From an uncultured Clostridia bacterium (GTDB taxonomy: Bacteria > Bacillota > Clostridia > Christensenellales > CAG-314): a stretch of DNA of 64,000 bases. Positions within the stretch are counted from its first letter, which is position 1. Every line of letters starts with the position of its first letter. The stretch is taken from positions 3,267-67,266 of the forward strand of contig CANQNJ010000002.1 in the NCBI GenBank assembly GCA_947625185.1, read 5' to 3'. The notes beneath the pieces were generated by a model, which saw only the letters and a list, made by a program, of their open reading frames with translations, was not told where the DNA came from and did not search any database. The translations under genes were made by a program, and so were the position numbers. Below, piece by piece: positions 1-64,000 of this stretch.

Positions 1-614
1 TTATACAGTTTCTCGGCGGTAAAGACATAGATACCCATAGACGCCAGATTGCTCTTGGGGACTTTGGGCTTTTCCTCGAATTGATATATCGATCCGTCCG
101 GATTGACGTTAAGTATACCGAAGCGCGACGCCTCTTCAATCGGAACCTCTATCGCCGCAATAGTACAATCTGCGCCCGTTTCGATATGGGCGCGCAACAT
201 TTTGGCATAGTCCATCTTGTAGATATGGTCTCCCGAAAGTATCAACACATACTCGGGATTGTACTTCTTCATAAAACTCATATTCTGATAAATGGCATTT
301 GCCGTACCTTGATACCAGGAAGATTTTTTCTTGGCTTGGTACGGAGAAAGAATATGTACTCCTCCGAAGTTTCTGTCCATATCCCACGGCTGTCCGTTGC
401 CGATGTATTCGTTTAACTCCAACGGCTCATATTGAGTCAAGACGCCGACCGTGTCTATACCGGAATTGATACAATTGCTAAGCGGAAAATCTATAATGCG
501 GTATTTGGCGCCGAATGCCACTGCCGGCTTGGCAATATTGTTGGTCAAAGCATACAGTCTGCTGCCCTGACCGCCTGCAAGAAGCATTGCAACGCATTCT
601 TTTTTTCTCAGCAT
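1..614 (-). CDS. glgC: glucose-1-phosphate adenylyltransferase (partial; C-terminus lies beyond the window edge)
   Basis: Not in the ORF track because it is open at the window edge. My translation of the minus strand from ATG 612-614 gives [47 protein letters not shown]...[10 protein letters not shown]. It has the GGxGxRL motif and the ADP-glucose pyrophosphorylase pattern. GGAGG RBS at about 619-623. Confidence 0.85.
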
Positions 615-796
615 ATTTCCTCCTGCCTCGGAATTTGCATTATTATTGCAAACTATTCTTTTTAATTGAATTATACCACACTCAAATTTACTTTTCTATA
701 CTTATTGAAAAATTTTATAGACAAAATATCAATAAAATATTTTATTATTTATCGCATTATTTATTATATATCTTGATTTTACGTCCCGACAAGATA

Positions 797-824
797 TAAA
801 AAAACTCCCGACATATATCGGGAG
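797..824 (-). terminator. rho-independent terminator after scpB
   Basis: Hairpin CTCCCGAcatataTCGGGAG (805-824), followed on the minus strand by a T-run (A-run 798-804 on plus). Confidence 0.6.
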
Positions 825-853
825 AATAGTATTTTGAAAAATCGAAATGCAAT

Positions 854-1477
854 TTAATCCACTTTGTTTACATCTTCTCCGACAAGAAAATCGGGAACTT
901 CTTCAACCTGATCGAACATCGGTTTTTCCACCACTTTAACATTGGCTTCGGAGCCTATCTGTTGCAGCTTGTCCAACAGCGTCTCGTAGTCGGGCAGATC
1001 CTTTATATCGCTTATAGAGAAACGTTTGAGAAATTCGTCAGTTGTAGCGAAAAGCAACGGTTTTCCGATGGTTTCTTTACGTCCGACGCATTCCACAAGC
1101 CCCAATCGAACAAGATTTTGAACCGAATACGTGCAATCGACGCTGCGGATCTCCTCTATCTCGATACGCGTCACGGGTTGCTTGTAGGCAATTATCGCCA
1201 ACGTTTCCAGCATCGCGTTGGTAAGCTCTTTTTCCTTAATGGGATTAAGCACCGCTTCCACCTCTTTGGCATAAGCGGGATTGGTGGCGAATTGCAGTTT
1301 CTTGTTGAATCTCAACAGGTGAATACCGCTGTCGCCGCTGTATTTGGCAAGCAATTCCGATACCGCCTCGGTAAATTGTTTGTCCTCGGCAGCGAGTTTT
1401 TCTTTAATAAATTTTTCTTCCACAGCCTTGCCCGAAACAAACAGCACGGCTTCTATCTGATTACTCAAAAGACTCAT
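854..1477 (-). CDS. scpB: segregation and condensation protein B
   Basis: ORF 854..1504. Sequence SLLSNQIEAVLFVSGKAV...IIAYKQPVTRIEIEEIRSVDC is typical of ScpB, and it sits directly downstream of scpA. Start moved to the ATG at 1477, 6 nt after a GGAG. Confidence 0.85.
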   Translation of the reverse strand: MSLLSNQIEAVLFVSGKAVEEKFIKEKLAAEDKQFTEAVSELLAKYSGDSGIHLLRFNKKLQFATNPAYAKEVEAVLNPIKEKELTNAMLETLAIIAYKQPVTRIEIEEIRSVDCTYSVQNLVRLGLVECVGRKETIGKPLLFATTDEFLKRFSISDIKDLPDYETLLDKLQQIGSEANVKVVEKPMFDQVEEVPDFLVGEDVNKVD

Positions 1478-2273
1478 ATTCATCTCCGATGACAGCCTCA
1501 ACACCGTCGCTGTCTGGACGTTTTTCTATAACGATCTCCTCGAAGAGACCGCTTTGCGTAACTCGGACTATCTGCAATTTGAGCAGTTCCAATACAGCAA
1601 GAAAAGTAGTCACTATCTCGTTCTTGCTTGCGTTCTCGTCAAACAATTGACTCATCGTAAACCGATCTTCCGTCAACAGTATTTCTCGTATGTAGGCGAT
1701 CTTTTGCGGAACGGAAAAACTTTCTTTTACTATCGCGCGAGAGACATTTTCCGCCGCGTTCTTGACCTGCAAACGCATAAGAAACTTTCCGAACGCCTCG
1801 ATAAAACCCTGAACGCTGAGATTTTCCTTTACGACGGTCACCTCTTTGCCGACGTTTTTGTCGGGATCGCGGTAAAATCTGTCTACGTTTTCCTGCTCTT
1901 TAAGTTCTCCGACTATCTCCTTGAACAGTTTGTACTCTTCCAATTGACGGATAAGCATCTTTTCGGGAGAATCGTCCCCGTTGTCCGTTTCGATGAGAAT
2001 GGGCAACAAAGCTCGGGACTTTATTTCCAGCAGTGTTGCAGCCATCGCCATATACTCGCTTGCCCGATCCACGTCCAGATCGGAGATTTGATCCATATAT
2101 TGCAAAAACTGTTCGGTCACTTGCGAAACAAAGATATCTTTGATTTCGATTTTGTTCTCCTTGACAAGCGCCAACAACAGATCCAACGGACCGTTGAAAT
2201 TGGTCAACTTCAATTCGAGGACAGACTTTTGATCGTCAAAGATATATTGTTGTTGAAGATTCTCCTCAGCCAT
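1461..2273 (-). CDS. scpA: segregation and condensation protein A
   Basis: 270-aa ORF. FNGPLDLLLALVKENKIEIKDIFVSQVTEQFLQY is the kleisin ScpA N-terminal signature. Overlaps scpB. Confidence 0.85.
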   Translation of the reverse strand: MAEENLQQQYIFDDQKSVLELKLTNFNGPLDLLLALVKENKIEIKDIFVSQVTEQFLQYMDQISDLDVDRASEYMAMAATLLEIKSRALLPILIETDNGDDSPEKMLIRQLEEYKLFKEIVGELKEQENVDRFYRDPDKNVGKEVTVVKENLSVQGFIEAFGKFLMRLQVKNAAENVSRAIVKESFSVPQKIAYIREILLTEDRFTMSQLFDENASKNEIVTTFLAVLELLKLQIVRVTQSGLFEEIVIEKRPDSDGVEAVIGDEYESFE

Positions 2274-2994
2274 TGAAAATCAACCTCCAAAAACTTTGAA
2301 ATCCGCTTCCGATTCTGCCGCCGACCCAACCGATATACAAATTGAGCGGAGAGTAATTGCCAACAATCGGAATATAGTCCAGAATGATAAATCCCAACAA
2401 AATGTACAGACTGTATTTGCGCATAAACGTCATAAAGCCGTTGCGCTCGTTTACGAAACAACTCAACAGACGGTAGCCGTCCAACGGATACAACGGCAAT
2501 ATGTTGAACAATGCAAAGTTGATATTCAGCTGCATCGCCAATATGCACAAGATCAAACAGAAATACACGAAATAGTACAACGCCGTATCCTGTTCTACGG
2601 GGATCTTTCCGAACAGCACCACTCCCATAGAAAACAAAAATGCCAACAGCAGATTGGTAATTACGCCGGCGATCGATACCGTTATCGCACCAGTTTTGCG
2701 ATTTTTGAAATTGTTCGGGTTGATCGGAACGGGTTTCGCCCAGCCGAAACCGACGAGCAACATCATCAATAAGCCCACTATATCGAAGTGTTTGATAGGA
2801 TTGAGAGACAAACGGCCGTATTGCTTTGCCGTTCTGTCGCCGTTCCACAAAGCAACAAGCCCGTGAGCGATTTCGTGCAATATCAAAGCCGCCAACAGGG
2901 CGACTACGAATGCCGCGGCATTAAGCAAACCCTCTCTGCAAAAGCCTGTTTCTCCCGTGACGTAATTGGTTCTGAGCAGATCCAAAATATACAT
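2266..2994 (-). CDS. site-2 protease family (M50) membrane metalloprotease
   Basis: HEIAHG (HExxH) lies in a TM segment of a polytopic membrane profile. The ORF extends to 3060, but that stretch overlaps the upstream terminator T-run. ATG at 2994 (MYILDLL) is preferred; the start is uncertain. Confidence 0.7.
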   Translation of the reverse strand: MYILDLLRTNYVTGETGFCREGLLNAAAFVVALLAALILHEIAHGLVALWNGDRTAKQYGRLSLNPIKHFDIVGLLMMLLVGFGWAKPVPINPNNFKNRKTGAITVSIAGVITNLLLAFLFSMGVVLFGKIPVEQDTALYYFVYFCLILCILAMQLNINFALFNILPLYPLDGYRLLSCFVNERNGFMTFMRKYSLYILLGFIILDYIPIVGNYSPLNLYIGWVGGRIGSGFQSFWRLIFNG

Positions 2995-3001
2995 ATTAAT
3001 T

Positions 3002-3030
3002 ATTTTAACAAATAACTCAAATAAAGTCAA
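3002..3030 (-). promoter_or_regulatory. candidate sigma-A promoter TTGACT-17-TAAAAT; the ATG at 2994 lies 7 nt after the -10 box (possibly leaderless)
   Basis: The reverse complement reads TTGACTttatttgagttatttgtTAAAATaattaatATG. Confidence 0.35.
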
Positions 3031-3049
3031 TCTAAATAACGTGCGATGA

Positions 3050-3092
3050 GCCGAAAACAAACCCCCGCGAGACCGTCGTTGTTTCGCAGGGG
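3050..3092 (-). terminator. rho-independent terminator after the carboxypeptidase gene
   Basis: On the minus strand: CCCCTGCGAaacaacgacggtcTCGCGGGG followed by TTTGTTTTC. Confidence 0.55.
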
Positions 3093-3142
3093 TTGCAATC
3101 GGATTTGACTATCCGCCTTCGATTTACAATGATCGGATAAAT

Positions 3143-4285
3143 CTACCTCTCGCGCACAATATCCTTAACGTAATCCCAAAATGTTTTCGCCTCAACGTCG
3201 ACGTTTGCGACGAGATTTACTTGCTCTACTACGTTACCGTTTGTATCCGTCAATTGCGCCGTTCCGATAACTTCGCCCGCAACCACGGGCGCCTTGATCG
3301 TTTCGGGAAGATCGTAATTCACGCTGTAATCGACGTTGCCTTTTTTGCCAAATGCAGCAAGTTTGCCTTCGGGACGAACGTCAACGCTGTCGGCTTTGCC
3401 GCCCTGCACGGATACGCTTTGCATGCGGGTGTTTCCGTCAATATACACTTTGTTTTCGTAGTTGGCAAAAGCGTAATTGAACATATCGCTCACCTCTTTG
3501 AATCGGGTTTTGCTGTCCGACGCGCCTACCACTACCGCTATGACGCGGGTATCTCCGCGCTTGGCTGTTGCCGCAAGACAGTGCTGCGCTTCGCTGGTAT
3601 ATCCCGTTTTGCCGCCGTCGCAACCGTCATAAAAGCGGATAAGTTTGTTGGTATTCGTCATACCCGTCACGCGCCCAGACGGATGAACGAAATCTTCCAT
3701 CCATACGCGCGAACAAGTAAAGTAATGCGGATGCTTTATCAGTTCCGACAGCATTATGCCGACGTCTTTTGCGCAGGAATACTGACTGACTGCGGGCAAT
3801 CCCGTGCAATTTTCAAAGTGCGTCGCGACAAGCCCGAGTTGCTTTGCCTTGTCATTCATTTTCCCCACAAATGTTTCGACGCTGCCGCCGATATGTTCCG
3901 CAACGGCTACGCAACTGTCGTTAGCCGAACAAACGACGATGGATTTGATAAGATTATCCAACTTATAAGTAGCGTTAGCGTCCAAAAAGACTTGTGAACC
4001 GCCCATTGACGCGGCACGCTGACTTGCCACAACATTGTCATCGAGAGAGACTTTGCCTTCGTCTATCGCGTCGTAAACGCAAAGCAAAGTCATAATTTTC
4101 GTCATACTTGCAATGGGACGTTTTTCCGTGGAATTTTGCTCGAACAATACTTTGCCGTCCTCCGACATAAGCACCGCTTCTTTGGAGGATATGCCGAGAG
4201 CGACGGTATCCGCGCAAGCGGTAATCGGCACAATCGCCGCGACGATAAGCGCCATCGCAAACACAAATAAAAACAACTTTTTCAT
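3143..4285 (-). CDS. serine-type D-alanyl-D-alanine carboxypeptidase (S11, PBP5/DacB/DacF-like)
   Basis: Signal peptide plus the SMTK (SxxK), SAND (SxN) and KTGYT (KTG) motifs in the canonical order. GGAG RBS. Confidence 0.85.
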   Translation of the reverse strand: MKKLFLFVFAMALIVAAIVPITACADTVALGISSKEAVLMSEDGKVLFEQNSTEKRPIASMTKIMTLLCVYDAIDEGKVSLDDNVVASQRAASMGGSQVFLDANATYKLDNLIKSIVVCSANDSCVAVAEHIGGSVETFVGKMNDKAKQLGLVATHFENCTGLPAVSQYSCAKDVGIMLSELIKHPHYFTCSRVWMEDFVHPSGRVTGMTNTNKLIRFYDGCDGGKTGYTSEAQHCLAATAKRGDTRVIAVVVGASDSKTRFKEVSDMFNYAFANYENKVYIDGNTRMQSVSVQGGKADSVDVRPEGKLAAFGKKGNVDYSVNYDLPETIKAPVVAGEVIGTAQLTDTNGNVVEQVNLVANVDVEAKTFWDYVKDIVRER

Positions 4286-4914
4286 ACTTTGCTCCTATTG
4301 TTATTTGCCGTTAGTATCTGCAAAAGGCGCACGGATATACATCCGTACAAATGTAGCAATCGAATACCATTTATGCCGCCAATAAATTATAGAATGGCTG
4401 TCTGAGTAAACTTTTTATGCAAAAAGATCTCAAAAACTACCCGAAAAGCCCCGCTTTCACATCGTTTTATTATAAAAAATTCTTAGATAATCCACGGCTT
4501 GGCGATGATTGAGAAAAGCCTCGATGGCAAAACGCCTTCGGAGTAAAAACGAAATAAGCGACCGAAAATTTGCGAACCGATAGTCCAAAGGCGGTCAACC
4601 ATCTGCAAGGGACAAATAATATAGCGTGCACAAAACGGAATCGCAAGTATCACCTTGTACGCGTACCAAAATACCGAATGAAAGTATTTTATGACAAAAA
4701 TTTTGGCGCGGAGTGTATTTCGTACGATAGAAAAGAATACTCAAAGCAATCAAATTGTAAATAAACAATCAACAGAAAGAAGAACAAAGAGACAAATCAA
4801 ATGCGTATAGATGACTTGATTGCTTCGTTCGCGGTCAGCACCACGTAACGATCGCGTAATCGTCGGCTCGCCACAAACGCGGGTAAACACAGGGAACCAA
4901 TCGCCCCAAAAAAG

Positions 4915-4952
4915 GATATCCATCGGCAATACCGGTGGATATCTGTTGCAAA
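4915..4952 (-). terminator. rho-independent terminator after hup
   Basis: Hairpin GGATATCCAtcggcaataccgGTGGATATC (4923-4952), with a T-run on the minus strand (A-run 4917-4922). Confidence 0.6.
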
Positions 4953-4957
4953 GATTT

Positions 4958-5233
4958 TTATCCGTTGATCCTGTCTGCAAAACTTTGCGACGGTTTGAAT
5001 ACGATTGTCTTTTTGGCGGGAATAGTAATTTGCTTTTTTGTTTGAGGATTTATCCCCTTGCGCGCGGGACGCTTTTTGATACGAAACGTGCCGACGCCCG
5101 TCAGGCAAACTTCCTCTCCTTTCATAAGCTGTTCCTCTATGCTTTTCCAAAATGCATCGTAAAAACTCGTCGTTTTCTTAGATGTCTCGCCCGTCTTGTC
5201 CGTTACATATTCGATAAATTCGTTTTTCTTCAT
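4958..5233 (-). CDS. hup: HU family DNA-binding protein
   Basis: MKKNEFIEYVTDKTGETSKKTTSFYDAFWKSIEEQLMKGEEVCLTGVGTFRIKKRPARKGINPQTKKQITIPAKKTIVFKPSQ matches the HU/IHF fold signature. Start set at the internal ATG preceded by GGGAG. Confidence 0.9.
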   Translation of the reverse strand: MKKNEFIEYVTDKTGETSKKTTSFYDAFWKSIEEQLMKGEEVCLTGVGTFRIKKRPARKGINPQTKKQITIPAKKTIVFKPSQSFADRING

Positions 5234-5583
5234 ATTTGCTCCCTTTACCAATGCTTTTATGGAGATTTTCACCAATCGGGACAAAATTATACTCTATCAA
5301 TTCAATATACAGCTGTTTTTATTTAATTATGTCTGTAATAGTAGTATGTATTTCGGCAAAAACACAAATTCTCAAATAAAAAAAATAAAGTATATTGCTC
5401 AAAAAGGCGAGAAAAACTCCACCGTTTCCTACCCAAAAAAGCGAGTACGCCATACTTTTGCTTTCATTGATATTAACAGCATATTCTGAAAGGCAATTCT
5501 TTTTTGCCTCGAATTACAACGTACAATCCGTTTTCATAGCCGTACTTACCGCAGCCGCCGCAACTTGTAAATTTTACACTAAA

Positions 5584-5613
5584 TAAAAACGCTTCGACCA
5601 ATCAGTCGAAGCG
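5584..5613 (-). terminator. rho-independent terminator after deoB
   Basis: Hairpin CGCTTCGACcaatcaGTCGAAGCG with an A-run on plus, which is a T-run on minus. Confidence 0.6.
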
Positions 5614-5632
5614 CAATTAATTTTCAAAATTG

Positions 5633-6781
5633 TTATCTCGTTACTTTTTCCCAAACGGATTTCGGACCGCCGCCTATACCGAGTTGATCTTTTATTGTGT
5701 CGCAAATGACATCGAAACCTTTCATAGTACCGAGATTTGTCGGCACGACATCGCAGCCGTATATCAACAGCGGCGTGTATTCGCGCGTATGATCCGTGTG
5801 CGCCTTGTGTGTGGGGTCGCAGCCGTGATCGCCCGTTATATACAGCACGTCGTCGTGATGCATAATCTTGATAAGCTCGGCAACCTTGCCGTCAATCTCC
5901 TCCAACGCCTCGGCATATCCAAACACGTCGCGTCTGTGACCGTATTTCATATCCGTATCCACAAGATTGACAAACACCAATCCGTCGAAACGTTCTTTTG
6001 CGATCTCTATCGTTTTGTTAAGTCCGTCCAGATTGCTGAGAGTGTGTATGCTGCGCGTAATGCCCTGTCCGTTGAATATATACTCAATCTTGCCCACCGC
6101 TACGCTTTGCATACCTGCGTCCTTTACAAAGTCCAACAGCGTCTTGGACGGAGGACTGATAGAGAAGTCCTTTCTGTCCGAAGTACGCGTATACGGATAT
6201 TCTCCCGTAAAGGGACGTGCGATTACTCTGCCGACGGCATATTTGCCCGTGCAAAGTTTACGTGCCTTTTCGCACATATCATACAGCTCTGCAACAGAAT
6301 ATTTATCTGTATGAACAGCTATCTGCAAGACGCTGTCTGCGGACGTATACACAATGGGATACCCCGTCTTAATGTGTTCCTCGCCGAAATCCTTGATAAC
6401 TTCTGTGCCGCTGTACGGTTTGTTGCAAAGTACCTTCGTGCCCAATTCTTTTTCCAACCTGGCGATGAAGCTCTGCGGAAAACCGTTGGGAAACGTCGGC
6501 ATCGGTTCGTTGGTAATGACTCCCGCCATTTCCCAATGACCGACCGTCGTGTCCTTGCCCTTGCTCAGCTCTTCCAAGCGTCCGTATGCGCCGATAGGCA
6601 TTCTATCGTCGTTGTAAGTTCCGTCTATGTTATACAACCCCATATCGGATAACACGGGCAACTGCAAGTCGTAAGCCGCGCGGATGTTTTTCAGCGTATT
6701 TGCGCCAAAGTCGTTAAACAATTTACAATCTGGCATAGCCCCTATCCCGAAACCATCGATAACCAGAATAAATGCTCTCAT
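5633..6781 (-). CDS. deoB: phosphopentomutase
   Basis: 382 aa. MRAFILVIDGFGIGAMPD...HWEM...GDHGCDPT match the metal-binding motifs of phosphopentomutase. Confidence 0.9.
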   Translation of the reverse strand: MRAFILVIDGFGIGAMPDCKLFNDFGANTLKNIRAAYDLQLPVLSDMGLYNIDGTYNDDRMPIGAYGRLEELSKGKDTTVGHWEMAGVITNEPMPTFPNGFPQSFIARLEKELGTKVLCNKPYSGTEVIKDFGEEHIKTGYPIVYTSADSVLQIAVHTDKYSVAELYDMCEKARKLCTGKYAVGRVIARPFTGEYPYTRTSDRKDFSISPPSKTLLDFVKDAGMQSVAVGKIEYIFNGQGITRSIHTLSNLDGLNKTIEIAKERFDGLVFVNLVDTDMKYGHRRDVFGYAEALEEIDGKVAELIKIMHHDDVLYITGDHGCDPTHKAHTDHTREYTPLLIYGCDVVPTNLGTMKGFDVICDTIKDQLGIGGGPKSVWEKVTR

Positions 6782-6831
6782 ATTTTTCTCCTTATGTAAA
6801 TAAGTATACCAAATTTTTTGCGTTTAATCAA

Positions 6832-7407
6832 TCAAATCACGGCAGTAATTACGCGCAATATTACAAAAAAGCACACAAACTTGACCGTAAAAGCCGCCGC
6901 CAAAACCTTCAATGCAAGTTTTGTGTCGCAGACCGCTTCTCTTAATGTTCTGTTGCAGGAATTCTCGCAGCATACCAGGATACAAGCAACGCAGTATCCG
7001 ACAATTTCCGCTGCGGAGACAAGTATCGCAAACAATATCCCCCACACCGACCAACAAATTATCGCCGTTGCTGCGTTGGCTCCGCAATAAAAACAAGCAA
7101 CAAACAGCGCCGCGCAGCACAAATATTTTGTCTGCGGCACAAGACAACAGCACAGCAAAAAAAGATAGAATATTCCCGTCCACAACAAGAAGGAAAAAGC
7201 CAAGCCAAATCCCCCTTCGAAGAGCCTTGCGGAGTATTCGTATCTGTTGCCATACCACCAACTGTATTGAAATATATTTACAAAAACTATTCCCACTATC
7301 ACGCCCATTACAGCAAATGCCAGGCAGATGACGGATCGCCACTTGTGATTGCAGATGTTTTGCCAAATTTCTTCGAGCGTAAGTTTTATACCGCGAAATA
7401 ACTTCAT
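6832..7407 (-). CDS. polytopic, unusually Cys-rich membrane protein (possibly SpoIIM-like)
   Basis: 191-aa ORF with 4-5 hydrophobic segments and many Cys within TM stretches (CCCL, CCAALFVACFYCG, CVACILVCCENSC). The SpoIIM idea rests only on size, topology and proximity to deoB as in Bacillus. No clear RBS. Confidence 0.45.
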   Translation of the reverse strand: MKLFRGIKLTLEEIWQNICNHKWRSVICLAFAVMGVIVGIVFVNIFQYSWWYGNRYEYSARLFEGGFGLAFSFLLWTGIFYLFLLCCCLVPQTKYLCCAALFVACFYCGANAATAIICWSVWGILFAILVSAAEIVGYCVACILVCCENSCNRTLREAVCDTKLALKVLAAAFTVKFVCFFVILRVITAVI

Positions 7408-8084
7408 ACCATTTGTTATGACGTTAGCGGCGTTTTTATTACTTATTTCGACAATTTATCGCAGCCCGCAGCCTTTGCACTGCCACGAAGGGGAGAAAAA
7501 GTGTCAGACAGCCCTTTGCACAGTGTAAAATCTATTTATCTATTTGTTAAACCGCAAAAAATTACTGTAAAATCCAAAATTTCACATACTATTACACGCA
7601 TAGTAATATATAAAGCGGCAAAAATTTGTCATTGCTTTGGCAGCAAATGCTCGCGGATCGCTTGAAGAATCGAGATTTTTTTTGAATAGTCGCTGCAAAA
7701 CAAGCCGCCTTTTGACCATCATTTTACGAAATATTTACTAAACTATGGTTTACGACTTACACGTAACCGAGCGAAACTACGCGTTTTCTTTACAGCCGAC
7801 TTCTCACCGATTAAGCACACGACCGGGCACACTACCGCTGCGAGATTCCAACAGAAAACGCGCAATACTTTCGTCGATATTATCACGCAACGTAAGCCAA
7901 ACTCAATTCGCAAAATCGATATTTGCTACTTGCCGTAATACACTTCATCTGCGCTCTATCCGACTGTTTTTTCTGCATATTTACCCGAAAATGCACTCCC
8001 AAACAAAAAGTCCTATAAGAATGTTTGGGTGCGAAGTAAATGAAATACAGAAGCCTACTCCCATATCAAATCGGAATTTGAGCA

Positions 8085-8410
8085 AGCGGAGATGCGCGTG
8101 TCGCGCATAGTAGCGAACAAAGCGAAAATTCCGTTGCAAGCGGCGACCTGCGCGGCGCTTGCAGCCCTTGCGGGGGATGGCGGGGCATGCGACTCCCCGC
8201 CGAAAGTATAAATAATGCAAGCCGAGGTGTCCTCGGCTTCCTTGGTAGTCCGACCAAGTCTGCGCTTGCGCCCCGTTAGGGGTCGGTTGCGCAGTCAACC
8301 GTACAGACTTGCGTTTGGTCGGTGACTCTGATGACAAACAAAGGGACGAAGATTGCTCTCCGTCCCAATGTTTTGGCATAGCCGTTAATGCGCGTACAGC
8401 TATGCGAAAA
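8085..8410. ncRNA. unclassified GC-rich multi-hairpin element (candidate structured RNA; strand unresolved)
   Basis: A series of Watson-Crick stems: ATGCGCG/CGCGCAT, GCAAGCG/CGCTTGC, GGCGGGG/CCCCGCC, AAGCCGAGG/CCTCGGCTT, CCGACCAA..CTGCGC..CCCC-gtta-GGGG..GCGCAG..TTGGTCGG, GGGACG/CGTCCC and GCATAGC/GCTATGC. No plausible ORF. Confidence 0.3.
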
Positions 8411-8439
8411 ACCTATTCAGTCTACAATACTACATTCAA

Positions 8440-11091
8440 TTACCACTCTAACGTCATTCCGACGATAACGAAATTATTTCCCTTCGCACCGTTCTTTTCA
8501 AACTTCAGCGTGTTCGACGCTTCGGTCAAATCCAACGTGACGTCTATGGCACTCGTAAGTTTTCCGTCCCAAGTCTTATCGCCTTTTTCCTCGCTATACT
8601 CTTTGCCGTTTACCGAAAATTGAACCATCGTCGCATCGGAATAAGGAATGATCTTAAAAGAGATTTTCTTTATCTGATGCACGGTAGTAAAGTCAATGGA
8701 GCCGGGGCTGGAGGCCTTACCGGGGTAGAAGCCAATACCTTTACCGTCACGCACGGTCTTTCCGTTCGTTGCAAGCATTGTAAGAATTTCCGTTTGATCG
8801 GGAGTCCAAACGTTAATGTGAGATGAAACCATATCGGTTTTGGGAAGGGAAACGGTATAGTAGGTATTACTGCAAACTGTGTCTGCTGTTAATCCATCTG
8901 CCCAATCATAAGTAATCGAGCTTGTTCCCGTTGCTTCCGTTTCCAAAGTCATGCCGACGATAACGAAATTATTTCCCTTCGTACCGTTCTTTTCAAACTT
9001 CAACGTGTTCGACGCTTCGGTCAAATCCAACGTGACGTCTATGGCACTCGTAAGTTTTCCGTCCCAAGTCTTATCGCCTTTTTCCTCGCTATACTCTTTG
9101 CCGTTTACCGAAAATTGAACCATCGTCGCATCGGAATAAGGAATGATCTTAAAAGAGATTTTCTTTATCTGATGCACGGTAGTAAAGTCAATGGAGCCGG
9201 GGCTGGAGGCCTTACCGGGGTAGAAGCCAATACCTTTACCGTCACGCACGGTCTTTCCGTTCGTTGCAAGCATTGTAAGAATTTCCGTTTGATCGGGAGT
9301 CCAAACGTTAATGTGAGATGAAACCATATCGGTTTTGGGAAGGGAAACGGTATAGTAGGTATTGCTGCAAACTGTGTCTGCCGTTAATCCATCCGTCCAA
9401 TCATAAACCGCTTTAATCGCCTTTTGTTCTTCCGTGAGAGTAAGCGTAATCTCGTTGGATGTAACGTCACCGCACTTTACGGATATTTTCACTTCGCCTG
9501 CCGAAATGGTTTTAACGGTAGCTTTGACCGTATCGCCAGATACTGTTGCCTTTGTTTCATCCGAGCTTATCCACTCAGCATTTTCAAAAACAGCACTTGC
9601 GGGAGTTATGCTCTTAACGGTTATCTCAACGGAATAAGGAAGGATGACCTCTGTTTTCTCTGCCTCAATTTCTATTGCTTGGAGAGCGGGGAATGTGCAG
9701 GATAAAATGACATTTTCAACCGCACCCTTGTCATTGCTGTAAATATCGTCCTCTTTGGTGAAATTGATGTGGAAAAGTACGGTACAGCCATCCAGCGCAC
9801 CATCGCCATTTTTTACATTAAATTTCCCAAATGCACTCGTGGAAAAGTCACAAGTCAATTTTTTGCTCTTGTCTGTATTAGAAACGGTAAACGCATAACG
9901 TGCATTTGCAAGCGTTGATCCTGCGTCTACCACGCCGCGCACATAGTAAAGCACTCCGCTATCATCGGCAATAAGATTTCCTTTTTCATCCAATTTGGTG
10001 ATAGCTTCATCCACGGTGAGCGGATCTTCTTCCGTCGTTCCGTGGGTGCTTCCCTCAACATTTATCGTCACGGATGCAGACTTTGTAGTCCCGGCGGCGG
10101 TAGCTGTAATTATCGTGCTACCACTCTTGCCCGTGAGTCGAATCGTACACGTCGGGCCAAAATCCTGCACGGTAGCGACAGATGTATCGGAGCTGTTCCA
10201 ATCTACATCTTGTGAAGCCTTATCGGGAGAAATGGTTGCTTTTATGCCCATGGTATTGTTTTCGATGGGCAATAAGTTCAATTCCTGTGGCGTATTCAAC
10301 GTGATGGATTCAACATCTGCAAAAGAAATTTGAACGTCCACAATGCTCGGGGTAAACTTTGCTCCCGTGGGGCTTGCACTTGCGGGAAGATACGAGCATT
10401 GATATTTGCTATAATACAATTCGATGAAGCCCTTGATAATAATGGTTGCACCGTCAAGCGCACCGTCTTTTTCAGCGGGTTTATCCGTAACGGAACTATC
10501 TATCTTCGCTTGGCAAGTGACGACCTTCTCGCCCGTTCCAAGCGTAAACTTCCATTCATGATATTGTGTGTCTATTGTAGAACCTGCGTTTACAACACCT
10601 TGAATGTAGTAGCCGTCTTTATTGGTGGGATTTACAACTTTCCCGTTGCCCGCCTCGTCCATCAAAGCGATTGCCTCTTCGGGAGTGAGGGGGTTATCTT
10701 GCGTTTTACCTTTGTCTACCGTTTGGTGTCCCGGGCACTTGCTTGCGCACACAGGATCTGTGCAGGTCGCGTCGGTGCATTTTCCGCAAGTAGGACATTT
10801 ATGTCCGCAAACATGCGGTGTGGGCTCGGGTGTGAGTTGGGGGATTTCCACCGGTTTGGAAATTTCGTTTTTGCCGTCTTTGTCCGAGAACAGCTTGCCG
10901 CAAACATCGCATTTCCAATATGCTTCGTAGCCTGCCTCTTGCAATGTGGCATCCTTTTGGGCTACTGCCGTGAGCGTGTGACCGTTCTTTTCACATTCGT
11001 CCTGCGGTTGGCACGCCGCAATGACGGATACAAACGTGAACAACATTGCCACAACAAGCAACAACGCCATCAATTTTTTTGTTTTTGTCAT
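8440..11091 (-). CDS. large surface lipoprotein with Cys-rich N-terminal region, two Big_2-like Ig domains and two copies of a 155-aa C-terminal domain
   Basis: Start set at ATG 11091 (AAGGAGAAAAAAAAC-ATG). Signal peptide MTKTKKLMALLLVVAMLFTFVSVIAAC with a lipobox Cys. Segments such as ISPDKASQDVDWNSSDTSVATV and ENAEWISSDETKATVSG resemble Big_2. Confidence 0.8.
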   Translation of the reverse strand: MTKTKKLMALLLVVAMLFTFVSVIAACQPQDECEKNGHTLTAVAQKDATLQEAGYEAYWKCDVCGKLFSDKDGKNEISKPVEIPQLTPEPTPHVCGHKCPTCGKCTDATCTDPVCASKCPGHQTVDKGKTQDNPLTPEEAIALMDEAGNGKVVNPTNKDGYYIQGVVNAGSTIDTQYHEWKFTLGTGEKVVTCQAKIDSSVTDKPAEKDGALDGATIIIKGFIELYYSKYQCSYLPASASPTGAKFTPSIVDVQISFADVESITLNTPQELNLLPIENNTMGIKATISPDKASQDVDWNSSDTSVATVQDFGPTCTIRLTGKSGSTIITATAAGTTKSASVTINVEGSTHGTTEEDPLTVDEAITKLDEKGNLIADDSGVLYYVRGVVDAGSTLANARYAFTVSNTDKSKKLTCDFSTSAFGKFNVKNGDGALDGCTVLFHINFTKEDDIYSNDKGAVENVILSCTFPALQAIEIEAEKTEVILPYSVEITVKSITPASAVFENAEWISSDETKATVSGDTVKATVKTISAGEVKISVKCGDVTSNEITLTLTEEQKAIKAVYDWTDGLTADTVCSNTYYTVSLPKTDMVSSHINVWTPDQTEILTMLATNGKTVRDGKGIGFYPGKASSPGSIDFTTVHQIKKISFKIIPYSDATMVQFSVNGKEYSEEKGDKTWDGKLTSAIDVTLDLTEASNTLKFEKNGTKGNNFVIVGMTLETEATGTSSITYDWADGLTADTVCSNTYYTVSLPKTDMVSSHINVWTPDQTEILTMLATNGKTVRDGKGIGFYPGKASSPGSIDFTTVHQIKKISFKIIPYSDATMVQFSVNGKEYSEEKGDKTWDGKLTSAIDVTLDLTEASNTLKFEKNGAKGNNFVIVGMTLEW
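8446..9405. repeat. tandem duplication: two near-identical 465-bp units (8446-8910 and 8941-9405, period 495 bp) inside the lipoprotein gene
   Basis: The antisense shadow ORFs 8620..8826 and 9115..9321 are identical. The protein copies differ at only 2 residues (A/T twice), plus a few synonymous changes. Confidence 0.9.
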
Positions 11092-11290
11092 GTTTTTTTT
11101 CTCCTTATAAATATTTAGAGCAAAATTATACCGATTGCCCCGCTCGGTTTTGTGCTGTTGAGCCTCGTCATGAGAGGAGTGTTCGGCACGGCAAAACTTG
11201 TTTGCCGTACCAAACCGAAGTAATTTGTTCGCCGTCACATAGTTTGAAGAGTATTTGCGCGCAATAAGATGAACAATCTGCAATGGATTT

Positions 11291-11319
11291 TGTTCATCTA
11301 ATAGTATATTAGGTGTACA
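11291..11319. repeat. inverted repeat, left arm (IR-L) of the putative invertible segment
   Basis: tgttCATCTAATAGTATATTAGGtgtaca. Its reverse complement matches 11440-11468, with a 19-bp perfect core and 26 of 29 positions overall. Confidence 0.8.
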
Positions 11320-11398
11320 AAATGAGCGGAGAAAGGTGTAAAATATAATTGTTTTGACAAATTTCGATAGGTAAAATAAAAAAATTTGGGTTTTGGTA

Positions 11399-11427
11399 TT
11401 TACATTTGGGCGGTCAAAGTGTATAAT
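11399..11427 (+). promoter_or_regulatory. sigma-A type promoter TTTACA-17-TATAAT inside the IR-flanked segment
   Basis: TTTACA (11399-11404), a 17-nt spacer, then TATAAT (11422-11427), read on the plus strand. Confidence 0.5.
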
Positions 11428-11439
11428 TAGTATGTAATT

Positions 11440-11468
11440 TGTTCGCCTAATATACTATTAGATGTACA
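11440..11468. repeat. inverted repeat, right arm (IR-R)
   Basis: tgttcgCCTAATATACTATTAGATGtaca, the reverse complement of IR-L. Confidence 0.8.
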
Positions 11469-11504
11469 TTTTTGACGGAGCTGTTCGACAGGTTTCGTCT
11501 TTTT

Positions 11505-12410
11505 TTATGCAAACATTTTGCCGAGTTTGTTCATCATTTGCACCTTGTATTCCAACATACTGTGAGCGTACCGTTTGAGCGTTACAGTCGGGTTTGAGTG
11601 ACCGAGCAGTTCCGCAAGTGTTTTGACGTCCATTCCGCATTCCAGAGCGCGGGTGGCAAAGGTGTGTCGCAGGGAGTGAAAGCCTTTATGCGGAATTTTG
11701 AGTTTGTTCAATATAAGGCTGAAACTCTCTTGGTAAGATCGCATTGATACAGGGCGTCCGTTACCTTCTATTACATATTTTGTCGTGCGCGCCTTGTACA
11801 GTTCCTTGAACAAAGGCAGTAACTGTTTTGGGAACGGAATGGCGCGCAGAGAGTTTGCCGTTTTGGGCGCGTCCTCCATTCGCTCACCGTTGAGATAGTA
11901 ACAGGTCTTTTCCACCGTGAGCGTGCAAGCGTCCATATTCACGTTGTTCCACTCCAAGGCGAGCAATTCGCCCAGCCGTAAGCCCGTGTACAGGCAGATT
12001 ATTATGCCGTAGAACTTCAACTTTTTACCGCTTTTTATATGCGCCTCTATTTGCTTTTGCTCCAATACGGAAAAACAATCTACCTTTTTCTCCGCCGATC
12101 TTGGGCGACAAATTTTGTTCGCCTCGTATGTGGCAACGTGACCTAATATGTGCGCCGTTTTAAGTGAGTTTTGCAACACGGAGATAGTTACGTTTACCGT
12201 GCTTGCGGATAACGGTTTGCCTATGCTTGGTGCGAGCAGGTCGGTTACAAATTGCTGTAACACGGATAATGTTAATTCGGACAATTCGTATTCGCCCAAA
12301 CGCGGTATAATGCGCGCTACCGCTTGCGTGTAGGTGTTGCAAGTACGCGCCTTGCATGATGTTTTTACATAGTTGTTCAGCCAGATTTCCAGCCATTGAT
12401 GGTACTTCAT
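11505..12410 (-). CDS. tyrosine site-specific recombinase (phage integrase family)
   Basis: 301 aa. YTGLRLGELLALEWNNV (catalytic Arg box) and HSLRHTFATRALECGMDVKTLAELLGHSNPTVTLKRYAHS (H-x-x-R ... H ... Y). AAAGGAG RBS. Confidence 0.85.
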   Translation of the reverse strand: MKYHQWLEIWLNNYVKTSCKARTCNTYTQAVARIIPRLGEYELSELTLSVLQQFVTDLLAPSIGKPLSASTVNVTISVLQNSLKTAHILGHVATYEANKICRPRSAEKKVDCFSVLEQKQIEAHIKSGKKLKFYGIIICLYTGLRLGELLALEWNNVNMDACTLTVEKTCYYLNGERMEDAPKTANSLRAIPFPKQLLPLFKELYKARTTKYVIEGNGRPVSMRSYQESFSLILNKLKIPHKGFHSLRHTFATRALECGMDVKTLAELLGHSNPTVTLKRYAHSMLEYKVQMMNKLGKMFA

Positions 12411-12652
12411 TACAAAAAACTCCTTTTTGCTTTAATTGTACCCAACAACGGACTGTTTTACATTTTTGAGATATTTGCGTGTGCTTGTCTTGAAACAAGT
12501 CGGCTCGGCTGCGCCTGTCGCACCTACCTTTACGGTGCGGCAATAATTTTCGATATAGTGGTCAGCACAAATTTCTTCAATCAAAAATAAACCATTCGGT
12601 GTATTGAATAAGTGTTTTAGTACTATATCACATATATATTGTATATTAAAGC

Positions 12653-12724
12653 TTAATTTGTCAGCATCCACTTGGCGTACATGCCGTACCCGCGCGTCGG
12701 GTCGTTGACAAACACATGAGTAAC
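12653..12724. repeat. direct repeat A: orphan copy of the last 23 codons plus stop of spoIVB (att-like island boundary)
   Basis: 72 bp, identical to 23741-23812 except for one synonymous G/A difference (12664 vs 23752). Encodes VTHVFVNDPTRGYGMYAKWMLTN*. Confidence 0.9.
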
Positions 12725-12969
12725 TGTCAATAAGTTATAAACAAATTAAAAAAAAATATTAAAATACGACAAAACAACTTATGAGTCGTATCAACGCTAA
12801 TGCAAAACCAGACCCATACTATTATATCACAGCAGTACGAAATTATATTCTCCTTCGGACATCATCACCACCATAAGTATCACATATTTCTGGGATTTCA
12901 TAAACACCGAAAGGTTATAACTCTTGTAGGCACTATTTTGTACGTCAAAATAGCGCATTTTACGAAACC

Positions 12970-14109
12970 TTATTTTTTCGTATCTAATATTTTTTGTACG
13001 CGCGTTTGAACGAATGCCTCGATGATTTTCAAACGGTAGACAGGTAAATTATACTTAGGATGCTTCTCAAACTTGAAGTTAATCAGTTTGCGCAGCTGCT
13101 CCCTTTGCCTATCCGATAAAAATTCGTTGACCAATGCATCATAAGATACACCTTCAAAAGCCGGCGTGCGAGTCTGCGCGTACTTGTCTATTTCCAGCAA
13201 ATCCTCTTCCATCGCATAGTTGAACAACGACAAGCCGTTATCAAATATCGGAGCCAATTCTATCGGCTTATTTGTTGCGTTATCGACTAACAAGCCGAAA
13301 TTTCCGAAATGCCTATCGGTATTGCAAATAAGAGCGTCAAAAATCATCATATCGGCGAAGCTATCGTAAAAACTTTCGCCAAGAGATTTCAAATACTCCA
13401 CCGTTTTCGTCAATGTGCAATTCGGTAAAAATCTGTGGATCGGAACATACGATGTGTTTATGTCCGTAAATAACTCGCAAGTAGAACATAGTTGTCTTTT
13501 CCATTTGGACAGACCGTATGCGACGTGCTTGATCCCCATTCTTTCGGCAATTTGCGCGGCGTAAAATTCGGAATATGGTTCGTTGCCTGCATTAGCAGCG
13601 CCCGATGTTCCACCCTTGTAAAGATAAATTTTTTTGTTTAGCCTGCGCCAGCATTTTCTCAGCGTGCCGTTCGTGGTATATTCCGGCGATGAAGTAAAAC
13701 CCTTGCGAGTATTGCTGCCATAGCCTGTATATGCTATCAACGCCAGCGTGCGAGCAAAACTGTTTTCGTAAAGGTTGTAGTCCGCAAATTTGCCTGCGAA
13801 CCCCTCCTCGACAATCCAATAGCTGTCGTTAAGAGAAAGCCCTTTACTCAATCTTATAATTCCAAGCGTATCGTTCGCGGAAAGTCCACTCTTCGAGAGA
13901 ATCTGATCGACGAACTCTCTGTTTTTTGGTATTACACGCGAGGACAACCATTTTGCAAGGCCATCGGGGGTGGGCGTTAACCCAATCGGCAACAAATGTT
14001 TCAACTCATCGTTTATCCAGTCAATATTGTAAACAATCTCCCCCAAACTTGTTCTGTCCATATAGAACCTTAATAGATTGTTATCATATTGTTTGAGTTC
14101 AAAAACCAT
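12970..14109 (-). CDS. HipA C-terminal domain kinase-like protein (orphan; no adjacent HTH partner)
   Basis: 379 aa. ICNTDRHFGNFGLLVDN matches the HipA-type catalytic D-x-H-x-x-N loop. AAGGAGG RBS. Confidence 0.6.
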   Translation of the reverse strand: MVFELKQYDNNLLRFYMDRTSLGEIVYNIDWINDELKHLLPIGLTPTPDGLAKWLSSRVIPKNREFVDQILSKSGLSANDTLGIIRLSKGLSLNDSYWIVEEGFAGKFADYNLYENSFARTLALIAYTGYGSNTRKGFTSSPEYTTNGTLRKCWRRLNKKIYLYKGGTSGAANAGNEPYSEFYAAQIAERMGIKHVAYGLSKWKRQLCSTCELFTDINTSYVPIHRFLPNCTLTKTVEYLKSLGESFYDSFADMMIFDALICNTDRHFGNFGLLVDNATNKPIELAPIFDNGLSLFNYAMEEDLLEIDKYAQTRTPAFEGVSYDALVNEFLSDRQREQLRKLINFKFEKHPKYNLPVYRLKIIEAFVQTRVQKILDTKK

Positions 14110-14144
14110 TGAATGCCTCCTTGTTAAAATGGAACCTTGTAGTA

Positions 14145-14173
14145 ATTATAGCATGTATAGCAGAAAATTTCAA
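14145..14173 (-). promoter_or_regulatory. candidate promoter TTGAAA-17-TGcTATAAT for the orphan hipA-like gene
   Basis: The reverse complement reads TTGAAAttttctgctatacatgcTATAAT. Confidence 0.4.
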
Positions 14174-14265
14174 CTGCTCATAAGATTAATTTGATCCGTC
14201 GTCTGTTTGGCGTTTCTAATACGCAATTCTTGGAAAAATAATTTGAATTTTGTGTTGTAAACTAA

Positions 14266-14295
14266 GGAAAAAGTGCCTATACGAAATAGACACTT
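14266..14295 (-). terminator. terminator closing the four-gene ATPase/RloB/KAP operon
   Basis: On the minus strand: AAGTGTCTATttcgtATAGGCACTT followed by TTTTT. Confidence 0.5.
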
Positions 14296-14344
14296 AATAC
14301 TCTGATAAGAACGATAAAATTTAACTTCAGCTTTTTTATATTTT

Positions 14345-17017
14345 CTAACTCACAAGCTTTTTAACATAGCTCTTAAACATACTTTTCCGCCGAGAATTCT
14401 CTTTCCACAAAAGATTATATATATGCATTTTAATTTCGTAATCAGTCAATAATTCATCAAATTGACCATTACACAAATACCTTTGTATGCTATTACTATC
14501 TTCCAATGAATCAATACGTTCGATTTTAAGAATATAATTTTTCCTTTGCTCCATATCTTTACATTGTTCCATAAATGCTTTTAGTAATTCAATGCGCTGC
14601 CCCCAAGTATTGTAAATAAGTAATTGCTGCAGGGACAAACGTTCGAACTTTCGAGCAATGTACACCGCCTCTAAAAACTGCTGACAATTTGACATATAGT
14701 CAAACATTTGGTCTACGGTAACATAAACTAATATATATTCATCAATATCTATCGTTGGATCAAACGAAAATTTATTTTCATATAATGTGCGTCCAACAAT
14801 ATACTGCCAATATTGGTGCCTATTGCGTAATTCAATCGTTATTTGGGGCGGCATGGCTCCACAATAATCGTTATCTATGATAAGATCAATTAATTTATTG
14901 CTCCCAATATTTAATTGGTCTAATAAAGCGATAAACTTCTTAATATATTGGAGACAAGCAGTTCTATCAGTTGTATTTGCAATTTTTTTAATTATCTTTT
15001 CCTCGATCAAAGTAGGCATATCTGATGTAATATCCGCAAATTGAATGAGTTCATCAAATGAAGTAAATTGACAAGTATCTTCATATGATTGTGCAATTTC
15101 TTCCTTTTGAGCCGATTTTAATACATGGTAATCGACTTTTTTAAACGGAATTTTCTTAAACAGCTCTTTCGTATTTTGAGAAGTGTTTTCAAACAAAAAT
15201 TTTGCCAACAAATATGCATCTGTTGCACTTCGGATCAAAAACTGAAAAATTTCACCTGCTTGTGATGGGCTCTGAATCAATCGTGTTATTAAACCGAGAT
15301 CCAGGCAATCCTCTAACGTTATTATTCTTGCTTCCTCTTCAGTTAATATAGCATACTGCGCATCATACAAGAATTTATAAGCCCGTCTTATTTCAATCGA
15401 TTGTTGAATTAGACCAATTCTATATTTAGTAAACAATGATTTGTGTCGACTGAACAACTCATTCATCATTTTACTGTCAAATATACTTACATCATATATA
15501 CGCGTTTCAAAATTATTTAACGTGATGCAATATTGGAGAAAAGTACTATAATATTTCTGTTCATAAAGACTATTGAGTATATTATCATTTATGTTTAAAT
15601 ACCTTTCATAACCTTTTAGGCATTCGCAATACTCCTTACTGATCGGCTCGTCAAGAGAATTTAGATAATTTTCTATTTCCTCATAAATTTCACTTCGGTT
15701 TTTTGATATAAACTTGAAAATTGTATCGTCAACAATTTTATTCAAGGACATCAAAGAAAGTACACCTCGCAACATTTCATCGGTCGGGGCCACAACGGCC
15801 GTATGACGTTTAATCATATCGACTAATTTAACTTTTTGCATCTCAGTCAACTCGGTTTTTGCCTTGTCAGCCAAAGCAACCAACAAAGAATTTGTACATT
15901 TACTTGGCTCAAGCAAATCAAATATTATATTCACATCACTTAAAGCTAATACTTCTTCGCTACTAAGGCAAGGAACGTTGCTATATATAAACATATTCTT
16001 AAACAACAGAATATCATTGCCAAATTTTTGTGTCAATTCAAACCGACATTGAGTGAAATATTCATTAAAATTTGTGGTCTTTTTATACAACTCCTCGGAA
16101 TATTTTTTTAGTAGGTCACACTTACTTGAAAATGCGTAGCTGTAAACTCTAAGTAATGTTTCAACAACGCTTTCGGTATTTTCTTTACTCCAAGGATAAT
16201 TAACAACCATCGTATTAATTATTTGATCGGGATATTTTCTATAACAATATTCTAAAAGGCGTTCATCTTGTAAAATTACAACAGGAAAAGTCTTTTTAAG
16301 TTGCATTAGCTGGTTCATGCAGGCATCGGCAACTTTACATTCACCATCTTCAGAGAAAGACTGCTCTATAATGTTAATAAATTCATTTTCTTCACAACTA
16401 TTTCCAAGCAATAATACATCTTCTAATTTTCGCTCGCCTACATTCTTGATGTAACTACCATTCGGATAACTGAAAAAATACTGTTTGAAATTATCGTCTA
16501 TTATTCTATCGATAATCATACCACTGATTTCTTGCACAAAATCATCCGCTAATTCGAATTCACCAGTGAATACTTCTTTAATGTACTTAACAAGTTTTCC
16601 TATCTTTTCTTCACGTCCGGACGTAGATTCAATTCTCAACAAATTGCCATTATCTACTATTTGCTCAAACTTCTTATCATTATTTACGAGCTTGTAATAA
16701 TTTTGTTTATACTCGCTTTTAAGATATGCAACAGCACAGCATGTTATCATACTGGGGTTTCCCTGCTGATTTTTATACTGTCTTGAACAAATGGTCTTAT
16801 ATAAAACGATAGCATCATTGAGACGATGTTTTAAATCACGAATTGTCAACTTACGACCTTGAATAAGATATGAAAATTGTCCATATATAGAATCAGGTAT
16901 GTTTTTATCTTGTTCGCCTACGGTAAACATTTTTCGTATCTCTTGCTCTTTCTCTTTGAGCAATTCTTGGAGTATTTTTGAAAAATCATCAATATGCACT
17001 GCTTTTAAGTCAAGCAT
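14345..17017 (-). CDS. 890-aa predicted all-helical protein; an in-frame continuation of the upstream KAP NTPase ORF
   Basis: Long AT-rich ORF with no motif I recognise and no RBS. It is in the same frame as 17072..18013 (both start coordinates are 1 mod 3), separated only by a TAA plus 18 sense codons. Confidence 0.6.
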   Translation of the reverse strand: MLDLKAVHIDDFSKILQELLKEKEQEIRKMFTVGEQDKNIPDSIYGQFSYLIQGRKLTIRDLKHRLNDAIVLYKTICSRQYKNQQGNPSMITCCAVAYLKSEYKQNYYKLVNNDKKFEQIVDNGNLLRIESTSGREEKIGKLVKYIKEVFTGEFELADDFVQEISGMIIDRIIDDNFKQYFFSYPNGSYIKNVGERKLEDVLLLGNSCEENEFINIIEQSFSEDGECKVADACMNQLMQLKKTFPVVILQDERLLEYCYRKYPDQIINTMVVNYPWSKENTESVVETLLRVYSYAFSSKCDLLKKYSEELYKKTTNFNEYFTQCRFELTQKFGNDILLFKNMFIYSNVPCLSSEEVLALSDVNIIFDLLEPSKCTNSLLVALADKAKTELTEMQKVKLVDMIKRHTAVVAPTDEMLRGVLSLMSLNKIVDDTIFKFISKNRSEIYEEIENYLNSLDEPISKEYCECLKGYERYLNINDNILNSLYEQKYYSTFLQYCITLNNFETRIYDVSIFDSKMMNELFSRHKSLFTKYRIGLIQQSIEIRRAYKFLYDAQYAILTEEEARIITLEDCLDLGLITRLIQSPSQAGEIFQFLIRSATDAYLLAKFLFENTSQNTKELFKKIPFKKVDYHVLKSAQKEEIAQSYEDTCQFTSFDELIQFADITSDMPTLIEEKIIKKIANTTDRTACLQYIKKFIALLDQLNIGSNKLIDLIIDNDYCGAMPPQITIELRNRHQYWQYIVGRTLYENKFSFDPTIDIDEYILVYVTVDQMFDYMSNCQQFLEAVYIARKFERLSLQQLLIYNTWGQRIELLKAFMEQCKDMEQRKNYILKIERIDSLEDSNSIQRYLCNGQFDELLTDYEIKMHIYNLLWKENSRRKSMFKSYVKKLVS

Positions 17018-17071
17018 ATAATCAAAAAATTTGCTGTAATTTTCGCTTTTACCTGCATTGTCACCATTAGT

Positions 17072-17965
17072 TTAAGCAGTATTACTGCGTTTATCAATGT
17101 CAGGTCTAATTGCTACGATAAAGTGGATTTTTTTATTATCACATGCATTGGAAAGTCTATAAAGTACTTTTATAAAATTATCTATAAGATTCTCCTTCTC
17201 GGCTTTGTCCATTTCTATTCTATCTAAGTCTTCAATCAAAATTATTCTATTTTTACTTTTATTTTTGCAAATTGTATCCACTATTTCTTGATAAATCGAA
17301 AATATATCGCTACTATCTAGTTTTCTATGTCCCTCACTTTTCCATGTGGAAAATGCAACGTTATATTTTTTTAGACCGATAACCAAAAATATAATTGACA
17401 TAGCATAAAATAACGGATATATATCTATCTTTAATAAAAATTGCCATCCATTCCAAATAGTTTCTAAATACGGGATATCCACTGTTGTCATATGGAAAAT
17501 CAATCCAATGACAAAAGATAACAAGGCTAACGATAAAAGCCCCCAGATCTTTTTAGAACTAAAAGTTATGGATAGCAAGCCACTATTACCGCTAAGTCTT
17601 TTATTTACGTATTTTACTAAGTCTCTGTCTTCACTGTTTTTCGCAAGTTGAAATAAAAACGACTTTTCTAACCGTAATTCTTGAGATTCTACATCCTCAT
17701 TGTCTTGTTGTTGCAACCCATCCCACATATTAATTTTAATGGTTTTACCGTACTTATCAGTGTTGGCGGTCAACATACCTACCATGCTTGATTTTCCATA
17801 GCCATAATCGCCAATTAACCCAATCATTTTTGCGCCCGAGTCTATAGCATCGTCCAACGCATCCCTTTGAGCCTGAAAACCAATGTGATCTTGATTTTCT
17901 TCATTGATCTCATGATTAACATACGAATAGCTACTCTTCTGACCATTCTTTTGTTTTTTTACCAT
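17072..17965 (-). CDS. KAP-family P-loop NTPase, N-terminal module with TM helices inserted in the NTPase domain
   Basis: Walker A GDYGYGKSS, then two hydrophobic helices (IWGLLSLALLSFVIGLIF and IYPLFYAMSIIFLVIGL), then Walker B RIILIEDLDR. This matches the KAP architecture. Start moved to ATG 17965, 5 nt after GGAGG. Confidence 0.7.
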   Translation of the reverse strand: MVKKQKNGQKSSYSYVNHEINEENQDHIGFQAQRDALDDAIDSGAKMIGLIGDYGYGKSSMVGMLTANTDKYGKTIKINMWDGLQQQDNEDVESQELRLEKSFLFQLAKNSEDRDLVKYVNKRLSGNSGLLSITFSSKKIWGLLSLALLSFVIGLIFHMTTVDIPYLETIWNGWQFLLKIDIYPLFYAMSIIFLVIGLKKYNVAFSTWKSEGHRKLDSSDIFSIYQEIVDTICKNKSKNRIILIEDLDRIEMDKAEKENLIDNFIKVLYRLSNACDNKKIHFIVAIRPDIDKRSNTA

Positions 17966-18009
17966 TCTATCCTCCGTACAATAATTGTTGAAACTGTTTT
18001 TTTTAGAAT

Positions 18010-18639
18010 TCACCTCTCAATTATTTTATTGATATTGCAAATCCACTTAGAATTGCCAGACTCCAACGCATTGAATAATTGCAAAACGTTGCTACTTGGC
18101 ACAAAGGTGTATGTATCTTTCAACCGCACCAAACGTCGTTTCATTTCCGCGTAATTTTGCGATGTAATTTTATTTACGATTGCCTTGCGTTGCTGTTCAG
18201 TTGCGTTATAATCTTTCACGCCCGTCAATCGCTCCACCGTTGCAGCGTTATCAGTTTTGCTATTGGAGATCAATTTGACCGCATCGAAATGCAGCAACAC
18301 CACTTGCAACGTACAAGGATTGACGAAGAATACAACTTGATCCGCTACACCTTTATCGTGAAATTTATCTATCTTTTGTTTCATTGCAACAAACTGGTTA
18401 TACGGATACTTTTCGGTATCGCAAAAAATCACAATCAACTTGTAGTTGTTTGTTTTATAGTAATATGAGTACATCGCAGAGATATTGCTTATAGATTTGG
18501 CATCTTTTGTATGAACCGAAAAATTTTTGCTCCACACACCGCAAGCTTTCAATCGATTGATATAGTCGCATTCCTCTGCACCCTCACATACGATAAGAAC
18601 ATTATTCTCATTGCTCGCGTTAGGTAATTTGTTCGCCAT
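18010..18639 (-). CDS. RloB-like / TOPRIM-like protein (AbiLii-like)
   Basis: N-terminal NVLIVCEGAEECDYINRL resembles the RloB signature (hhhhCEGxxxExxY), and VIFCDTEKY is a later acidic patch. Start at ATG 18639, 1 nt after the stop of the ATPase gene. The stop overlaps the long-ORF GTG of the next gene. Confidence 0.6.
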   Translation of the reverse strand: MANKLPNASNENNVLIVCEGAEECDYINRLKACGVWSKNFSVHTKDAKSISNISAMYSYYYKTNNYKLIVIFCDTEKYPYNQFVAMKQKIDKFHDKGVADQVVFFVNPCTLQVVLLHFDAVKLISNSKTDNAATVERLTGVKDYNATEQQRKAIVNKITSQNYAEMKRRLVRLKDTYTFVPSSNVLQLFNALESGNSKWICNINKIIER

Positions 18640-18640
18640 T

Positions 18641-19936
18641 TCAATTACCCCCGTTACTTCTTGTGTCACTCAAAAGTATGGATATCATATCGGGTTCCGG
18701 TAGCGCCCCCAACACCCCCGAATTATATCTATCAAACACATCTGTTTCCGAACGAATTTTATCTTCTTTTGCAGTAAACTCCGCTAATGAATATAGGTAT
18801 TCATTTTCGCTATCTTTGGATGCAAACCAAATTTGATCTTTACGGAATAATTTTTTACAATCTAACAATGTCGCATCGTGCGCTGTAAATATCAACTGCG
18901 CTTTTACATTCAATTCATTGTTAAACAATGCAACAATAGCTCGTGTAAGTCTGAAATGCAAACTGCTGTCCAATGCATCTACTACAAGAGTTTTTCCTTC
19001 ATCTAATGCTTCTACAATATAACTCGCAATTGACACAATCTTTTTCGTCCCGGTTGAATCAAAAGAAAAACTTTGCACCGATTTACCCTTATGAACAGAT
19101 GTCAACCGCAACATATCTCCAATAGCTACTTTTAATTTGAGAACCTCCTCTCTTGGATTGGGGGCTTCTTCCTCATTGGTAATACCTATTGCTCCGGACT
19201 TTGAACTATCTGCATAATATAGAAAATCATCTATATCCAAATCTGCAAGACGAATAAGCTCCACGGTTTTTTCTTTAATTTTTTCATTATTCTTCAAAAC
19301 ATCAATTGTTCTGTTGATTGGTATATTATTCATATCAAGTACCGTGATACTATCTGCGAATTTACGCAAAATATCTTTATATTCGCCTATCTTAGAAAGA
19401 ATAGAAGTATTTACTGTATATATTAGAATATTATCATTTGACACAAGACTTAAAATTTTGCTTAATTCATCATCCTCATGAAAACGATAAATACCATTTA
19501 TAACATCTCGTATAAACAATTCTTTAATTGAAATGTTCTTATGAGATTCAAACGTCAGCTCTTTTAAGCACTCATATACAAAGCCTCTTTTATAACCGTT
19601 CAAAAGCGTAGAATCATATTTAAAATCATATTCAAATACTCTATCGCATTCCATGAATGTTACGCCAAATGAGCATACTTTGTCATTTCTGAATATATTT
19701 GACGGCACCTCGGCAACTAAACCAAGTAACACATTCTTTATGGAGTTAATTGCACGAACAAGGCAAGTCTTGCCGGAATTGTTTGCACCGTAAACACAAA
19801 GGGATTTCAACACGTTAAAACCCATATTTTCATACACGTTATCTGCAAATCTCTTTATCCGCATATCTGCAATCAAAGATAATTCCACATCATTAGAGTA
19901 AACCAAAAAATTGTCAACACGGACTTTTATTAGCAT
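18641..19936 (-). CDS. AAA_15/AAA_21-type (ABC-like) ATPase (AbiLi/RloA-like)
   Basis: Walker A GANNSGKT, signature-like FDSTGTKKIVSIASYI, Walker B TLVVDALDSSLH and H-loop FTAHD. Confidence 0.8.
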   Translation of the reverse strand: MLIKVRVDNFLVYSNDVELSLIADMRIKRFADNVYENMGFNVLKSLCVYGANNSGKTCLVRAINSIKNVLLGLVAEVPSNIFRNDKVCSFGVTFMECDRVFEYDFKYDSTLLNGYKRGFVYECLKELTFESHKNISIKELFIRDVINGIYRFHEDDELSKILSLVSNDNILIYTVNTSILSKIGEYKDILRKFADSITVLDMNNIPINRTIDVLKNNEKIKEKTVELIRLADLDIDDFLYYADSSKSGAIGITNEEEAPNPREEVLKLKVAIGDMLRLTSVHKGKSVQSFSFDSTGTKKIVSIASYIVEALDEGKTLVVDALDSSLHFRLTRAIVALFNNELNVKAQLIFTAHDATLLDCKKLFRKDQIWFASKDSENEYLYSLAEFTAKEDKIRSETDVFDRYNSGVLGALPEPDMISILLSDTRSNGGN

Positions 19937-19990
19937 ATCTTTACTTGCTCCTTTTTATTTTCAATATATAGTATAGCATAGCAATATTTT

Positions 19991-20011
19991 TTGTGCAAGT
20001 TTTTTGCACAA
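19991..20011. promoter_or_regulatory. perfect 8-bp-arm palindrome TTGTGCAA-n5-TTGCACAA in the divergent promoter region
   Basis: Seen between the ATPase operon start (19936) and the SpeE-like gene start (20174). Possibly an operator. Confidence 0.3.
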
Positions 20012-20173
20012 TTTCCACAAACAAATTATGCCAACTTTATCATCAAATAAAACCACTATTCTAAAATTAACTTTATAATTTTTTTACGATACATAAACCA
20101 ATTTGTGTAGCGTCAGTATACCTACAATAACTCTTTATTATTTTATGCAAATGATACGAGAGGAGAATGTGTT

Positions 20174-21022
20174 TTGTTTTACTATGAAAAAGAACCTATA
20201 AGCATTTATTTGCAAAATTTGGAAAAACTTGCGACAATAAATTCTTCCAAACAAACCATTGAACTGTTTAACCATATTTACCTAGGTAAAGTGTTAATAA
20301 TCAACGGTGAGATACAACACATTGAAAAGTACCAATCCCTATATCATGAAATGCTTGTTCATTTGCCAATAGCTTTTATCCCAAATGTTAAAAATGTCCT
20401 TATAATAGGGGGAGGGTCGTTGTTTGCCGCCTTTGAAGCATTAAAATACTCTTCTGTTGAAAGTGTTACTTTGTGCGACCATGATCATTATGTTTTAGAT
20501 TTAATGGCAAAGTATTATTCACACGCGAAGTATGTTCTTCAGTCCCCAAAGTTTATGTTAATAGAAAAAGATGCTCATGATTTTTTGATTGAAGATTTCG
20601 GTACATATGATTTAATAATTAATGACTGCTTTAATTTAGCGATGGAGGGCAAGAGAAAAAAAATTTCATATTATAATATTTTATCTTCGCATCTAACTCC
20701 GACAGGAGCATGTTCCGATATTACATATAGGCATATTTTCGATGAAGCGACTATGCAACTTACATTGGAGCAGGTGTCTCGCGAATCGTATAGGGCTTAT
20801 TCATTGGTGACTGTACCAGAATATCCCGGAATTTTACATCTCCAAGTAATATGGGGGAAGTCTGATAAAATTCGCTCAGACATTTCCATACCTGTAAACG
20901 ATATACAGCGAGATGGTATTATGAAGAAAAAGCCTTTTAATACAGAGTTCTATATGCCCTCATGCTTGCCTTACTATTTACATATTCCAAACTATGTAAA
21001 AAAACTATTTAATAAAATTTGA
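20174..21022 (+). CDS. spermidine synthase-like (SpeE-fold) protein, divergent
   Basis: YHEMLVHLPIAFIPNVKNVLIIGGGSLFAAFEALKY...VTLCDHD...YDLIINDCFN parallels SpeE, but GGGDGG is replaced by GGGSLF and DSTDP by NDCFN. TTG start 7 nt after GAGAGGAGAA. Confidence 0.6.
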   Translation: MFYYEKEPISIYLQNLEKLATINSSKQTIELFNHIYLGKVLIINGEIQHIEKYQSLYHEMLVHLPIAFIPNVKNVLIIGGGSLFAAFEALKYSSVESVTLCDHDHYVLDLMAKYYSHAKYVLQSPKFMLIEKDAHDFLIEDFGTYDLIINDCFNLAMEGKRKKISYYNILSSHLTPTGACSDITYRHIFDEATMQLTLEQVSRESYRAYSLVTVPEYPGILHLQVIWGKSDKIRSDISIPVNDIQRDGIMKKKPFNTEFYMPSCLPYYLHIPNYVKKLFNKI

Positions 21023-21862
21023 GGTAAAACTTAGTTCTTCTGAGGGACACTTGATTGCATCATAGAATACCTCAACATTCTTCCAAAGTGGAGACCTTAA
21101 AATTTTGTCGTTACATCTTGTCAGCTCCTCTTTATTGTTAATATATCCATATTGAACAATAAATGGTTCTTTCGGGTGGTTTGTTGCTGCCCAAGGAGAA
21201 CCCAGAAGCGAACAATTTGACCGATCATTATTTCTATAGAGCTGAATTTTATTGATTTTTATATAAGGAATACTTTTATAATTATCTGTCTCTAAATTGA
21301 TGCCTGCCGCAAGAAACATACTTCGAGCAATATGGCTATGCTGCGTGGGACAATAAGACAACGTACCCTTTAACCTTACTGGACATCCAAAAAAATCCTC
21401 ATTAAAGAAATGTGGGATTTCCTTTAAAAGATATTGGGTGGGAATTACTCCTAAAATCCCTTCTCCGATATATCCATATCGAGCATAAATTCCTACTAAG
21501 GTTTCTCCATTAAGTGACCCTGTGCGGATTGTGTCATCGGACCCAGCATAGAATTCCAATTTACTATATTGCTGTGAAGTGATCTTCCCTTCAAAGTCAT
21601 AAAGTGTATTCCACCTTTTTCCGTTTTCAAACGGATTGCGGGGAAACAACTGTATATACGGCGACAGAAGACCATCTAATGCCAATGAAGCGCCTTCACC
21701 GATCATTTTTTGATCTATTCCCCTAAACCAAAGATCCATAGGACCCTCGTAAGTGTTTTCCTTAAAGTATTTTTCATATATTTTTTTCCCAAAATATGAT
21801 CCCAAGGCTCCCACAAAAGTTTGGCCGGCGGCTATGAGCAAAGAAAGAATATTTGAATCCAT
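21005..21862 (-). CDS. hypothetical protein with an N-terminal TM helix
   Basis: 285 aa counted from ATG 21862 (GGAGA RBS). No recognisable motif. Its 3' end overlaps the 3' end of the convergent SpeE-like gene by 18 bp. Confidence 0.5.
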   Translation of the reverse strand: MDSNILSLLIAAGQTFVGALGSYFGKKIYEKYFKENTYEGPMDLWFRGIDQKMIGEGASLALDGLLSPYIQLFPRNPFENGKRWNTLYDFEGKITSQQYSKLEFYAGSDDTIRTGSLNGETLVGIYARYGYIGEGILGVIPTQYLLKEIPHFFNEDFFGCPVRLKGTLSYCPTQHSHIARSMFLAAGINLETDNYKSIPYIKINKIQLYRNNDRSNCSLLGSPWAATNHPKEPFIVQYGYINNKEELTRCNDKILRSPLWKNVEVFYDAIKCPSEELSFTSNFIK

Positions 21863-21953
21863 ATCATCTCCCAATAATAATAAAGAGTTATTGTAATTAT
21901 TTTACCATATTTTTCCGTGCTTTTCAACCTAATATGACAAAAAATTACATCCC

Positions 21954-23042
21954 TCAAATAACATTTTTGATCAATTCTACAATATCTGCCGTCTTCCACT
22001 TTGCGAGTCCGACATAGGCTGCAAGGTCGAGAAGATCTTTTTCTGTGGGGGTTGGGTTCCCCATCACGGTCATTTCATGTTCGGACTTGTTAATAGTTTT
22101 CGTCAAATCGTATGCAGGAGATAATCTGTATCCGTTGAGAGTCTCACCGTATACAAAAGAAAAATTTTTTCCGTGGTCGTCCTTGTTGCCGTACAACACA
22201 TTGAACGCCATGCGAGCAAAAGCTTCGTATAGGTCGCTCTTATCTGCGCAGATGTTTTGAACCACTTGAAAGAGATGCACATAGTCCAGGTTGGGAATTC
22301 TATGCGTCGTTTCCAAAATGGACGACAAAGAAACGACATGTATTCTCTTGCCAGCTTTGCGATCAAAACGTTTTGCACCAAAATAACCCGCACAACGCTT
22401 TGACGGAAACAATTTGAATTCGTTTACATCCAGTCCACACCTTTGAGCTGCGGAATTTGCTTCAAATTCGGCAAGCCCCGCATCCGGTGGGTCGATTCGA
22501 CACGGAAATTTGACGATCCAATCTTCGCCATCCACTTTTATGTGCGCTTTGGGACGCGCTCCACCACTTGAACCGCCCAACAAAAACAAGCTATCCAACT
22601 CGTCAATCGGCTTTGCGTCATTCAAAACAGCGTTTGCTTCTTCCGCAAGCTCTTCCAAGTCGAAGTGGGAGTCATCTGCTTCCGTCGCTTGCGTCGGTTC
22701 ATAGGTCAAGCCACCAAGTCCGTTTTCGCCAATGAGAGACAGCTTGGTGAGCGGATTGAGCCTATCGTAGTTTACGCCCTTTTGCGCAAGCATACGCTTG
22801 ACCAACAACTCACCCCATCCATCGGGGAGCGAGTCGTGAAAAACGCCGTATAGCCCTTCAAAATTATACTTTCGGTTAATGTAAATTTTGTCGGCAATGG
22901 GGAGCGAAAAAGGGGATATGGAAAACCCGTTTCGCTGCCACTCGTCGCTGTATTGAAAGGCAATTCCTTCGTTCGTCATTGCAAGATAGCCGACCGTTCG
23001 ACCGTTATATTTAACAATGGATTTAGTAACTTCACCGACCAT
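21954..23042 (-). CDS. hipA: HipA family serine/threonine kinase toxin
   Basis: GGSSGGARPKAHI (P-loop) and YGNKDDHGKNFSF (catalytic D-x-H-x-K-N). Start set at MVGEVTK (23042), overlapping the hipB stop by 11 nt. Confidence 0.85.
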   Translation of the reverse strand: MVGEVTKSIVKYNGRTVGYLAMTNEGIAFQYSDEWQRNGFSISPFSLPIADKIYINRKYNFEGLYGVFHDSLPDGWGELLVKRMLAQKGVNYDRLNPLTKLSLIGENGLGGLTYEPTQATEADDSHFDLEELAEEANAVLNDAKPIDELDSLFLLGGSSGGARPKAHIKVDGEDWIVKFPCRIDPPDAGLAEFEANSAAQRCGLDVNEFKLFPSKRCAGYFGAKRFDRKAGKRIHVVSLSSILETTHRIPNLDYVHLFQVVQNICADKSDLYEAFARMAFNVLYGNKDDHGKNFSFVYGETLNGYRLSPAYDLTKTINKSEHEMTVMGNPTPTEKDLLDLAAYVGLAKWKTADIVELIKNVI

Positions 23043-23325
23043 TTTTGTAATCCTTGACGCTGGTAATAATCTCGTGTTTGAAAAGTTCTTCAAAATCCGC
23101 AAGACAACCAATGGCATTTGCAAGCTTGACAAGCGAATGTAACGAAATCTCCCCCGTCTGTTCAAACCTGCGAATTGAAGAATAAGTAACCCCCGAACAT
23201 TTCGCAAGCTTTACCTGAGAAAGTTTCATCTCCTTTCGTCTCATTCTGAACCGTGCCGCCAAATTGTCTAACGTTGTTTTTTCTGTCAGCGTGGGGATAA
23301 ATTCCCCTATATCAAATTTGTTCAT
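23032..23325 (-). CDS. hipB: XRE/HipB-type HTH antitoxin
   Basis: 97 aa. LSQVKLAKCSGVTYSSIRRFEQTGEISLHSLVKLANAIG is an HTH_3 motif. It lies immediately upstream of hipA and overlaps it. Confidence 0.8.
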   Translation of the reverse strand: MNKFDIGEFIPTLTEKTTLDNLAARFRMRRKEMKLSQVKLAKCSGVTYSSIRRFEQTGEISLHSLVKLANAIGCLADFEELFKHEIITSVKDYKNGR

Positions 23326-23327
23326 AG

Positions 23328-23375
23328 TGCTAATATTTTAGCATACTATGCGTCTTTTGTCAACTTAGTGCTAAA
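23328..23375 (-). promoter_or_regulatory. hipBA promoter TTGACA-17-TGcTAAAAT with overlapping palindromic operator; near-leaderless hipB
   Basis: The reverse complement reads TTGACAaaagacgcatagtatgcTAAAATattagcactATG. Palindrome TGCTAA-n4-TTAGCA at 23328-23343, and the half-site GTGCTAA repeats at about 23368. Confidence 0.45.
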
Positions 23376-23451
23376 ATATTGGTTATTTGTAATTTCATCA
23401 TCAAATTACAATAGCTATTGATTATTTTGAGTATTTACAATTAGATAGTAT

Positions 23452-23473
23452 AAAAAAACAGGCAGATGCCTGT
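23452..23473 (-). terminator. terminator about 270 nt downstream of spoIVB, inside the island's right end
   Basis: ACAGGCagatGCCTGT, preceded on plus by an A-run (a T-run on minus). Confidence 0.45.
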
Positions 23474-23740
23474 TCTCTATTTATCAATGCGATTCGTCAC
23501 ATAATCAATTAACTTTATCTGCTTTATCCGGCTATTTATATTTTCGGCAAGGTTTCGATCTCAATTTTCTGCCAACGTTGCACGGCTTGGGTAAACGCTT
23601 AATTTATAACTCCATTCTGATGTTTCCGTTATGTTGTGTATAGTCAACATCGGTAGATTCAGTTATCTTTTAAGACTGTCGATTTTATGTCATATTTTCA
23701 AAACGCGTAGTTCTATCATATCGTCAAATCAACGAATAAT

Positions 23741-23812
23741 TTAATTTGTCAACATCCACTTGGCGTACATGCCGTACCCGCGCGTCGGGTCGTTGACAAA
23801 CACATGAGTAAC
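23741..23812. repeat. direct repeat B (the functional 3' end of spoIVB)
   Basis: 72 bp, matching 12653-12724 at 71 of 72 positions. Confidence 0.9.
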
Positions 23813-24832
23813 CGCGCCGACAAGTTTGCCGTTCTGCACTATCGGACTGCCGCTCATCCCCTGAACGATACCGCCCGTTTTTTCAAGCAAAGTCTTGTCC
23901 GTAACGTGCAGCACCATCCCCTTGTCGTCACGCGCAGTTTGAGGGGACGCCTTTACGATCTCAATATCGTAGGCGCGACGCTCATTGTCATCAAGAGTAC
24001 AATAAATTTGCGCCTTACCCGGTCTGACCTCATTTATATCCGCAACGGGGATGGTTTCCGTACAATATTGCGGAATTGTGTTGAAGCTTCCGAATGCGCC
24101 GTATTTATTGTTCGCATAAATATTGCCGATACGTTTGTCAAAACAAAATCCGCCTTTCAACTCGCCGGCGGCGCCCTTTTGCCCTTTCTCTATACCGTCT
24201 ATCGTACACCCGAAAACGCCGCCGTTTCTACAAGATATTATTGCTCCCTTAGAGTCGCATATGGGATGTCCGAGGCTGCCGAAGTTAAGATTTTTACGCA
24301 CATAAGTCAACGTGCCGATACCGCTGGACGAATCACGAGTCCACAGCCCGAGCCTGTACTGCCCTGCCGTGAGATCTTTTTGAGGTAAAATGGTAGATTC
24401 GTTGACGATCCCGTCCCGCATATATTTTATGGTTATTTGTTTTCCCTCGGATTGCCGCGCGATCTCCGACAGTTTTGCCGAGTTGTATATTTTTCTGCCG
24501 TCAAGTTCCACTATTACGTCATTTATTTCTATCCCGGAGTCCAATGCAGGGCAGCAGAGATTGCCGTCTTCGCAAATAAACTCATTCAAACCTATCACCG
24601 TCACTCCATCTCCGTCGATCGTGATCCCAAGCGGATATCCTCCAAGGTACACCTCTTCGTCTATCTTCGCGACAGTCTTGCCGCCGAACAACTCTCCGAC
24701 GTCATCCAAAAATTCGCCTATATCTTCACCGCCGAAAGCGCTTGCCGTCTGCACGACGCGATCGTCGGCAGGAAATAGGAAAAACGCCTGTAACAACAAA
24801 ATAACGAGCAGTATCAAAAGGGATTTTTTCAT
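23741..24832 (-). CDS. spoIVB: SpoIVB peptidase (S55) with PDZ domain
   Basis: GIVQGMSGSPIVQNGKLVGAVTHVFVNDPTRGYG (catalytic Ser context), PDZ-like GIEINDVIVELDG, and a position downstream of recN as in Bacillus. Start set at ATG 24832 (MKKSLL). Confidence 0.85.
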   Translation of the reverse strand: MKKSLLILLVILLLQAFFLFPADDRVVQTASAFGGEDIGEFLDDVGELFGGKTVAKIDEEVYLGGYPLGITIDGDGVTVIGLNEFICEDGNLCCPALDSGIEINDVIVELDGRKIYNSAKLSEIARQSEGKQITIKYMRDGIVNESTILPQKDLTAGQYRLGLWTRDSSSGIGTLTYVRKNLNFGSLGHPICDSKGAIISCRNGGVFGCTIDGIEKGQKGAAGELKGGFCFDKRIGNIYANNKYGAFGSFNTIPQYCTETIPVADINEVRPGKAQIYCTLDDNERRAYDIEIVKASPQTARDDKGMVLHVTDKTLLEKTGGIVQGMSGSPIVQNGKLVGAVTHVFVNDPTRGYGMYAKWMLTN

Positions 24833-25283
24833 ATTCACCTCAAATTACTAAGCGTAGTTTGTGAAATATAAAGCCTATTATACATTGCCGAGCGCGCTCC
24901 GAAACGTTTGCCGCGCAGCCTTCCACAAACAGCAATCTCGCCTCTGCAAAGACTCGCCGTCAAAATCCGCCGACGTAAAAATTATCATCGGATCGTTGCT
25001 TTTGGGGAACTCAAATGCGTGTTCTGTCCGCCACGGAGAAATAACATACGCTTATATGCGATTTCGATAACTCTCTGACAAAAATGGCAATTTCAGTGTA
25101 TAAGTTCCGTATCATTCCGTTTTGCAAAAGCTGTGACCGGCCGTAAACATTCTCGCGCCATAGCTATTTTGGGGCAGGGAGGTCTCCGTCGGCAATTGAT
25201 AAATATATTTACCTGATTGACAAATATCTTTTCTTGATTTTTGGCAGACCTCGTGTAATAATGAGCAAAAAGGAGTTTACCGT

Positions 25284-25529
25284 ATGAAAAGACTTAACCT
25301 CGCTTTTGGCATAATAACGCTTGTCGTAATAGTTTGCGGTCTGATTCACGGCGGCGCCGCCTGGATCGTTGCCGAAACCACTTGGGATCCTTATACGACA
25401 AGTTTTCCCACTTGGGGTGCATTTGTATTGCCGATTATTTGTTACGGCGTCATCACTATGATAGTATTGATCGCGTGGCTTATCGCGTTTCTCGCACTAC
25501 GCGGCATTGACAAAAGACGTTCAAAGTAA
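25284..25529 (+). CDS. small membrane protein (2-3 TM), hypothetical
   Basis: 81-aa ORF with an AAAGGAG RBS and hydrophobic segments. Confidence 0.5.
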   Translation: MKRLNLAFGIITLVVIVCGLIHGGAAWIVAETTWDPYTTSFPTWGAFVLPIICYGVITMIVLIAWLIAFLALRGIDKRRSK

Positions 25530-25541
25530 TATAATTCCAAT

Positions 25542-26033
25542 ATGCAAAAGTTAGGCGAAAAAATTTGGCGGCTGCGCGAAGAAAAGGGGCTTTCTCAGGA
25601 AGCCCTTGCGGAGAAGCTCGAAGTATCGAGGCAAACTGTTTCCAATTGGGAGAACGACAGGGCAACGCCCGATGCCTACAAACTAAAACAACTTTGCGAG
25701 GAATTGGGCGTCAGCGCGGATGTTCTGTTGGAAACGGGCGAATCCGATCCGGTACGGCAAGAAAAGAATTACGAACCATCCAAAGACGACGTCAACGTGG
25801 TTGAGCGCAGAACGAATATGCGCGTGTTGCGGATCGTGTTGCTTGCCGTTTTCGGTATTACGGTTGCGCTTCTGCTTGCGATTGCCATTGTGCTGTTCGC
25901 GTTGCCCGAAGAAAAAACGCAGGTTGTCACATCGGTATTTACGCTGACGCCGACTATGGGCGGAATCATTCTGCTCGTGCTTGCCGCCGTTCTCATAGTC
26001 GCGGCAACCGTCATAATACTAAAAAGAAAGTGA
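25542..26033 (+). CDS. XRE-family HTH regulator with C-terminal TM anchors
   Basis: IWRLREEKGLSQEALAEKLEVSRQTVSNWENDRATP is an HTH_3 motif. The C-terminus has two hydrophobic helices. Confidence 0.75.
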   Translation: MQKLGEKIWRLREEKGLSQEALAEKLEVSRQTVSNWENDRATPDAYKLKQLCEELGVSADVLLETGESDPVRQEKNYEPSKDDVNVVERRTNMRVLRIVLLAVFGITVALLLAIAIVLFALPEEKTQVVTSVFTLTPTMGGIILLVLAAVLIVAATVIILKRK

Positions 26034-26039
26034 ATCGAA

Positions 26040-26283
26040 CTTTTGCACAAACCGCCATAAGGACAATTGCGACGATACGAAATGAGGGATACGACAAGTA
26101 GCTTTCGTACGTTGCGGTACACTGTTGAATGAATTGGACGTTCAATAAAAGTGGTTTATCGTTAAACGAGGATAGCGGCACGATCCGCACCGCCGCAACG
26201 GCAATTTTTCTAAAAAATTTGCCGTATTTGTAAAATTCTCATATACAACAACGCTCTTCTATGGTAAGATGATGATAGTTCAT
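26040..26283 (-). pseudogene. possible decayed IS30-family transposase N-terminus
   Basis: A strong RBS (GGAGATTTAT-ATG) precedes MNYHHLTIEERCCI, then an in-frame TGA. Read-through gives EFYKYGKFFRKIAVAAVRIVPLSS, loosely matching the IS30 HTH pattern Y..G...R.IA....R....S. No catalytic domain follows. Confidence 0.25.
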
Positions 26284-26602
26284 ATAAATCTCCTTGTGTG
26301 TAAAATTTATTCCAACTACCATTATGCCGAAGATTTTTATGAACTTTTTTCTTCAAGCGTTGCACTTGAAAGTATAATTCGCCTCAATCAAAAAAGAACC
26401 GATTTTAATAAATCGGCTCGTTTGATTTTCGTTTAATTGATATTAAATTGTTAATTTCGGATTTTGACAATTGAACAACTGCACATTTTTATCGAATTTC
26501 GTTCCGACTGCGGTCAATAGAGCTGTATGCGGCTGCGTTCAGCCCGTTTCGTAAAAATCGTCGCGCCGCACATGTCCGCGAAAGCCGGTATTACGATTAC
26601 GT

Positions 26603-28312
26603 TTATTTTATCGATTCTTTGTACCGCTGCGACCAATCGAGCAATTCCTTGGCGTTTACGATGGCGTGTTCTCCGACGCTGCCCATAAGGCGCGATACTT
26701 CCGCCGCCCTCTGCTCGTAATCGGATAATACTTCCACAAAAGTCAGCGTTCTGCCGTCCTGTTCGGATTTCTTTATGTACAGATTGCAATCTGCCATTGC
26801 GGCGATCTGCGGCAAATGTGTGATAACAATACATTGATAGCCGTTGTCTGCGGCAGAGGCGTTTGCAAGCTTATTTGCCACCATTTGAGCCATATTTCCG
26901 GAGACACCTGCGTCTATTTCGTCAAATATCATAGTCGGGATCTTCTCCGCAAGCGCAGTAATATTCTTGACGGCAAGCATAAAACGTGACATTTCGCCGC
27001 CGGATATCACTTTTGAAAGAGGTTTGAGCGGTTCGCCCGCATTGGCGGACATAAGGAACTCCGCCTTATCAAAGCCGTCGGCAGAGGGCGCGACGCCGTA
27101 TTGTACCGCGGTGGGCGTTTCGTTGAATTGAACCGTAAATTTCGTTCCGCGCATTCCCAGATCGTTAAGCTCGGAAACGATACGTTCCGACAGCAATTTC
27201 GCTGTGCGCTTTCGCTCGGCGGATTTCTGCAAGGCGCATTGGTACATTTCGGAAAGTACCCTGCTCTTTTGTCTGTTGAGTTCGTTGATACGCTCCTCGG
27301 CGTTTATCAGATCGTCATATTTCTGCTTGGCATTGGAAAGAAAATTCAACACTTCGGATATGCTCCCGCCGTACTTTCGCTTTAACTGACGAAATTTTTC
27401 CAATCGTTCCTCTATCCTGTCCACTTCCGCAGGGCTGTATTCCGTTGCCGATATCAGTTCTCGCAGTTGGTCGGCTATATCTTCCGCTTCGAGACGTGCG
27501 GAGGACAACCGCTCGGCAAGCGAGTCGGCGCTCGGTTCCAAGGAGGTGATACCTCTCAACAATGAGACGGATTGAGAAAGCCGCGCGACCGCTCCGTTAT
27601 CACCGTTGAGACAATCCAAAACCTGCCCTATTGCGGAAGAGATTTTTTCGGCGTTTACGGTACGCTTATGAGCGAGTTGCAGCTCTTCTTCCTCTTTTTC
27701 GCTCGGCTCGGCGGAAGATATCTCGTCTATCTGATATTTCAGTATATCCAACAATCTCTCGCGTTCGGACTCGTCTCCGCCAAACGCTTTGAGTTGCTTG
27801 TTGATCGCAATGAGTTGCGGATACAGCTCTTCCCTCAATTTGCGCGAAACTGCCGCATGATCGCAAAAAGCGTCCAAAACGGCAAGCTGATTCTTTTCGT
27901 TCAATAACGCAAGGTGCTGCCCCTGCCCGAATATATCCACAAGCTCGCCGCATATTTCTTTGAGAATGGACAGCGTAGCTGTTTTTCCTTGTATTCTTAT
28001 CTCGTTCTTGCCGGAAACGGACATCTTACGGTAAAGCAACAGCTCGGGGTCGGCGCCATAGCCGTATTCGTTCAGCTTATTCCATACGAACGAGCCTTCT
28101 TCCAATTGGAAAAGCGCCGTTACCTCTGCGGCGTCTTCGCCGTACTTGATAAGCGTTTTGTCCGCTCTGTCACCCAATACAAAAGCAAGCGAATCTATTA
28201 TTATGGATTTGCCGCTGCCTGTTTCGCCGCTCAGCACGGTGAGTCCTTCGCTAAACTCTATCTCTATGTGATCGATGAGCGCTATATTGTCGATTATCAG
28301 ATTCTTTAACAT
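26603..28312 (-). CDS. recN: DNA repair protein RecN
   Basis: 569 aa. N-terminal MLKNLIIDNIALIDHIEIEFSEGLTVLSGETGSGKSII, a long coiled coil, and C-terminal SGGEMSRFMLA...IFDEIDAGVSG. Confidence 0.9.
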   Translation of the reverse strand: MLKNLIIDNIALIDHIEIEFSEGLTVLSGETGSGKSIIIDSLAFVLGDRADKTLIKYGEDAAEVTALFQLEEGSFVWNKLNEYGYGADPELLLYRKMSVSGKNEIRIQGKTATLSILKEICGELVDIFGQGQHLALLNEKNQLAVLDAFCDHAAVSRKLREELYPQLIAINKQLKAFGGDESERERLLDILKYQIDEISSAEPSEKEEEELQLAHKRTVNAEKISSAIGQVLDCLNGDNGAVARLSQSVSLLRGITSLEPSADSLAERLSSARLEAEDIADQLRELISATEYSPAEVDRIEERLEKFRQLKRKYGGSISEVLNFLSNAKQKYDDLINAEERINELNRQKSRVLSEMYQCALQKSAERKRTAKLLSERIVSELNDLGMRGTKFTVQFNETPTAVQYGVAPSADGFDKAEFLMSANAGEPLKPLSKVISGGEMSRFMLAVKNITALAEKIPTMIFDEIDAGVSGNMAQMVANKLANASAADNGYQCIVITHLPQIAAMADCNLYIKKSEQDGRTLTFVEVLSDYEQRAAEVSRLMGSVGEHAIVNAKELLDWSQRYKESIK

Positions 28313-28315
28313 AGT

Positions 28316-28765
28316 TTACAATAACTCGGATATTCTTTTGCTTACCGTATTTGCGTCGCGCGAATCGGCACATACTATCAAAACGGTACTTTTGTCTGCA
28401 AGCACTCCCAGAATTTCGCTCATTCCGAGTTGCTCTATGGCGCCGGATACCACCGAAGCGCTGTCGCCGATTGTTTTTACGACGAGCAGATTTTCCGCCG
28501 CGGTAACGGATATCACCGCTTCTCGGGCGACGTTCAACAGCTTACCGGACAATTTGACGTCCATTGTCTGCTTGGTGACATATTTATACTTGTTGTCGGA
28601 GGTCAACGTCTTAATCAACCCCAATTCCTTGATATCTCGGGATATCGTTGCCTGCGTTACGTCGTAACCTTCCCGTCTCAATTCCGAAACGAGGTCATCC
28701 TGCGTATCGATGTCCCTGGAAGCGATAATATTAAGTATTGCCGATTGTCTTGTTTTGCGCGACAT
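28316..28765 (-). CDS. argR: arginine repressor
   Basis: RQSAILNIIASRDIDTQDDLVSELRREGYDVTQATISRDIKELGLIK is the ArgR winged-helix N-terminal domain. Start set at MSRKTRQ after GAGGTG. Confidence 0.85.
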   Translation of the reverse strand: MSRKTRQSAILNIIASRDIDTQDDLVSELRREGYDVTQATISRDIKELGLIKTLTSDNKYKYVTKQTMDVKLSGKLLNVAREAVISVTAAENLLVVKTIGDSASVVSGAIEQLGMSEILGVLADKSTVLIVCADSRDANTVSKRISELL

Positions 28766-28928
28766 ATCCCACACCTCGCTGCTATTAAATCCACAGATTT
28801 TTCCGTATTATTTGCATACTATGTCTAAAATAGTATTCTTTATTTTGTAAAATTCGGAACTACTGCGATATTTATAGACAGAATGTTCTATTATTCTAAC
28901 TAAATTATACACCACTCGCACGAAGATT

Positions 28929-30740
28929 TCAACCGTTTGACAGCAACTCCGAGACAACTTTGCTTACACTGTCTCGATCAAGCCCCGATTCCGACAGTTG
29001 CTCGTCAACAGTGGCGTGCTTGACGTAACGGTCGTCAACTCCGAGGCAACAGACGTTCACGCATGCGGAGCGTTGGGCAAAATAAGTCCTTACGCTTTCT
29101 CCGAAACCGCCGCGCAACACATTTTCTTCCAATGTAACAACAGCGGACTGAGCCGTTTGTATTTTTTGCAAAATCTCAATGTCCAATGTCTTTACAGTAG
29201 TAACTTCTACCGCCGCAACGCCGTCCGTCGATGACGCGACGTTCAACGCCGTTTCCGACAACTTGGCTCCGACAGCCAACAAGTAAACTTTGGGATGAGG
29301 CGAATCGACGAGCAAGTTCCACTTACCGTCAAATTCACGAGCCTCGTCCAGCAAATATCGGGAATATCTTATCGCAACGGGGCAGTTTTCGTCGAGGGAC
29401 CTTTCTATCATTATCGACAATTGTTTGTATGTTGCGGGAGTCCATATTTTGATATTTGGGATCTGCGACAAATAGGACAAGTCAAATAATCCCTGATGCG
29501 TTTTGCCGTCCTCGCCGACAAATCCCGCTCTGTCTATCAAAAAAGTCACGGGGAGATTCTGCAATGCGACGTCGTGCAATATCTGATCGTAGGCGCGCTG
29601 CAAGAAAGAGGAATATATCGCAACAAAAGGACGCGAGCCGCCCTTTGCAAGCCCCGCGGCAAACGTTACCGCGTGTTCTTCCGCGATCCCCACATCGTAA
29701 AACCGCGAAGGATAGCGTTCCTCTATCGGCGTCAACCCCGTTGCCTTGGACATCGCCGCACAGACCGCGACTGCGTCGCCGCGCCGTCGGAAAATTTCCG
29801 TCAGGGCGTCCCCGACTACCGCAGAACTTTCAATCGCACCTACGGCGGTTCCTTCTCTTGCAACGGAATGATAACGTTCCGGGTCCTCTTCCGCGGGCGG
29901 ATATCCTTTGCCCTTCTTGGTGACGATCTGCATCACCGTCGGTTTGATAACGTTATTTTTCAATTTGGTAAAATAGTATACCAGATCTTTTATCTCGTTG
30001 CCGTCGATAATGCCTATATATTTCAAATCGAAGTTGTCGAAATAGCTGTTACGCACATAGCCCAACTTTGCGCGGCGCTTGCACCACCGCAGAAATTTGT
30101 AAGTAGGCTTGCCTACCAAGGGTATTTTCATCAAAAAACGTTTCAGCCGTTCCTTGTTGCGGTCATACTTTCCTACGCGCAGCTTGGACATATTGAGCGT
30201 TGCCGAACCGACATTCTTGCCTATGGACATATTGTTGTCGTTCAATACAATGAGGATATCCGTGTCTTTGACATTGTTAAGCGCTTCGTAAGTCATTCCG
30301 CAAGTCATCGAACCGTCGCCGACCACCGCGATCACCTTGTATTTTTCTCCCAATGTATCGCGTGCTTTCGCCAACCCCAATGCGGCGGATATCGCCGTAC
30401 CTGCGTGCCCCGTATTGAAACAATCGCGTTCGTCCTCTTCGCAATCGGGAAAACCGCTTATGCCGTTTTTTTGGCGTAACGAAGAAAAATTCTCACCCCG
30501 CGAGGTAAGAATTTTGTGAACGTAACTTTGATGTCCAACGTCCCATACGATCTTGTCGCTCTCGTCAAAAACGTAATGAAGAGCAACCGTAAGCTCCACA
30601 ACGCCCAGATTGCTTGCCAAATGTCCGCCGCTTTTACTCACGTCGGCGATAAGTTTGACGCGAATTTCTTCGCATAGCTCCGGCAATTGCTTAACGCTCA
30701 ACTTTTTGAGATCTTGTATTGTCTTAATTTGTTCCAGCAC
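28929..30740 (-). CDS. dxs: 1-deoxy-D-xylulose-5-phosphate synthase
   Basis: 603 aa. GGHLASNLGVVELTVALHYVF, the TPP motif VVGDGSMTCGMTYEALNN, and GEDGKTHQG. Confidence 0.92.
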   Translation of the reverse strand: MLEQIKTIQDLKKLSVKQLPELCEEIRVKLIADVSKSGGHLASNLGVVELTVALHYVFDESDKIVWDVGHQSYVHKILTSRGENFSSLRQKNGISGFPDCEEDERDCFNTGHAGTAISAALGLAKARDTLGEKYKVIAVVGDGSMTCGMTYEALNNVKDTDILIVLNDNNMSIGKNVGSATLNMSKLRVGKYDRNKERLKRFLMKIPLVGKPTYKFLRWCKRRAKLGYVRNSYFDNFDLKYIGIIDGNEIKDLVYYFTKLKNNVIKPTVMQIVTKKGKGYPPAEEDPERYHSVAREGTAVGAIESSAVVGDALTEIFRRRGDAVAVCAAMSKATGLTPIEERYPSRFYDVGIAEEHAVTFAAGLAKGGSRPFVAIYSSFLQRAYDQILHDVALQNLPVTFLIDRAGFVGEDGKTHQGLFDLSYLSQIPNIKIWTPATYKQLSIMIERSLDENCPVAIRYSRYLLDEAREFDGKWNLLVDSPHPKVYLLAVGAKLSETALNVASSTDGVAAVEVTTVKTLDIEILQKIQTAQSAVVTLEENVLRGGFGESVRTYFAQRSACVNVCCLGVDDRYVKHATVDEQLSESGLDRDSVSKVVSELLSNG

Positions 30741-30741
30741 G

Positions 30742-31404
30742 TTATCCTTCCCTGCGGAAAATACTCAAAGCTTTTGCAACTCCCAATATGATTCCGTTCG
30801 CTTTCTTTACCGCAATATTTTTGCCCAACGCCTTGAATGTGATAGTCAATGTGGAAATAACCGAATAAATCAGTACTTTTATTACCAGATTCCAGGCAAC
30901 GGACAAACCCAATCCGTCTATTGCTTCGGACGCCAACGCGGCGCCGCACACACCGGATACGATACCGCAGATGTCTCCCACGATATCGCAACATACCGAG
31001 GAAACTATGTCCCTCTTTTGAGCAAGGCGCACTGCCATCTTACCGCCGCGCACCTTGCGGCTTGCCATAGAGTGAAACGGACCTATGTCGCACGCGGTCG
31101 CCGCAGTGCCTACGATATCGAATACGACGCCGAGCAACAATATTGCCACGGTCAATATCGTCGCCAACCACCATTGGGAATCGGTAAGCATCAGTTCCGA
31201 ACCCGTATTGACCGCTGCCGCGATGAGCAACGTTATAAAAAACGCTTTCAGCGGCCAAAGGTTGCGTTTCTTCTTTTTTTTGTCGTTTTTGTCGCGTTCT
31301 TTGCGTTTGATATCTACCGAAGTATCTTCTTGCCGCTCCTCTTCCGCGAAAAGGGTCGTCTCCGCGTCAACGGTACTTCGGGGGACTGAATCGGAATTTT
31401 TCAT
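30742..31404 (-). CDS. oapA: OLE-associated membrane protein A candidate
   Basis: 220 aa: a charged N-terminus then about 4 TM helices, with duplicated motifs FDIVGTAATACD and CDIVGDICGIVSG. It sits between the large ncRNA and dxs, as described for oapA. Confidence 0.6.
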   Translation of the reverse strand: MKNSDSVPRSTVDAETTLFAEEERQEDTSVDIKRKERDKNDKKKKKRNLWPLKAFFITLLIAAAVNTGSELMLTDSQWWLATILTVAILLLGVVFDIVGTAATACDIGPFHSMASRKVRGGKMAVRLAQKRDIVSSVCCDIVGDICGIVSGVCGAALASEAIDGLGLSVAWNLVIKVLIYSVISTLTITFKALGKNIAVKKANGIILGVAKALSIFRREG

Positions 31405-31464
31405 ATATCTCCATTATAAAATGCAATCAGCGACAAATTTGTCACCGATTTGACGATCGAGTAA

Positions 31465-32085
31465 TAAAAAAAGGTGGTGACTTATCGGATAAACCTTACG
31501 GCATAGGTTCAGTAGGTTTTCCCAAGCAAGAACTCCCCGTCGCCGAAGAAGCAGTTTCCTCTTAGTCTTGCCTGTGCAGCATCACTGCTTGCACAACTGA
31601 ATCGCCACTTAGTCCGTACTATAATCTCCGATAAGCCTGATTTGCAGTCTAGAAGATTTCCTTTGCAGTAATCGACGTATTTTAGTTTCTTTTGCAGAAT
31701 TCATTTCGTAAAGCATTCGCACGCGTCTCATAGGCCAACGAAACGCGCCGTTCAGTACTCCCAAAATTCCACTCAAAACAAGCTACACTGTACACAGCTT
31801 TTATTCACCGCATAGCAGGTTTAACCTCAGAGAGTAATTGCTTATCTATTAGGCAACCACCCCGTAGAGTCTCCACGACTAATGGGGATAGAGCGTATGC
31901 CATTACACCTTACCCACTAATCTTAACTTCCAGCACCTGCCCCCGTTTGGGCAACGAAAGCAAGCACAAGAAACTTCATCGTTGTGCTCGGCGGCGGTCT
32001 TTTAGTCCCGCCTTCAACACGCCGATTTCTGACTAGAATACTGCACCACCAAATTTTATTTAGTTGTAATGAGTTTTCACTCGAC
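31465..32085 (-). ncRNA. ole: OLE (ornate, large, extremophilic) RNA candidate
   Basis: About 0.6 kb with no ORF, between ispA and the oapA-like gene. The 5' GGTGGTG (reverse complement of 32044-32050) pairs with the 3' CACCACC (31473-31480), followed by a T-run. Many internal stems. The synteny is identical to published OLE loci. Confidence 0.7.
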
Positions 32086-32089
32086 ACAC

Positions 32090-32118
32090 ATTATAGCACA
32101 AAATCGTCGAAAATGCAA
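32090..32118 (-). promoter_or_regulatory. candidate promoter TTGCAT-17-TGcTATAAT upstream of the OLE RNA
   Basis: The reverse complement reads TTGCATtttcgacgattttgtgcTATAAT. Confidence 0.4.
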
Positions 32119-32153
32119 ACAATTGCGCTATGATACCGTCGCGATGACGTCAG

Positions 32154-32963
32154 CTACCTCCGACGGGCGATATTTTGATCGCAAAACTCTTTGAGGAATT
32201 CCAGATCGTAAGGCAATTTGTCGCACGCCGCCTTTATTTCCTCGTTGAGTTCCTTCACATGGTCGATCAGATCACTTTCGGAATAGACGTCGAGAAATGA
32301 CTTCTCGCATTTTTTGGAATCGAGTATGTCGTCGACAATTTGATAACACACGCCCAACTTGCAAGCAATTTCGTCAAATATTCTCGCTTCTTCCTCGCTT
32401 GCGCCGCCGACCAACGCTCCGCATACCAATGCCGCGCGGATAAGTGTGCCCGTCTTGGCGATGGCAAGTTCCGTAGCGTCGTCGATATTCTTTGTCTCGC
32501 CGAACAGATCCAACGACTGACCGTGAACCAAGCCCTCGATACCGCTCATTTTGAACATATAAACGCACGCTGTTTGGTAACTTTTGTTGGAAAGAGGACC
32601 TTTCAGGACCGTTTCAAAGGACAAATTAAGCAATGCGTCTCCCGCAAGGACCGCCGACGCCTCTCCGAATTGCATATGACACGAACGTTTGCCGCGACGC
32701 ATATCGTCGTTGTCCATACAGGGCAGGTCGTCGTGGATCAACGAATACGTGTGAATAAATTCCAACGCCACAGCCAGATTTTTGGCACCGTCGCTTATGC
32801 GTTTGCCCACCGCTTTGGCGGTATTCAACAACAGCATCGGACGAAAACGCTTGCCGCCGCTGAACAGCATATATTCCATTGCCTGCAATACTTTGTCGCG
32901 TTCTCTGGGCAGACGCTCCTTAATAAGTTCGTCGATATAACTGACGGTAATATTAGTTTTCAT
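32154..32963 (-). CDS. ispA: farnesyl diphosphate synthase (polyprenyl synthetase family)
   Basis: First Asp-rich motif HDDLPCMDNDDMRRG and second Asp-rich motif QIVDDILD. Confidence 0.85.
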   Translation of the reverse strand: MKTNITVSYIDELIKERLPRERDKVLQAMEYMLFSGGKRFRPMLLLNTAKAVGKRISDGAKNLAVALEFIHTYSLIHDDLPCMDNDDMRRGKRSCHMQFGEASAVLAGDALLNLSFETVLKGPLSNKSYQTACVYMFKMSGIEGLVHGQSLDLFGETKNIDDATELAIAKTGTLIRAALVCGALVGGASEEEARIFDEIACKLGVCYQIVDDILDSKKCEKSFLDVYSESDLIDHVKELNEEIKAACDKLPYDLEFLKEFCDQNIARRR

Positions 32964-33150
32964 CGATCAAATTCCTCACTTTTTCCTGTAATACCGCAAG
33001 TTTTCCCTTGCAGTCGTTTAGCGTTACCATACACTCGTTTGCCAATCGCACGCTTTCGTCAAAAATTTTCAACGCCTCATCAAGCGTGACGTCATCCTCT
33101 ATTTTGTCCGCCAATTCGTTGAGTTTGGCGATTTTTTCTTCCAGATTCAT
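32953..33150 (-). CDS. xseB: exodeoxyribonuclease VII small subunit
   Basis: 65 aa, helical. LEEKIAKLNELADKIEDDVTLDEALKIFDESVRLANEC. Overlaps xseA and ispA. Confidence 0.85.
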   Translation of the reverse strand: MNLEEKIAKLNELADKIEDDVTLDEALKIFDESVRLANECMVTLNDCKGKLAVLQEKVRNLIDEN

Positions 33151-34325
33151 TTGTTTTTCGCCTCCTTGTGCGTAATATCTGCGGACAATTTGCCGTCCGA
33201 GAGAGTTATATCCACGCTGTTTCCCACTTCGAGCTGCTGCACGGAGCGTATCGGCTTGCCGTCAGATGATATATATCCGAAGCCTCTTTTGATTATGTTG
33301 AGCGGATTGGCGTTTTCGATTTTGCCGAGAGATTTATCTATCTCCGCCTCGGCGCGCTGGATCTTATTGCCGACGGCAAGTTCGATCTGTTTGAGCAGAT
33401 ATTTTATTTCCGCCTGCAAATTGTCCGATTTGCGCCCCGCACCTCGGCAGAGCAACTTGCAACAGTTTTCTACGCTTTGCCGTTCTCGCAACAGACGCGA
33501 AGCGACTGCGACGCTCATTCTGTCCAAATATGCGAAGATGCGCGTTTTCTCGCGCTCTGCGTCCAACGTGACGAATTCTGCCGCCTCGCTCGGGGTCACG
33601 GCGCGTTTATCCGCAGCAAAGTCGGACAGCGTAAAGTCTATTCCGTGTCCGACCGCAGATACCACGGGTTTGTTGCACGCGGCGATAGCTCGCACGACTT
33701 TTTCCGTGTTGAATACGGACAGATCCTCATTGGAGCCGCCGCCTCGTCCCACTATTACCGCGTCCACGTCGCTTTTGTCGAAGTAAGCTATTCCCGCCGC
33801 TATCTCATCCTCGGAACCGACTCCCTGCACCTTTACGGGATACAGATATATCTCCGTAAAAGGCTGCCGTCTGAGCGCCACATTGACGATATCGTGTATC
33901 ACGGCGCCCGTTTCGCTGGTGACGACGCCTATCTTTTCCGCGCTGTGCGGTACGGTTTTCTTGCGGGATTCGTCAAAAAGTCCCTCTTTGCTCAATTTGT
34001 CGCGCAACTCGACGAACTTCTGATATGCGGATCCCGTATTGTCCGTCGCCGTCAATCTGCGAACAAAAAACGACACGCTGCCCGACTTGACGAAATAATT
34101 AAGTTGACCTTCCGCCACCGACATTACGCCCGCCACCGGTTCCTTGGCGTCGGAATAGCAAAAACAATTTATCGCGGCGTCATCGTCTTTAAGAGTGAAA
34201 TACCAACCGTTGTAGGAACGCTTTACGTTGGTAATCTCTCCGCAAACGGACAGATCGTTCAACACGCCGTCTATATCGAAGATACCGTGAATGTATTTGT
34301 TGAGTTGTGTTACGCTTATTGTCAT
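33147..34325 (-). CDS. xseA: exodeoxyribonuclease VII large subunit
   Basis: 392 aa. N-terminal OB fold (SVTQLNKYIHGIFD...GEITNVKRS..GWYFTLKD) and GRGGGSNEDLSVFN. Confidence 0.9.
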   Translation of the reverse strand: MTISVTQLNKYIHGIFDIDGVLNDLSVCGEITNVKRSYNGWYFTLKDDDAAINCFCYSDAKEPVAGVMSVAEGQLNYFVKSGSVSFFVRRLTATDNTGSAYQKFVELRDKLSKEGLFDESRKKTVPHSAEKIGVVTSETGAVIHDIVNVALRRQPFTEIYLYPVKVQGVGSEDEIAAGIAYFDKSDVDAVIVGRGGGSNEDLSVFNTEKVVRAIAACNKPVVSAVGHGIDFTLSDFAADKRAVTPSEAAEFVTLDAEREKTRIFAYLDRMSVAVASRLLRERQSVENCCKLLCRGAGRKSDNLQAEIKYLLKQIELAVGNKIQRAEAEIDKSLGKIENANPLNIIKRGFGYISSDGKPIRSVQQLEVGNSVDITLSDGKLSADITHKEAKNK

Positions 34326-35131
34326 CTGCCGATAAAAGCCTTTGCCAAATTTTCAAACAGCGCCGCTCCCGTTACGGGTCCGACGCCGCCGGGGACGGGT
34401 GAGACTGCCGAACAGATATCATACACCTCGGACGCGACGTCGCCGCGACTTCTACCTTCAACAAAACTCAGCCCCACGTCTACAACGACGGATCTTTGCG
34501 TTACGCAATCCTTGTCGATCAGATCGGCAACGCCGCACGCGGATATCAATACGTCTGCGGTTCTGCATATGTCGGATAGATTGCGAGTCTTGGAGTGACA
34601 TATCGTAACGGTGGCGTTGCGCGCCAATGCCATCAAAGCAAGCGGTTTGCCTACCGAGCCTCTGCCCACTATCACAACGTGCTTGCCGCCTATATCCACG
34701 CCGTAGTGGTCCAACAACCGAAGTACGGCAAGAGGCGTCGCGGGGCGAAATCCCTCCGCGCCCTGATAAAGTTTCGCAAGCGAATACGGACTAAGGCAAT
34801 CGACATCTTTATCCGTTGCGATAAATTCCGTCGCGCGTTCGAATCGCTGCGGAAGAGGTTTTTGCACTATTATTCCCGCAACGTTTACGTTTGCGTTCAG
34901 GTCGAGCGAGATTCGCTTCAATTCTTCAAACGATATCCCTTCGTCAACGCAAATCCGTTCGCATTTTGCGCCGAATTTCGGTGCGGAACGAACAAGCGAA
35001 CGGGTATATTGCTCCCATTGCGGATTGTCAAATCCCACCGTTACCAACGTCGCTTTACCGTCGAGAATAGGAAATATCCTCTCTGCGATGCATTCGGCAC
35101 AGGGTCTGCCAAGCAACAATTCGGCGCTCAT
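34322..35131 (-). CDS. folD: bifunctional methylenetetrahydrofolate dehydrogenase/cyclohydrolase
   Basis: VVIVGRGSVGKPLALMAL...TICHSKT...PVPGGVGPVT are FolD hallmarks. Confidence 0.9.
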   Translation of the reverse strand: MSAELLLGRPCAECIAERIFPILDGKATLVTVGFDNPQWEQYTRSLVRSAPKFGAKCERICVDEGISFEELKRISLDLNANVNVAGIIVQKPLPQRFERATEFIATDKDVDCLSPYSLAKLYQGAEGFRPATPLAVLRLLDHYGVDIGGKHVVIVGRGSVGKPLALMALARNATVTICHSKTRNLSDICRTADVLISACGVADLIDKDCVTQRSVVVDVGLSFVEGRSRGDVASEVYDICSAVSPVPGGVGPVTGAALFENLAKAFIGR

Positions 35132-35514
35132 TGCAAACTCCTGACATAAGCGGCGAGTATTCCGTTGACATAGGAAACGCTCTTTTCGGTGGAATATTTT
35201 TTTGCAAGGGACACCGCCTCGTTGATGGCGACGGGACGGGGAATATCGGTATTATTTATTTCCCATATTGCCATTTCCAATGCGGCGAGATCCAAGCGAT
35301 ATATGCGCGACAGTTTGAACGACTTGGAAAAATTCGCGACGATCTCGTCAAGTTGCTCCTTTTTGTCGATAACGCCTTTTACGAGAGTTGTGGCAAAATC
35401 AATATCTTCCTCCGTAAGACCTTGCTCAAACTGAGAAAAATCCCCGTCGAAATTTCCGCTCATAATATAGGTATATATTTTACAAAATGCCGCTTCTCTG
35501 GCGTAACTTCTCAT
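35128..35514 (-). CDS. nusB: transcription antitermination factor NusB
   Basis: 128 aa. REAAFCKIY...LDLAALEMAIWEI...PRPVAINEAVSLAKKYS. Confidence 0.85.
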   Translation of the reverse strand: MRSYAREAAFCKIYTYIMSGNFDGDFSQFEQGLTEEDIDFATTLVKGVIDKKEQLDEIVANFSKSFKLSRIYRLDLAALEMAIWEINNTDIPRPVAINEAVSLAKKYSTEKSVSYVNGILAAYVRSLQ

Positions 35515-35576
35515 CTCTTACTCCGTATGTATCGCTCCGAACGCAGAAAACCCTTTGTAGAACAAAGGGTCATGCG

Positions 35577-35906
35577 CTAATTCTCTTCAAATTCCACTTC
35601 GATGACGTGAACGTTGACGTCCTTGACCTTGAACTCGGTCATATTCTCTATCGTGTTCTTGACGGTGCTTTGTATGCCGCTGGCGACGTCGCTTACCTCA
35701 ACGTTGTAAGCCAGCTTGACATATACGTCTACATACACCTCGTCTTCTACATATTCTATCTTGATCGAATCGCGCGCCTGCTTGGAATTGACCGGGTATT
35801 TGACTACCCCTTCCACCTCGTTCAAAGCGCAATCCACTATATCGCGGATGATTTCGCTGCTGTACACCAACCTGCCGGATTCGTCAAATCTATTTACAAC
35901 TTTCAT
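35577..35906 (-). CDS. Asp23/Gls24 family envelope stress protein
   Basis: 109 aa. SSEIIRDIVDCALNEVEGVV...VYVDVYVKLAYNVEVSDVASGIQSTVKNTIENMT. Confidence 0.8.
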   Translation of the reverse strand: MKVVNRFDESGRLVYSSEIIRDIVDCALNEVEGVVKYPVNSKQARDSIKIEYVEDEVYVDVYVKLAYNVEVSDVASGIQSTVKNTIENMTEFKVKDVNVHVIEVEFEEN

Positions 35907-35966
35907 AGATTGCTCCTAACAATTTCTTTTGTACAATTGTACCACAGTTTCCCGAAAATTACAATA

Positions 35967-36443
35967 CTATACAGCCACTATTCTTACATAATCGTCTTCG
36001 ATCGCAACTTCGGTATAGATAATATTGTATATCCTCGTGAGATCCTCATCGGTCAGTTCGTCCGTGCCCACGATAACGCTCACGTTATCCATACCCGCGT
36101 TGACGGTCACCAACACTTCGTCGAAGCCTTGCGCTTTCAACAGAGTTTCCAACAGTATCTCCGAATCCATAGCGTCGATGATTTGCTGTTTCTTTTCAAG
36201 GGCGTTCTTTCTCGCCTCCTCGTACTCGTCTCCTTCCATTGCCAATATGGCATTAAGCTCGGCGATCTCGTAATCGCGCGTGCTTTGTCTGTCCAGACGC
36301 GACGTTGCAAAGAAACTCGTTTGCACCGTATCCCCGCTTGCCTGATCTTTCTTGTTGGTAAGCAGCGTTACGTTAAGCACTGCCGCAACGACAAGTACCG
36401 CCACCATCGACACTATCAAGGCGATTTTCTTTCCTTTTGACAT
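35967..36443 (-). CDS. spoIIIAH: stage III sporulation protein AH (by position and topology)
   Basis: N-terminal TM anchor plus a soluble domain. It is the last gene of the eight-gene spoIIIA-order cluster. Confidence 0.6.
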   Translation of the reverse strand: MSKGKKIALIVSMVAVLVVAAVLNVTLLTNKKDQASGDTVQTSFFATSRLDRQSTRDYEIAELNAILAMEGDEYEEARKNALEKKQQIIDAMDSEILLETLLKAQGFDEVLVTVNAGMDNVSVIVGTDELTDEDLTRIYNIIYTEVAIEDDYVRIVAV

Positions 36444-36456
36444 ATTTGCATCCTCC

Positions 36457-36948
36457 CTAACTTTTATATTTTAACACTTGCACGTCCTGTTGCCGAACGT
36501 CCAACAGTGTTATAACCACGTTGACAATTTTGTACCTTACGATCGGATCGTCCGCGCCCTCGGCTACGACTACCACGCCGAGTATCTTGGGCGGAAGAGT
36601 CGTTGACACAAGCGGTTCTCCCTTGGAGAATACCGGACTGTCGTTTTTCTTTATTACGCCGCCCGACGCGGTAGTCTCGGATTCGTAAGCATACACGGTT
36701 TCTGCATCGCTTGCATATGATATTGCGACCGAAGCTTTGCCGCAACCGTCTATTTTTTCTACTACGCTACAAATTTTATGCTCCATTTGACCGATATATG
36801 AATTATCCGCCGAATTCTTTTCGGAATTTTTTTGACCGCTGCTCAACCAGACTATAATTATGACTGCAAGCGCAAGGATAAGCGCAGCATAAAGTTCTAT
36901 ATTGGCGATCGATTTTATTTTAGCAAAAAGTTTTTTTAATTTCTCCAT
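36457..36948 (-). CDS. spoIIIAG: stage III sporulation protein AG
   Basis: TM anchor, then ...ILGVVVVAEGADDPIVRYKIVNVVITLLDV, a SpoIIIAG-type C-terminus. Start at MEKLKK, 6 nt after GGAGG. Confidence 0.65.
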   Translation of the reverse strand: MEKLKKLFAKIKSIANIELYAALILALAVIIIVWLSSGQKNSEKNSADNSYIGQMEHKICSVVEKIDGCGKASVAISYASDAETVYAYESETTASGGVIKKNDSPVFSKGEPLVSTTLPPKILGVVVVAEGADDPIVRYKIVNVVITLLDVRQQDVQVLKYKS

Positions 36949-37014
36949 GTTATTCCTCCGAGGCAATCAGACGCACGTTACGCGCCCTGCCGCCGCGTCG
37001 CAGACAGACGATTG

Positions 37015-37440
37015 CTATACCCAAATTATTTCCACCGTACAATCGGGACAGTAAGTTCGCGCGATCATACGAATTTTCGCCTCTGTTTCGACGGATCTGC
37101 CTGTCGAAAGGATAACGGTGACGTTGCCGTCGGAAATGGCTACGCTCTCAACCTCGACGCCGTTCGCCTCCAATACCGAAGCGATCGACGCGGCTTTTTC
37201 GCGCTCCTGCCTATCCGTTGCGTTATCTAAAAACTGCTCTTGCAGTTCCGTCGGTGGACTCGCGTCGGAAAAAGAAATTCCGCCGCCAAAAATCGATATC
37301 AAAGGCTGTACTATCACCAGCGTCACGACAACTCCGAATACCGTTTTTACATATTTGCGCGTTTGACCTTCCGGCAAAATTATATCGCAAAGCACAGACA
37401 ATATGGCTATACCCGCCACGGTCACGACCCATTGTCCCAT
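37015..37440 (-). CDS. spoIIIAF: stage III sporulation protein AF
   Basis: MGQWVVTVAGIAILSVLCDIILPEGQTRKYVKTVFGVVV has two N-terminal TM helices, as in SpoIIIAF. Supported by operon position. Confidence 0.6.
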   Translation of the reverse strand: MGQWVVTVAGIAILSVLCDIILPEGQTRKYVKTVFGVVVTLVIVQPLISIFGGGISFSDASPPTELQEQFLDNATDRQEREKAASIASVLEANGVEVESVAISDGNVTVILSTGRSVETEAKIRMIARTYCPDCTVEIIWV

Positions 37441-37442
37441 GA

Positions 37443-38573
37443 TCACACTCCGTTTGTAGTACATATCGCAATCATTATGAGAATTGCAAACATAAAGCAC
37501 ACCGCAATGACCAGAACGGTAAGGAAAGTGAGAGATTTGCTCATACCGCCGAGTATCTTTACATATTTTTCGTCCACTATCGGTTCGCTGATTGCCGCAA
37601 CCGCCTGCAATCCGAGATTAAGACACAGCGTACCCACTATCGGACGTATCGCCGTAAACAGCAGAATCAGCAATGCCACCACGCCGAAAGCGTTCTTTAT
37701 AAGAGACGTACTCGCCGCGATCATATCGAACCCGTCGGCAAGATATCCTCCCAATATCGGAATGTAACTTTTTGTCGCGAATTTTGCCGCGCGATAAGAC
37801 ACGCCGTCGATAGCCGCCGCGGAAATTCCCTGCACGGTAGTCACCGCGGAAAAGAGCATAAACAATACTCCGAGTATCCACCCCGACGCGTTATTGAAAA
37901 AAGACGACGCCTTGCTTACGCGCACGTTGGAGGAGATATTGCTTACGACGGCAAATACCAATGCAAAGACGGACAACGGCAACACCGCCGAACGAATGAT
38001 CTCTATCACCGTAGTAGAAAACATCACCATCGACGGCTGACATACCGAACTTACCGCGTTGCCGCCGTTAGCCACAAGCAAAGTCAACAATATCGGAGAG
38101 GAAACTTCGGCGAGAGTCGCCACTTGATTGAGCATGGTAAATATCTGTCGGTATATATCCGCTATCATAGACAGCACCGATACGAGTACGACCGTAACGC
38201 CTACGAAGGAAACCACGCTGTCGGTGCTGTCGGAGATCATACCGCCGCCCGTTTTTCTTATCAGCCCCAATACGACCAACACCACAAATACAGATATCAA
38301 CTCGGGCAAGAGATCCCTTATGCCTTCGCCGAATAACGTACTCATAACAACGAAGAAACTATCCGTATTGTCAAATTCTCCGTTAATGATGCTGCGCACC
38401 TTGGCTGCGACGTCATCGAAAAAATCACCTGCAACGTCGTCCACCGCGGAAAAGTCTATGTTATTCATTCCTTCGTCGATGTTGTTCGCCAAGTCATCCA
38501 TAACGTCCGCCCGAGCGTACACGGGCAAACACAAAGTAACCGACAACACCAACATAATCAGCAATCTCTTCAT
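37443..38573 (-). CDS. spoIIIAE: stage III sporulation protein AE
   Basis: 376-aa polytopic membrane protein with a signal peptide, in the SpoIIIAE position. Confidence 0.8.
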   Translation of the reverse strand: MKRLLIMLVLSVTLCLPVYARADVMDDLANNIDEGMNNIDFSAVDDVAGDFFDDVAAKVRSIINGEFDNTDSFFVVMSTLFGEGIRDLLPELISVFVVLVVLGLIRKTGGGMISDSTDSVVSFVGVTVVLVSVLSMIADIYRQIFTMLNQVATLAEVSSPILLTLLVANGGNAVSSVCQPSMVMFSTTVIEIIRSAVLPLSVFALVFAVVSNISSNVRVSKASSFFNNASGWILGVLFMLFSAVTTVQGISAAAIDGVSYRAAKFATKSYIPILGGYLADGFDMIAASTSLIKNAFGVVALLILLFTAIRPIVGTLCLNLGLQAVAAISEPIVDEKYVKILGGMSKSLTFLTVLVIAVCFMFAILIMIAICTTNGV

Positions 38574-38956
38574 AACGTCATACCGACGATCGTCTCAAAA
38601 AGCTTCTCCACGATCGGCAACGCGCAAAATATTATGGCTACCTTGGCTGCCAACAACACCTTATCGCCGACGCTCTTACAGTCGGCATCAAGACAGAGAT
38701 TGTTGCTGAATTCCGCCAGATACCCTATGCCTATTACCTTTATCACGCAGCCTATCGCTTCTCCGTCGATATTGGCACGGTCGGCAAAGTCGTACAGCGT
38801 GCGTACCACCTCATACAAAGCGTCGCATATCATCAACAGCAATACCACTGCCGAACCCACCGTCAACGGCGCCGCAAACTCCGGCTTCAACTGACGGACG
38901 ATAAGTATCCCCACAACGGACAGCAGCGCAAGCAAAGCAATTTTGTAAAAATCCAT
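38570..38956 (-). CDS. spoIIIAD: stage III sporulation protein AD
   Basis: 128-aa 4-TM protein. GIGYLAEFSNNLCLDADCKSVGDKV is a SpoIIIAD-like motif. Confidence 0.75.
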   Translation of the reverse strand: MDFYKIALLALLSVVGILIVRQLKPEFAAPLTVGSAVVLLLMICDALYEVVRTLYDFADRANIDGEAIGCVIKVIGIGYLAEFSNNLCLDADCKSVGDKVLLAAKVAIIFCALPIVEKLFETIVGMTL

Positions 38957-38958
38957 AG

Positions 38959-39153
38959 TTACAGGTCGAAAAGGGCTTGAAGCGTATCATAAAGTTGAAC
39001 TATGACGTCCAACATCATAACAAGCGCCACAACCAATCCAACCACAGATACGACTGTGGCGATCTCATCTCTGCCGGACCGTTTAAGCAACATTGTTGCA
39101 ATTGCGGTTATTATTCCGACGGCGGCAATTTTAAGTATTACGGCGATATCCAT
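38959..39153 (-). CDS. spoIIIAC: stage III sporulation protein AC
   Basis: 64-aa 2-TM protein in the expected operon position. Confidence 0.75.
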   Translation of the reverse strand: MDIAVILKIAAVGIITAIATMLLKRSGRDEIATVVSVVGLVVALVMMLDVIVQLYDTLQALFDL

Positions 39154-39163
39154 TATTCACCTG

Positions 39164-39610
39164 CTAAATAAATACTATCCCAACCATTACGCCGAGCAAG
39201 ATCCCCAACTTTACGTATACCGAAGCCTTGGAAGCCTGCTCTGTCGCCGATTTATTTTGCGATGAAAATATCGCAGAATAATAGTCTATGTGCGATTTCA
39301 ATTCCCGCGAACCGACGGCGCCTATATTGTCATAAAAGTTTTTCAAAGAGGTCTTCTCCGCATTCGACAAGCCGCACCTTATCTTTCCGTCGGTGAGATA
39401 TTCTCGGAAAGCGACGCTGCAATTTTCGGCGAATTCTTTGTTGAACTTGTCCAATTCCACTTGTCTGCCGTCGATATTGAGACGAAAAAGCTCCGTATAA
39501 CGCACCAAATCGGACAAAAACTCCGATTTGGCTTTAACTCGCCGTTCGACGTACTTTCCGATGGCAAATCCGCATAAAGAACAGACAATTATTACTACTA
39601 TGTCTAACAT
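39164..39610 (-). CDS. spoIIIAB: stage III sporulation protein AB
   Basis: An N-terminal TM helix then a helical domain. The ORF extends to 39640; the start at MLDIVV was chosen by analogy and is uncertain. Confidence 0.6.
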   Translation of the reverse strand: MLDIVVIIVCSLCGFAIGKYVERRVKAKSEFLSDLVRYTELFRLNIDGRQVELDKFNKEFAENCSVAFREYLTDGKIRCGLSNAEKTSLKNFYDNIGAVGSRELKSHIDYYSAIFSSQNKSATEQASKASVYVKLGILLGVMVGIVFI

Positions 39611-39614
39611 ATTA

Positions 39615-40472
39615 TTATGTATATTCGTATTTTTCGGCATTGTTTGGGCGGTTTAAGGGCACGATTTTCGGTTTCATATCCGTTTTGTTCAGTATAACGG
39701 CGGTAGAAAAATGTTGTAAAAGGTCGAATTTATCGGCAAAGTCGGCGATATCTTTTCCGTGAACGCTGCAAGCGACGTTTACACCGCTGTCGATCGCCAT
39801 ACAAACGTCCCGAGAGTCATCTGTCGTAAGTTCGTCGCACACTATCCAATGAGGCGACATAGAACGGATCCCTACGACAAATCCGTAATCCTTACCGCAC
39901 CATTTAATTACGTCGCAATTTCCGATGTTTGCCTTGTCGTCGTCATAAAACAGTTCGCCACGCTCGTCCAATACCAAAACGTTAAATTGTCTCGACAGCT
40001 TAACGGACAGATCCCGAAGAAATGTCGTCTTGCCGCTGCCCGGCGGACCGATAACGGCGACATTTCCGCGAAGGCATTGTTCCATAGCATCCGAATCGAC
40101 AAGATTAACTCGATGCGGGATCCGAAAGCACAGCGACGTATATTTGCGGAAAACCGCCTCCGTACTTCCTGCCACGCTGCCGCATACGCCGACGCGAACG
40201 CCGTCTTCAAGCGAGAAAAACCCTTTGGCAAGCATTTTTTCGTAAGCGTAAACGGAATTATTGCAGGCAGCTCGCACTATGTCGTCGCATACTTCGCCGA
40301 GTATCATTCCGCCAATACCTCGCCGCTCCAAACCGTTTTTGCCCACCGCGTACCATTTATCGCCGATATTGACCCAAGCGCACCTGCCGTCGCGAATGCG
40401 TATTTCTCTCAGATCCGAAAGGTTACGCAGCTTGTCGGACACTTCGCGCGGAAGACAATCCCACACCTTCAT
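39615..40472 (-). CDS. spoIIIAA: stage III sporulation protein AA (ATPase)
   Basis: Walker A GPPGSGKTTFLRDL and Walker B VLVLDE. First gene of the cluster. Confidence 0.8.
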   Translation of the reverse strand: MKVWDCLPREVSDKLRNLSDLREIRIRDGRCAWVNIGDKWYAVGKNGLERRGIGGMILGEVCDDIVRAACNNSVYAYEKMLAKGFFSLEDGVRVGVCGSVAGSTEAVFRKYTSLCFRIPHRVNLVDSDAMEQCLRGNVAVIGPPGSGKTTFLRDLSVKLSRQFNVLVLDERGELFYDDDKANIGNCDVIKWCGKDYGFVVGIRSMSPHWIVCDELTTDDSRDVCMAIDSGVNVACSVHGKDIADFADKFDLLQHFSTAVILNKTDMKPKIVPLNRPNNAEKYEYT

Positions 40473-40620
40473 ACAATAGAATATTGGACAAGCATATTTT
40501 TTATGCCAAGTCCCCGCTGCATTTGCATTTCCGCATATGAAAAATTTAATTTCCGTATTTACACAATTTTATTTTTATGTTAAAATATATTTATAAATTA
40601 TTTTAGGAAGCGGATACGAT

Positions 40621-41010
40621 ATGAAAAATTCGATACAATACATAACCAAAGAGAAAGCCAATCAGTTGATAGATCAACCGCAAAAGGGCAAGCGCAATCA
40701 CATAGGTATAATAGACGGGATAGAGATCAAAACGATCGAGGACTACTTCGCCTGCATAAGCAAACTGTACCGTTTTCCGGAAAGCGAGGTCGATTTAGAC
40801 CTCTATAACGATCTGATGCGCAATCTCGCCTGGTTTGATTACACATCTTACAGCTTGTTTATCCTCAATTACGACACGTTTATGTGCGATGATTTACAGA
40901 ACAAAATAGCCGTTATGGATTCGTTTTTGAACGTCATACTGCCCTGGTGGGATATGAAAGCCGAATATGAGAATAAAGTAAGGCACTTTGACGTTTATCT
41001 CGTCAATTGA
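40621..41010 (+). CDS. barstar-family (ribonuclease inhibitor-like) protein, putative
   Basis: IIDGIEIKTIEDYFACISKLYRFPE...YNDLMRNLAWFD...LFILNYDTF follows the barstar pattern (idG..i.s..df...l...l.FP.y.g.N.Dal.D.l). No adjacent RNase gene. Confidence 0.4.
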   Translation: MKNSIQYITKEKANQLIDQPQKGKRNHIGIIDGIEIKTIEDYFACISKLYRFPESEVDLDLYNDLMRNLAWFDYTSYSLFILNYDTFMCDDLQNKIAVMDSFLNVILPWWDMKAEYENKVRHFDVYLVN

Positions 41011-41148
41011 GTTTTGTCAAGACGCAAATGCCGAGACCATAGCTCGACGATAAAAACTTTTCTTTGCACATAACCGTTTCGCTTGACAACGTTATGATTT
41101 TATGCGAAGAACAATAAACGTACGGTCAAACCGCCGTAAATAGCCAAA

Positions 41149-41186
41149 TAAAAATCCGCGTCTTCAGGGCGCGGATTTTTATTTTA
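41149..41186. terminator. bidirectional rho-independent terminator between convergent genes
   Basis: AAAAATCCGCGtcttcagggCGCGGATTTTTATTTT. Confidence 0.6.
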
Positions 41187-41343
41187 CAAGAAAACCTCTT
41201 CCCACTGCGTTACTGCGGTAGGAAGAGGGAGCAACTGAGTTGATTTTTTTGTCGGGGAGATTGCCCGGTCTCCCGACACTTCATAAAGCCAAAAGACACT
41301 TAATGTGACTTGCACTTTTGGTGGAAATCATTTCGTCAAACGT

Positions 41344-41976
41344 CTATAACCTTTTAGTCAATGCATCGATAAGAATATTCTTTAACGAGGCACCCGTCTC
41401 TCTGTTTATCACGCCGCCGCCATCAATACGCTCTAATGCAGTGACAAAGTCGGACAAACGAAAACCGTCCATACCAAACACGTTGCTCGTCGGATTGATA
41501 TCGAGATAGAGCTTTTCGTAAAAGTTTATCAATTGCAAGTTTGTCGCTTCGCGACACTTTACGATTTCGGCTATCCCCTTTGCTTTTTCTGCTCCAGAAT
41601 CAAACTGCGACGCAGTTAAATTTGTCAAAGAATCAAGCGCCTTGATAATGTGTTCATTGTCCGTGCGGATCTTCTCAATCTGTTTGAGTATATAACCGAC
41701 GGTCAATTCCGGCACGTCATCGGCGATGATCTCCTCATTGACTACGGCGGACGACTTGACGTTTGTATCTTTTATGCCTTCTTCATTTTTGATATTGCTA
41801 TCAGACATTTTTGTATCCTCCTTTTTGTCAGGCGGACACGCAAGGCAAATTGTATTATCGTCTACGAAGCGTGCCCTGCCTTTTTTTACAAGACCTTTTG
41901 CCCTTTTAGGATAGGTCGCTTCATATTTTTCGCCGAATTCATCGACAACGGAAATATTTTTTTCTATGGGTTCCAA
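41344..41976 (-). CDS. hypothetical protein
   Basis: 210-aa ORF with coding-like composition and no motif I recognise. Confidence 0.5.
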   Translation of the reverse strand: MEPIEKNISVVDEFGEKYEATYPKRAKGLVKKGRARFVDDNTICLACPPDKKEDTKMSDSNIKNEEGIKDTNVKSSAVVNEEIIADDVPELTVGYILKQIEKIRTDNEHIIKALDSLTNLTASQFDSGAEKAKGIAEIVKCREATNLQLINFYEKLYLDINPTSNVFGMDGFRLSDFVTALERIDGGGVINRETGASLKNILIDALTKRL

Positions 41977-42087
41977 CCCCCTATTTGAAATTAAGCTACG
42001 TTTTTAATGATGAGTGTCTTCTCCAGCTCAAATTCATTATATCAAAGGTCACTGTTTATGTCAATGCTTTTATTATTTCCGATACGC

Positions 42088-42128
42088 CTAAAATTATAAA
42101 CGAGCGATCGCAATAAAAGATCGCTCGT
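42088..42128 (-). terminator. terminator after efp
   Basis: CGAGCGATCgcaataaaaGATCGCTCG with a T-rich tract on the minus strand. Confidence 0.5.
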
Positions 42129-42137
42129 TATTTTCAA

Positions 42138-42698
42138 TTACTTTGCACGTTCCATATATTCGCCCGTTCTGGTATCGATACGAATCATATCGCCCTCGTT
42201 GACGAACATCGGCACCATAAGCTTATAACCGGTCTCAACGGTTGCGGGTTTGGTTGCGTTGGTCGCGGTATTGCCCGCAACGGCAGGTTCGCAATTCACC
42301 ACCTGCAACACAACAAAGTTGGGAGGTTCAACGGAGAATGCTTCGCCCTTGTAAAATTTGATCGTGGCGGTCATATTCTCTTTGAGGAACTGCAAAGCGT
42401 CCTCAACCTGTCCTTTGTTGAGAGGTACTTGCTCATAGGTCTCGTTGTCCATAAAGTAGTACAGATCTCCGTCGGAATACAAGTACTCCATTTCCTTGTT
42501 TTCGATATGAGCCAATTCAAACTTTTCGGACGGATTGAAGGTTTCTTCACGGACGGCGCCTGTCACAACGTTCTTTATCTTGGTTCTGACAAAAGCCGCG
42601 CCCTTGCCGGGCTTGACGTGTTGAAAATCCACAATAACGTAAATTCCGCTGTTATAAACGAATGTTACGCCCTTTCTGAAATCGCCTGCTAAAATCAT
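42138..42698 (-). CDS. efp: elongation factor P
   Basis: 186 aa. [43 protein letters not shown]. Confidence 0.92.
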
Positions 42699-42722
42699 AA
42701 AAATAGCCTCCCTATGTTTATC

Positions 42723-43790
42723 CTATAAAATTATAATAGTTTTGTCCGATGTTGTCAAGTCGGTTACGCCATCTTCCTCGATAAGCAACAAATCTTCTAT
42801 CCTTACGCCGCCTACTCCGGGGATATATATGCCCGGTTCACAGGTAATAAATTGCTTTGCATTAAGCATGTCCACCGAACGCATCGAAGCGGTCGGCGTC
42901 TCGTGTATATCGATGCCGAGACTGTGTCCCGTGCTGTGTACGAAGTACTGTTCATAACCGTTGGATTTGATCACTTCGCGGCAGTAAGAATCCAATTCTC
43001 TGCCTGCCATCCCGCAATAGGCGTTGTTGATGCCCATTGTCTGCGCCAAAAGCACCACATTGTATATTTTGCGCAGTTCACCGCTCGGTTGCCCGACAAA
43101 CACGGTACGAGTCATATCCGAGCAATAACCGTGATAACGCGCGCCGAAATCCATCGTAACGGGGTCGCCGAGTTCAATAACTTTATCCGTGGGATGAGCA
43201 TGCGGCTTGGAAGAATTGATCCCCGATGCGATTATCGTATCGAAAGCCAATCCTTCGGCTCCGTTACGCGCCATTTGATATTCCAACTCCACCTGCACGT
43301 CGCGTTCCGTTATGCCCGGTCGAATCACCTTCAATATCTCGGAAAAGGCAATATCCGTTATCGATTGCGCCTTGCGAATATACGCTATCTCCGTTTCCGT
43401 CTTGTAGCTGCGTACGGTGCAGATAAAGTCTCCCACAGGCACGAGCTTGACGCCGGCGAGCTTATGTTTAAGCACGGAGTGATCCTGAACGGTAAGCTCC
43501 GTATCCTCGAAACCGACGGACTTGACGTCGTAATTTCGGAAGATGTCGTTAAGAGCGTCCGTAGCGCTTGTGCCGTTGGCTATCTGCACTACCTCAACGC
43601 CGTCCCGACTCAAACTCTGCGCCATCTCGTAATATCGCGGGTCGGTTATAAAAATATTCTTGTTGTTATGCAGCAAAACAAGATAACCGAACGTGGAAGC
43701 AAATCCCGTAAAATACATACGGTTTTTCTCACTGATTACGAGAACGGCGTCCACTTTGGATAACTCGAAAAGTTTATCGGTGTTTTTCAT
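42723..43790 (-). CDS. M24 family Xaa-Pro aminopeptidase
   Basis: 355 aa. DFGARYHGYCSDMTRT, HSTGHSLGIDIHE and EPGIY...GGVRIEDL are the metal-ligand motifs. Confidence 0.85.
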   Translation of the reverse strand: MKNTDKLFELSKVDAVLVISEKNRMYFTGFASTFGYLVLLHNNKNIFITDPRYYEMAQSLSRDGVEVVQIANGTSATDALNDIFRNYDVKSVGFEDTELTVQDHSVLKHKLAGVKLVPVGDFICTVRSYKTETEIAYIRKAQSITDIAFSEILKVIRPGITERDVQVELEYQMARNGAEGLAFDTIIASGINSSKPHAHPTDKVIELGDPVTMDFGARYHGYCSDMTRTVFVGQPSGELRKIYNVVLLAQTMGINNAYCGMAGRELDSYCREVIKSNGYEQYFVHSTGHSLGIDIHETPTASMRSVDMLNAKQFITCEPGIYIPGVGGVRIEDLLLIEEDGVTDLTTSDKTIIIL

Positions 43791-43799
43791 AATTCCTCC

Positions 43800-44648
43800 C
43801 TATCGGATATTGTCGTATATTTGCTTCATCGTCAGCGCGTCGTCGGCTTGGGTACCGTCCGACTCGCAGATCACGACGGGTTCCAATTTGTATTTTTTTA
43901 GCACCTTGGCTAAGGGGTCGAACTCGGGTCCGAATACGGTATCCGCAAAAGTCAGATGTCGCACCTCTCCGCCGACGGAGTACTCTATCTTGGAGAAGTG
44001 AATATGAACCTTGCTTGCGCGCTCGAAACCGAGATTGTCGATAAGATGCAATATTATCCTTTCGTAATCCTCTTCCGTTTTGAGACTGCCGTAAGTTCGC
44101 GCGTTGATATGTCCGAAATCGATCGTCGGGATAAAGAAGTCCGCCGTTTTGCAAAATTCCGTAACTTCTTCCACGTCGCCTATCTGATTGATCTTACCCA
44201 TTGTTTCGGGGCAGAATATACAGTCGTCCATTTTGTTCTCGACGATAAGCTCGGCAAGTCTTTTCATACGGCGCTGCGTCAGCTCGACAGCTTCCTTGCG
44301 GGTAAGTTTGCCCACGGTGGACGGGTGAAAAACCACCCTGTTTCCGTAAAATGCGCGGACTTTGTTGCAACTCCTGAGTATGTAACCGTAGGATTTGTCC
44401 GCCATCTCGTCCGAAGGATTGGCAAGATTGATATAGTACGGCGCGTGAACGGATATTGCAACGTCGAATACTTTGCCGAGTTCGCCTATGGCGTTGGCTT
44501 TTTCATCGCTGATGTTGATCCCTCTTCCGAAGGAATATTCGTATGCATTTAGTCCTTGCTCGGCAAGCCACTTAGGCGCATCCACGCTGGACGTATGCCC
44601 CTCGTCATAAAATTTTGAGCAATTACCGCTCGGACCGAATCTGATCAT
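43800..44648 (-). CDS. endonuclease IV family / xylose-isomerase-like TIM-barrel protein
   Basis: HAPYYINLANP, VVFHPST, CPETMGK, IDFGHINA and VHIHFSK parallel the Nfo metal-binding motifs. Confidence 0.6.
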   Translation of the reverse strand: MIRFGPSGNCSKFYDEGHTSSVDAPKWLAEQGLNAYEYSFGRGINISDEKANAIGELGKVFDVAISVHAPYYINLANPSDEMADKSYGYILRSCNKVRAFYGNRVVFHPSTVGKLTRKEAVELTQRRMKRLAELIVENKMDDCIFCPETMGKINQIGDVEEVTEFCKTADFFIPTIDFGHINARTYGSLKTEEDYERIILHLIDNLGFERASKVHIHFSKIEYSVGGEVRHLTFADTVFGPEFDPLAKVLKKYKLEPVVICESDGTQADDALTMKQIYDNIR

Positions 44649-45528
44649 TTATCACACTTTCCTTATCTTGTTCAAGTTGAGCCGTCAGTTGTTCGCCGTT
44701 GTCGAATCGATATATCGGACGCAGATATTTCGTCAAAGAAATTTTTATCGGTTTGCCGTATATATCGCCCTCAAAGTCTATCAGATGAGCCTCAACGTCG
44801 ACGCCGTTCAAGGCGAACGTGGGTTTTTGCCCTATATTCACAATGGCTTTATAGCTTTTTCCGTCTACCGCGGCATAGCCGCCGAATACGCCTATCGGAA
44901 CAAATTTATCGTTATCGACGGAAATATTTGCAGTGGGAAAGCCCAATTTTCTGCCCACTTGCCGTCCGCGGCAGACCGTTCCGCAAATGAAATACGGCTC
45001 CGACAGCAAATTGTCAGCCTCTTCTATTTTATCGGACGCAAGCAGCTTACGCACAAGAGTCGTACTGACCTTTACGCCGTCGATACACACTGCGTCCACA
45101 ATATCCGCGTCGCACGTGTCGGCGAGAAGCTCTCTCAATCCGCGGCTATCCGTTCTGTCGCTTCCGCAACTGTAATCGAATCCGCATACGACGCCTTGCA
45201 AATCGTAGTTTCTCAATATATCGACAAACTGCCGTCCCGTCTTGGCGCGAAATTCCTCATCGAACACAGCGGATACGACATAATCTACGCCTAACTTTTC
45301 GTAAAGTTTTATGCGCTCGTCATATGTGTAAATAATTTTATCGTCCTTGCCCAACAATTTGAGATGATTGTTGGAGAAGGTAAATAAAGCCACTTTGGCA
45401 TTTCGCTCCGCCGCACGGCGCTTTGCCCTTTGCAAAAGCTCGATATGTCCCAAATGCATACATCCGAAGTATCCGAGACACATAACTATGGGACGATTTA
45501 TTTGTTCGCCGAATTGTATTATTTGCAC
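44623..45528 (-). CDS. ribF: bifunctional riboflavin kinase / FMN adenylyltransferase
   Basis: 301 aa. CLGYFGCMHLGHIELL plus the C-terminal riboflavin kinase GRKLGFPTANI. Confidence 0.85.
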   Translation of the reverse strand: MQIIQFGEQINRPIVMCLGYFGCMHLGHIELLQRAKRRAAERNAKVALFTFSNNHLKLLGKDDKIIYTYDERIKLYEKLGVDYVVSAVFDEEFRAKTGRQFVDILRNYDLQGVVCGFDYSCGSDRTDSRGLRELLADTCDADIVDAVCIDGVKVSTTLVRKLLASDKIEEADNLLSEPYFICGTVCRGRQVGRKLGFPTANISVDNDKFVPIGVFGGYAAVDGKSYKAIVNIGQKPTFALNGVDVEAHLIDFEGDIYGKPIKISLTKYLRPIYRFDNGEQLTAQLEQDKESVINDQIRSER

Positions 45529-45537
45529 ATCTCACCC

Positions 45538-46395
45538 TTACAAGGCATTTTTCAAATAGTAATCGAGTTTGAGTATCCCTTTGTCCTGTCTGCCCAAGCC
45601 GAAAAATATACTTTTGCAATATACTTTTCTGTATCCGTCAAATGGTTCCACGCGTACTTTCCTGCCGAAATCGAGATCTTCGTAATACTCGTCCCCGACA
45701 ATACAGTCTGCCGTGTCGCCGAGCGGATAGCGTATATCCAACAGACAGTCGGACTTCTTTTCGCGGATCTCATCCAACGTATAAGCGTCGGCTATATCGA
45801 AACAGCCGGACGCAAGACGTATCAGTCCGCTCATATAGCCTACCGTTCCGCAAGCGATTGCGATATCCCGTGCCAAAGAACGAATGTACGTTCCGCCGCT
45901 GCAACGGATATCCACCGCATAGGCGTCTTTCGACACTTGCGACAACAGCTTTAATTCGTAAATGGTAACGGGTCGCGCCGACAACTCCACGTCCGCGCCT
46001 TGACGCGCCAACTTATAAGATCGAACGCCACCGACGGATATTGCCGAATATTGCGGCGGGATCTGACTGATCTGCCCCGTAAAACGACTCAATGCGCATA
46101 TCAGTTCTTCATTATCGGGGATCTTGTCGCTGACGCCGACAACGGTTCCGTAGGAATCCAATGTGTCGGTCGTCTTGCCGAATGTGAAAAAGGCGCGGTA
46201 GTATTTGACCTTTTTCGTAAGGTAATCGAACAATTTGGTTCCCTGCCCTATCGCAATAGGAAGCACGCCACTTGCACCGGGGTCCAAAGTTCCCAAATGA
46301 CCGATTTTTTTCTCGTGCAGGATGTGTTTGAGGCAGACGACGACGTCGCTTGCGGTAGCCCCGACGGGTTTCAAAACGTTGATAAATCCGTTCAT
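45538..46395 (-). CDS. truB: tRNA pseudouridine(55) synthase
   Basis: GFINVLKPVGATASDVV...GHLGTLDPGASGVLPI (catalytic Asp). Confidence 0.9.
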   Translation of the reverse strand: MNGFINVLKPVGATASDVVVCLKHILHEKKIGHLGTLDPGASGVLPIAIGQGTKLFDYLTKKVKYYRAFFTFGKTTDTLDSYGTVVGVSDKIPDNEELICALSRFTGQISQIPPQYSAISVGGVRSYKLARQGADVELSARPVTIYELKLLSQVSKDAYAVDIRCSGGTYIRSLARDIAIACGTVGYMSGLIRLASGCFDIADAYTLDEIREKKSDCLLDIRYPLGDTADCIVGDEYYEDLDFGRKVRVEPFDGYRKVYCKSIFFGLGRQDKGILKLDYYLKNAL

Positions 46396-47357
46396 AGCGT
46401 ATATCCCGCCACGCGGACAATCTTATCTATCACGTCTTCGAGAAAACCGCTTATCATACAGCCCGAGGCATACATATGTCCGCCTCCGCCGAATTCGCGG
46501 CATACCTCCCTGACGGAAAAATCTTTACCCCTCATACTTACTTTGTATGTATTGGGAGTATACTCTGTCAACATAACGCCGATCTTGGCGGAATCTACGT
46601 TAATGGCGTACTGCACTATTCCCGACGTTGCTCCGATATCGGCGTCAAACTCTTTCAAATCTTTTTGAGTGAGATACATCAACACCAACCGTCCGTCGTA
46701 ATAGGTGCGCAGTCTGCCGAGCGCTCGCCCGAGCAATCGCACTTCTGGCAAAGTGACGTCTTTGAAGAAAACCCTGTTGACTTTTTCCGTTTCCGCGCCG
46801 CATTCGCACAGCTCCGCCGCCATAAGAAAACAGTTTTTGTCCGTGTTGTTATGTGAAAAATTGCCCGTATCCGTACATAACCCCATATACAGGTATGTTG
46901 CCAACAAGGGGTCGATGGCAACCGCCATCTCTTTAACCAACTCATACACGATTTGGCAAGTAGACGCATACCGTGTAACCAGATTGTATTTGGAGAAGTA
47001 TTCGCCGCCGTGATGGTCTACGGTAACAGTCTCGCCGAATGCGTCGTAAACAGAGGCAAATTCACCCGTTCTGTTGATATCTCCGCAATCGACGGCGATC
47101 ATCACATCGTATTTTCCGTCGAAAACCGATTCGATCTCAGTCATTTCGGAAAACGCGTTTCTGAGTTTGTCGCTTGCCTGCGTATCGCAAAATATACGCA
47201 CATATTTGCCCAGACGCCGCAATACGAGAGACAGCGCGATAGTCGCGCCGAGCGTATCGCCGTCGGGATTGGTATGCGCAAACAAGGCAAAACGGCTTCT
47301 TTGCGAAAGAAGCTCCGCCAATTGACTAACTGTTATTGCTTTTTTGATTGATTTCAT
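46392..47357 (-). CDS. nrnA: DHH/DHHA1 family phosphoesterase (NrnA-like)
   Basis: HTNPDGDTLGA, AVDCGD, VDHHGG and GGGHMYASG motifs. Confidence 0.8.
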   Translation of the reverse strand: MKSIKKAITVSQLAELLSQRSRFALFAHTNPDGDTLGATIALSLVLRRLGKYVRIFCDTQASDKLRNAFSEMTEIESVFDGKYDVMIAVDCGDINRTGEFASVYDAFGETVTVDHHGGEYFSKYNLVTRYASTCQIVYELVKEMAVAIDPLLATYLYMGLCTDTGNFSHNNTDKNCFLMAAELCECGAETEKVNRVFFKDVTLPEVRLLGRALGRLRTYYDGRLVLMYLTQKDLKEFDADIGATSGIVQYAINVDSAKIGVMLTEYTPNTYKVSMRGKDFSVREVCREFGGGGHMYASGCMISGFLEDVIDKIVRVAGYTL

Positions 47358-47685
47358 TTAATATCTTGTCGATTTTCTGACCGTATTCCTGCGACGTATC
47401 CAATATGAACGAAAACTCCGGCACCTTGCGAATGTGCATTGCCCTGGATATTTCGCGGCGCACAATAGGTTCGTTGTCGCGTATGGCGGCAAACGTCGCC
47501 GCAGCTCTGTCTGCGTCTGTTGAAAACACGCTGACATACACCTTGGCGGTAGACAGTTCTTTGTCGCAATCGACGTCCAATACCGTAAACATTTCCGTAA
47601 TACGCGGATCCTTGACCTTCTTTGTCAACACCTCGGCTATCATGCGCTTAAATTCGGAATTGAGCTTGCTGACTCTCGTGTTCAT
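47326..47685 (-). CDS. rbfA: ribosome-binding factor A
   Basis: 119 aa. [24 protein letters not shown]...VSVF...[12 protein letters not shown]. Confidence 0.85.
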
Positions 47686-50225
47686 TGTTGTATCTCTTCC
47701 ATTTGATAAACTTCAAATACGTCGCCGACTTTTATATCGTTGTAATTCTCTATCGAGATACCGCACTCATAACCAGAAGCGACCTCTTTAACGTCGTCCT
47801 TGAAACGTTTAAGCGCAAGTATATTGCCGTCATAGATACTGATATCGTTTCGATAAATGCGTACCTTGCCGTTGCGTGCGACCTTGCCGTTTGTAACATA
47901 GCAGCCCGCGACGGAGCCGACGCCGGTAATCTTGAATACTTCTCTGACTTCGGCGCTTCCGAGTATATTCTCGCGGAATTTGGGCGCCAACATACCTTTC
48001 ATTGCCGCAGTCACGTCGTCCACGGCGTCGTAAATAACGCTGTACAAGCGGATATCGACGCCTTCCTTTTCGGCGAGAGCCTTTGCATTGTTGTCAGCAC
48101 GCACGTTGAAGCCGATAATGATCGCCTCGGATGCCTTGGCAAGCATAACGTCGGTTTCGGTTATCGCGCCCACGCCTCCGTGGATCGCGCTTATCTTGAC
48201 TTCGTCGTTGGATATCTTTTCGAGGCTGCCCTTCAATGCTTCCAAACTACCTTGAACGTCAGTCTTAATGATAAGATTGAGCGTTTTCAATTGTCCTTCG
48301 GAGATGCGTCCGAACAGATCGCCGAGATTGAGCGAAGGCGTCTGACGCGCGTTCTCCAACTTGATCTTGTTCTTACGTTCCTCGGCGGCTTTCTTCACGA
48401 GCTTTTCGTCAGCGACATACATATAGTCGCCGGCTTGGGGCACCTCGGAGAATCCCAACACTTCCACGGGCATAGACGGACCTGCGCTCTTGACTTTTCT
48501 TCCCTTGTCGTCGAACATTGCGCGGATCTTGCCTGTTGCGGCGCCCGCGATGAGACTGTCGCCGACGTTCAAAGTACCGTTGCTTATCAACACGGTGGCG
48601 ACGGGACCTCTGCCCTTGTCGAGTTTTGCCTCGATGACCGTACCCGTAGCGCGTTTGGCGGGGTTTGCTTTGAGATCTTTGATTTCGGTGACGAGCAACA
48701 GACTTTCGAGCAATTTATCCAACCCCATTCCCGTCTTTGCGGAGACGGGGACCATTATCGTTTCGCCGCCCCACTCTTCGGGGACCAATTCGTACTCCGT
48801 AAGTTGTTGTTTTACCCGGTCGGGATCGACGTGGGGTTTGTCCATCTTATTGATAGCAACGACGATGGATACTCCCGCGGCTTTGGCGTGGTTGATCGCC
48901 TCTATCGTCTGCGGCATCACGCCGTCGTCTGCGGCGACTACTATTATCGCCACGTCGGTGATCTTGGCTCCGCGAGCGCGCATCGCCGTAAACGCCGCGT
49001 GACCGGGGGTATCGATAAATGTAATGGTTTCGCCGTTTACCGTAACCGTGTAGGCGCCGATGTGTTGCGTGATACCGCCCGCTTCGCCGCTTGTCACGTT
49101 GGTATTGCGGATTGCGTCAAGCAAGGACGTCTTACCGTGATCGACGTGTCCCATAACCGTTACTATGGGCGGACGCTTGGTATTGTTCTCCAATCCGTCG
49201 TCCGTTTCGGCGTCGATAATGATCTCTTCCGCGGTCAGTTCTTGTTTGAGCTCCAACGTTACGCCGTGCAGCCCCGCGACATATTCCGCATAATCGAAAT
49301 CGACCGTATCGTTGATCGTTTTCATTATGCCTTCCTTAAATAACTGCTTGATTATTTCCGATGCGGATACGCCTATACGTTCGCTGAGCAACTTGATAGG
49401 CACTTCCTTATCGTTTACCACGGCATGAGTGATTTTCGGAGCGACGACCGTATTGGATTCGCTTTTCTTGGTGCGCGCTCTGCGTACGACTTTGTCCTCG
49501 TCGTAATCCGCCGTATAGTCGCGCGTAAGCAATTTTTTGAGATTGCTTTGCCGTTTTTCGTCGGGATGATCCTTTGTCTTATTTTTATTGCCGTGCGACT
49601 TCTGCGGTTCATTGCGAGGCACGTCCGCCACGGCGCTGAATTTCTTGTTTTGAGCGGAACGTTGTTGACCGTTTCTGCCAGCAGAAGATTGTTCGTCCTT
49701 ATTGGGTTTTACGCCGGAAGTCCTGTTGGGACCCGTGCGCGTATCGCGCTTGACTCCGCTCGAAGTGGTCGAAGAACTCTTTGCGGAAGAAGTGTCGAGA
49801 AATTTTCTTATCTTGACATTTCCCTTTTCATCGGTGTAACGTTTGATCTCTCTGCCGTTTTCGATGATCGTATCTACCTTTGTTTGCGGTTTTTTCGGCT
49901 GTTGCGGCGGTTCTTCCGCAACGGGGGCGGGAGTCGGTTCAACCACCTTAGGTTCGGAAACTTCTTCTACCACTGCAACGGGTTGCTCCGCCGCAACGGT
50001 TTCGTTCTCGACCTCCGCCTGCGTAACGGTTTCGTTTACCGATGTCTCCTCCAACTGACGGTACTCTATCTTGCGCTGTTGAATATCGTCGGAAAGCGCA
50101 TTGGCACGTTGTCTTACCGCTGCAAGCGTCTGTTGTAAAGCACGAGCAACATTCAAAACGTTGGTCTTTACCGTTTTGATGTTTTCAAAGTTTCTTGTTC
50201 TTTGCGTATTGGTTGTATTTGCCAT
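47682..50225 (-). CDS. infB: translation initiation factor IF-2
   Basis: 847 aa. GTPase motifs [17 protein letters not shown] and NKMD, plus the low-complexity N-terminal region typical of IF-2. Confidence 0.95.
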
Positions 50226-50527
50226 TATTTATCCTCCCGAGGCACATACATCAAATTTTCCATAATTGCGTCGGCTAACGATTTGTCGCAGATAGCCACC
50301 GCTTTACAATTTTTCTTTTGCAATGTTTCGTAATCCTCTATGAGCAACAGCGGACAATGCAAACGTTCGCTTACTCCTCGCAGAGTAGAAAGAGAATTGT
50401 CGGATAACGTCGGCGTGTACAATATTGCTCGCATATGTCTTTTGCTGACCTTTATCCCGTCGCAGCCGTATACCGCGGCGCCTTTCTTTATTGCAAAACC
50501 TATATATGTCTGTATTTTATCGTTCAA
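50225..50527 (-). CDS. ylxQ: L7Ae-family RNA-binding protein (YlxQ-like)
   Basis: 100 aa, positioned between ylxR and infB as in Bacillus. Confidence 0.7.
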
Positions 50528-50777
50528 TCAATTTCTCCAACTGTTCCGCCACGGTATCCAACGAAAAGCCGTGCTGTTTGACAAAGCCTTTGCTTTTAAG
50601 CGCTTTGTCGATACAGTCTCTGCATTTGCAAAGATACACGCCTCTGCCGTTCATCTTGCCCGTAACGTCCACCGTCACGCCGTCATCGGCATATACGATG
50701 CGCACCAACTCTTTCTTGGGCTTTACCTGACGGCAAACCACGCACATACGTTGCGGAATATTTCTTGCCGCGCTCAA
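50517..50777 (-). CDS. ylxR: YlxR/RnpM family RNA-binding protein (DUF448)
   Basis: PQRMCVVCRQVKPKKELVRIV...GRGVYLC is the YlxR signature. The longer ORF (to 50852) would overlap nusA, so a TTG start at 50777 after GGAGA is proposed (uncertain). Confidence 0.7.
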   Translation of the reverse strand: MSAARNIPQRMCVVCRQVKPKKELVRIVYADDGVTVDVTGKMNGRGVYLCKCRDCIDKALKSKGFVKQHGFSLDTVAEQLEKLIER

Positions 50778-50779
50778 TG

Positions 50780-51859
50780 TTATTCTCCGTCGTCGCCGTC
50801 GAACATTCCGCTTGCAAGCGCCGCGGAGTAAGATTTGACGTCGATCTTCCAACCCGTAAGTCTCGCCGCAAGACGGGCATTTTGTCCCTCTTTGCCTATT
50901 GCGAGAGAAAGTTTTTCGTCGGGGACAACGACCTTGGCTTCCTTGGCGTCCTCATCCGCCTGCACGATCAGAACTTTTGCGGGAGACAACGCTCTCGCAA
51001 TGTAATCGAGAATATCACTGCTCCAAGGTATGATGTCTATCTTTTCTCCTCCGATCTCGGAGACGATGGCGTTTACTCTTATTCCTTTGTTGCCTACGCA
51101 GGCTCCCACCGCGTCTATCTCGGGGTCGGTGGAATATACCGCCATCTTGGTGCGGAATCCCGCCTCGCGGACAATGCTCTTGATCTGGACAATACCTGCG
51201 CGGATCTCGGGCACTTCGTTCTCGAACAAACGCTTGATAAACATATAGCTTGCGCGCGACAGAATTACCTGTGTGCCGCCTACGCCGTCGCGTACGCGCT
51301 TGACGAGAACTTTTATTCTGTCTCCCGCGTGGAATTTTTCGCCGGGGATCTGATCCTGCGGAGTAAGCACGCCTTCCATTTGATTTTTGCCGATTTCTAC
51401 GTAAATAGTTCCGTCATCTTTGACGCGAGAAACAATTCCGATCAGCAGTTCGTTTTCCTTGTCGGAGTATTGATTGTAGGTCACGTCCTTTTCCGCTTGA
51501 TGAAGGCTGTTCTTTATAACCTGAACGGCATTCTGCGTCGCAATACGGCTGAAATCTCTGGGGTTAATCTCCGTAAGGACCTCGTCGCCGAGTTTGTAGC
51601 TTTTCTTGATAAGCTGCGCGTCATCCAGCGAAATTTCCTTCTCGGGGGTCTCCACTGTTTCCACCACCGTTTTGCTCGTATATACTTTTATGGTATTCTT
51701 TTCGGGATTGATCTTCACAACCGTATTGGAAGCTTCGCCGTAATGCTTTTTGCAGGCTATCGTCAAGGCGGTTTCGAGAGATTCGATAACTTTCTCCTTG
51801 CTTATGCCTTTTACTTCCTCCAACTCGTCGAGTGCAAGAAAAAATTCTTTGCTAATCAT
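50780..51859 (-). CDS. nusA: transcription termination/antitermination factor NusA
   Basis: 359 aa: N-terminal domain, S1 and two KH domains (...[26 protein letters not shown]...[22 protein letters not shown]). Confidence 0.95.
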
Positions 51860-51870
51860 TGTTGTTCCTC

Positions 51871-52329
51871 CTAAAATTCTATTATCGGCTCAACTTTTGC
51901 CGTATCTTTTTTGTTGAAAGTAATTTGCAGACCGTTTTTCATTCGGATAGTGAACTTGTCGTCGTCATAGCTTTCCAATACGCCTTCGTAATTTTTTTTG
52001 CCGTCGAAGGGTTTGTACAGCTTGACGGATATCTTTTTGTCGAGGTTCCTTTTGTAATCGCGTTCCGTTTTCAGCGGGCGGTCTATACCGGGAGAGGATA
52101 CGTTGAGAATGTATGCCGTATCAATCGGGTCAAGTTCGTCCAACGGCGCGTCGATGGCTCTGTGCAACTTTTCGCAGTCGTCAATGGTTACGCCGCCCTC
52201 TTTGTCTATAACGACGGTAAGATTCATTCCGTCGTACTTCTTCTCGTACAGTACCTCGATTACTTCGAGCCCGAAACTCTCGGCTATCGGCGAAACAAGT
52301 TTGTACACCTCATCGGAAACCTTGCCCAT
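51871..52329 (-). CDS. rimP: ribosome maturation factor RimP
   Basis: 152 aa. LNVSSPGIDRPLK motif. Immediately upstream of nusA. Confidence 0.85.
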   Translation of the reverse strand: MGKVSDEVYKLVSPIAESFGLEVIEVLYEKKYDGMNLTVVIDKEGGVTIDDCEKLHRAIDAPLDELDPIDTAYILNVSSPGIDRPLKTERDYKRNLDKKISVKLYKPFDGKKNYEGVLESYDDDKFTIRMKNGLQITFNKKDTAKVEPIIEF

Positions 52330-52522
52330 AAATTCTCCTTACATTAATTTGAGAGTGGAGACAACTCCACTCTCACCAAATCTACTAATTGGCGAAATTG
52401 GTCGCTTGCAACAAAAACTGTGAATTTTGCAAGCTACACTAACAAATTTAGTCAATTTGTTAATTGAATTATACCACATCAATTTAAGTTTGACAACTAT
52501 TTATATAAAAATAAATATACTT

Positions 52523-54163
52523 TTACTTTGCATTGCCGGACAGCATGCTCATACAACGAGCAACCGTCATTGCGGTATCGCGGCAAAATACGCCGTTGGG
52601 ACAGGATACTTTGCATTTTTTTGCGACGTCGTCCAACTTGGCGAGGTTGACGGTAACTTCCAATGTGCTGTTTTCAAACAGCTGTCCCAACAAATCAGTT
52701 TGGGATACGACGGGGTTGTCAAACCTGTAATTCATCGGCGCGGCGTAGTAATCGAGCAACTGTAATATCTGAGTCAGATTGTTACCAACAAGACTGCTGC
52801 CGTATACAAATTTATACAGGTCGGAAATTATCTCGGTCAGCGTCGGATAGAAGATCAATTTTGCGGAGGTAAGACCGCACTGCTCCAAAGCCCTCTCGTC
52901 CGACAGTTCTTTCTCCGGATTTACGTATGTAAAGAAACGTTCCCTCACGTGACCGTCCAGAAGCTTTACCGCGCATATCGCATACAATCTGTCCTCTATA
53001 ACGTTGCCGAATCCCGTCGAATTGACGTGCAGGACGACGTAACTTTTTCCCGAGAGCAGAGAAGTCTGAGACAAATTATCCACAAAGTTTATTTGACGAA
53101 ATTCGGTACAGTCCTCGGGCTTGACCAACAAATACTCGGGCGCGACTTCCCTGTTAAACTCACGCTCGGACGAAATCGGGTCTATCTTGCAGGTACACAG
53201 ATCATAGACGTGCATTTCCAACTGTCCGCTCTGTCCGTAGACGACCTTGCCGTGCGCCGCCACGTCCATATTGTCGGACAGCCACAGTATGTCTTTCAAT
53301 TTTTTATCGTTTGCCAAGGAACGTTTCTCGGAAAGGGTCTTTGCCTCTGCCTCTCCGCACCCCGTTTCGCTCATTATGGTCTCGACGTCCGTTATCTGCA
53401 TTCGCACAAATAGCACGCAGGGCAGACTGCCTCCCGTACCGTCGGTCAATGTAAAGGAACAAACATACAGAAGCGGGTTGTTCTTCGCCTTGCGGCAACT
53501 CTTGGAAGAGACTTTTCCGCAGACGTTGCAACTGTCCATCGGCTTACGCAGATCGGAGATGTACATAGGCATTGCGGCGATGTTTTTGCCGAAAAGCGTT
53601 CTTTGACCGCTTATGTTGAAAAATCTCGTCGGGCGCAAAAGTTCTCTGTTGATCGCCAACCGAACGAGTTTTTCCTGTTCGCTTACGTTTGCGGTAATAT
53701 TCCCCTCATCCGATATCAAGGCGAATTCTACGGTATAACTCGTATACTCGGCGTAATGTTCGGACAACTTTTGACAGAAGTCCGTAAGTTCCATATTCTT
53801 ACGCGTTACGGCGTCAACTTTTAACGAGGCGTATATTTGCTTACCATCGATCCGCACTTCCATTCGTTGTTTGCCCACGTTGGAAAAAACGGGATAATAT
53901 TCTTTGATATAGTCGGACAGATTGCGTATAAATGAATTGACCGTAAATACGTCTTCGGCAAATTTGACGCTGCACAGATAGCCTTTCGGCATATGGCTTC
54001 GGACAAAATCGGTTATTTGCGCCTTTGCATCGTTGTCGAAGTATGGCGAAGCGGGATATGACAAAGTACAAAATACTTTGCGTTGTTGTTTATCGACGCG
54101 TATTTCTCTCATTCTGAGATCGCCGAGATTGGAGAATTGTTGATGTAGAAGATCAATCAGCAT
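52523..54163 (-). CDS. PolC-derived protein: PolC-like N-terminal region plus a degenerate DEDDh exonuclease domain; no PHP or polymerase domains
   Basis: It occupies the polC slot between rseP/ispG and rimP. YVVLHVNSTGFG...AICAVK...FTYVNPEKELS...GLT...LVGNNLTQIL...NPVVSQTDLL aligns by eye with the PolC exonuclease segment YVVFDVETTGLS...AAVK...FANPHRPLS...GIT...LVAHNASFDMGFL...NPVIDTLEL, but the catalytic acidic residues are replaced. Confidence 0.55.
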   Translation of the reverse strand: MLIDLLHQQFSNLGDLRMREIRVDKQQRKVFCTLSYPASPYFDNDAKAQITDFVRSHMPKGYLCSVKFAEDVFTVNSFIRNLSDYIKEYYPVFSNVGKQRMEVRIDGKQIYASLKVDAVTRKNMELTDFCQKLSEHYAEYTSYTVEFALISDEGNITANVSEQEKLVRLAINRELLRPTRFFNISGQRTLFGKNIAAMPMYISDLRKPMDSCNVCGKVSSKSCRKAKNNPLLYVCSFTLTDGTGGSLPCVLFVRMQITDVETIMSETGCGEAEAKTLSEKRSLANDKKLKDILWLSDNMDVAAHGKVVYGQSGQLEMHVYDLCTCKIDPISSEREFNREVAPEYLLVKPEDCTEFRQINFVDNLSQTSLLSGKSYVVLHVNSTGFGNVIEDRLYAICAVKLLDGHVRERFFTYVNPEKELSDERALEQCGLTSAKLIFYPTLTEIISDLYKFVYGSSLVGNNLTQILQLLDYYAAPMNYRFDNPVVSQTDLLGQLFENSTLEVTVNLAKLDDVAKKCKVSCPNGVFCRDTAMTVARCMSMLSGNAK

Positions 54164-55199
54164 TTGTAATTTTGTCTATTTCCCTCTTGAAAAGTTCCAC
54201 CGCGTCCGCTGCGGAAACGGTTTTGTAGCGTTGACCGTGACGGAAAAACACAACGTTGCCGTTTGCACCCGCCATACCGAGGTCGGCGTCGCCGCACTCC
54301 CCCGGTCCGTTAACCTCGCAACCCATTACGGCTATCTTGACGTCGCATTTCATATTACGCACATAGTCGTAAATTTGCGTCGCGGCGTTTTCGAGGTCGA
54401 TGGAACACCGCCCGCATTTAGGGCAGGAAACAAATGTTACGCCCTGTCTCAATTTCAAGGCGACAAGCATATCTTTGGCAGCTTGAACCTCGTCTACGGG
54501 ATCGGATGTAAGCGATACTCTGATAGTATCCCCTATTCCGTCCAACAGCAAAGCGCCGATACCGATGGAATTTTTTACAAGTCCCTGACGAAGAAGTCCC
54601 GCCTCCGTAACGCCGAGGTGGATCGGATATCCGAGCGCGGCTATGAGTCTGTTCGTATCCACGGTCTCGCGCACATCGGTACTCTTTACGGAGAGTACGA
54701 TATCGGTGAAATTTCTGCTTTCGAAATATCTTACATATTGTTCCAGACTTGCGTACATAGCCTCGGCTTTGCTGCCGTGCGCCGCAAGAGCTTGCTTGTT
54801 GACGGAACCGCCGTTTACGCCTATGCGGATAGGTACGCCGTTTGCTTTGGCGCAGTCTATCACGCTGTCAAGTTGAGTCAGCGACATATTGCCCGGATTG
54901 ATACGGATCTTGTCCGCTCCCGCCTCGACGGCTGCTATTGCCAGACGATAATCGAAATGAATATCCGCGACGAGGGGGACGTCCGTGCGTTTACGCAGTT
55001 CAGCAAAGGACGCGACTGCCGTTTTGTTCGGTACGGCGACGCGCATTATGTCGCAACCGTTTTGTACACAGCGTTGGATCTGAGCCAACGTTCCCTCCAC
55101 GTCCGTAACGGAAAGATTCGTCATCGATTGGATGGCGACGGGATTGTCGCCGCCGATGGCGACGCCTCGTATATTTATTTGCCGCGTCGGATTTCTCAT
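54153..55199 (-). CDS. ispG: 4-hydroxy-3-methylbut-2-enyl diphosphate synthase
   Basis: 348 aa. VAIGGDNPVAIQSMTN and the Fe-S Cys motif SCPKCGRC...AVMGCEVNGPGE. Confidence 0.9.
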   Translation of the reverse strand: MRNPTRQINIRGVAIGGDNPVAIQSMTNLSVTDVEGTLAQIQRCVQNGCDIMRVAVPNKTAVASFAELRKRTDVPLVADIHFDYRLAIAAVEAGADKIRINPGNMSLTQLDSVIDCAKANGVPIRIGVNGGSVNKQALAAHGSKAEAMYASLEQYVRYFESRNFTDIVLSVKSTDVRETVDTNRLIAALGYPIHLGVTEAGLLRQGLVKNSIGIGALLLDGIGDTIRVSLTSDPVDEVQAAKDMLVALKLRQGVTFVSCPKCGRCSIDLENAATQIYDYVRNMKCDVKIAVMGCEVNGPGECGDADLGMAGANGNVVFFRHGQRYKTVSAADAVELFKREIDKITNAD

Positions 55200-56485
55200 A
55201 GTTTAAGTATATCTATAAGCAACATCAAGCCGATGAGAACTATCAGTCCTATGCCGTTGATGTAGCTTTGCACCTTTCTGTTGATGGGACGACCCGCTAT
55301 CCACTCGATTATTACAAAAACCATCTGACATCCGTCAAGAGCGGGTACAGGCAGAAGATTGAATACTGCGAGATTGACGGATATGAGTACTATCAGCATC
55401 AATACGTTTCCGAAACCCGTGGCAACGATTTCGCTCGTCATACTTATCGTCGTTATGGGACCGCCGACGCTCTCGATACCGACTGCGCCCGTAAGCAAAC
55501 CTCCCAATGTACGCAACACAAGCATACCGACTTCACAGCAATAAGGAACTACTCTTATCAACACTTCGCCGAAGCCGAATTTGTATTTATCGTAATGGAC
55601 GGACATTCCAATGCCCGTATACGGCGACTCCGTTACGACGATATCGCCGCCGAAACTGCTCTTGGCGACCGTATAATCATAGTATTTGCTGCCGTCGGTA
55701 ACGGTCAAGGTAACGCTGTCTTCCGCCTGGCGAAGATATCTTTCAAATTCCCCTTCCTCGGATAAGGTATGACCGTTTATTTTATACACGGTGTCGTTTT
55801 TCTGCAACAGCCTGTTGTCCGAGGTATAGGTTCCGTTTACCTTGGTAAGAATTACCGAATAAAACTTCTTCTGAACGATATCGGACAGTTCCACCTGCTC
55901 GTACACCGTCTGCCCGTTATCCTCGCGCGGACGCAGAACGACCACGTTCATCTCGTCGTCGGAAAGATATCTGCTCAAACTGTCGAGCATATAAACGCGC
56001 CTGCCGTTGACTTTGTAAATTATATCGCCGCTTTGGAGCTGTCTGTTTGCCTCGGGGGCATACTCGTATACGTCGTTCACCACGACCACCGTTTCCCCGT
56101 ATGCCGCGAATACGATGATCCCGATAAGTATCGCCGAGAGGAAATTGAACAACGCTCCCGAAAACAGCACAATAAGCCTTTTCCAGGGTTTCTGCGAATT
56201 GAACGCTTTCGGGTTTTTGTTATCTTCTCCTTCTCCCTCAAAGGCGCAATAACCGCCCAACGGGAGCAGTCTCAAAGAAAAAACTTCGCCGTTTTTTCTC
56301 TTTTTTGAGAATATTTTCGGACCCATCCCCACGGAAAATTCATTTATTTGAAAACCGAGTATCTTGCCGGCGGTATAGTGACCGGTTTCGTGTATCAACA
56401 CCATTACCATTAACACTACAAACGCCAACAGGACATACCCTATGGTTCTCATAACAGATGTAAAATCGCACAAAAGATTAAGCAT
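55196..56485 (-). CDS. rseP: RIP metalloprotease RseP/RasP (M50 with PDZ)
   Basis: HETGHY (HExxH) in TM1, a central PDZ-like region, and the C-terminal NLLPVPALDG motif. Confidence 0.85.
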   Translation of the reverse strand: MLNLLCDFTSVMRTIGYVLLAFVVLMVMVLIHETGHYTAGKILGFQINEFSVGMGPKIFSKKRKNGEVFSLRLLPLGGYCAFEGEGEDNKNPKAFNSQKPWKRLIVLFSGALFNFLSAILIGIIVFAAYGETVVVVNDVYEYAPEANRQLQSGDIIYKVNGRRVYMLDSLSRYLSDDEMNVVVLRPREDNGQTVYEQVELSDIVQKKFYSVILTKVNGTYTSDNRLLQKNDTVYKINGHTLSEEGEFERYLRQAEDSVTLTVTDGSKYYDYTVAKSSFGGDIVVTESPYTGIGMSVHYDKYKFGFGEVLIRVVPYCCEVGMLVLRTLGGLLTGAVGIESVGGPITTISMTSEIVATGFGNVLMLIVLISVNLAVFNLLPVPALDGCQMVFVIIEWIAGRPINRKVQSYINGIGLIVLIGLMLLIDILKL

Positions 56486-57579
56486 TATTCTCCGTCTATC
56501 AGCCTGTTTACATACAGCCGAGTACTTTTATCGAAATTCCGAATATTTTCTACGGTCAATTCCGCGCGAGCGGCTTCTTCGCAGAAATACTCCACGGCAT
56601 TCATTATTATATTGTGAAAATTCACAAAAGAAAACTTGCCCCGCAAAAATCTCTCCACGCACACATCGTTGGCGGCATTCATAACAGTTCTGCACAGCGA
56701 CGGATATCGAAGGATATCGTATCCCAACCGCGCGCAGGGAAATTTGTCGAAATCGCACTGCTCAAAAGTAAGCCCCGACATACTCCGCAGATCCAATGGC
56801 TTGCAGCAATAGCCGCCCTCGTCTCCCAACAAGGCGATCTGTATCGGCAATCGCATATCGGGATATGCCAATTGCGCCACTATCTCGCCGTTGGAATACT
56901 CAACCATAGAGTGAACGACGCTTTGCGGATGAACGACGATTTGTATACGATCTGCCGACACACCGAACAAAAAACTCGCCTCGATAACTTCCAGAGATTT
57001 GTTCATCATCGTAGCGCTGTCAACGGTGATTTTCGACCCCATATGCCAATTTGGGTGACGTAAAGCCTGTTCGCAAGTAACGCTCGGCAGCTCGTTCCGC
57101 GGCGTATTGCGGAAGGGTCCGCCGCTTGCGGTCAGCAATATCCTGCTCAACGAGGATGGACTGTGACCCGACAGACATTGACTTATCGCGCAGTGTTCGC
57201 TGTCGATGGGACGTATTCCGTTCTCGCCCGCCTTGCTCATGATCAATTCGCCTGCGCACACCAAGGCTTCTTTATTTGCGAGGGCGACGTCTATACCGTT
57301 ATCGAGGCAAAAGAGAATACTCTCCAATGCGGCGATACCCCTTGTCGCTATCACCGCCACGTCGGCGCCGCGCACGGCTTGTATCAGACATTCTTTTCCC
57401 TCGGAGATAAGTCCGTCGAACTCGGGAGCAAATTCTTTGCACTGAGAATCGAGCTTCGCCCTATCGGAATAAGCGACAAGCGAATGAACTTTGAGCTTGT
57501 CGCCGTTGGCGCGAATTATATCCAGAGTTTGCGTACCGATCGAGCCGGTACTGCCCAATACAGCGATCTTCTTCATCAC
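56485..57579 (-). CDS. dxr: 1-deoxy-D-xylulose 5-phosphate reductoisomerase
   Basis: MKKIAVLGSTGSIGTQTLDI, LANKEAL, PIDSEH and HPNWHMG. Confidence 0.92.
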   Translation of the reverse strand: MMKKIAVLGSTGSIGTQTLDIIRANGDKLKVHSLVAYSDRAKLDSQCKEFAPEFDGLISEGKECLIQAVRGADVAVIATRGIAALESILFCLDNGIDVALANKEALVCAGELIMSKAGENGIRPIDSEHCAISQCLSGHSPSSLSRILLTASGGPFRNTPRNELPSVTCEQALRHPNWHMGSKITVDSATMMNKSLEVIEASFLFGVSADRIQIVVHPQSVVHSMVEYSNGEIVAQLAYPDMRLPIQIALLGDEGGYCCKPLDLRSMSGLTFEQCDFDKFPCARLGYDILRYPSLCRTVMNAANDVCVERFLRGKFSFVNFHNIIMNAVEYFCEEAARAELTVENIRNFDKSTRLYVNRLIDGE

Positions 57580-58601
57580 AATATAAACATAAACACGAAT
57601 GAGACAAACACGGAATTAAACATAATTCCGTCCATTCTGTCCACAATGCCACCGTGTTCTCCCAAAATTCTGCTGTAATCTTTGATACCGCAATAGCGCT
57701 TGACCATACTTGCAAGCAAGTCGCCTATCTGAGTGGCAACCGATCCGAGCAATCCGATAATTACATAGGTAAATGCCGTATTGAACGTAGACAGTCCCAA
57801 TCCTTCGAAAGTCAAGCCGAATTGCGGTCCGAAAATCTTTGCCCAATCAAACAGCACGAATACGATAAACGAGCCCAAGGCTCCGCCTACGACGCCGCCG
57901 ATAGCGCCCTCCACCGTCTTGTTGGGAGAAATCTGCGGACAAAGCTTGTGCTTGCCGAACAAACTCCCGACAAAAAACGCAAACGTATCGGTAAATGTAG
58001 ATACGGCAAATACCAAAGCAATGCAGATGGCATTGAGCGGCAACAAATAATTGTCGTGATGAGTTTGCAGCAACGGGTCAAGTACCATCCAGATATCGTT
58101 TTCGAGGTAGGGAAACATTGCGCTGCCTTCCGAAAAGACGTGCGTAGTTGCGCTTCTGTTCAGATACAGCAACGTAGCCATAAAGAGTCCCGGATACACA
58201 AGCATAAACGCGATGTATATCAAGCTGTCCATACGGTTTCTGAACAAGGCGGTCACAACAGACGTCGTGAACACCAGGAGGGAGAAAAACATTATCCCCA
58301 TAAAGCCGGACAGTATGTATATTGGCATAAGCCCGAAACCGTACAACCACAACAGCCAACTGAAACAATCCGGGATACGTTCTCTGCCGAGAGCGCGTCT
58401 CATCTCGATAACTGACAGCAGTATCAGTATCGCTATCAATATCGAGTTGATGGATCTGCCGCTGATAAACTTACCTATGGCGCTCTTGTCGCTTACATAA
58501 TTGGGCAGATACACATTCAACAGTACCATGCCTATCATTACAATAAAAATCACGCAGCCGACCAATACTCGATTAAGCAATGATTTTTTATTTAATGCCA
58601 T
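57576..58601 (-). CDS. cdsA: phosphatidate cytidylyltransferase
   Basis: Polytopic membrane protein with the C-terminal GDLLASMVKRYCGIKDYSRILGEHGGIVDRMD signature. Start set at MALNKK (uncertain). Confidence 0.8.
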   Translation of the reverse strand: MALNKKSLLNRVLVGCVIFIVMIGMVLLNVYLPNYVSDKSAIGKFISGRSINSILIAILILLSVIEMRRALGRERIPDCFSWLLWLYGFGLMPIYILSGFMGIMFFSLLVFTTSVVTALFRNRMDSLIYIAFMLVYPGLFMATLLYLNRSATTHVFSEGSAMFPYLENDIWMVLDPLLQTHHDNYLLPLNAICIALVFAVSTFTDTFAFFVGSLFGKHKLCPQISPNKTVEGAIGGVVGGALGSFIVFVLFDWAKIFGPQFGLTFEGLGLSTFNTAFTYVIIGLLGSVATQIGDLLASMVKRYCGIKDYSRILGEHGGIVDRMDGIMFNSVFVSFVFMFIL

Positions 58602-59274
58602 TGATTCCTCCAAAATTGCGCGTACGCTTGCCGTATTCTTCGATAATGGCATCGTACTCTTCGTTTGTAAAGTCGGGCCAGAGCGTATCGGAAAACACAA
58701 GCTCGGAGTAGGCGCTTTGAAACAGCAAGAAATTCGACAAACGTTTCTGTCCGCCCGTGCGAATGATCAGATCGGGATCGGGCAAACGTTGGTACAAATT
58801 GTTTCGTATGTTATCGACAGTTATATCTTTACCCTGCTTGACGAGCTTGTTGACCGCGTCAACGATCTCCGTTTGTCCGCCGTAATTTATGCAGAGATTT
58901 ACGCAGATCGCGTTGAAATCCTTGGTGCGTTCTTCCGTATAGGATATCTTATTCGCCAGATTCTGCGGTAATCCGTCTTTTTCTCCGGAAACGACAACGC
59001 GCACTCTGTCCTTACAGAAATCATCGAAACGACTGAGATATCTGTCGGCAAGCGCAAAAAGATTGTTGATCTCCGATTGCGGACGTTTCCAATTTTCGGT
59101 GGAAAAGACATACAATGAGAGGTATTTGATACCCACTGCGAGCGAATGGTCTATCACTCGCTCCGCCACATCGAGTCCGCGTTTATGACCGTGTAAGCGC
59201 GCCAAGCCCCTTTGCTTGGCCCAACGGCCGTTTCCGTCCATAATAAAAGCAACGTGATTGGGGATATTCATCAA
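58588..59274 (-). CDS. uppS: isoprenyl transferase (undecaprenyl diphosphate synthase)
   Basis: HVAFIMDGNGRWAK, FSTENWKRP and LIIRTGGQKRLSNFLLFQSAYSEL. Confidence 0.9.
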   Translation of the reverse strand: MMNIPNHVAFIMDGNGRWAKQRGLARLHGHKRGLDVAERVIDHSLAVGIKYLSLYVFSTENWKRPQSEINNLFALADRYLSRFDDFCKDRVRVVVSGEKDGLPQNLANKISYTEERTKDFNAICVNLCINYGGQTEIVDAVNKLVKQGKDITVDNIRNNLYQRLPDPDLIIRTGGQKRLSNFLLFQSAYSELVFSDTLWPDFTNEEYDAIIEEYGKRTRNFGGINGIK

Positions 59275-59468
59275 ACTTCGAATTTATAACGGCAGACTAC
59301 TAATTCCAAACCGTTTTCTTTGGATCGTACAGCCGTTATCAGCTCCTTGTCAAACTGTTTTTGTTTCCTGTCTACATAATAAACAAACTTGAAGTTTGTT
59401 ATACCCGATTGCCGCAAAAGACTTTCGGCGTCGCAGACTTCAAGTCCGATCAAATCGTTAAGATTCAT
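59271..59468 (-). CDS. small hypothetical protein (65 aa)
   Basis: ORF whose stop overlaps the uppS start (ATGA). No recognised motif. Confidence 0.4.
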   Translation of the reverse strand: MNLNDLIGLEVCDAESLLRQSGITNFKFVYYVDRKQKQFDKELITAVRSKENGLELVVCRYKFEV

Positions 59469-59479
59469 TTCATCAAAAA

Positions 59480-60055
59480 CTACACCGACATAACGTCTGT
59501 TTCTTTTTCTTTGGACAGCTTGTCAACAAGCTCTATCTGCTTGGAAAGGTTCTTGTCCACTTCCTCTTCGTAATCCGCAATAAGATCTTCCGAGACGGTC
59601 TTGCCGTTCTTTTCTTTTTTCAAGGCGTCCATAGCGTCTCTGCGAGCATTTCTCAACACGACTTTTGTGTCCTCGGCAAGTTTCTTGACTTGCTTTACAA
59701 GCTCTCTGCGGCGTTCTTCCGTAAGCGTCGGAAAAGTCAAACGTATAAGCGTGCCGTCGTTTTGCGGAGTTACGCCGATGTTGGCGGCAAGAATCGCCTT
59801 CTCGATCTCTTTAAGCGTTGACTTATCCCAAGGCGTAATAACAAGGCATCTCGGCTCAGGAATGGAGATATTGCCCATCATCTTGATAGCCGTGGGCGTT
59901 CCGTAGTAATTGACGCGGATACTTTCCACCAACTTCGGATTGGCGCGTCCGGCACGCATAAGATTATACTCGTTTTTCATATATTCGATCGCCTTGTCGC
60001 AATCCATTTCAAAGTTAAGGAATATTTCTTCGATTTGCGGTGTAGCGTAATTCAT
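59480..60055 (-). CDS. frr: ribosome recycling factor
   Basis: RAGRANPKLVESIRVNYYGTPTAIKMMGNISIPE. Start at MNYATP, 5 nt after GGAGG. Confidence 0.92.
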   Translation of the reverse strand: MNYATPQIEEIFLNFEMDCDKAIEYMKNEYNLMRAGRANPKLVESIRVNYYGTPTAIKMMGNISIPEPRCLVITPWDKSTLKEIEKAILAANIGVTPQNDGTLIRLTFPTLTEERRRELVKQVKKLAEDTKVVLRNARRDAMDALKKEKNGKTVSEDLIADYEEEVDKNLSKQIELVDKLSKEKETDVMSV

Positions 60056-60117
60056 AACACCCTCCATTATAGATATATTGTCTATATTCTACAATATATA
60101 ACGATTTATTTCAACAG

Positions 60118-60816
60118 TTATTTGATAATTGTTCCCAATTTTTCACCGTTCAAAGCTCTGACGACGCCGTCAGGCTCATCTTTGCCCAATGCGATTATCT
60201 TTACGCCGAACTCACGGCACATTGCTATTGCCGTCAGATCCATAGCTTTAAGATTGTCCGCTATCACTTTATCATAAGATATTTCATCGTATTTATGCGC
60301 ATTGGGGTTCAACTTGGGATCGCTGTCGTACAGACCGTCGACCGCTTTAAGGCAGACAAGCGCGTCGGCGTGGATCTCGCATGCCCTCAGCGACGCAGCG
60401 GAATCGGTAGAAAAATACGGAGACCCCGTACCGCCCACAAAGATGACCACTTTGCCGCTGTCGAGATACCGAATTACGTCGGGCAGAAAATATGTCTCGG
60501 CGACTTTGTCTATCGCAAAGGACGACACGACTCTGTTATCGATGCCGAGCGCGGTAAGCGCTTCGCCCAGCGCCAGACCATTCATCACGGTTGCAAGCAT
60601 ACCGATGTAGTCAGCAGTCGCTCTGTCCATGGTGTCTATCGTACGACCGCGCCAGATATTTCCGCCGCCGACAACCACGCCCAGCCGAACGCCCGTTTCG
60701 ACGATTTGCTTGATCTGACGCGCGACCTTATTGGTGCTGTCGCCGCATATGTTCATCTGTCCGTCGGAAAGAGCTTCTCCGCTGATTTTAAGTAGAATAC
60801 GTTTATATTTCGACAT
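60118..60816 (-). CDS. pyrH: UMP kinase
   Basis: YKRILLKISGEAL...VVGGGNIWRG...FTTDSAA-like FSTDSAA. Start at MSKYKR. Confidence 0.92.
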   Translation of the reverse strand: MSKYKRILLKISGEALSDGQMNICGDSTNKVARQIKQIVETGVRLGVVVGGGNIWRGRTIDTMDRATADYIGMLATVMNGLALGEALTALGIDNRVVSSFAIDKVAETYFLPDVIRYLDSGKVVIFVGGTGSPYFSTDSAASLRACEIHADALVCLKAVDGLYDSDPKLNPNAHKYDEISYDKVIADNLKAMDLTAIAMCREFGVKIIALGKDEPDGVVRALNGEKLGTIIK

Positions 60817-60887
60817 ACAGTCCCCACACAGAATTTTGCAAAAAGGGAACAAACAGCAACGTTGTTCCCTTTGCAATAAATTATAGA

Positions 60888-61820
60888 TTACTTGATGTTT
60901 TTGAGTTGTTCTGCAATCTCGTCGACGAAATTGTCAACGCGCTTTTCGATGCCTTCGCCCATTTCGTAACGTACAAATCTCGTTACGGCTATATCCTTGC
61001 CGACCTTCTTGGACACGTCTGCAATTACTTGCTTGACGGACAAGGCGGGATCGCGAACATATTCTTGTTCGAGCAGACAAATTTCTTTGTAGAATTTGTG
61101 AATGCGTCCCTCTACCATCTTGCCGATAATAGCCTCGGGCTTGCCTTCGTTTCTCGCCTGAACGGTAAGGATCTCCTTCTCGGATTCCAGCTGACTTGCG
61201 TCAACATCGGCTATGCTCACGACCTGCGGCTTGCTTGCTGCAATTTGCATGCAAACGTTGAAAGCAAGTTCGGCAATGTCGCTCTGCTCGGCGTCGCTTC
61301 TGAACTCGCACAAAACGCCGATCTTGCCGCCCATATGGATATAGCTGGAAATAAGTCCGTTATCGTTCAATACAAATCTCGTAAATCTACGAAGAGATAT
61401 CTTTTCGCCGATTGCCGCGGTAGCTTCCGCAACAAGAACCTTCAAAGTCTTGTCTGCGTCATCGCAATAATTCTCTTCGAGAACTTGCTCTACCGTCGTA
61501 GCGTTCGACGTCAACAAATGCCTTGCAATGTTGTCGACAAGCGCCACAAATTGATCGCTGCGCGCAACGAAGTCCGTCTCGCAGTTTACTTCAACGGCGA
61601 CGGCTTTTTTCTTGTCATCGGAAACAAGGCATTTTACAAGGCCTTCTGCTGCAACGCGATCGGCTTTCTTGGCTGCGGAAGCCATACCCTTTTCGCGAAG
61701 ATACTTGATCGCCTCGTCGAAATTGCCGTCGGTTGCGACAAGCGCTTTCTTGCAGTCCATCATTCCGACGCCCGTTTGCTCGCGGAGTTTCATTACATCT
61801 TGATTGGTAAAATTAGCCAT
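60888..61820 (-). CDS. tsf: elongation factor Ts
   Basis: [37 protein letters not shown] (UBA-like N-terminus). Confidence 0.92.
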
Positions 61821-62592
61821 TGTCGGTCTCCTCGTCTTTCTTTTCTTCCAACTGCACAGTTTCTTCGGTCCTTACGGGTTCTTCGTCATCCTCGGGTACG
61901 CTCATCACAATACCCTCTTTCGCCTCGATAACCGCGCCGCTGATAATGCTTGCTATAATTTTGATCGCGCCGATAGCGTCGTCGTTGGCGGGGATAACCA
62001 CGTCCACCTGATCGGGATCGCAGTTGGTGTCCACTATTGCAACGATGGGGATATTGAGCGCGTGAGCTTCTTTAACCGCGATGGCCTCCATCTTGGGGTC
62101 CACGATAAAGATACAACCGGGCATTCCCTTCATATCCTTGATACCGCCGAGGTTGGCTTCGAGCTTGTCGCGCTCTTCGAGAAGCTTTGCTACTTCCTTC
62201 TTCGGCAAAACGTCCAATTCGCCCAGCTTTTCCATCTGGTTGATCTGGTGAAGACGCTCTATACGCGACTTGATGGTCTTGTAATTGGTGAGTGTGCCGC
62301 CGAGCCAACGGTTGTTGACGTAGTACATTCCGCAACGCTCCGCTTCCGTCTTTATCGCGTCCTGAGCTTGCTTCTTTGTTCCGACGAACAAGATGGGCTT
62401 GCCTTCCGCCGCGATATCGCGCACAAACTTATATGCGACTTCCGCCTGTGCCACCGTCTGTTGAAGGTCGATGATGTGTATATCGTTACGCTCGGTGTAG
62501 ATATACTTTTTCATTTTGGGGTTCCATCTTCTGGTTTGGTGTCCGAAATGAACGCCCGCTTCCAGAAGCTGTTTCATAGATACAACTGCCAT
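61813..62592 (-). CDS. rpsB: 30S ribosomal protein S2
   Basis: [22 protein letters not shown]... Confidence 0.95.
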
Positions 62593-62714
62593 TTTTCTTA
62601 TTCTCCTTTTTTTGTTGTTTTTAACCTCTTTGCGCCGTCAACTCTGCGCGCAACCGAGAGGCAAACCTCGGCACAACGCGCAAATCTTGCGCAAATGCGA
62701 ATTAAACCTTGTAA

Positions 62715-62743
62715 ATTATAGCACAAGCGCCTATTTTTTGCAA
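62715..62743 (-). promoter_or_regulatory. rpsB promoter TTGCAA-17-TGcTATAAT
   Basis: The reverse complement reads TTGCAAaaaataggcgcttgtgcTATAAT, followed by a structured leader of about 120 nt. Confidence 0.5.
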
Positions 62744-63029
62744 TCAAAAACAGACACATTTTACAAGTTTGCTTTTTTATATTTAATGAAATTTTACGCA
62801 AGCCCTACGTACAACAAAAAACGCGCGTACGTACTCAAACAAAAACCATTTTCCTTTCACCCGCGCCGTGCGAGTAAGTTATCGCAGAAAAACGATTGGT
62901 TGCCAATTAGATTTAAGAGCGTCGCTTCGGACAATGCGGCAAAAAATTTTCCCATCGGCTGCGTAGTACGACATTTGCGTAAATTTTAAGGGCTGCCGCA
63001 TTGTACGACAGCCCCGTAGTTGACGTAAA

Positions 63030-63422
63030 TCAGTCCTCGTCGTGGTGATGATGACAATCGCAATCCGGATCGTCGCATTCGTCCTCCGACATTGCCTCGA
63101 CCTCTTCTTCAAGTTGCTTGTACAGCGCGTCATACAGGTCGTCGTCTATCGGAAGAAAGTTGTAGTAAACCTCTTCGCCCTCTTCCACTTCCTGCAACTC
63201 GAATATTTCGACAATCGGGTCTTCGTCGTCTGCTTGTTGCAGGCAGGCGTATTCCTTACCGTCTTTTTCGAGGGTCGCAATGTGATAGAACGGTATCTCG
63301 TTGCCGTCCTCGTCTTCCAACATTACAACGTCCTCGTCTACGGTCTCGCAACCGCAATCGCAATGCTCGTCGTGTTCGTGTTTGCAATCACAGTCGTGTT
63401 GCTTCTTTTCTTTTTCGTCCAT
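63030..63422 (-). CDS. DUF1292 family protein with Cys/His-rich termini
   Basis: The core VVMLEDEDGNEIPFYHIATLEKDGKEYACLQQADDEDPIVEIFEL is DUF1292-like. The termini are HDCDCKHEHDEHCDCGCE and CDDPDCDCHHHHDED. Confidence 0.7.
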   Translation of the reverse strand: MDEKEKKQHDCDCKHEHDEHCDCGCETVDEDVVMLEDEDGNEIPFYHIATLEKDGKEYACLQQADDEDPIVEIFELQEVEEGEEVYYNFLPIDDDLYDALYKQLEEEVEAMSEDECDDPDCDCHHHHDED

Positions 63423-63437
63423 TTTTTACCTCCGAAT

Positions 63438-63854
63438 TTATCTTTTTCTGTCAAGAAAGTTTTGCAAAATTATCGTTGCGGCAAGTTTATCGATCACTTT
63501 TTTACGGTCTTCCCGCCGCACATTGCCGTCTATAAGCACGCGCTCCGCAGACAGAGTCGTAAAACGTTCGTCGAGAAATTCCACGGGGATATCGCAAGCC
63601 GACTTGATTTCGTCCATAAACTCCCGGATTTTGATCGCTTGCGCGCTCTCTCTGCCTTTAAGATCCAACGGTAAACCCGAAACGAACAAAGTAACCTCTT
63701 TGCTCTTGGCAAGGTTTACTATGTACTCTACATCTTTGCATATGTCGCCCTTACGCGTATATGTCTCCAAAGGATTGGCGATGATCCCCATCAAGTCGGA
63801 TAAAGCGATGCCTATGCGAACGTCTCCGACGTCAAGCGCCATTATTCTGCCCAT
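63438..63854 (-). CDS. ruvX: Holliday junction resolvase-like protein RuvX/YqgF
   Basis: RIMALDVGDVRIGIALSD...RFTTLSAE. Start set at MGRIMALD; the longer ORF would run into the upstream terminator. Confidence 0.8.
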   Translation of the reverse strand: MGRIMALDVGDVRIGIALSDLMGIIANPLETYTRKGDICKDVEYIVNLAKSKEVTLFVSGLPLDLKGRESAQAIKIREFMDEIKSACDIPVEFLDERFTTLSAERVLIDGNVRREDRKKVIDKLAATIILQNFLDRKR

Positions 63855-63930
63855 AGTATCTGTATTGTACCACAAAACATTACATATTGACAATACAATT
63901 CGGACAAGATTAGCGAAACATTTTTTCTCA

Positions 63931-63957
63931 AACAAAAAGACCGCCCTATGCGGTCTT
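63931..63957 (-). terminator. terminator of the gene lying beyond the right window edge
   Basis: AAGACCGCcctatGCGGTCTT with a T-run on the minus strand (A-run 63934-63938 on plus). Confidence 0.5.
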
Positions 63958-64000
63958 GATGCAGGGTCGCATTGCGACCTTGAAATGGAACGTTACTTCG

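Follow-up and report, generated by a model that had tools for sequence, protein, structure and literature searches.

The intergenic region between a tyrosine recombinase gene and a large surface lipoprotein gene in an uncultured Clostridia bacterium is most probably a promoter inversion switch (inverton), caught in its OFF orientation within the window, which is the whole 64-kb stretch of DNA analysed here. The putative inverton proposed in an initial annotation of this DNA is supported, as all of the structural elements are present (inverted repeats, a predicted promoter, a predicted terminator and a recombinase with intact catalytic residues), equivalent cassettes are inverted in relatives, and the placement of repeats beside the recombinase gene is enriched in its family. 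Invertons are reported as widespread in human-gut Firmicutes (PhaseFinder and DeepInverton surveys, PMC11602134). The device, inversion of a promoter by a tyrosine recombinase, is a textbook one, and the locus is a fresh example of this well-known kind. If the reading is true, an uncultured gut Clostridia lineage can turn a large, fast-evolving surface lipoprotein ON and OFF, and surface switches of this kind are important in immune evasion, the masking of phage receptors and colonisation.

Organization of the locus

The features of the locus, in window coordinates, are as follows.

8440..11091, minus strand: cargo lipoprotein gene, 883 aa, with Big_2 Ig-like domains and a duplicated C-terminal domain
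11092..11290, minus strand: leader from the switch to the lipoprotein start codon, with repeats, a hairpin and a lone TATAAT
11291..11321, no strand: lipoprotein-proximal site IR-L, 19-bp core at 11295-11313 (+)
11314..11445, no strand: predicted invertible segment, 132 bp between the perfect cores
11399..11427, plus strand: predicted promoter TTTACA-17-TATAAT, 11/12 match to consensus, predicted start near 11434
11438..11468, no strand: recombinase-proximal site IR-R, 19-bp core at 11446-11464 (-)
11474..11506, plus strand: predicted intrinsic terminator facing the cassette, a 9-bp stem then T7, antisense to the recombinase gene
11505..12410, minus strand: tyrosine recombinase gene, presumed invertase, 301 aa, recognised by Pfam domains and catalytic residues

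IR-L and IR-R form an inverted-repeat pair that bounds a short intergenic segment. A repeat finder recovered arms of 31 nt that are complementary at 28/31 positions (90%) and lie 116 nt apart; the 29-nt arms with 26 matches that had been described earlier fall inside these and are real, and the 19-bp core (CATCTAATAGTATATTAGG) matches at every position. A search for this core that tolerated up to 3 mismatches gave 2 copies in the 64-kb window, on opposite strands, where 0.00 were expected from 100 shuffles. By direct reading of the sequence, the IR-R arm is an imperfect dyad (TTTGTTCGCCTAA / TATACTA / TTAGATGTACA), as is usual for the core site of a tyrosine recombinase. The centres of the two sites co-vary, with TAGTTTA in both sites of the related locus L032 and TAGTATA in both sites of the window. 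The G+C content of the 116 nt between the 31-nt arms is 28%, compared with 45% for the window.

The segment contains a promoter predicted from consensus, and the lipoprotein gene is placed so that it would be driven in one orientation only. As had been claimed, the TTTACA-17-TATAAT site lies inside the cassette on the plus strand, and a promoter scan returned it as the sole strong promoter-like site between the recombinase and lipoprotein genes; over the whole 1.9-kb region the number of sites was about equal to that in shuffles. In the window this promoter is directed at the 3' end of the recombinase gene, away from the lipoprotein gene, and no promoter-like site passed the scan on the minus strand of the leader in the window orientation; because of these two observations, the earlier call of an OFF orientation is right on sequence grounds. 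Inversion in silico moves the promoter to 11360-11332 (-), where it would be aimed at the lipoprotein gene with a leader of 234 nt, in agreement with the roughly 230 nt first estimated, and the predicted ON junctions on the minus strand are ...TGTACATCTAATAGTATATTAGGTGTACAAAATGAGCGG... and ...GTATGTAATTTGTTCGCCTAATATACTATTAGATGAACAAAATCC.... Both promoter hexamers are kept in L001, L002 and L032, where the central part of the cassette has diverged. The OFF state may mean low and not zero expression of the lipoprotein, because the terminator scan of the OFF sequence found no terminator for the recombinase gene in its own direction and because an isolated TATAAT that lacks a -35 element lies in the leader (11125-11130, minus strand).

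The T7-tailed stem at 11474-11506 was found on the plus strand only, just before the recombinase stop codon, and plus-strand terminators in the equivalent place in L006, L026 and L113 make four divergent loci together with the window. A cassette-facing terminator kept in all four only makes sense if the promoter sometimes points that way. On the other side of the cassette, the lipoprotein gene starts at an ATG at 11091 (-) behind an AGGAG ribosome-binding site, and the N-terminus of its product (MTKTKKLMALLLVVAMLFTFVSVIAAC) has a signal peptide and a lipobox, which confirms the large surface lipoprotein that had been proposed. The protein has a Big_2 Pfam match (2.5e-11), and its gene contains a tandem duplication with a 495-bp period.

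The recombinase

The adjacent 301-aa tyrosine recombinase, also recognised at the outset, is encoded at 11505-12410 (-), with 36 nt between its stop codon and the repeat arm. It matches Phage_integrase (4.7e-25) and Phage_int_SAM_3 (5.9e-10) in Pfam, and residues R145, K183, H245, R248, H271 and Y281 are present and were invariant in an alignment of 20 family members. The predicted protein has the features of the tyrosine recombinase superfamily (PF00589), namely the catalytic R-K-H-R-H/W-Y residues and an N-terminal core-binding domain, and a site-specific recombinase whose active site appears intact is available at the locus. An exact-protein look-up returned no match on record for it. The gene lies upstream of, and is co-oriented with, the lipoprotein gene, both being on the minus strand; this shared orientation was absent from the initial annotation. 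Directly upstream of the recombinase gene is a defence island (AbiL, HipA-like kinases).

Inversion of equivalent cassettes in relatives

Sequence comparison indicates that relatives of the window recombinase have equivalent cassettes inverted. One such example is the P0077 locus, whose recombinase is 55% identical to the window recombinase over its full length and whose repeat sequences differ. Here L020, L021, L023, L024 and L025 differ from L022 only by an exact 133-bp inversion (133/133 as reverse complement), and 2.2 kb downstream is identical between the two orientations, which come from different samples. A TTGACT-17-TATAAT site faces the recombinase in five places and a downstream methyltransferase gene in one, a tally of the six displayed places only, other similar places having been merged by their neighbouring proteins and not by orientation. 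Another example is L026, with a recombinase 72% identical to that of the window, whose cassette aligns with those of L028 and L006 only as the reverse complement (score 44.5 vs a shuffle mean of 7.2 +/- 5.2). In L026 the TTTACA-17-TATAAT site faces the cargo operon, as opposed to L006, L028, L032 and the window, where it faces back.

The window cassette itself aligns with that of L026 only as the reverse complement, and weakly; with L028 and L006 the direct orientation aligns best, also weakly and within the shuffle range. Homologues of the window cassette lie the same way round in L001-L004 and L032, and these five together with the window give 6/6 assemblies of the window-type locus that are OFF-like. 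As the ON orientation was not seen among them, inversion at the window locus is argued from homology. A scan of JGI metagenomes with the 19-bp core gave nine single matches, all unrelated by flank comparison and BLAST, and a scan of a viral collection with the same core gave no matches.

Proposed mechanism

In the proposed mechanism, the adjacent recombinase would bind the two 31-nt core sites, which lie inverted to each other and each consist of two imperfect half-sites around the asymmetric centre TAGTATA, and strand exchange within the identical 19-bp core would flip the 132-bp segment together with its sigma-A-type promoter. When the switch is OFF, the promoter would fire toward the recombinase gene to give a transcript of ~70 nt stopped by the terminator at 11474-11506, leaving the lipoprotein gene with no strong promoter and its expression off or low. 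When it is ON, the promoter at 11360-11332 (-) would transcribe the 234-nt leader and the gene for the 883-aa Big_2 surface lipoprotein. From its relatives, the window locus presumably does invert, with its own recombinase as the presumed agent, and lipoprotein expression would be expected to follow the orientation of the cassette.

The leader has features of its own, which include recombinase half-site-like repeats at 11264-11276 and 11220-11233 and a 15-bp hairpin at 11181-11215. The second of these repeats is one copy of a 14-nt direct repeat (11220-11233 and 11434-11447), such that in the ON transcript the flipped segment would supply the first 14 nt, which are perfectly complementary to leader positions 11233-11220, and a helix between them is predicted in the fold of the ON leader. 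Inversion at the window locus may add a second layer of control through this ON-specific 5' helix. As an RNA helix under selection, however, the repeat was rejected, since the leader copy decays in relatives and is not compensated: by hand count the pairing is 13/14 in L002 and 12/14 in L001 and L032, and by eye the complement of the transcript start is absent from the leader of L026. For this reason the 14-nt repeat is treated as a degenerate third site and not as an established regulatory helix. A search for known RNA families in the leader or cassette gave a single sub-threshold chance match.

The recombinase family and its cargo

The survey of the family covered GTDB species genomes, with 67 assessable recombinase loci and 113 control regions, and scored repeats of 14 nt or longer whose start is no more than 80 nt from the recombinase stop, with a spacing of 80-190 nt. 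An adjacent inverted-repeat pair was found at 36/67 assessable loci, compared with 2/113 control regions, and in these 36 loci the best cassette promoter points back in 25, forward in 8, with 3 ties. Contigs stop within 250 nt of the recombinase stop codon in 11/78 cases, several exactly at the repeat, which is the expected effect of mixed orientations on assemblies. The family extends across uncultured gut Clostridia, in MAGs with labels such as Christensenellaceae and Borkfalkiaceae, and its cargo genes encode surface lipoproteins or are restriction/defence genes, both of which are classic targets of phase variation.

There is a modest chance that the recombinase gene, terminator and inverton together make up a self-contained, portable phase-variation module, belonging to a family undescribed as such, with the second control layer as a possibility at the window. 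In this case, recombination may set the module before cargo that can be exchanged, be it genes for surface lipoproteins or anti-phage/restriction genes. This is hinted at by three comparisons: in L113 a lipoprotein body that is 96% identical in nucleotides follows another member of the recombinase family, whose repeats are unrelated; in L001 the same module, with a recombinase that is 91% identical, precedes a lipoprotein that is 42% identical; and in L114 the module is missing altogether beside a lipoprotein homologue of 49% identity. The wider family result may outweigh the single locus in usefulness, as one recombinase family would mark dozens of switches in gut Clostridia MAGs, for lipoproteins as well as restriction/defence systems. 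The signature, a repeat pair that starts within ~80 nt of the stop, a promoter cassette of 100-170 nt and often a cassette-facing terminator, could serve in the annotation of phase-variable genes where genomes come without read-level evidence.

Alternative explanations

It is improbable that the arrangement is fixed, as a decayed or never-inverting switch in which the repeats are relics or bind protein in the manner of operators. The promoter would then constitutively make an RNA of ~70 nt ending at the 11474-11506 terminator, and the lipoprotein would be expressed by read-through from the recombinase gene or from weak signals in the leader, which fits the single orientation of the six assemblies, the recombinase gene with no terminator in its own direction, and the folding of the promoter-to-terminator unit into two hairpins (z = -2.1). 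However, no Rfam family matches this short RNA, the two sites have kept a perfect core while co-varying at the centre in L032, the recombinase retains all of its catalytic residues, and flipped homologous cassettes are found in relatives. By analogy only, the cwpV switch of Clostridioides difficile is ~85-95% OFF (PMC5903667), and if the window switch were OFF-dominant in the same manner, a few consensus assemblies that are all OFF would be expected.

An origin from a mobile element, whether as a MITE or insertion-sequence remnant or as a defence-island integrase with the repeats as its attachment sites, is very improbable. While the recombinase belongs to the Phage_integrase superfamily, with the Tn1549 integrase as its closest solved relative, the defence island lies directly upstream and the cassette is AT-rich, the cassette is present in one copy in the 64-kb window, has no direct-repeat partner, and its flanks (GGATTT and TTTTTG) are not duplicated; the single copy and the lack of a target-site duplication within the window speak against a MITE. 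An island has its attachment sites as direct repeats at its two ends, as opposed to inverted repeats 116 nt apart, and the candidate of an island or prophage integrase was rejected on finding the core nowhere else in the window (up to 3 mismatches) and a family nearly absent from viral contigs, to which 1 of the best 80 viral-contig relatives belongs. In addition, the position of the repeat pair is tied to the recombinase stop codon in dozens of species whose neighbours differ. A chance inverted repeat with a fortuitous promoter match, which short AT-rich repeats, TATAAT-like hexamers common in AT-rich intergenic DNA and the shuffle-like site count of the promoter scan might suggest, is effectively refuted by 0/100 shuffles with two core copies at up to 3 mismatches, by repeats, hexamers and terminator kept in relatives while the cassette middle drifts, and by the family enrichment.

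Comparison with known systems

The promoter inversion switch favoured here has its closest layout in fimE-fimS-fimA. In fim, inverted repeats enclose a short invertible element that holds the promoter, and in the OFF state the promoter points back at the recombinase gene; both of these traits, a promoter within the invertible element and an OFF promoter facing the recombinase gene, are shared with the window. The fimS element is 314 bp, has 9-bp repeats and needs IHF and Lrp, whereas the window element measures 132 bp between perfect 19-bp cores (31-nt arms) and has a terminator of its own to insulate the recombinase gene. FimB and FimE are proteins of ~200 aa that consist of the catalytic domain only. 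FimE (198 aa) does not have the N-terminal SAM-like domain and is 22% identical to the window recombinase over 153 catalytic-domain residues; with this low identity and the extra N-terminal domain, the window protein falls outside the FimB/FimE subfamily, although the system would be predicted to work like fim. In the E. coli fim switch, which controls type 1 fimbriae (NC_000913 annotation), the recombinase gene is immediately upstream of, and co-oriented with, the surface-structure gene, as in the window.

There are also likenesses, by description only, to Bacteroides fragilis, which shares a gut commensal life, a local tyrosine recombinase, an invertible promoter and large surface-protein cargo; it differs in being a member of the Bacteroidota as opposed to the uncultured Clostridia, and in promoter type and repeat sequences. 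Weinacht and colleagues (2004, cited in PMC11602134) reportedly described that local tyrosine invertases control outer-surface proteins in that species. For the C. difficile cwpV switch, Emerson and colleagues are said to have found in 2009 that the promoter is fixed outside the switch, where orientation decides whether a terminator forms. The cwpV and flgB Cdi switches resemble the window in belonging to a Firmicute and in having a tyrosine recombinase and a short segment upstream of a surface-protein gene, and the analogy to cwpV/RecV drawn in the initial annotation fits in its outcome, in that the cwpV population is mostly OFF, with ~5-14% ON (PMC5903667). It does not fit in mechanism, as the window has its promoter inside the cassette and its own adjacent recombinase, which is the fimE-fimS-fimA layout, whereas RecV, here likened by description only, is a single remote master recombinase that acts on several C. 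difficile sites (PMC5903667). No cwpV-like orientation-dependent terminator was recognised in minus-strand leader folds of either orientation or by the terminator scan of the OFF sequence, and the window was set apart from cwpV-type switches on these three grounds.

The closest solved structure to the window recombinase is the Tn1549/Tn916-type integrase (PDB 6en0/6emz, E = 2e-14 over residues 131-289). The match to these integrases is confined to the catalytic domain, and the window recombinase has no arm-binding domain and no transposon context; since its sites are inverted and 116 nt apart, inversion would be expected rather than integration or excision.

Architecture of the probable promoter switch

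The 132-bp promoter segment (the cassette) that lies between a tyrosine recombinase gene and a lipoprotein gene is very probably a functional inverton, judging from its sequence, and this interpretation, which was also that of the initial annotation, is supported by homology and architecture, including family relatives that carry cassettes in both orientations. In the captured orientation (OFF) the cassette promoter is directed away from the lipoprotein gene, and in the predicted alternative (ON) toward it. A repeat finder, a core search and a promoter scan found the coordinates and match counts first assigned to the element to be essentially correct, and its parts are as follows:

8440-11091, minus strand: lipoprotein gene (883 aa), with an AGGAG ribosome-binding site, a signal peptide with lipobox (MTKTKKLMALLLVVAMLFTFVSVIAAC) and Big_2 domains
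11125-11130, leader: lone TATAAT without a -35 element
11291-11321 and 11438-11468: inverted-repeat arms (lipoprotein-side, distal site; recombinase-side, proximal site), 31 nt each, 28/31 complementary, 116 nt apart
11399-11427, plus strand: promoter TTTACA-17-TATAAT between the arms, 11/12 match
11474-11499 plus T7 (to 11506), plus strand only: intrinsic terminator in the gap that separates the proximal site from the recombinase stop codon, facing the cassette
11505-12410, minus strand: tyrosine recombinase gene (301 aa), as first annotated, with Phage_integrase and SAM_3 domains

The two genes share the minus strand, and the recombinase has all six catalytic residues (R145, K183, H245, R248, H271 and Y281), which are invariant across 20 aligned family members of 56-91% identity. 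The two sites share a perfect 19-bp core (CATCTAATAGTATATTAGG), which occurs in exactly two copies on opposite strands of the 64-kb window when up to three mismatches are allowed; two core copies were found in 0/100 dinucleotide shuffles. Read by eye, each arm is an imperfect dyad of two ~12-nt half-sites of the type TTTGT(A/T)C(A/G)(T/C)CTAA around an asymmetric centre, TAGTATA, and half-sites around a central stretch are the usual layout of tyrosine-recombinase core sites. Since the asymmetric centre sets the orientation of each site and the two sites are inverted, inversion is predicted, and it would create the junctions TGTACATCTAATAGTATATTAGGTGTACAAAATGAGCGG and GTATGTAATTTGTTCGCCTAATATACTATTAGATGAACAAAATCC in the ON version built in silico.

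In the proposed mechanism, the recombinase would invert the 132 bp between the cores. The cassette promoter, described from the outset as near-consensus and pointing away from the lipoprotein gene, is the sole strong sigma-70-type match between the two genes, and in the OFF state it would yield a short transcript halted by the terminator. The OFF transcript is predicted to be only ~70 nt, with no antisense run into the recombinase gene; three divergent relatives (L006, L026 and L113) have terminators in the equivalent place and on the same strand. In silico inversion places the promoter at 11360-11332 on the minus strand with a start at ~11325, from which a leader of 234 nt (estimated at ~230 nt in the initial annotation) would be transcribed toward the lipoprotein gene. 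The OFF state may be leaky, because a terminator scan of the OFF sequence found no terminator in the recombinase gene's own direction and because the leader contains the lone TATAAT.

The leader also holds an apparent third recombination site, in degenerate form (11264-11276 and 11220-11233; TTGTTCATCT and GGCGAACAAATTAC), with half-sites ~33 nt apart as opposed to 13. The segment at 11220-11233 repeats 11434-11447, the predicted transcription-start sequence, directly and perfectly over 14 nt, and in the predicted fold of the inverted state the mRNA 5' end pairs perfectly with it in a 14-bp helix that forms in ON only. The leader copy has decayed to 12-13/14 in relatives (hand count), so it may be a fossil.

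Conservation of the locus in relatives

The recombinase has thousands of relatives in databases, and the closest were retrieved together with their flanks. Four loci in other assemblies (L001-L004) encode recombinases 90-91% identical to that of the window, followed by the repeats and cassette of the window type, likewise oriented, and by the start of a homologous lipoprotein gene; a fifth, L032 (82% identical), has the same repeats and cassette, again in the same orientation, and its contig stops within the leader. The OFF orientation is thus seen in 6/6 assemblies with a locus of this type. In the alignment, conservation covers the repeats, the two promoter hexamers and the distal site's outer flank, and the middle of the cassette drifts. 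Both site centres of L032 read TAGTTTA, as opposed to TAGTATA in the window, a concerted change of the kind expected if the two crossover regions must remain identical. That the element is a fixed relic which no longer inverts is unlikely, as its cores are perfect and co-varying, the active site of its recombinase is intact and the insulating terminator is conserved.

Insertions of ~290 bp with G+C-rich palindromic stretches are present in L001 (1025-1320) and L031 (1095-1242), where they separate the recombinase stop from what is left of the terminator hairpin, its 3' part.

Inversion in the recombinase family

Opposite cassette orientations, as expected of a functional inverton, are displayed by P0077, a recombinase 55% identical to that of the window over its full length (E = 2e-126), whose repeat (CCGAATATGCCATTC / GAATGGCATATTCGG) begins 2 nt past the stop. 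Five of the places displayed, from different samples, have its 133-bp interior in one orientation, and L022 has the exact reverse complement (133/133), the 2.2 kb downstream being identical between L022 and the other five. A TTGACT-17-TATAAT promoter faces the downstream N6_N4 methyltransferase/helicase genes in L022, and the recombinase in the five others. In a closer subfamily with the core TATTAGCATAATAG (recombinases 72-77% identical to the window's), the L026 cassette aligns with those of L028 and L006 solely as the reverse complement (score 44.5 vs a shuffle mean of 7.2, sd 5.2); its TTTACA-17-TATAAT is directed at the cargo operon, and those of L006-L010 and L028 are directed back.

The P0077 switch (L020-L025), which we regard as proven to invert, has a large-terminase-like gene on one side and an N6_N4 methyltransferase and ResIII helicase pair on the other (locus positions 880-2283 and 3650-5915), which marks it as a candidate for a phase-variable system of restriction/defence, or of prophage-borne methylation, in human-gut bacteria, including those from Hadza samples.

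A GTDB survey with one genome per species considered the best 80 of roughly 580 matches, all from gut MAGs, with recombinases 48-57% identical and labels that are mostly Clostridia, Eubacteriales or Christensenellaceae, with a few others. Inverted repeats 14 nt or longer that begin no more than 80 nt from the stop codon and span 80-190 nt were found in 36 of the 67 loci with sufficient downstream sequence, as opposed to 2/113 control regions from the same loci. The best cassette promoter pointed toward the recombinase in 25, toward the downstream gene in 8 and was tied in 3; among promoters with at least a 10/12 match, the corresponding numbers were 17 and 6. Contigs ended within 250 nt past the recombinase stop in 11/78 cases. 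Six from MAGs of several species (L049, L052, L065, L066, L094 and L075) break off precisely at an edge of the repeat, inner or outer, and those of L027, L029 and L030 terminate within the cassette ~100 nt past the stop, which fits branching of the assembly graph because of mixed orientations.

A MITE, for which the initial annotation had proposed looking for many copies with target-site duplications, or an island attachment site is contradicted by the single copy in the 64-kb window, with neither target duplications nor a direct-repeat partner, by the family-wide linkage of the repeat pair to the recombinase stop codon, and by the near absence of this recombinase family from viral contigs. 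A chance repeat and promoter are excluded by the core shuffles, the family enrichment and the elements conserved in the relatives' alignment.

L079 comes from a MAG with the label Ruminococcus sp., and its recombinase is just 50% identical. A 26-nt site (ACATCTAATAGTATATTAGGTGTACA) lies ~165 nt past its stop, directly before the contig end; this site is identical to the window core together with one flank from each arm, despite the recombinase divergence.

Relation to known systems

The layout of the window is like that of fimE-fimS-fimA; however, across the catalytic domain FimE and the window recombinase are only 22% identical, and FimE has no counterpart of the N-terminal domain. The window device is predicted to resemble fim in the way it works but to stand outside the fim recombinase subfamily. 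The closest solved structure is the Tn1549 integrase, the match being limited to the catalytic domain. The cwpV promoter is outside its switch. The likeness to cwpV/RecV that was first noted holds for the outcome, a surface protein of a Firmicute that is OFF for the most part (cwpV is ON in about 5-14%; PMC5903667), but not for mechanism and genetics: RecV acts as a master recombinase from a remote locus (PMC5903667). Invertons are common in gut Bacteroidota and have been reported from human-gut Firmicutes (PMC11602134). The element belongs to this already known kind of device; a literature search found no description of this recombinase family.

Cargo and neighbourhood

The genes downstream of family recombinases are of two kinds, lipoproteins (among them BspA-type LRR, collagen-like and Big_2 proteins) and restriction/defence-type genes (among them type III methyltransferases, ResIII/SNF2 helicases, an HD phosphohydrolase and an Hsp70-like ATPase), both of which are classes commonly under phase variation. 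Switch and cargo are mosaic across L001 (1721-4420), L113 (1-2699) and L114 (2461-5115). In L001, the same cassette accompanies a recombinase that is 91% identical, and the lipoprotein is only 42% identical overall, although its gene start and 3' flank are 86-96% identical at the DNA level. In L113, a lipoprotein body 96% identical in nucleotides stands behind another recombinase of the family, whose repeats (TACATAGATTACGCTA) are unrelated, and in L114 a 49% identical lipoprotein homologue has a divergent HTH_3 gene in place of the recombinase. These arrangements hint that recombinase-inverton units and cargo genes are swapped independently.

The C-terminal domain of the window lipoprotein is tandemly duplicated (8447-8746 and 8942-9241, 98% identical, period 495 bp), and the L113 homologue (83% identical lipoprotein) has a single copy, so the copy number of this domain differs between strains.

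Directly upstream of the recombinase is a defence-type island (12970-23207):

12970-14109: HipA-like kinase, matching PADLOC PDC-M03A
14345-17017: 890-aa protein without a match in family searches
17072-18013: YobI-like ATPase
18010-19936: AbiLii and AbiLi
21954-23207: full HipA

The remaining window resembles the core chromosome of a spore former, with SpoIVB, ScpA, Dxs and a SMC_N/RecF/RecN-type ATPase.

Follow-up and report, generated by a model that had tools for sequence, protein, structure and literature searches.

An AbiL pair and a nonsense-interrupted YobI-family NTPase gene lie side by side on a small mobile cassette

The minus-strand gene set at 14345-19936 of the window (the whole 64,000-nt stretch of DNA analysed here) contains three genes, not four, as a comparison of open reading frames shows. 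It very probably represents two known kinds of anti-phage module that are independent of each other, an AbiL pair and a YobI/Tmn-like NTPase; they are adjacent on a small mobile cassette, and both are apparently disabled. A sequence-only reading of this DNA had proposed an undescribed system in which an ATPase-TOPRIM pair is combined with a KAP NTPase and a separate 890-aa helical protein. We found the parts to be of known kinds and the linkage between the pair and the NTPase gene not to be conserved. The features are listed in Table 1.

Table 1. Features of the AbiL/NTPase cassette in the window
Feature	Position	Strand	Remarks
AbiLi ORF (first of the four genes proposed earlier)	18641-19936	minus	431 aa
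AbiLii (second)	18010-18639	minus	209 aa, intact; real ATG at 18639
Third ORF, long form	17072-18013	minus	ATG at 17965 after GGAGG
890-aa ORF (fourth)	14345-17017	minus	ATG at 17017
YobI-family (Tmn-like) transmembrane P-loop NTPase gene	14345-17965	minus	1206 codons, nonsense-interrupted; third and fourth ORFs together
In-frame TAA, codon 298	17072-17074	minus	CAA (Gln) in intact alleles
N-terminal NTPase part	17075-17965	minus	Pfam, hydropathy, AF2 model of a homologue
C-terminal all-alpha, solenoid-like part	14345-17071	minus	890-aa ORF plus 18 codons upstream
HipA-like kinase gene	12970-14109	minus	379 aa; Pfam HipA_C 2.4e-7; PADLOC candidate PDC-M03A 6e-21
Terminator-like hairpin	14271-14295	minus	50 nt past the NTPase stop; 10-pair stem with 3 G-C pairs, T-rich tail
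Upstream region	19937-20138	minus	common to all cassette alleles; palindrome and promoter-like site 19997-19970
Cassette of ~7.5 kb	12653-20150		HipA-like, YobI-like, AbiLii, AbiLi; recurs as a unit

The packing of the ORFs is as described earlier: 1 nt separates the TGA of AbiLi (18643-18641) from the ATG of AbiLii, the AbiLii TGA overlaps the GTG of the long form of the third ORF, and the GGAGG-preceded ATG of this ORF is in place (a longer, GTG-start form of the AbiLii ORF spans 18010-18669). All the motifs that had been quoted (GANNSGKT, LVVDALDSSLH, FTAHD, LIVCEGAEECDY and IILIEDLDR) were likewise found in the ORFs. The count of four genes did not hold, as the third and fourth ORFs share one frame and are split only by the TAA. 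A near-identical allele, in locus L001, has CAA at this site and encodes a single 1206-aa protein, and one C-to-T change is the whole difference at the stop between the split frame and this intact allele. Q298 is present in the intact alleles P0001, P0105, P0107 and P0109 (1206/1209 aa), and full-length homologues, about 1200 aa long, number more than 100. In the 205 representative matches the alignment of the 890-aa part begins at about residue 300-345 of a ~1200-aa protein and takes in only its C-terminal two-thirds. From the shared frame, the CAA alleles and this alignment, the supposed separate protein is the C-terminal solenoid of the NTPase.

The NTPase is assigned to the YobI-ATPase family (PF20693; score 48.4 bits, gathering cut-off 27, E = 1.3e-12; the sequence ahead of the stop codon matches profile positions 3-254 out of 363), which is also the precomputed assignment of its homologues. 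The earlier description of a membrane-inserted KAP-like NTPase was right in kind, but YobI-type is more precise: KAP_NTPase (PF07693) gives a borderline match (score 20.3 bits, gathering cut-off 20, E = 3.7e-4), and YobI-ATPase scores higher. Walker A (GDYGYGKS) is at residues 52-59 and Walker B at 241-249; hydropathy indicates two hydrophobic segments between them (about 138-165 and 176-198) and none elsewhere. The fold is taken from a homologue, 52% identical to the window protein, whose AF2 model predicts an alpha/beta P-loop core followed by an all-alpha tail (pLDDT 83.8): two long helices (140-160 and 185-202) are inserted in the core, and residues 312-1189 form about 60 helices (pLDDT about 85-94). 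Foldseek matched the N-terminus to RFC-type AAA+ proteins and the tail best to HEAT/ARM/TPR solenoids, at low TM-scores; no family for the C-terminal part was found in Pfam, NCBIfam or PADLOC. The homologues make up a clade from gut Clostridia, with about 200 clusters at 50% identity, whose function would be defence.

[quoted passage not shown] AbiLi is matched by the PADLOC AbiLi model (7e-66) and by Pfam AAA_21 (2.9e-17; score 64.1 bits, cut-off 27), and its Walker A is unaltered. AbiLii matches the PADLOC AbiLii model weakly (1e-7); in the window this protein has no Pfam match, RloB included. Its homologues match Pfam RloB in 10 out of 15 cases and an OLD-like TOPRIM in one; residues E19, G20, E23 and D74 are invariant in the homologue comparison, and the C-terminus is conserved up to residue ~209. 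An AbiLii homologue lies directly 3' of AbiLi in 68 out of 74 related loci. As for the quoted Walker B of AbiLi, LVVDALDSSLH is indeed present, but it is a mutated form of an invariant motif: the window has D320-A321 ('DALD') where the family has 'DELD', and DE is found at 320-321 in all 46 non-redundant AbiLi homologues and in five near-identical alleles. In an ABC ATPase such a change (E321A) stops hydrolysis but need not stop ATP binding, so we infer rather than observe that AbiLi is disabled.

The cassette recurs with identical end points at three other loci (99.1% identity to the window for L001, 95.7% for L132 and 96.1% for L136), and its homology stops at 20138-20151. The AbiL and NTPase trio is confined to this single lineage, 96-99% identical; it is intact in at least three further alleles from different samples, across which the NTPase protein varies by up to about 8%. 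The HipA-like gene is always 3' of the NTPase gene (L001, L132, L133 and L136) and probably has its own promoter, with a promoter-like site matching 11 out of 12 positions ahead of it (14173-14145). The single promoter proposed earlier for the set is a candidate, as promoter-like matches in the region are not enriched over shuffled sequence (40 versus 33.8 +/- 6.3). The palindrome reported upstream of the set was recovered, with perfect 8-bp arms at 19991-19998 and 20004-20011, and so was the terminator-like hairpin. Between 14 and 21 kb the GC content is 31-33%, whereas on either side it is about 45-50%. An AT-rich island beside toxin-antitoxin genes had been noted, and HipA-like genes do flank the set, which supports a mobile defence island beside HipA-type genes as the setting. 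The tight spacing of the trio suggests co-expression, and AbiL and the NTPase gene are probably co-transcribed here, as the 44-nt gap between AbiLii and the NTPase ATG holds no terminator-like site.

Outside the cassette lineage the two modules were not found together. No AbiL was seen within 8 kb of a YobI-like gene at 43 genome loci, and no YobI-like gene at 80 AbiL metagenome loci (43 of which reach 1 kb or more past AbiLii). Among 42 YobI-like loci no cluster of neighbouring genes is present in more than six, the closest NTPase homologues (48-52% identity) sit among other neighbours, and no third gene recurs downstream of AbiLii at AbiL loci. An obligate coupled system of AbiL and NTPase was therefore rejected: the adjacency belongs to one cassette lineage and is absent in more distant relatives. 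The intact trio and its tight spacing are compatible with an interaction that may be specific to this lineage.

Such an interaction could take the form of synergy, in which the NTPase lowers ATP, AbiLi senses the drop and the AbiLii TOPRIM effector is freed. In large collections of bacterial genomes, AbiL is among the systems that co-occur significantly with tmn, as defined by PADLOC (Wu et al., bioRxiv 10.1101/2022.08.21.504612). The same study demonstrated synergy of Tmn with Gabija, Septu I and PrrC experimentally in E. coli, and proposed, as a proposal only, that AbiL acts with tmn like Gabija, Septu and PrrC. The ATP-collapse mechanism described for Tmn synergy would offer a parallel to Tmn-Gabija and Tmn-Septu, and the probable co-transcription and the survival of the intact trio in different samples point the same way. 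Nevertheless, we consider synergy unlikely: the genes adjoin in one cassette and not at the YobI-like and AbiL loci surveyed above, defence islands gather genes whether or not these interact, the NTPase is not a PADLOC-defined Tmn, and one or both partners have been lost in two alleles. A related idea, also doubtful, is that the family of about 200 clusters is a separate YobI-type branch that was recruited with AbiL in this cassette, ATP depletion triggering the AbiLi/AbiLii switch. If true, the cassette would be a naturally occurring case of the AbiL-Tmn synergy that has been proposed, with the partners physically linked, and the independent knock-outs in two alleles would reflect a cost or autoimmunity of the pair.

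The lesions themselves might be sequencing or assembly errors, the locus being intact in the living organism; a sister genome is metagenome-assembled, the contig of the window may be so too, and single-base errors occur in such assemblies. This is improbable, as both changes are substitutions rather than homopolymer indels, truncated N-terminal products have been recorded repeatedly (P0125 on two contigs, and the TAA-truncated P0126 on another ENA contig), and the L001 cassette is damaged differently. In the window the lesions are AbiLi E321A and the CAA-to-TAA change at codon 298 of the NTPase gene; in L001 they are D320A, in the neighbouring codon of AbiLi, and a frameshift in AbiLii. These differences fit real decay better than random error, and both modules look disabled in the window. 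A true split-gene system, with a 297-aa NTPase fragment and the 890-aa protein functioning separately, is hardly credible. The 890-aa ORF does open with an ATG (17017), the same truncated product is found on that other contig, and a few of the representative matches to the 890-aa part measure about 885-950 aa; but the ORFs lie in one frame a single substitution away from the intact allele, no GGAGG Shine-Dalgarno-like site was seen upstream of ATG 17017, and the break falls inside the region covered by PF20693, 48 residues past Walker B. A stand-alone 890-aa helical gene was ruled out, as in nearly all 205 relatives this stretch makes up residues ~300-1200 of a single protein.

Two independent modules thus remain our preferred reading, and each can be compared with studied systems. 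Tmn is reportedly due to Gao et al. The published protein has about 1270 aa, two membrane helices inside its P-loop domain and alpha-solenoid arms; it is a single-gene defence protein without a conserved operon, forming a decameric membrane complex in which phage-triggered ATP hydrolysis leads to Mg2+ export and plasmolysis. The NTPase in the window resembles it in the YobI-ATPase domain, the two helices between Walker A and B, the length of the gene and the long all-alpha, solenoid-like C-terminal region predicted from the homologue model; YobI-like genes also stand alone, in mobile surroundings that vary and hold no conserved operon. They differ in that the clade belongs to gut Clostridia and a nonsense codon has made a pseudogene of the copy in the window. 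The published operational definition of tmn is a match to the PADLOC Tmn HMM (E < 1e-10, coverage of 50% or more); neither the intact allele P0001 nor 11 relatives matched this HMM at E <= 0.01, and a tblastn search against plasmids did not find an E. coli-type Tmn, so that kinship to the studied Tmn is argued from Pfam family and architecture rather than from a direct match in sequence. Among KAP defence NTPases (PifA, QatA and KAP-fusion proteins) the likeness lies in a P-loop NTPase with membrane helices and a large fused region, although models of PifA and QatA give marginal N-terminal matches only, and KAP_NTPase is borderline in the window protein. KAP-fusion proteins from gut Bacillota have been tested in defence (PLoS Biol 2026, PMC13552941); they share with the window NTPase the gut Bacillota hosts and the mobile islands with recombinases nearby.

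AbiL (AbiLi/AbiLii) is said to come from the work of Deng et al. in 1999 on Lactococcus pND861. It shares its class, an ATPase with a TOPRIM/OLD partner, with PARIS AriAB and Campylobacter RloAB. The pair in the window has the same make-up, an AAA_21/Rad50-like ABC ATPase followed by a ~200-aa RloB/TOPRIM-like protein, coupled and conserved as a pair in relatives; it differs in the Ala that replaces the invariant Walker B Glu and in the weakness of the AbiLii match. Compared with Tmn-Gabija, Tmn-Septu I and Tmn-PrrC, a Tmn-type NTPase again adjoins an ABC-type ATPase sensor and a nuclease module, but here the two adjoin in a single cassette lineage.

If PARIS and RloAB are a guide, the AbiLi ATPase would restrain its partner or sense infection, and AbiLii, translationally coupled to AbiLi, would be the nuclease effector. 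In the second module, a P-loop domain would be anchored by two membrane helices and continue into an alpha-solenoid arm of ~900 aa. If the NTPase works like Tmn, this arm would recognize a phage protein, recognition would switch the NTPase on, and ATP consumption together with a membrane or ion effect would arrest the infection.

The co-occurrence of AbiL and tmn is already published, and the locus is built of parts of known kinds; it is not a new four-gene system. A clade of Tmn architecture in gut Clostridia is missed by the Tmn HMM, and therefore censuses of Bacillota probably undercount such proteins. The two near-identical cassettes with different, apparently disabling mutations are a small example of repeated inactivation of horizontally transferred defence genes, and the intact cassettes of L132 and L136 are a natural construct bearing on the proposed synergy between AbiL and Tmn-type NTPases.

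The large protein of the locus is encoded by one interrupted gene instead of two. The sequence-only reading had proposed four genes on the minus strand; all four ORFs lie where it placed them and every motif quoted for them is found in the window, but we find three genes, since the third ORF (ending at 17072) and the fourth (ATG at 17017) lie in one frame, with a TAA as the only stop between them. Read through this stop, the ORF from the ATG at 17965 comprises 1206 codons. A search of this fused NTPase against 5.8 billion proteins gave 103 relatives, nearly all about 1170–1300 aa long and with 98–100% of the query aligned. An intact allele (P0001, 1206 aa) has five differences from the window protein and carries Gln (CAA) where the window has the stop; three more intact alleles are 1206 or 1209 aa long. 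When the 890-aa part was searched alone against 1.84 billion cluster representatives (E ≤ 1e-3), 205 proteins were matched, and the full-length matches start at about residue 300–345 of ~1200-aa proteins; the putative fourth gene is therefore the last two-thirds of the NTPase, and the window holds a nonsense allele of the NTPase gene. Another contig also records the truncated N-terminal product, making a one-off assembly error less likely. The TAA was also considered as a sign of a split functional protein and as a recoding signal; both were rejected, as a single C-to-T change suffices to account for it and no ribosome-binding site is seen before the downstream ATG.

The assignment of this protein to the KAP NTPases is borderline (KAP_NTPase, 20.3 versus a cut-off of 20), and its N-terminal part matches YobI-ATPase (PF20693) more strongly (48.4 bits, cut-off 27). 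The proposed membrane insertion is borne out by hydropathy: there are exactly two membrane-helix-like segments, both between Walker A (52–59) and Walker B (241–249). An AlphaFold2 model of a 52%-identical homologue (P0002; 67-sequence alignment, mean pLDDT 83.8) has an N-terminal alpha/beta P-loop core with two long inserted helices, which matches RFC-type AAA+ proteins in the PDB (Foldseek), followed from residue 312 to the end by about 60 helices (pLDDT about 85–94) that match HEAT/ARM/TPR solenoids (CTR9, STAG2, CAND1, importins and Avs3/4) with low TM-scores. P-loop, two inserted helices and all-alpha tail are also the published architecture of Tmn, a single-gene membrane NTPase with 'no conserved operon architecture': its arm senses a phage protein, then ATP is burnt and Mg2+ exported, leading to plasmolysis. 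However, P0001 and 11 relatives have no match to the PADLOC HMM for Tmn, the model by which the published Tmn set is defined; in PADLOC, eight of the remoter family members match nothing but PifA/QatA, marginally and at the N-terminus. Against PLSDB plasmids, tblastn with the full-length protein and with its first 397 aa found no E. coli-type Tmn; the best match, at E 0.02, was a hypothetical protein of 879 aa next to a type I R-M locus. A profile search with the family alignment in the 5.8-billion-protein set recovered the about 100 proteins already found with a single sequence and gave no bridge to Tmn, and PDB sequences searched with a profile yielded no significant match. Because neither the PADLOC nor the plasmid search finds Tmn, we class the protein as a Tmn-like NTPase of the YobI family, belonging to a separate clade in gut Clostridia, and not as Tmn itself.

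The first two genes are an AbiL pair, as the earlier class assignments implied. Gene 1 is an AbiL-type ATPase (PADLOC AbiLi 7e-66; Pfam AAA_21 matched). Gene 2, read before as RloB/TOPRIM-like, matches PADLOC AbiLii (1e-7), with Pfam RloB found in 10 of 15 homologues and an OLD-like TOPRIM in one; its invariant residues are E19, G20, E23 and D74. The known two-component system AbiL belongs, like PARIS and RloAB, to the ATPase + TOPRIM/OLD class. The close packing was also read correctly: the AbiLi stop (TGA, 18643–18641) is separated by one base from the AbiLii ATG (18639), the AbiLii stop overlaps the GTG of the longest third ORF, and the ATG at 17965, preceded by GGAGG, is the start used by gene callers in the intact allele. 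The AbiL pair and the NTPase gene are probably co-transcribed. The palindrome, the terminator-like hairpin and the AT-rich island (GC 31–33% at 14–21 kb versus about 45–50% in the surroundings) are all there. Promoter-like matches are not more frequent than in shuffled sequence. A HipA-like gene, which accompanies the cassette in every allele, was set aside as a fourth operon member: the terminator-like hairpin lies between, and the gene has its own strong promoter-like site (11/12 positions, extended -10 TG).

The trio is seen only in one cassette, found also in L001, L132–L135 and L136 (other contigs) at 96–99% nucleotide identity and with the same end points. Sequence comparison indicates that this cassette is mobile, because its flank differs in L136 and the window shares only about 79–80% identity with L001 or L132 in the neighbouring core gene. 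Divergence between cassette alleles is much greater in the NTPase gene (92–93% aa identity) than in AbiLi (99%). One divergence hotspot, relative to L132/L136 (NTPase nt 300–600, 83% nucleotide identity), encodes both membrane helices, and another is at the 3' end of the gene; recombination or diversifying selection may have produced them.

Two 99%-identical cassettes are hit at adjacent invariant Walker B codons of AbiLi: E321A in the window and D320A in L001. The window has VVDALD versus DELD in 46/46 non-redundant homologues and five sister alleles, and E321A removes the catalytic Walker B glutamate. L001 AbiLi also carries H327Q and F328L. The second lesion differs: in the window it is the nonsense codon of the NTPase gene, in L001 a +1 frameshift in AbiLii, which leaves 182 aa instead of 209 without the conserved C-terminus. 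The L132–L136 alleles are intact. Between the window and L001, non-synonymous to synonymous changes are 8:8, 3:5 and 5:2 in the defence genes and 1:7 in the HipA-like gene. We infer that both modules decayed independently after transfer.

The whole island lies between two 72-nt direct repeats that are 11,088 nt apart and 99% identical. On the right, the repeat is formed by the 3' end of spoIVB (Peptidase_S55), with recN beyond, and the repeats look like attL/attR of an element integrated there. A tyrosine integrase and a 947-aa Big_2 protein are found just outside the left repeat and both are absent from L001, which suggests a second, tandem insertion. Within the Big_2 ORF are two direct repeats of 300 nt, 98% identical and 495 nt apart, probably encoding repeated Ig-like domains. 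Compared with L001, the window carries an insertion of ~1.9 kb some 200 bp upstream of AbiLi, bordered by inverted repeats of 39 nt (82% complementary). The insertion holds a spermidine-synthase-domain ORF and a convergent 289-aa ORF without family; no transposase was found.

Coordinates of features in and around the cassette (window positions unless stated)
Feature	Coordinates	Location or remark	Evidence
Cassette (trio + HipA-like gene)	12653-20150		
AbiLi lesion, codons 320-321	18975-18978		
NTPase stop (TAA, minus strand)	17072-17074		
Lesion sites in L001	8029-9956	L001 positions	
NTPase divergence hotspot	~17366-17665		
HipA-like gene, 379 aa	12970-14109	downstream of NTPase	PADLOC candidate PDC-M03A 6e-21
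Promoter-like site	14173-14145	upstream of HipA-like gene	
Terminator-like hairpin	14295-14271		
8-bp palindrome	19991-19998/20004-20011		
72-nt direct repeats	12653-12724; 23741-23812		
spoIVB gene	23741-24838		
Tyrosine integrase	11505-12410		
Big_2-domain ORF, 947 aa	8440-11283		
300-nt direct repeats	8447-8746; 8942-9241	in Big_2 ORF	
~1.9-kb insertion	20139-22047		
39-nt inverted repeats	20118-20156; 21862-21900		
Spermidine-synthase-domain ORF	20174-21022	in ~1.9-kb insertion	Pfam 7.8e-28
Second HipA gene, canonical	21954-23207	other end of island	

The genes had been proposed as an undescribed system coupling the two modules. No AbiLi or AbiLii homologue lies within 8 kb at any of 43 species-representative genome loci of YobI-like relatives (21–49% identity), and any one neighbouring gene cluster is shared by at most 6 of 42 loci; the closest NTPase homologues (48–52% identity) adjoin an AAA_14/DUF4143 gene or a hydrolase. 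Conversely, in 80 metagenomic loci of AbiLi relatives (29–78% identity), an AbiLii homologue directly follows in 68 of the 74 with enough sequence, a YobI-like gene is found in none (in 43 of the 80 the sequence extends 1 kb or more past AbiLii), and no third gene recurs after AbiLii. With no linkage in either set and the trio confined to one cassette, the proposal is therefore given up on the grounds for refutation that the sequence-only reading itself had set: an AbiL pair lies next to a single interrupted Tmn-like gene, and the parts are of known kinds.

Tight upstream genes of other kinds are seen near some YobI-like relatives: an AAA_14/DUF4143 ATPase gene 24 nt upstream of the P0002 gene on three contigs (L129–L131), ~1100-aa and 232-aa genes that precede the NTPase gene with a spacing of 15 nt at two loci (L023 and L027), and at a further locus (L031) a related ~990-aa gene that overlaps the NTPase start by 4 nt.

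AbiL is among the systems significantly co-occurring with tmn, and was proposed, untested, to behave like Gabija, Septu I and PrrC (Wu et al., bioRxiv 10.1101/2022.08.21.504612). A lineage-specific synergy between AbiL and the NTPase, such as the literature has already proposed, is in our view improbable here. The locus is an AbiL pair with an interrupted Tmn-like YobI-family gene in a small mobile defence cassette, not a conserved system, and adds to known kinds a new member or a clade so far unrecognised.

What the first reader, a model, noticed from the sequence alone, without database searches (positions are those of the whole stretch)
30742..32118. OLE-class large non-coding RNA with its OapA-like membrane partner between ispA and dxs
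Between the ispA stop (32154) and a 220-aa four-TM protein (31404) lies about 0.6 kb with no ORF but dense helices. The minus-strand 5' GGTGGTG pairs with the 3' CACCACC just before a T-run, and CTTATCGG pairs with CCGATAAG. A TTGCAT-17-TGcTATAAT promoter lies upstream. The gene order asp23-nusB-folD-xseA-xseB-ispA-[RNA]-[TM protein]-dxs-argR-recN is the context published for OLE RNA and oapA in Bacillus halodurans and other anaerobic or extremophilic Firmicutes. The OapA candidate carries two copies of D-I-V-G-[T/D]. A conserved DxxxD motif was reported for OapA, as far as I recall (to be verified). OLE is a known class, but the biochemical role of its RNP is still incompletely understood. 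An instance in a spore-forming commensal-like genome is worth recording.
Basis: partly seen in the sequence, partly recalled or inferred. Interest (0 to 1): 0.65.

Follow-up and report, generated by a model that had tools for sequence, protein, structure and literature searches.

The report
OLE RNA gene with OapA partner
This stretch holds a full-length copy of the known large bacterial non-coding RNA "OLE" and the gene for its membrane-protein partner OapA, in an uncultured spore-forming gut bacterium from rabbit; the call is correct, but it is one more member of a well-described class.

Summary
Rfam's OLE model (RF01071) matches window 32065..31458 (minus strand) over its full length at 444.7 bits (threshold 50). 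Across 66 related loci, 86% of the model's base-pair cells hold and 129 of 160 pairs show compensatory changes. The TTGCAT-17-TGcTATAAT promoter is present and conserved in the closest relatives.

The 220-aa protein immediately downstream is an OapA:
- It aligns with a published OapA sequence (BLASTP E 2e-21; profile probability 99.95%).
- It carries the family's DxxxD motif (D140/D144, conserved in its relatives here) and four hydrophobic helices.
- It has a lysine-rich tract before the first helix.
- Its predicted fold best matches CNNM/CorB magnesium-transporter domains.
- In 78 of 80 genomes with a homologue, an OLE gene lies directly upstream.

RNA-seq assemblies hold parts of the RNA at high depth and nothing from the neighbouring genes.

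The host is an uncultured Clostridia species from rabbit gut. OLE RNAs were already catalogued in thousands of Bacillota, gut anaerobes included, so this is a new member of a known kind. OapB and OapC were not found in the window.

The parts
32090..32118 (-). Proximal sigma-A-type promoter of ole: -35 TTGCAT (32118..32113), 17-nt spacer, extended -10 TGcTATAAT (32098..32090)
   Evidence: Read. The scan gives 10/12 matches with a TG. Conserved in relatives L001, L002, L004, L005, L006. An own proximal promoter is published for H. halodurans ole (PMC3413148).
32071..32082 (-). Short 5'-leader hairpin GAGU-GAAA-ACUC at the predicted transcript start, followed by ACAACUAAAUAAAA before P1
   Evidence: the six closest loci keep a hairpin here with different sequences (covariation by eye, 7 sequences). 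Function (5' stabiliser) is inferred only.
31466..32050 (-). OLE RNA proper, 585 nt from the 5' strand of P1 to the end of the U-run (the Rfam hit including flanks is 32065..31458)
   Evidence: RF01071, 444.7 bits, E 2.7e-127, model 1-616/616, not truncated. MFE z-score -4.76. 86% of cells paired and 129/160 pairs with compensatory change on a MAFFT alignment of 66 homologues.
32044..32050 (-). P1, 5' strand GGUGGUG
   Evidence: Pairs with 31479..31473; covariation.
31473..31479 (-). P1, 3' strand CACCACC
32033..32044 (-). 5' strands of long-range helices GCAG and UCUAG (P2-like; contain the palindrome CUAG). Partners are CUAGA/CUGC at 31652..31644
   Evidence: Not in the Rfam model. 97-100% paired in 66 sequences, one C-G/U-A switch at 26:26. 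The name P2 is my inference from the text of PMC12265935.
32020..32031 (-). 5' strand of the P3/P3.1-like helix CAGAAAUCGGCG. Its partner is CGUCGAUUACUG at 31677..31666 (11 bp plus one A-A)
   Evidence: all 11 pairs change on both sides; 68% of cells are paired in an alignment not fitted to structure. The length agrees with the 'typically 12 bp' stated for P3+P3.1 in PMC12265935.
31974..31981 (-). Conserved CGAUGAAG (J4a/5, k-turn strand, the published OapC site)
   Evidence: Aligned to upper-case consensus; nearly invariant. Role taken from PMC9723947 and PMC12286853.
31869..31877 (-). Conserved CGUGGAGAC (J6/7)
   Evidence: The cryo-EM study places the k-turn partner strand here (PMC12286853).
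31733..31736 (-). Palindromic GGCC in the terminal loop of the long P9 arm (published kissing-loop dimer contact L9.3)
   Evidence: consensus GGCC; at least 90% conserved. Role from PMC12286853.
31574..31594 (-). P13 hairpin GUGCA-A-GCA GUGA UGC UGCAC: GNRA tetraloop plus a single-nucleotide bulge, the published OapB site
   Evidence: alignment; helices 18/19 covary. Requirement stated in PMC7936274.
31466..31472 (-). U7 run directly after P1 (terminator-like end of the RNA)
   Evidence: A U-tract of at least 6 follows P1 in 23 of 66 homologues. Termination itself is not shown.
31425..31450 (-). Hairpin in the 61-nt spacer between ole and oapA
   Evidence: Terminator-like hit. No promoter-like site was found in the spacer on this strand.
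30742..31404 (-). oapA, 220 aa: N-terminal polar tail with KKKKKR (residues 42-47) and four hydrophobic helices (about 49-73, 78-104, 132-159, 164-193). RBS GGAG at 31412..31409
30973..30987 (-). Codons of D140-I-V-G-D144, the OapA DxxxD motif
   Evidence: D140 is invariant and D144 at least 90% conserved. Aligns with NDVIGD of the published OapA sequence. Corresponds to D100/D104, mutated in PM1 (PMC9723947).
31105..31119 (-). Codons of D96-I-V-G-T100, the first DIVG copy in helix 2
   Evidence: D96 is invariant across the 45-member family alignment.
32154..32963 (-). ispA (farnesyl-diphosphate synthase family), upstream neighbour; no terminator before the ole promoter
28929..30740 (-). dxs; its GTG start lies 1 nt after the oapA stop codon
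   Evidence: TIGR00204, 580 bits; sequence.

Best explanation
The locus is a full-length ole gene and its oapA partner, in an uncultured spore-forming Clostridia species from rabbit gut.

Shown here:
- The RNA matches the curated OLE model end to end, and its helices covary.
- It has its own strong promoter, conserved in close relatives.
- Parts of it are present at high depth in RNA-seq assemblies that hold nothing from the flanking genes.
- The protein belongs to the family that sits directly downstream of OLE in almost every genome that has it. It carries the DxxxD motif and is predicted to have a CNNM-like four-helix membrane fold.

Inferred from work on Halalkalibacterium halodurans and two Clostridium species:
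- The RNA is made in large amounts and is very stable.
- It dimerises, partly through the GGCC loop.
- It is held at the membrane by OapA dimers bound near P2 and P4a.
- It recruits small RNA-binding proteins: OapB at the P13 GNRA loop with its bulge, and OapC at the k-turn.
- The particle helps the cell cope with stresses such as excess Mg2+, alcohols, cold and poor carbon sources, probably by controlling divalent-cation handling through the transporter-like OapA.

Inferred for this locus:
- Most transcripts from the ole promoter end at P1 plus the U-run.
- A minority, together with transcripts coming from ispA, read through to supply oapA and the tightly abutting dxs. No promoter is seen between ole and oapA.
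For: RNA:
- RF01071, 444.7 bits, full length.
- 86.1% of cells paired against 39-46% for slid controls; 129/160 pairs with compensatory change.
- the long-range helices P1, P2-like and P3-like covary.
- promoter present and conserved.
- RNA run X10 holds contigs 100% identical to 31602..31912 at word depth 500-2800, with depth 0 over ispA, oapA and dxs. Runs X15, X16, X21 and X24 also hold OLE pieces.

Protein:
- BLASTP E 2e-21 (32% identity over 174 aa) and hhalign probability 99.95% (E 3.5e-38) to the OapA sequence in Supplementary Table 4 of PMC12286853.
- D96 and D140 invariant, D144 at least 90% conserved.
- AF2 model with pLDDT 84; its six best PDB matches are all CNNM/CorB/CorC (7M1T, 7M1U, 7CFF, 7CFG). 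7M1U is the hit published for H. halodurans OapA (PMC11332333).
- sub-threshold Pfam CNNM hit (18.5 bits), as published for OapA.
- four hydrophobic segments.
- a K/R-rich tract before helix 1 is common across the family (at least 5 K/R in an 8-residue window in 32 of 45 members).

Linkage and context:
- 79 of 80 genome loci with a homologue also hold an OLE match, 78 of them directly upstream on the same strand; dxs is usually downstream.
- sporulation genes in the window.
- rabbit gut origin.
Against: - Nothing here shows binding, membrane localisation or phenotype.
- Neither OapB (YbzG) nor OapC (YbxF) nor bS21 is in the 64-kb window. The rest of the genome could not be searched.
- RNA evidence comes from assembled contigs only. 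They give no strand and no transcript ends, and they cover only about nt 154-464 of this exact sequence.
- A small hairpin of the Rfam model (positions 423-434) is missing.
- 13 of 154 model pairs are non-canonical in this copy.
- The OapA sequence used for comparison was machine-read from a PDF, and its species is not stated in the text I read.
Confidence: 0.93

Rival explanations
1. The 0.6-kb element acts mainly in cis, as a giant structured leader or attenuator that sets how much transcription reaches oapA and the essential MEP-pathway gene dxs, rather than as a free ribonucleoprotein RNA.
For: No promoter-like site lies between the U-run and oapA. oapA and dxs are 1 nt apart. The closing helix P1 is followed directly by U7. 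A U-tract follows P1 in 23 of 66 homologues.
Against: 43 of 66 homologues lack the U-tract yet keep the whole RNA. About 600 nt of conserved, covarying structure far exceeds what an attenuator needs. The RNA accumulates far above its neighbours in RNA-seq assemblies. Published work shows a stable, membrane-bound RNP (PMC3413148, PMC12265935). At most this is an added role, not a replacement.
Confidence: 0.1
2. The 220-aa protein is just a short CorB/MpfA-type Mg2+/Co2+ transporter (as some database entries name its relatives), and its position next to the RNA is incidental.
For: Two relatives are named 'Mg2+ and Co2+ transporter CorB' by their source. There is a weak Pfam CNNM hit. The best structural matches are CorB/CorC.
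Against: It lacks the CBS pair and the CorC/HlyC domain (220 aa). It scores below the CNNM threshold (18.5 against 28.4 bits). It has the DxxxD motif, which CNNM domains lack according to PMC11332333. In 78 of 80 genomes the homologue lies directly behind an OLE gene.
Confidence: 0.03
3. The RNA gene is a decaying, non-functional copy.
For: One small hairpin of the model is missing, and 13 model pairs are non-canonical in this copy.
Against: The match is full length at 444.7 bits. Nearly all family-invariant nucleotides are kept. The promoter is conserved. The RNA is detected at high depth. The partner gene is intact, and OapA is 81% identical in the nearest species.
Confidence: 0.02

Closest known systems
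OLE RNA (Rfam RF01071), the 'full-length' type as in Halalkalibacterium halodurans, Clostridium acetobutylicum and C. botulinum
   Same: End-to-end model match. The same conserved blocks are present: CAGUAUUCUAGUCAG, CGAUGAAG, CGUGGAGAC, the GGCC loop, GGACUAAGUGG, and the GUGA and GCGA tetraloops. It has long-range P1/P2/P3-like helices, its own proximal promoter, oapA directly downstream, and a length of 585 nt (C. acetobutylicum 577 nt; H. halodurans construct 637 nt).
   Different: The small hairpin at model positions 423-434 is absent. A leader of about 33 nt with a short hairpin lies between the predicted start and P1 in this clade. A U7 run follows P1. I did not see the exact anti-Shine-Dalgarno mimic CCUCC in the 3' strand of P6 (it reads UCCCCAUUAG); I did not analyse this further.
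[quoted passage not shown]
   Same: Host is an uncultured gut member of Bacillota; oapA is downstream.
   Different: The arms I take to be P7, P8 and P9 align with the Rfam consensus without major deletion (one 4-nt gap in P9). The P13 GNRA loop and bulge are kept. So the copy is not of the reduced types.
OapA (BH2780 of H. halodurans; CLB_RS09010 of C. botulinum)
   Same: Position behind ole, four helices, DxxxD motif, lysine-rich cytoplasmic tract, CNNM-like predicted fold, about 21-24 kDa.
   Different: About 32% identity to the published sequence compared here. It has a roughly 48-residue polar N-terminal tail starting MKNxDSVPR, which is conserved only in its own clade. The lysine tract lies before helix 1, whereas the published sequence has it at the C-terminal end.
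MpfA/CorB/CorC CNNM-family Mg2+ transporters (PDB 7M1T, 7M1U, 7CFG)
   Same: Similar transmembrane fold (TM-score 0.47 by query length, 0.60 by target length; Foldseek probability about 1.0).
   Different: No CBS pair and no CorC/HlyC domain. Four helices rather than three. DxxxD is present. Sequence similarity is below the Pfam threshold.

Membership tests
OLE RNA (RF01071) | Significant match to the curated covariance model over its full length | tested here: met
   444.7 bits against a gathering score of 50, E 2.7e-127, model 1-616/616, no truncation.
OLE RNA (RF01071) | Ornate multi-helix secondary structure supported by covariation | tested here: met
   160 pairs projected on a MAFFT alignment of 66 loci: 86.1% paired (slid controls 39-46%), 129 pairs with compensatory change. 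P1, P2-like and P3-like helices.
OLE RNA (RF01071) | Gene lies directly upstream of oapA on the same strand | tested here: met
   61-nt spacer (31465..31405). The same arrangement is seen in 78 of 80 related loci.
OLE RNA (RF01071) | OapB site: GNRA tetraloop and single-nucleotide bulge in P13 | tested here: met
   GUGCA-A-GCA-GUGA-UGCUGCAC at 31594..31574. Present at the sequence level only; no binding was tested.
OLE RNA (RF01071) | K-turn-forming nucleotides (J4a/5 with J5/6 or J6/7) for OapC | tested here: inconclusive
   The conserved strands CGAUGAAG, GUUAAG and CGUGGAGAC are present. K-turn geometry cannot be tested with these tools.
OLE RNA (RF01071) | Palindromic loop for RNA dimerisation (L9.3 GGCC/GAUC/AGCU) | tested here: met
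   GGCC at 31736..31733 in the terminal loop of the long arm. Dimerisation itself is not testable here.
OLE RNA (RF01071) | Abundant, stable transcript | tested here: inconclusive
   RNA-seq contigs identical to 31602..31912 at word depth 500-2800, with none on the neighbours. These are contigs only: partial coverage, no strand, no ends.
OLE RNA (RF01071) | Membrane localisation in an RNP with OapA, OapB and OapC | not testable with these tools
   Needs biochemistry or imaging. oapB and oapC were not found in the window, and the genome was not available.
OLE RNA (RF01071) | Host in Bacillota, typically an anaerobe or extremophile | tested here: met
   spoIIIA operon and SpoIVB in the window. 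The nearest loci are Clostridia MAGs, and the DNA is found in rabbit gut metagenomes.
OapA | Sequence homology to a published OapA | tested here: met
   BLASTP E 2e-21; hhalign probability 99.95%, E 3.5e-38. Caveat: the reference sequence was machine-read from a supplement PDF.
OapA | DxxxD motif in a transmembrane helix (D100/D104 in H. halodurans) | tested here: met
   D140-IVG-D144. D140 invariant, D144 at least 90% conserved. Aligned with DVIGD of the published sequence.
OapA | Four transmembrane helices | tested here: met
   Hydropathy segments 49-73, 75-108, 132-159, 164-193. AF2 helices 50-75, 78-104, 131-163, 169-200. No dedicated topology predictor was run.
OapA | CNNM-like fold without CBS or CorC domains | tested here: met
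   The top six PDB matches are CorB/CorC. Pfam CNNM at 18.5 bits, below threshold, and no other domain.
OapA | Cluster of positive charges on the cytoplasmic face | tested here: met
   KRKERDKNDKKKKKRN before helix 1; a K/R-rich tract there is common in the family (at least 5 K/R in 8 residues in 32 of 45 members). The sidedness is assumed, not tested.
OapA | Lacks the conserved proline of CNNM domains | not tested
   The protein's prolines are at 8, 51 and 109. I made no alignment to CNNM to locate the relevant column.
OapA | Cooperative binding of OLE RNA (at least 2:1) | not testable with these tools
   Needs purified components.
MpfA/CorB (CNNM Mg2+ transporters) | CNNM domain above the Pfam threshold, plus a CBS pair and a CorC/HlyC domain | tested here: not met
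   18.5 bits against the 28.4 cutoff; no CBS or CorC hit; 220 aa.

The most novel reading that the evidence does not exclude
In this clade the whole RNA may double as its own terminator. The 5' strand of P1, transcribed about 540 nt earlier, must be free to pair with CACCACC for the U7 run to stop the polymerase. If so, the folding state or protein occupancy of the newly made OLE RNA would decide how much transcription continues into oapA and the essential dxs gene. That would be a feedback loop tying the particle's assembly to the supply of its membrane partner and to isoprenoid synthesis.
Probability: 0.12. Interest if true: 0.5.

Novelty: new member of a known kind. Interest (0 to 1): 0.25.

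Why it matters
OLE is one of the largest conserved bacterial non-coding RNAs whose biochemical function is still unknown. Current proposals hold that it spans the membrane and acts as a master stress regulator. This copy adds no new principle.

It does have some modest uses:
- It is a clean, full-length, apparently highly expressed example from a mammalian gut spore-former, outside the extremophile and Clostridium models.
- oapA abuts dxs with a 1-nt gap, and a U-run follows the closing helix. That makes the locus a convenient case for asking how oapA-dxs expression is coupled to OLE transcription.
- The 66-locus alignment built here gives independent covariation support for the long-range helices P1, P2 and P3, which the Rfam model does not contain. 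P3 is the proposed membrane-spanning stem.

Tried and rejected
- Pfam and NCBIfam at default thresholds gave nothing for the 220-aa protein. A PDB sequence search gave only noise. Homology therefore had to be shown through a published sequence, genome linkage and fold.
- I could not obtain BH2780 itself. The one genome-contig scan returned only the 80 best loci, all of them uncultured gut lineages or Neopoerus. Puerta-Fernandez 2006 and Block 2011 are not held. The OapA-binding palindromes and the B. halodurans gene order were therefore not re-read.
- I searched the window for OapC and bS21 by tblastn, and scanned eleven of its small ORFs (65-132 aa) with Pfam and/or NCBIfam. There is no KOW protein and no bS21. 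The only lead is a very weak L7Ae-family signal for the ORF upstream of infB.
- I looked for a promoter of oapA's own in the 61-nt spacer and found none convincing (by eye: TATAAT at 31418..31413 has no usable -35 and no TG).
- I tested whether an A-tract before P1 goes with a U-tract after it. It does not: 11/23 against 21/43.
- I considered that the RNA-seq coverage limited to OLE nt 154-464 reflects processing that removes the 5' and 3' domains. I rejected this as unsupported. The contigs are heavily fragmented (60-nt pieces). Other OLE variants in the same run share the conserved ends. At 90% identity a variant's 3'-domain contig has similar depth.
- No raw-read RNA runs were available, so transcript ends and strand could not be determined.
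Full report
OBSERVATION

The region was read on the minus strand. Between the stop of a polyprenyl-synthase gene (32154) and the start of a 220-aa ORF (31404) lie 749 nt that hold only two mechanical 54-55-aa ORFs.
- TTGCAT (32118..32113), 17 nt, TGcTATAAT (32098..32090).
- GGTGGTG (32050..32044) and its complement CACCACC (31479..31473).
- A T7 run directly after CACCACC (31472..31466).
- CTTATCGG and CCGATAAG.

The consensus scan finds the promoter with 10 of 12 matches and a TG.

THE RNA

A scan of the whole window against Rfam 15 gives a single hit. It is OLE (RF01071) at 32065..31458 on the minus strand, 444.7 bits against a gathering score of 50, E 2.7e-127, covering model positions 1-616 without truncation. 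The strand alone folds better than every one of 20 shuffles (z = -4.76).

To test the structure independently of the Rfam seed, I collected 80 loci from one-genome-per-species contigs through the neighbouring protein. I then found their OLE copies with nhmmer and aligned 65 full-length copies with the window by MAFFT. I projected the Rfam structure of the window copy onto that alignment, which is not fitted to any structure. The result was 86.1% of 10,352 cells forming standard pairs, against 39-46% when partners are slid by 1-3 columns. 129 of 160 pairs show changes on both sides.

The CTTATCGG/CCGATAAG helix is the outer helix of the 3' domain. It is 96% paired, and all ten pairs counted show compensatory changes.

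Published text also refers to a P1 stem at the 5' end of the RNA (PMC3413148).

Two further long-range helices, suggested by the minimum-energy fold, also hold up:
- GCAG/CUGC plus UCUAG/CUAGA, 97-100% paired.
- CAGAAAUCGGCG/CGUCGAUUACUG, 11 bp plus an A-A, with all pairs changing on both sides.

From the descriptions in PMC12265935 (domain 2 = P1, P2, P10-P15; P3+P3.1 'typically 12 bp') I take these to be P2 and P3/P3.1. That naming is my inference, because the figures are not held.

Functional landmarks known from the literature are present at the sequence level:
- The P13 hairpin with a GUGA tetraloop and a one-nucleotide bulge (the OapB site, PMC7936274).
- A second GCGA loop.
- The strands CGAUGAAG and CGUGGAGAC that form the k-turn (PMC9723947, PMC12286853).
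- The palindromic GGCC loop used as a kissing contact in the cryo-EM dimer (PMC12286853).

The arms I take to be P7, P8 and P9 align without large deletions. The copy therefore belongs to the 'full-length' type, not to the reduced variants described for TANB77 and RF39 gut lineages (PMC11332333). One small, poorly conserved hairpin (model 423-434) is missing.

EXPRESSION

The exact sequence occurs in rabbit gut metagenomes. Only assembled contigs of RNA runs were available.

In run X10, contigs 100% identical to 31602..31912 have word depths of 500-2800. At the same time ispA, oapA and dxs have depth 0. Four other RNA runs hold OLE pieces at 92-99% identity.

This fits the high abundance and roughly 3-h half-life reported for H. 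halodurans OLE (PMC3413148). It remains weak evidence: there is no strand information, there are no transcript ends, and coverage of this exact sequence is limited to nt 154-464. I attribute the limited coverage to assembly fragmentation among several OLE variants in the sample, not to processing.

THE PROTEIN

The 220-aa ORF has no hit above threshold in Pfam or NCBIfam. It has a sub-threshold CNNM hit (18.5 bits), which is the behaviour published for OapA (PMC11332333).

It has 663 relatives at E <= 0.001 in the clustered protein collection, and 923 representative clusters in the exhaustive search.

A published OapA sequence (Supplementary Table 4 of PMC12286853) aligns with it at BLASTP E 2e-21, 32% identity over 174 residues. 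It aligns with the family profile at 99.95% probability. DIVGD of the window protein aligns with DVIGD of the published sequence.

D140 is invariant and D144 at least 90% conserved in a 45-member alignment averaging 32% column identity. This is the DxxxD motif whose D100A/D104A mutation gives the dominant-negative PM1 phenotype (PMC9723947). The first DIVG copy (D96) is invariant as well.

Hydropathy gives four segments. The AlphaFold2 model (pLDDT 84) has matching helices. Its six best PDB matches are all CNNM/CorB/CorC transmembrane domains, including 7M1U, the entry reported as the top match for H. halodurans OapA (PMC11332333). A lysine-rich tract precedes helix 1, a common feature of the family.

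The strongest single argument is linkage. 79 of 80 species-level loci with a homologue also hold an OLE match. In 78 of them it lies immediately upstream on the same strand, in one it lies about 1.8 kb upstream, and one locus has none. dxs usually follows, and ispA-xseB-xseA often precede.

CONTEXT AND HOST

Pfam and NCBIfam confirm asp23, nusB, folD, xseA, xseB, ispA, dxs, argR and recN. SpoIVB, SpoIIIAA and SpoIIIAE are also present. This is the B. subtilis spoIIIA-to-spoIVB synteny with ole-oapA inserted between ispA and dxs; the B. subtilis order is from my own knowledge.

The nearest species representative is a rabbit MAG labelled uncultured Clostridia, with OapA 81% identical. The finer lineage was not resolved.

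HOW IT PROBABLY WORKS

Shown: identity, structure, promoter, linkage, and presence in RNA.

Inferred from the model organisms: a stable, abundant RNA that dimerises, is anchored at the membrane by OapA, binds OapB and OapC, and contributes to tolerance of Mg2+, alcohol, cold and carbon-source stress. OapA probably acts as a regulated divalent-cation transporter-like subunit.

Inferred for this locus:
- There is no terminator between ispA and the ole promoter, and no promoter between the U-run and oapA.
- dxs starts 1 nt after the oapA stop.
- oapA-dxs mRNA must therefore arise by read-through of the OLE 3' end.
- The P1+U7 arrangement would then act as a partial terminator or a processing boundary. 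This was not tested.

COMPARISON AND NOVELTY

The element meets every sequence-level defining feature of OLE and OapA that could be tested. Features that need biochemistry are untested.

OLE RNAs were already reported in 2,822 Bacillota genomes of GTDB R214, including uncultured gut lineages, and were found to correlate with sporulation genes (PMC11332333). The find is therefore a new member of a known kind.

Minor clade-specific traits:
- A leader of about 33 nt with a small covarying hairpin.
- The U7 run.
- The missing small hairpin.
- A conserved MKNxDSVPR N-terminal tail on OapA.

VERDICT

Observation confirmed and interpretation supported. Confidence in the identification is 0.93. Interest is low to moderate (0.25), because a specialist would not be surprised.

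Noticed in passing
window 32071-32082 (-) and 32051-32070 (-): Between the -10 box and P1 lies a leader of about 33 nt. It has a 4-bp GNRA hairpin (GAGU-GAAA-ACUC) followed by ACAACUAAAUAAAA. The six closest loci keep a hairpin at this place with different sequences. Oscillospiraceae loci instead have the -10 box about 10 nt before P1.
   Followed up: partly
window 30738-30744 (-): The oapA stop TAA and the dxs GTG start are separated by one nucleotide, and no promoter-like site lies between ole and oapA. An essential MEP-pathway gene therefore appears to depend on transcription passing through, or starting at, the OLE gene.
   Followed up: partly
window 31638-31645 (-): The small hairpin at Rfam model positions 423-434 (between CUAGACUG and the 3' domain) is deleted in this copy and its close relatives.
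   Followed up: no
window 50225-50527 (-): A 100-aa ORF lies directly upstream of infB, the position of ylxQ in B. subtilis. It has only a very weak full-length resemblance to the L7Ae family (NCBIfam NF004078, E 0.0087, 16 bits) and no Pfam hit. It may be a divergent k-turn-binding protein of the family that includes OapC/YbxF.
   Followed up: partly
window 31602-31912: In RNA run X10 the contigs identical to the window cover only OLE nt 154-464 at depth 500-2800, and Illumina adapter sequence is joined at 31602 and 31612. The conserved 5' and 3' parts are missing at 97% identity or more. This is probably assembly fragmentation, but it is not proven.
   Followed up: partly
window 12970-23207: A block with two HipA-like kinase genes (12970-14109, 21954-23207), an AAA_21 ATPase (18641-19936), a YobI-like P-loop NTPase (17072-18013) and an 890-aa protein without Pfam hits (14345-17017). 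It looks like a toxin/defence island.
   Followed up: no
window 55196-58700 (-): A second cluster linked to isoprenoid and membrane synthesis: rseP-like M50 protease, dxr and cdsA. It lies 25 kb from ispA-ole-oapA-dxs.
   Followed up: no
L063, L012, L032, L071, L073 (flanks of P1): In many Oscillospiraceae loci P1 is extended by 7-8 further complementary, covarying base pairs outside the core (for example GCUAAGC/GCUUAGC). The closing helix is therefore often about 15 bp long.
   Followed up: partly
L035 and L041: Two 'Bacilli' MAG loci from rabbit have an OapA homologue but no adjacent OLE by nhmmer. L035 has none; L041 has a fragment 1.8 kb upstream. They may carry very divergent or reduced OLE variants, or reflect assembly problems.
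   Followed up: no
window 30742-31404 (-), residues 1-48: The OapA of this clade has a conserved MKNxDSVPR start and a low-complexity acidic/polar tail before the KKKKK tract. The published OapA sequence has no such tail and carries its lysine tract at the C-terminus.
   Followed up: partly
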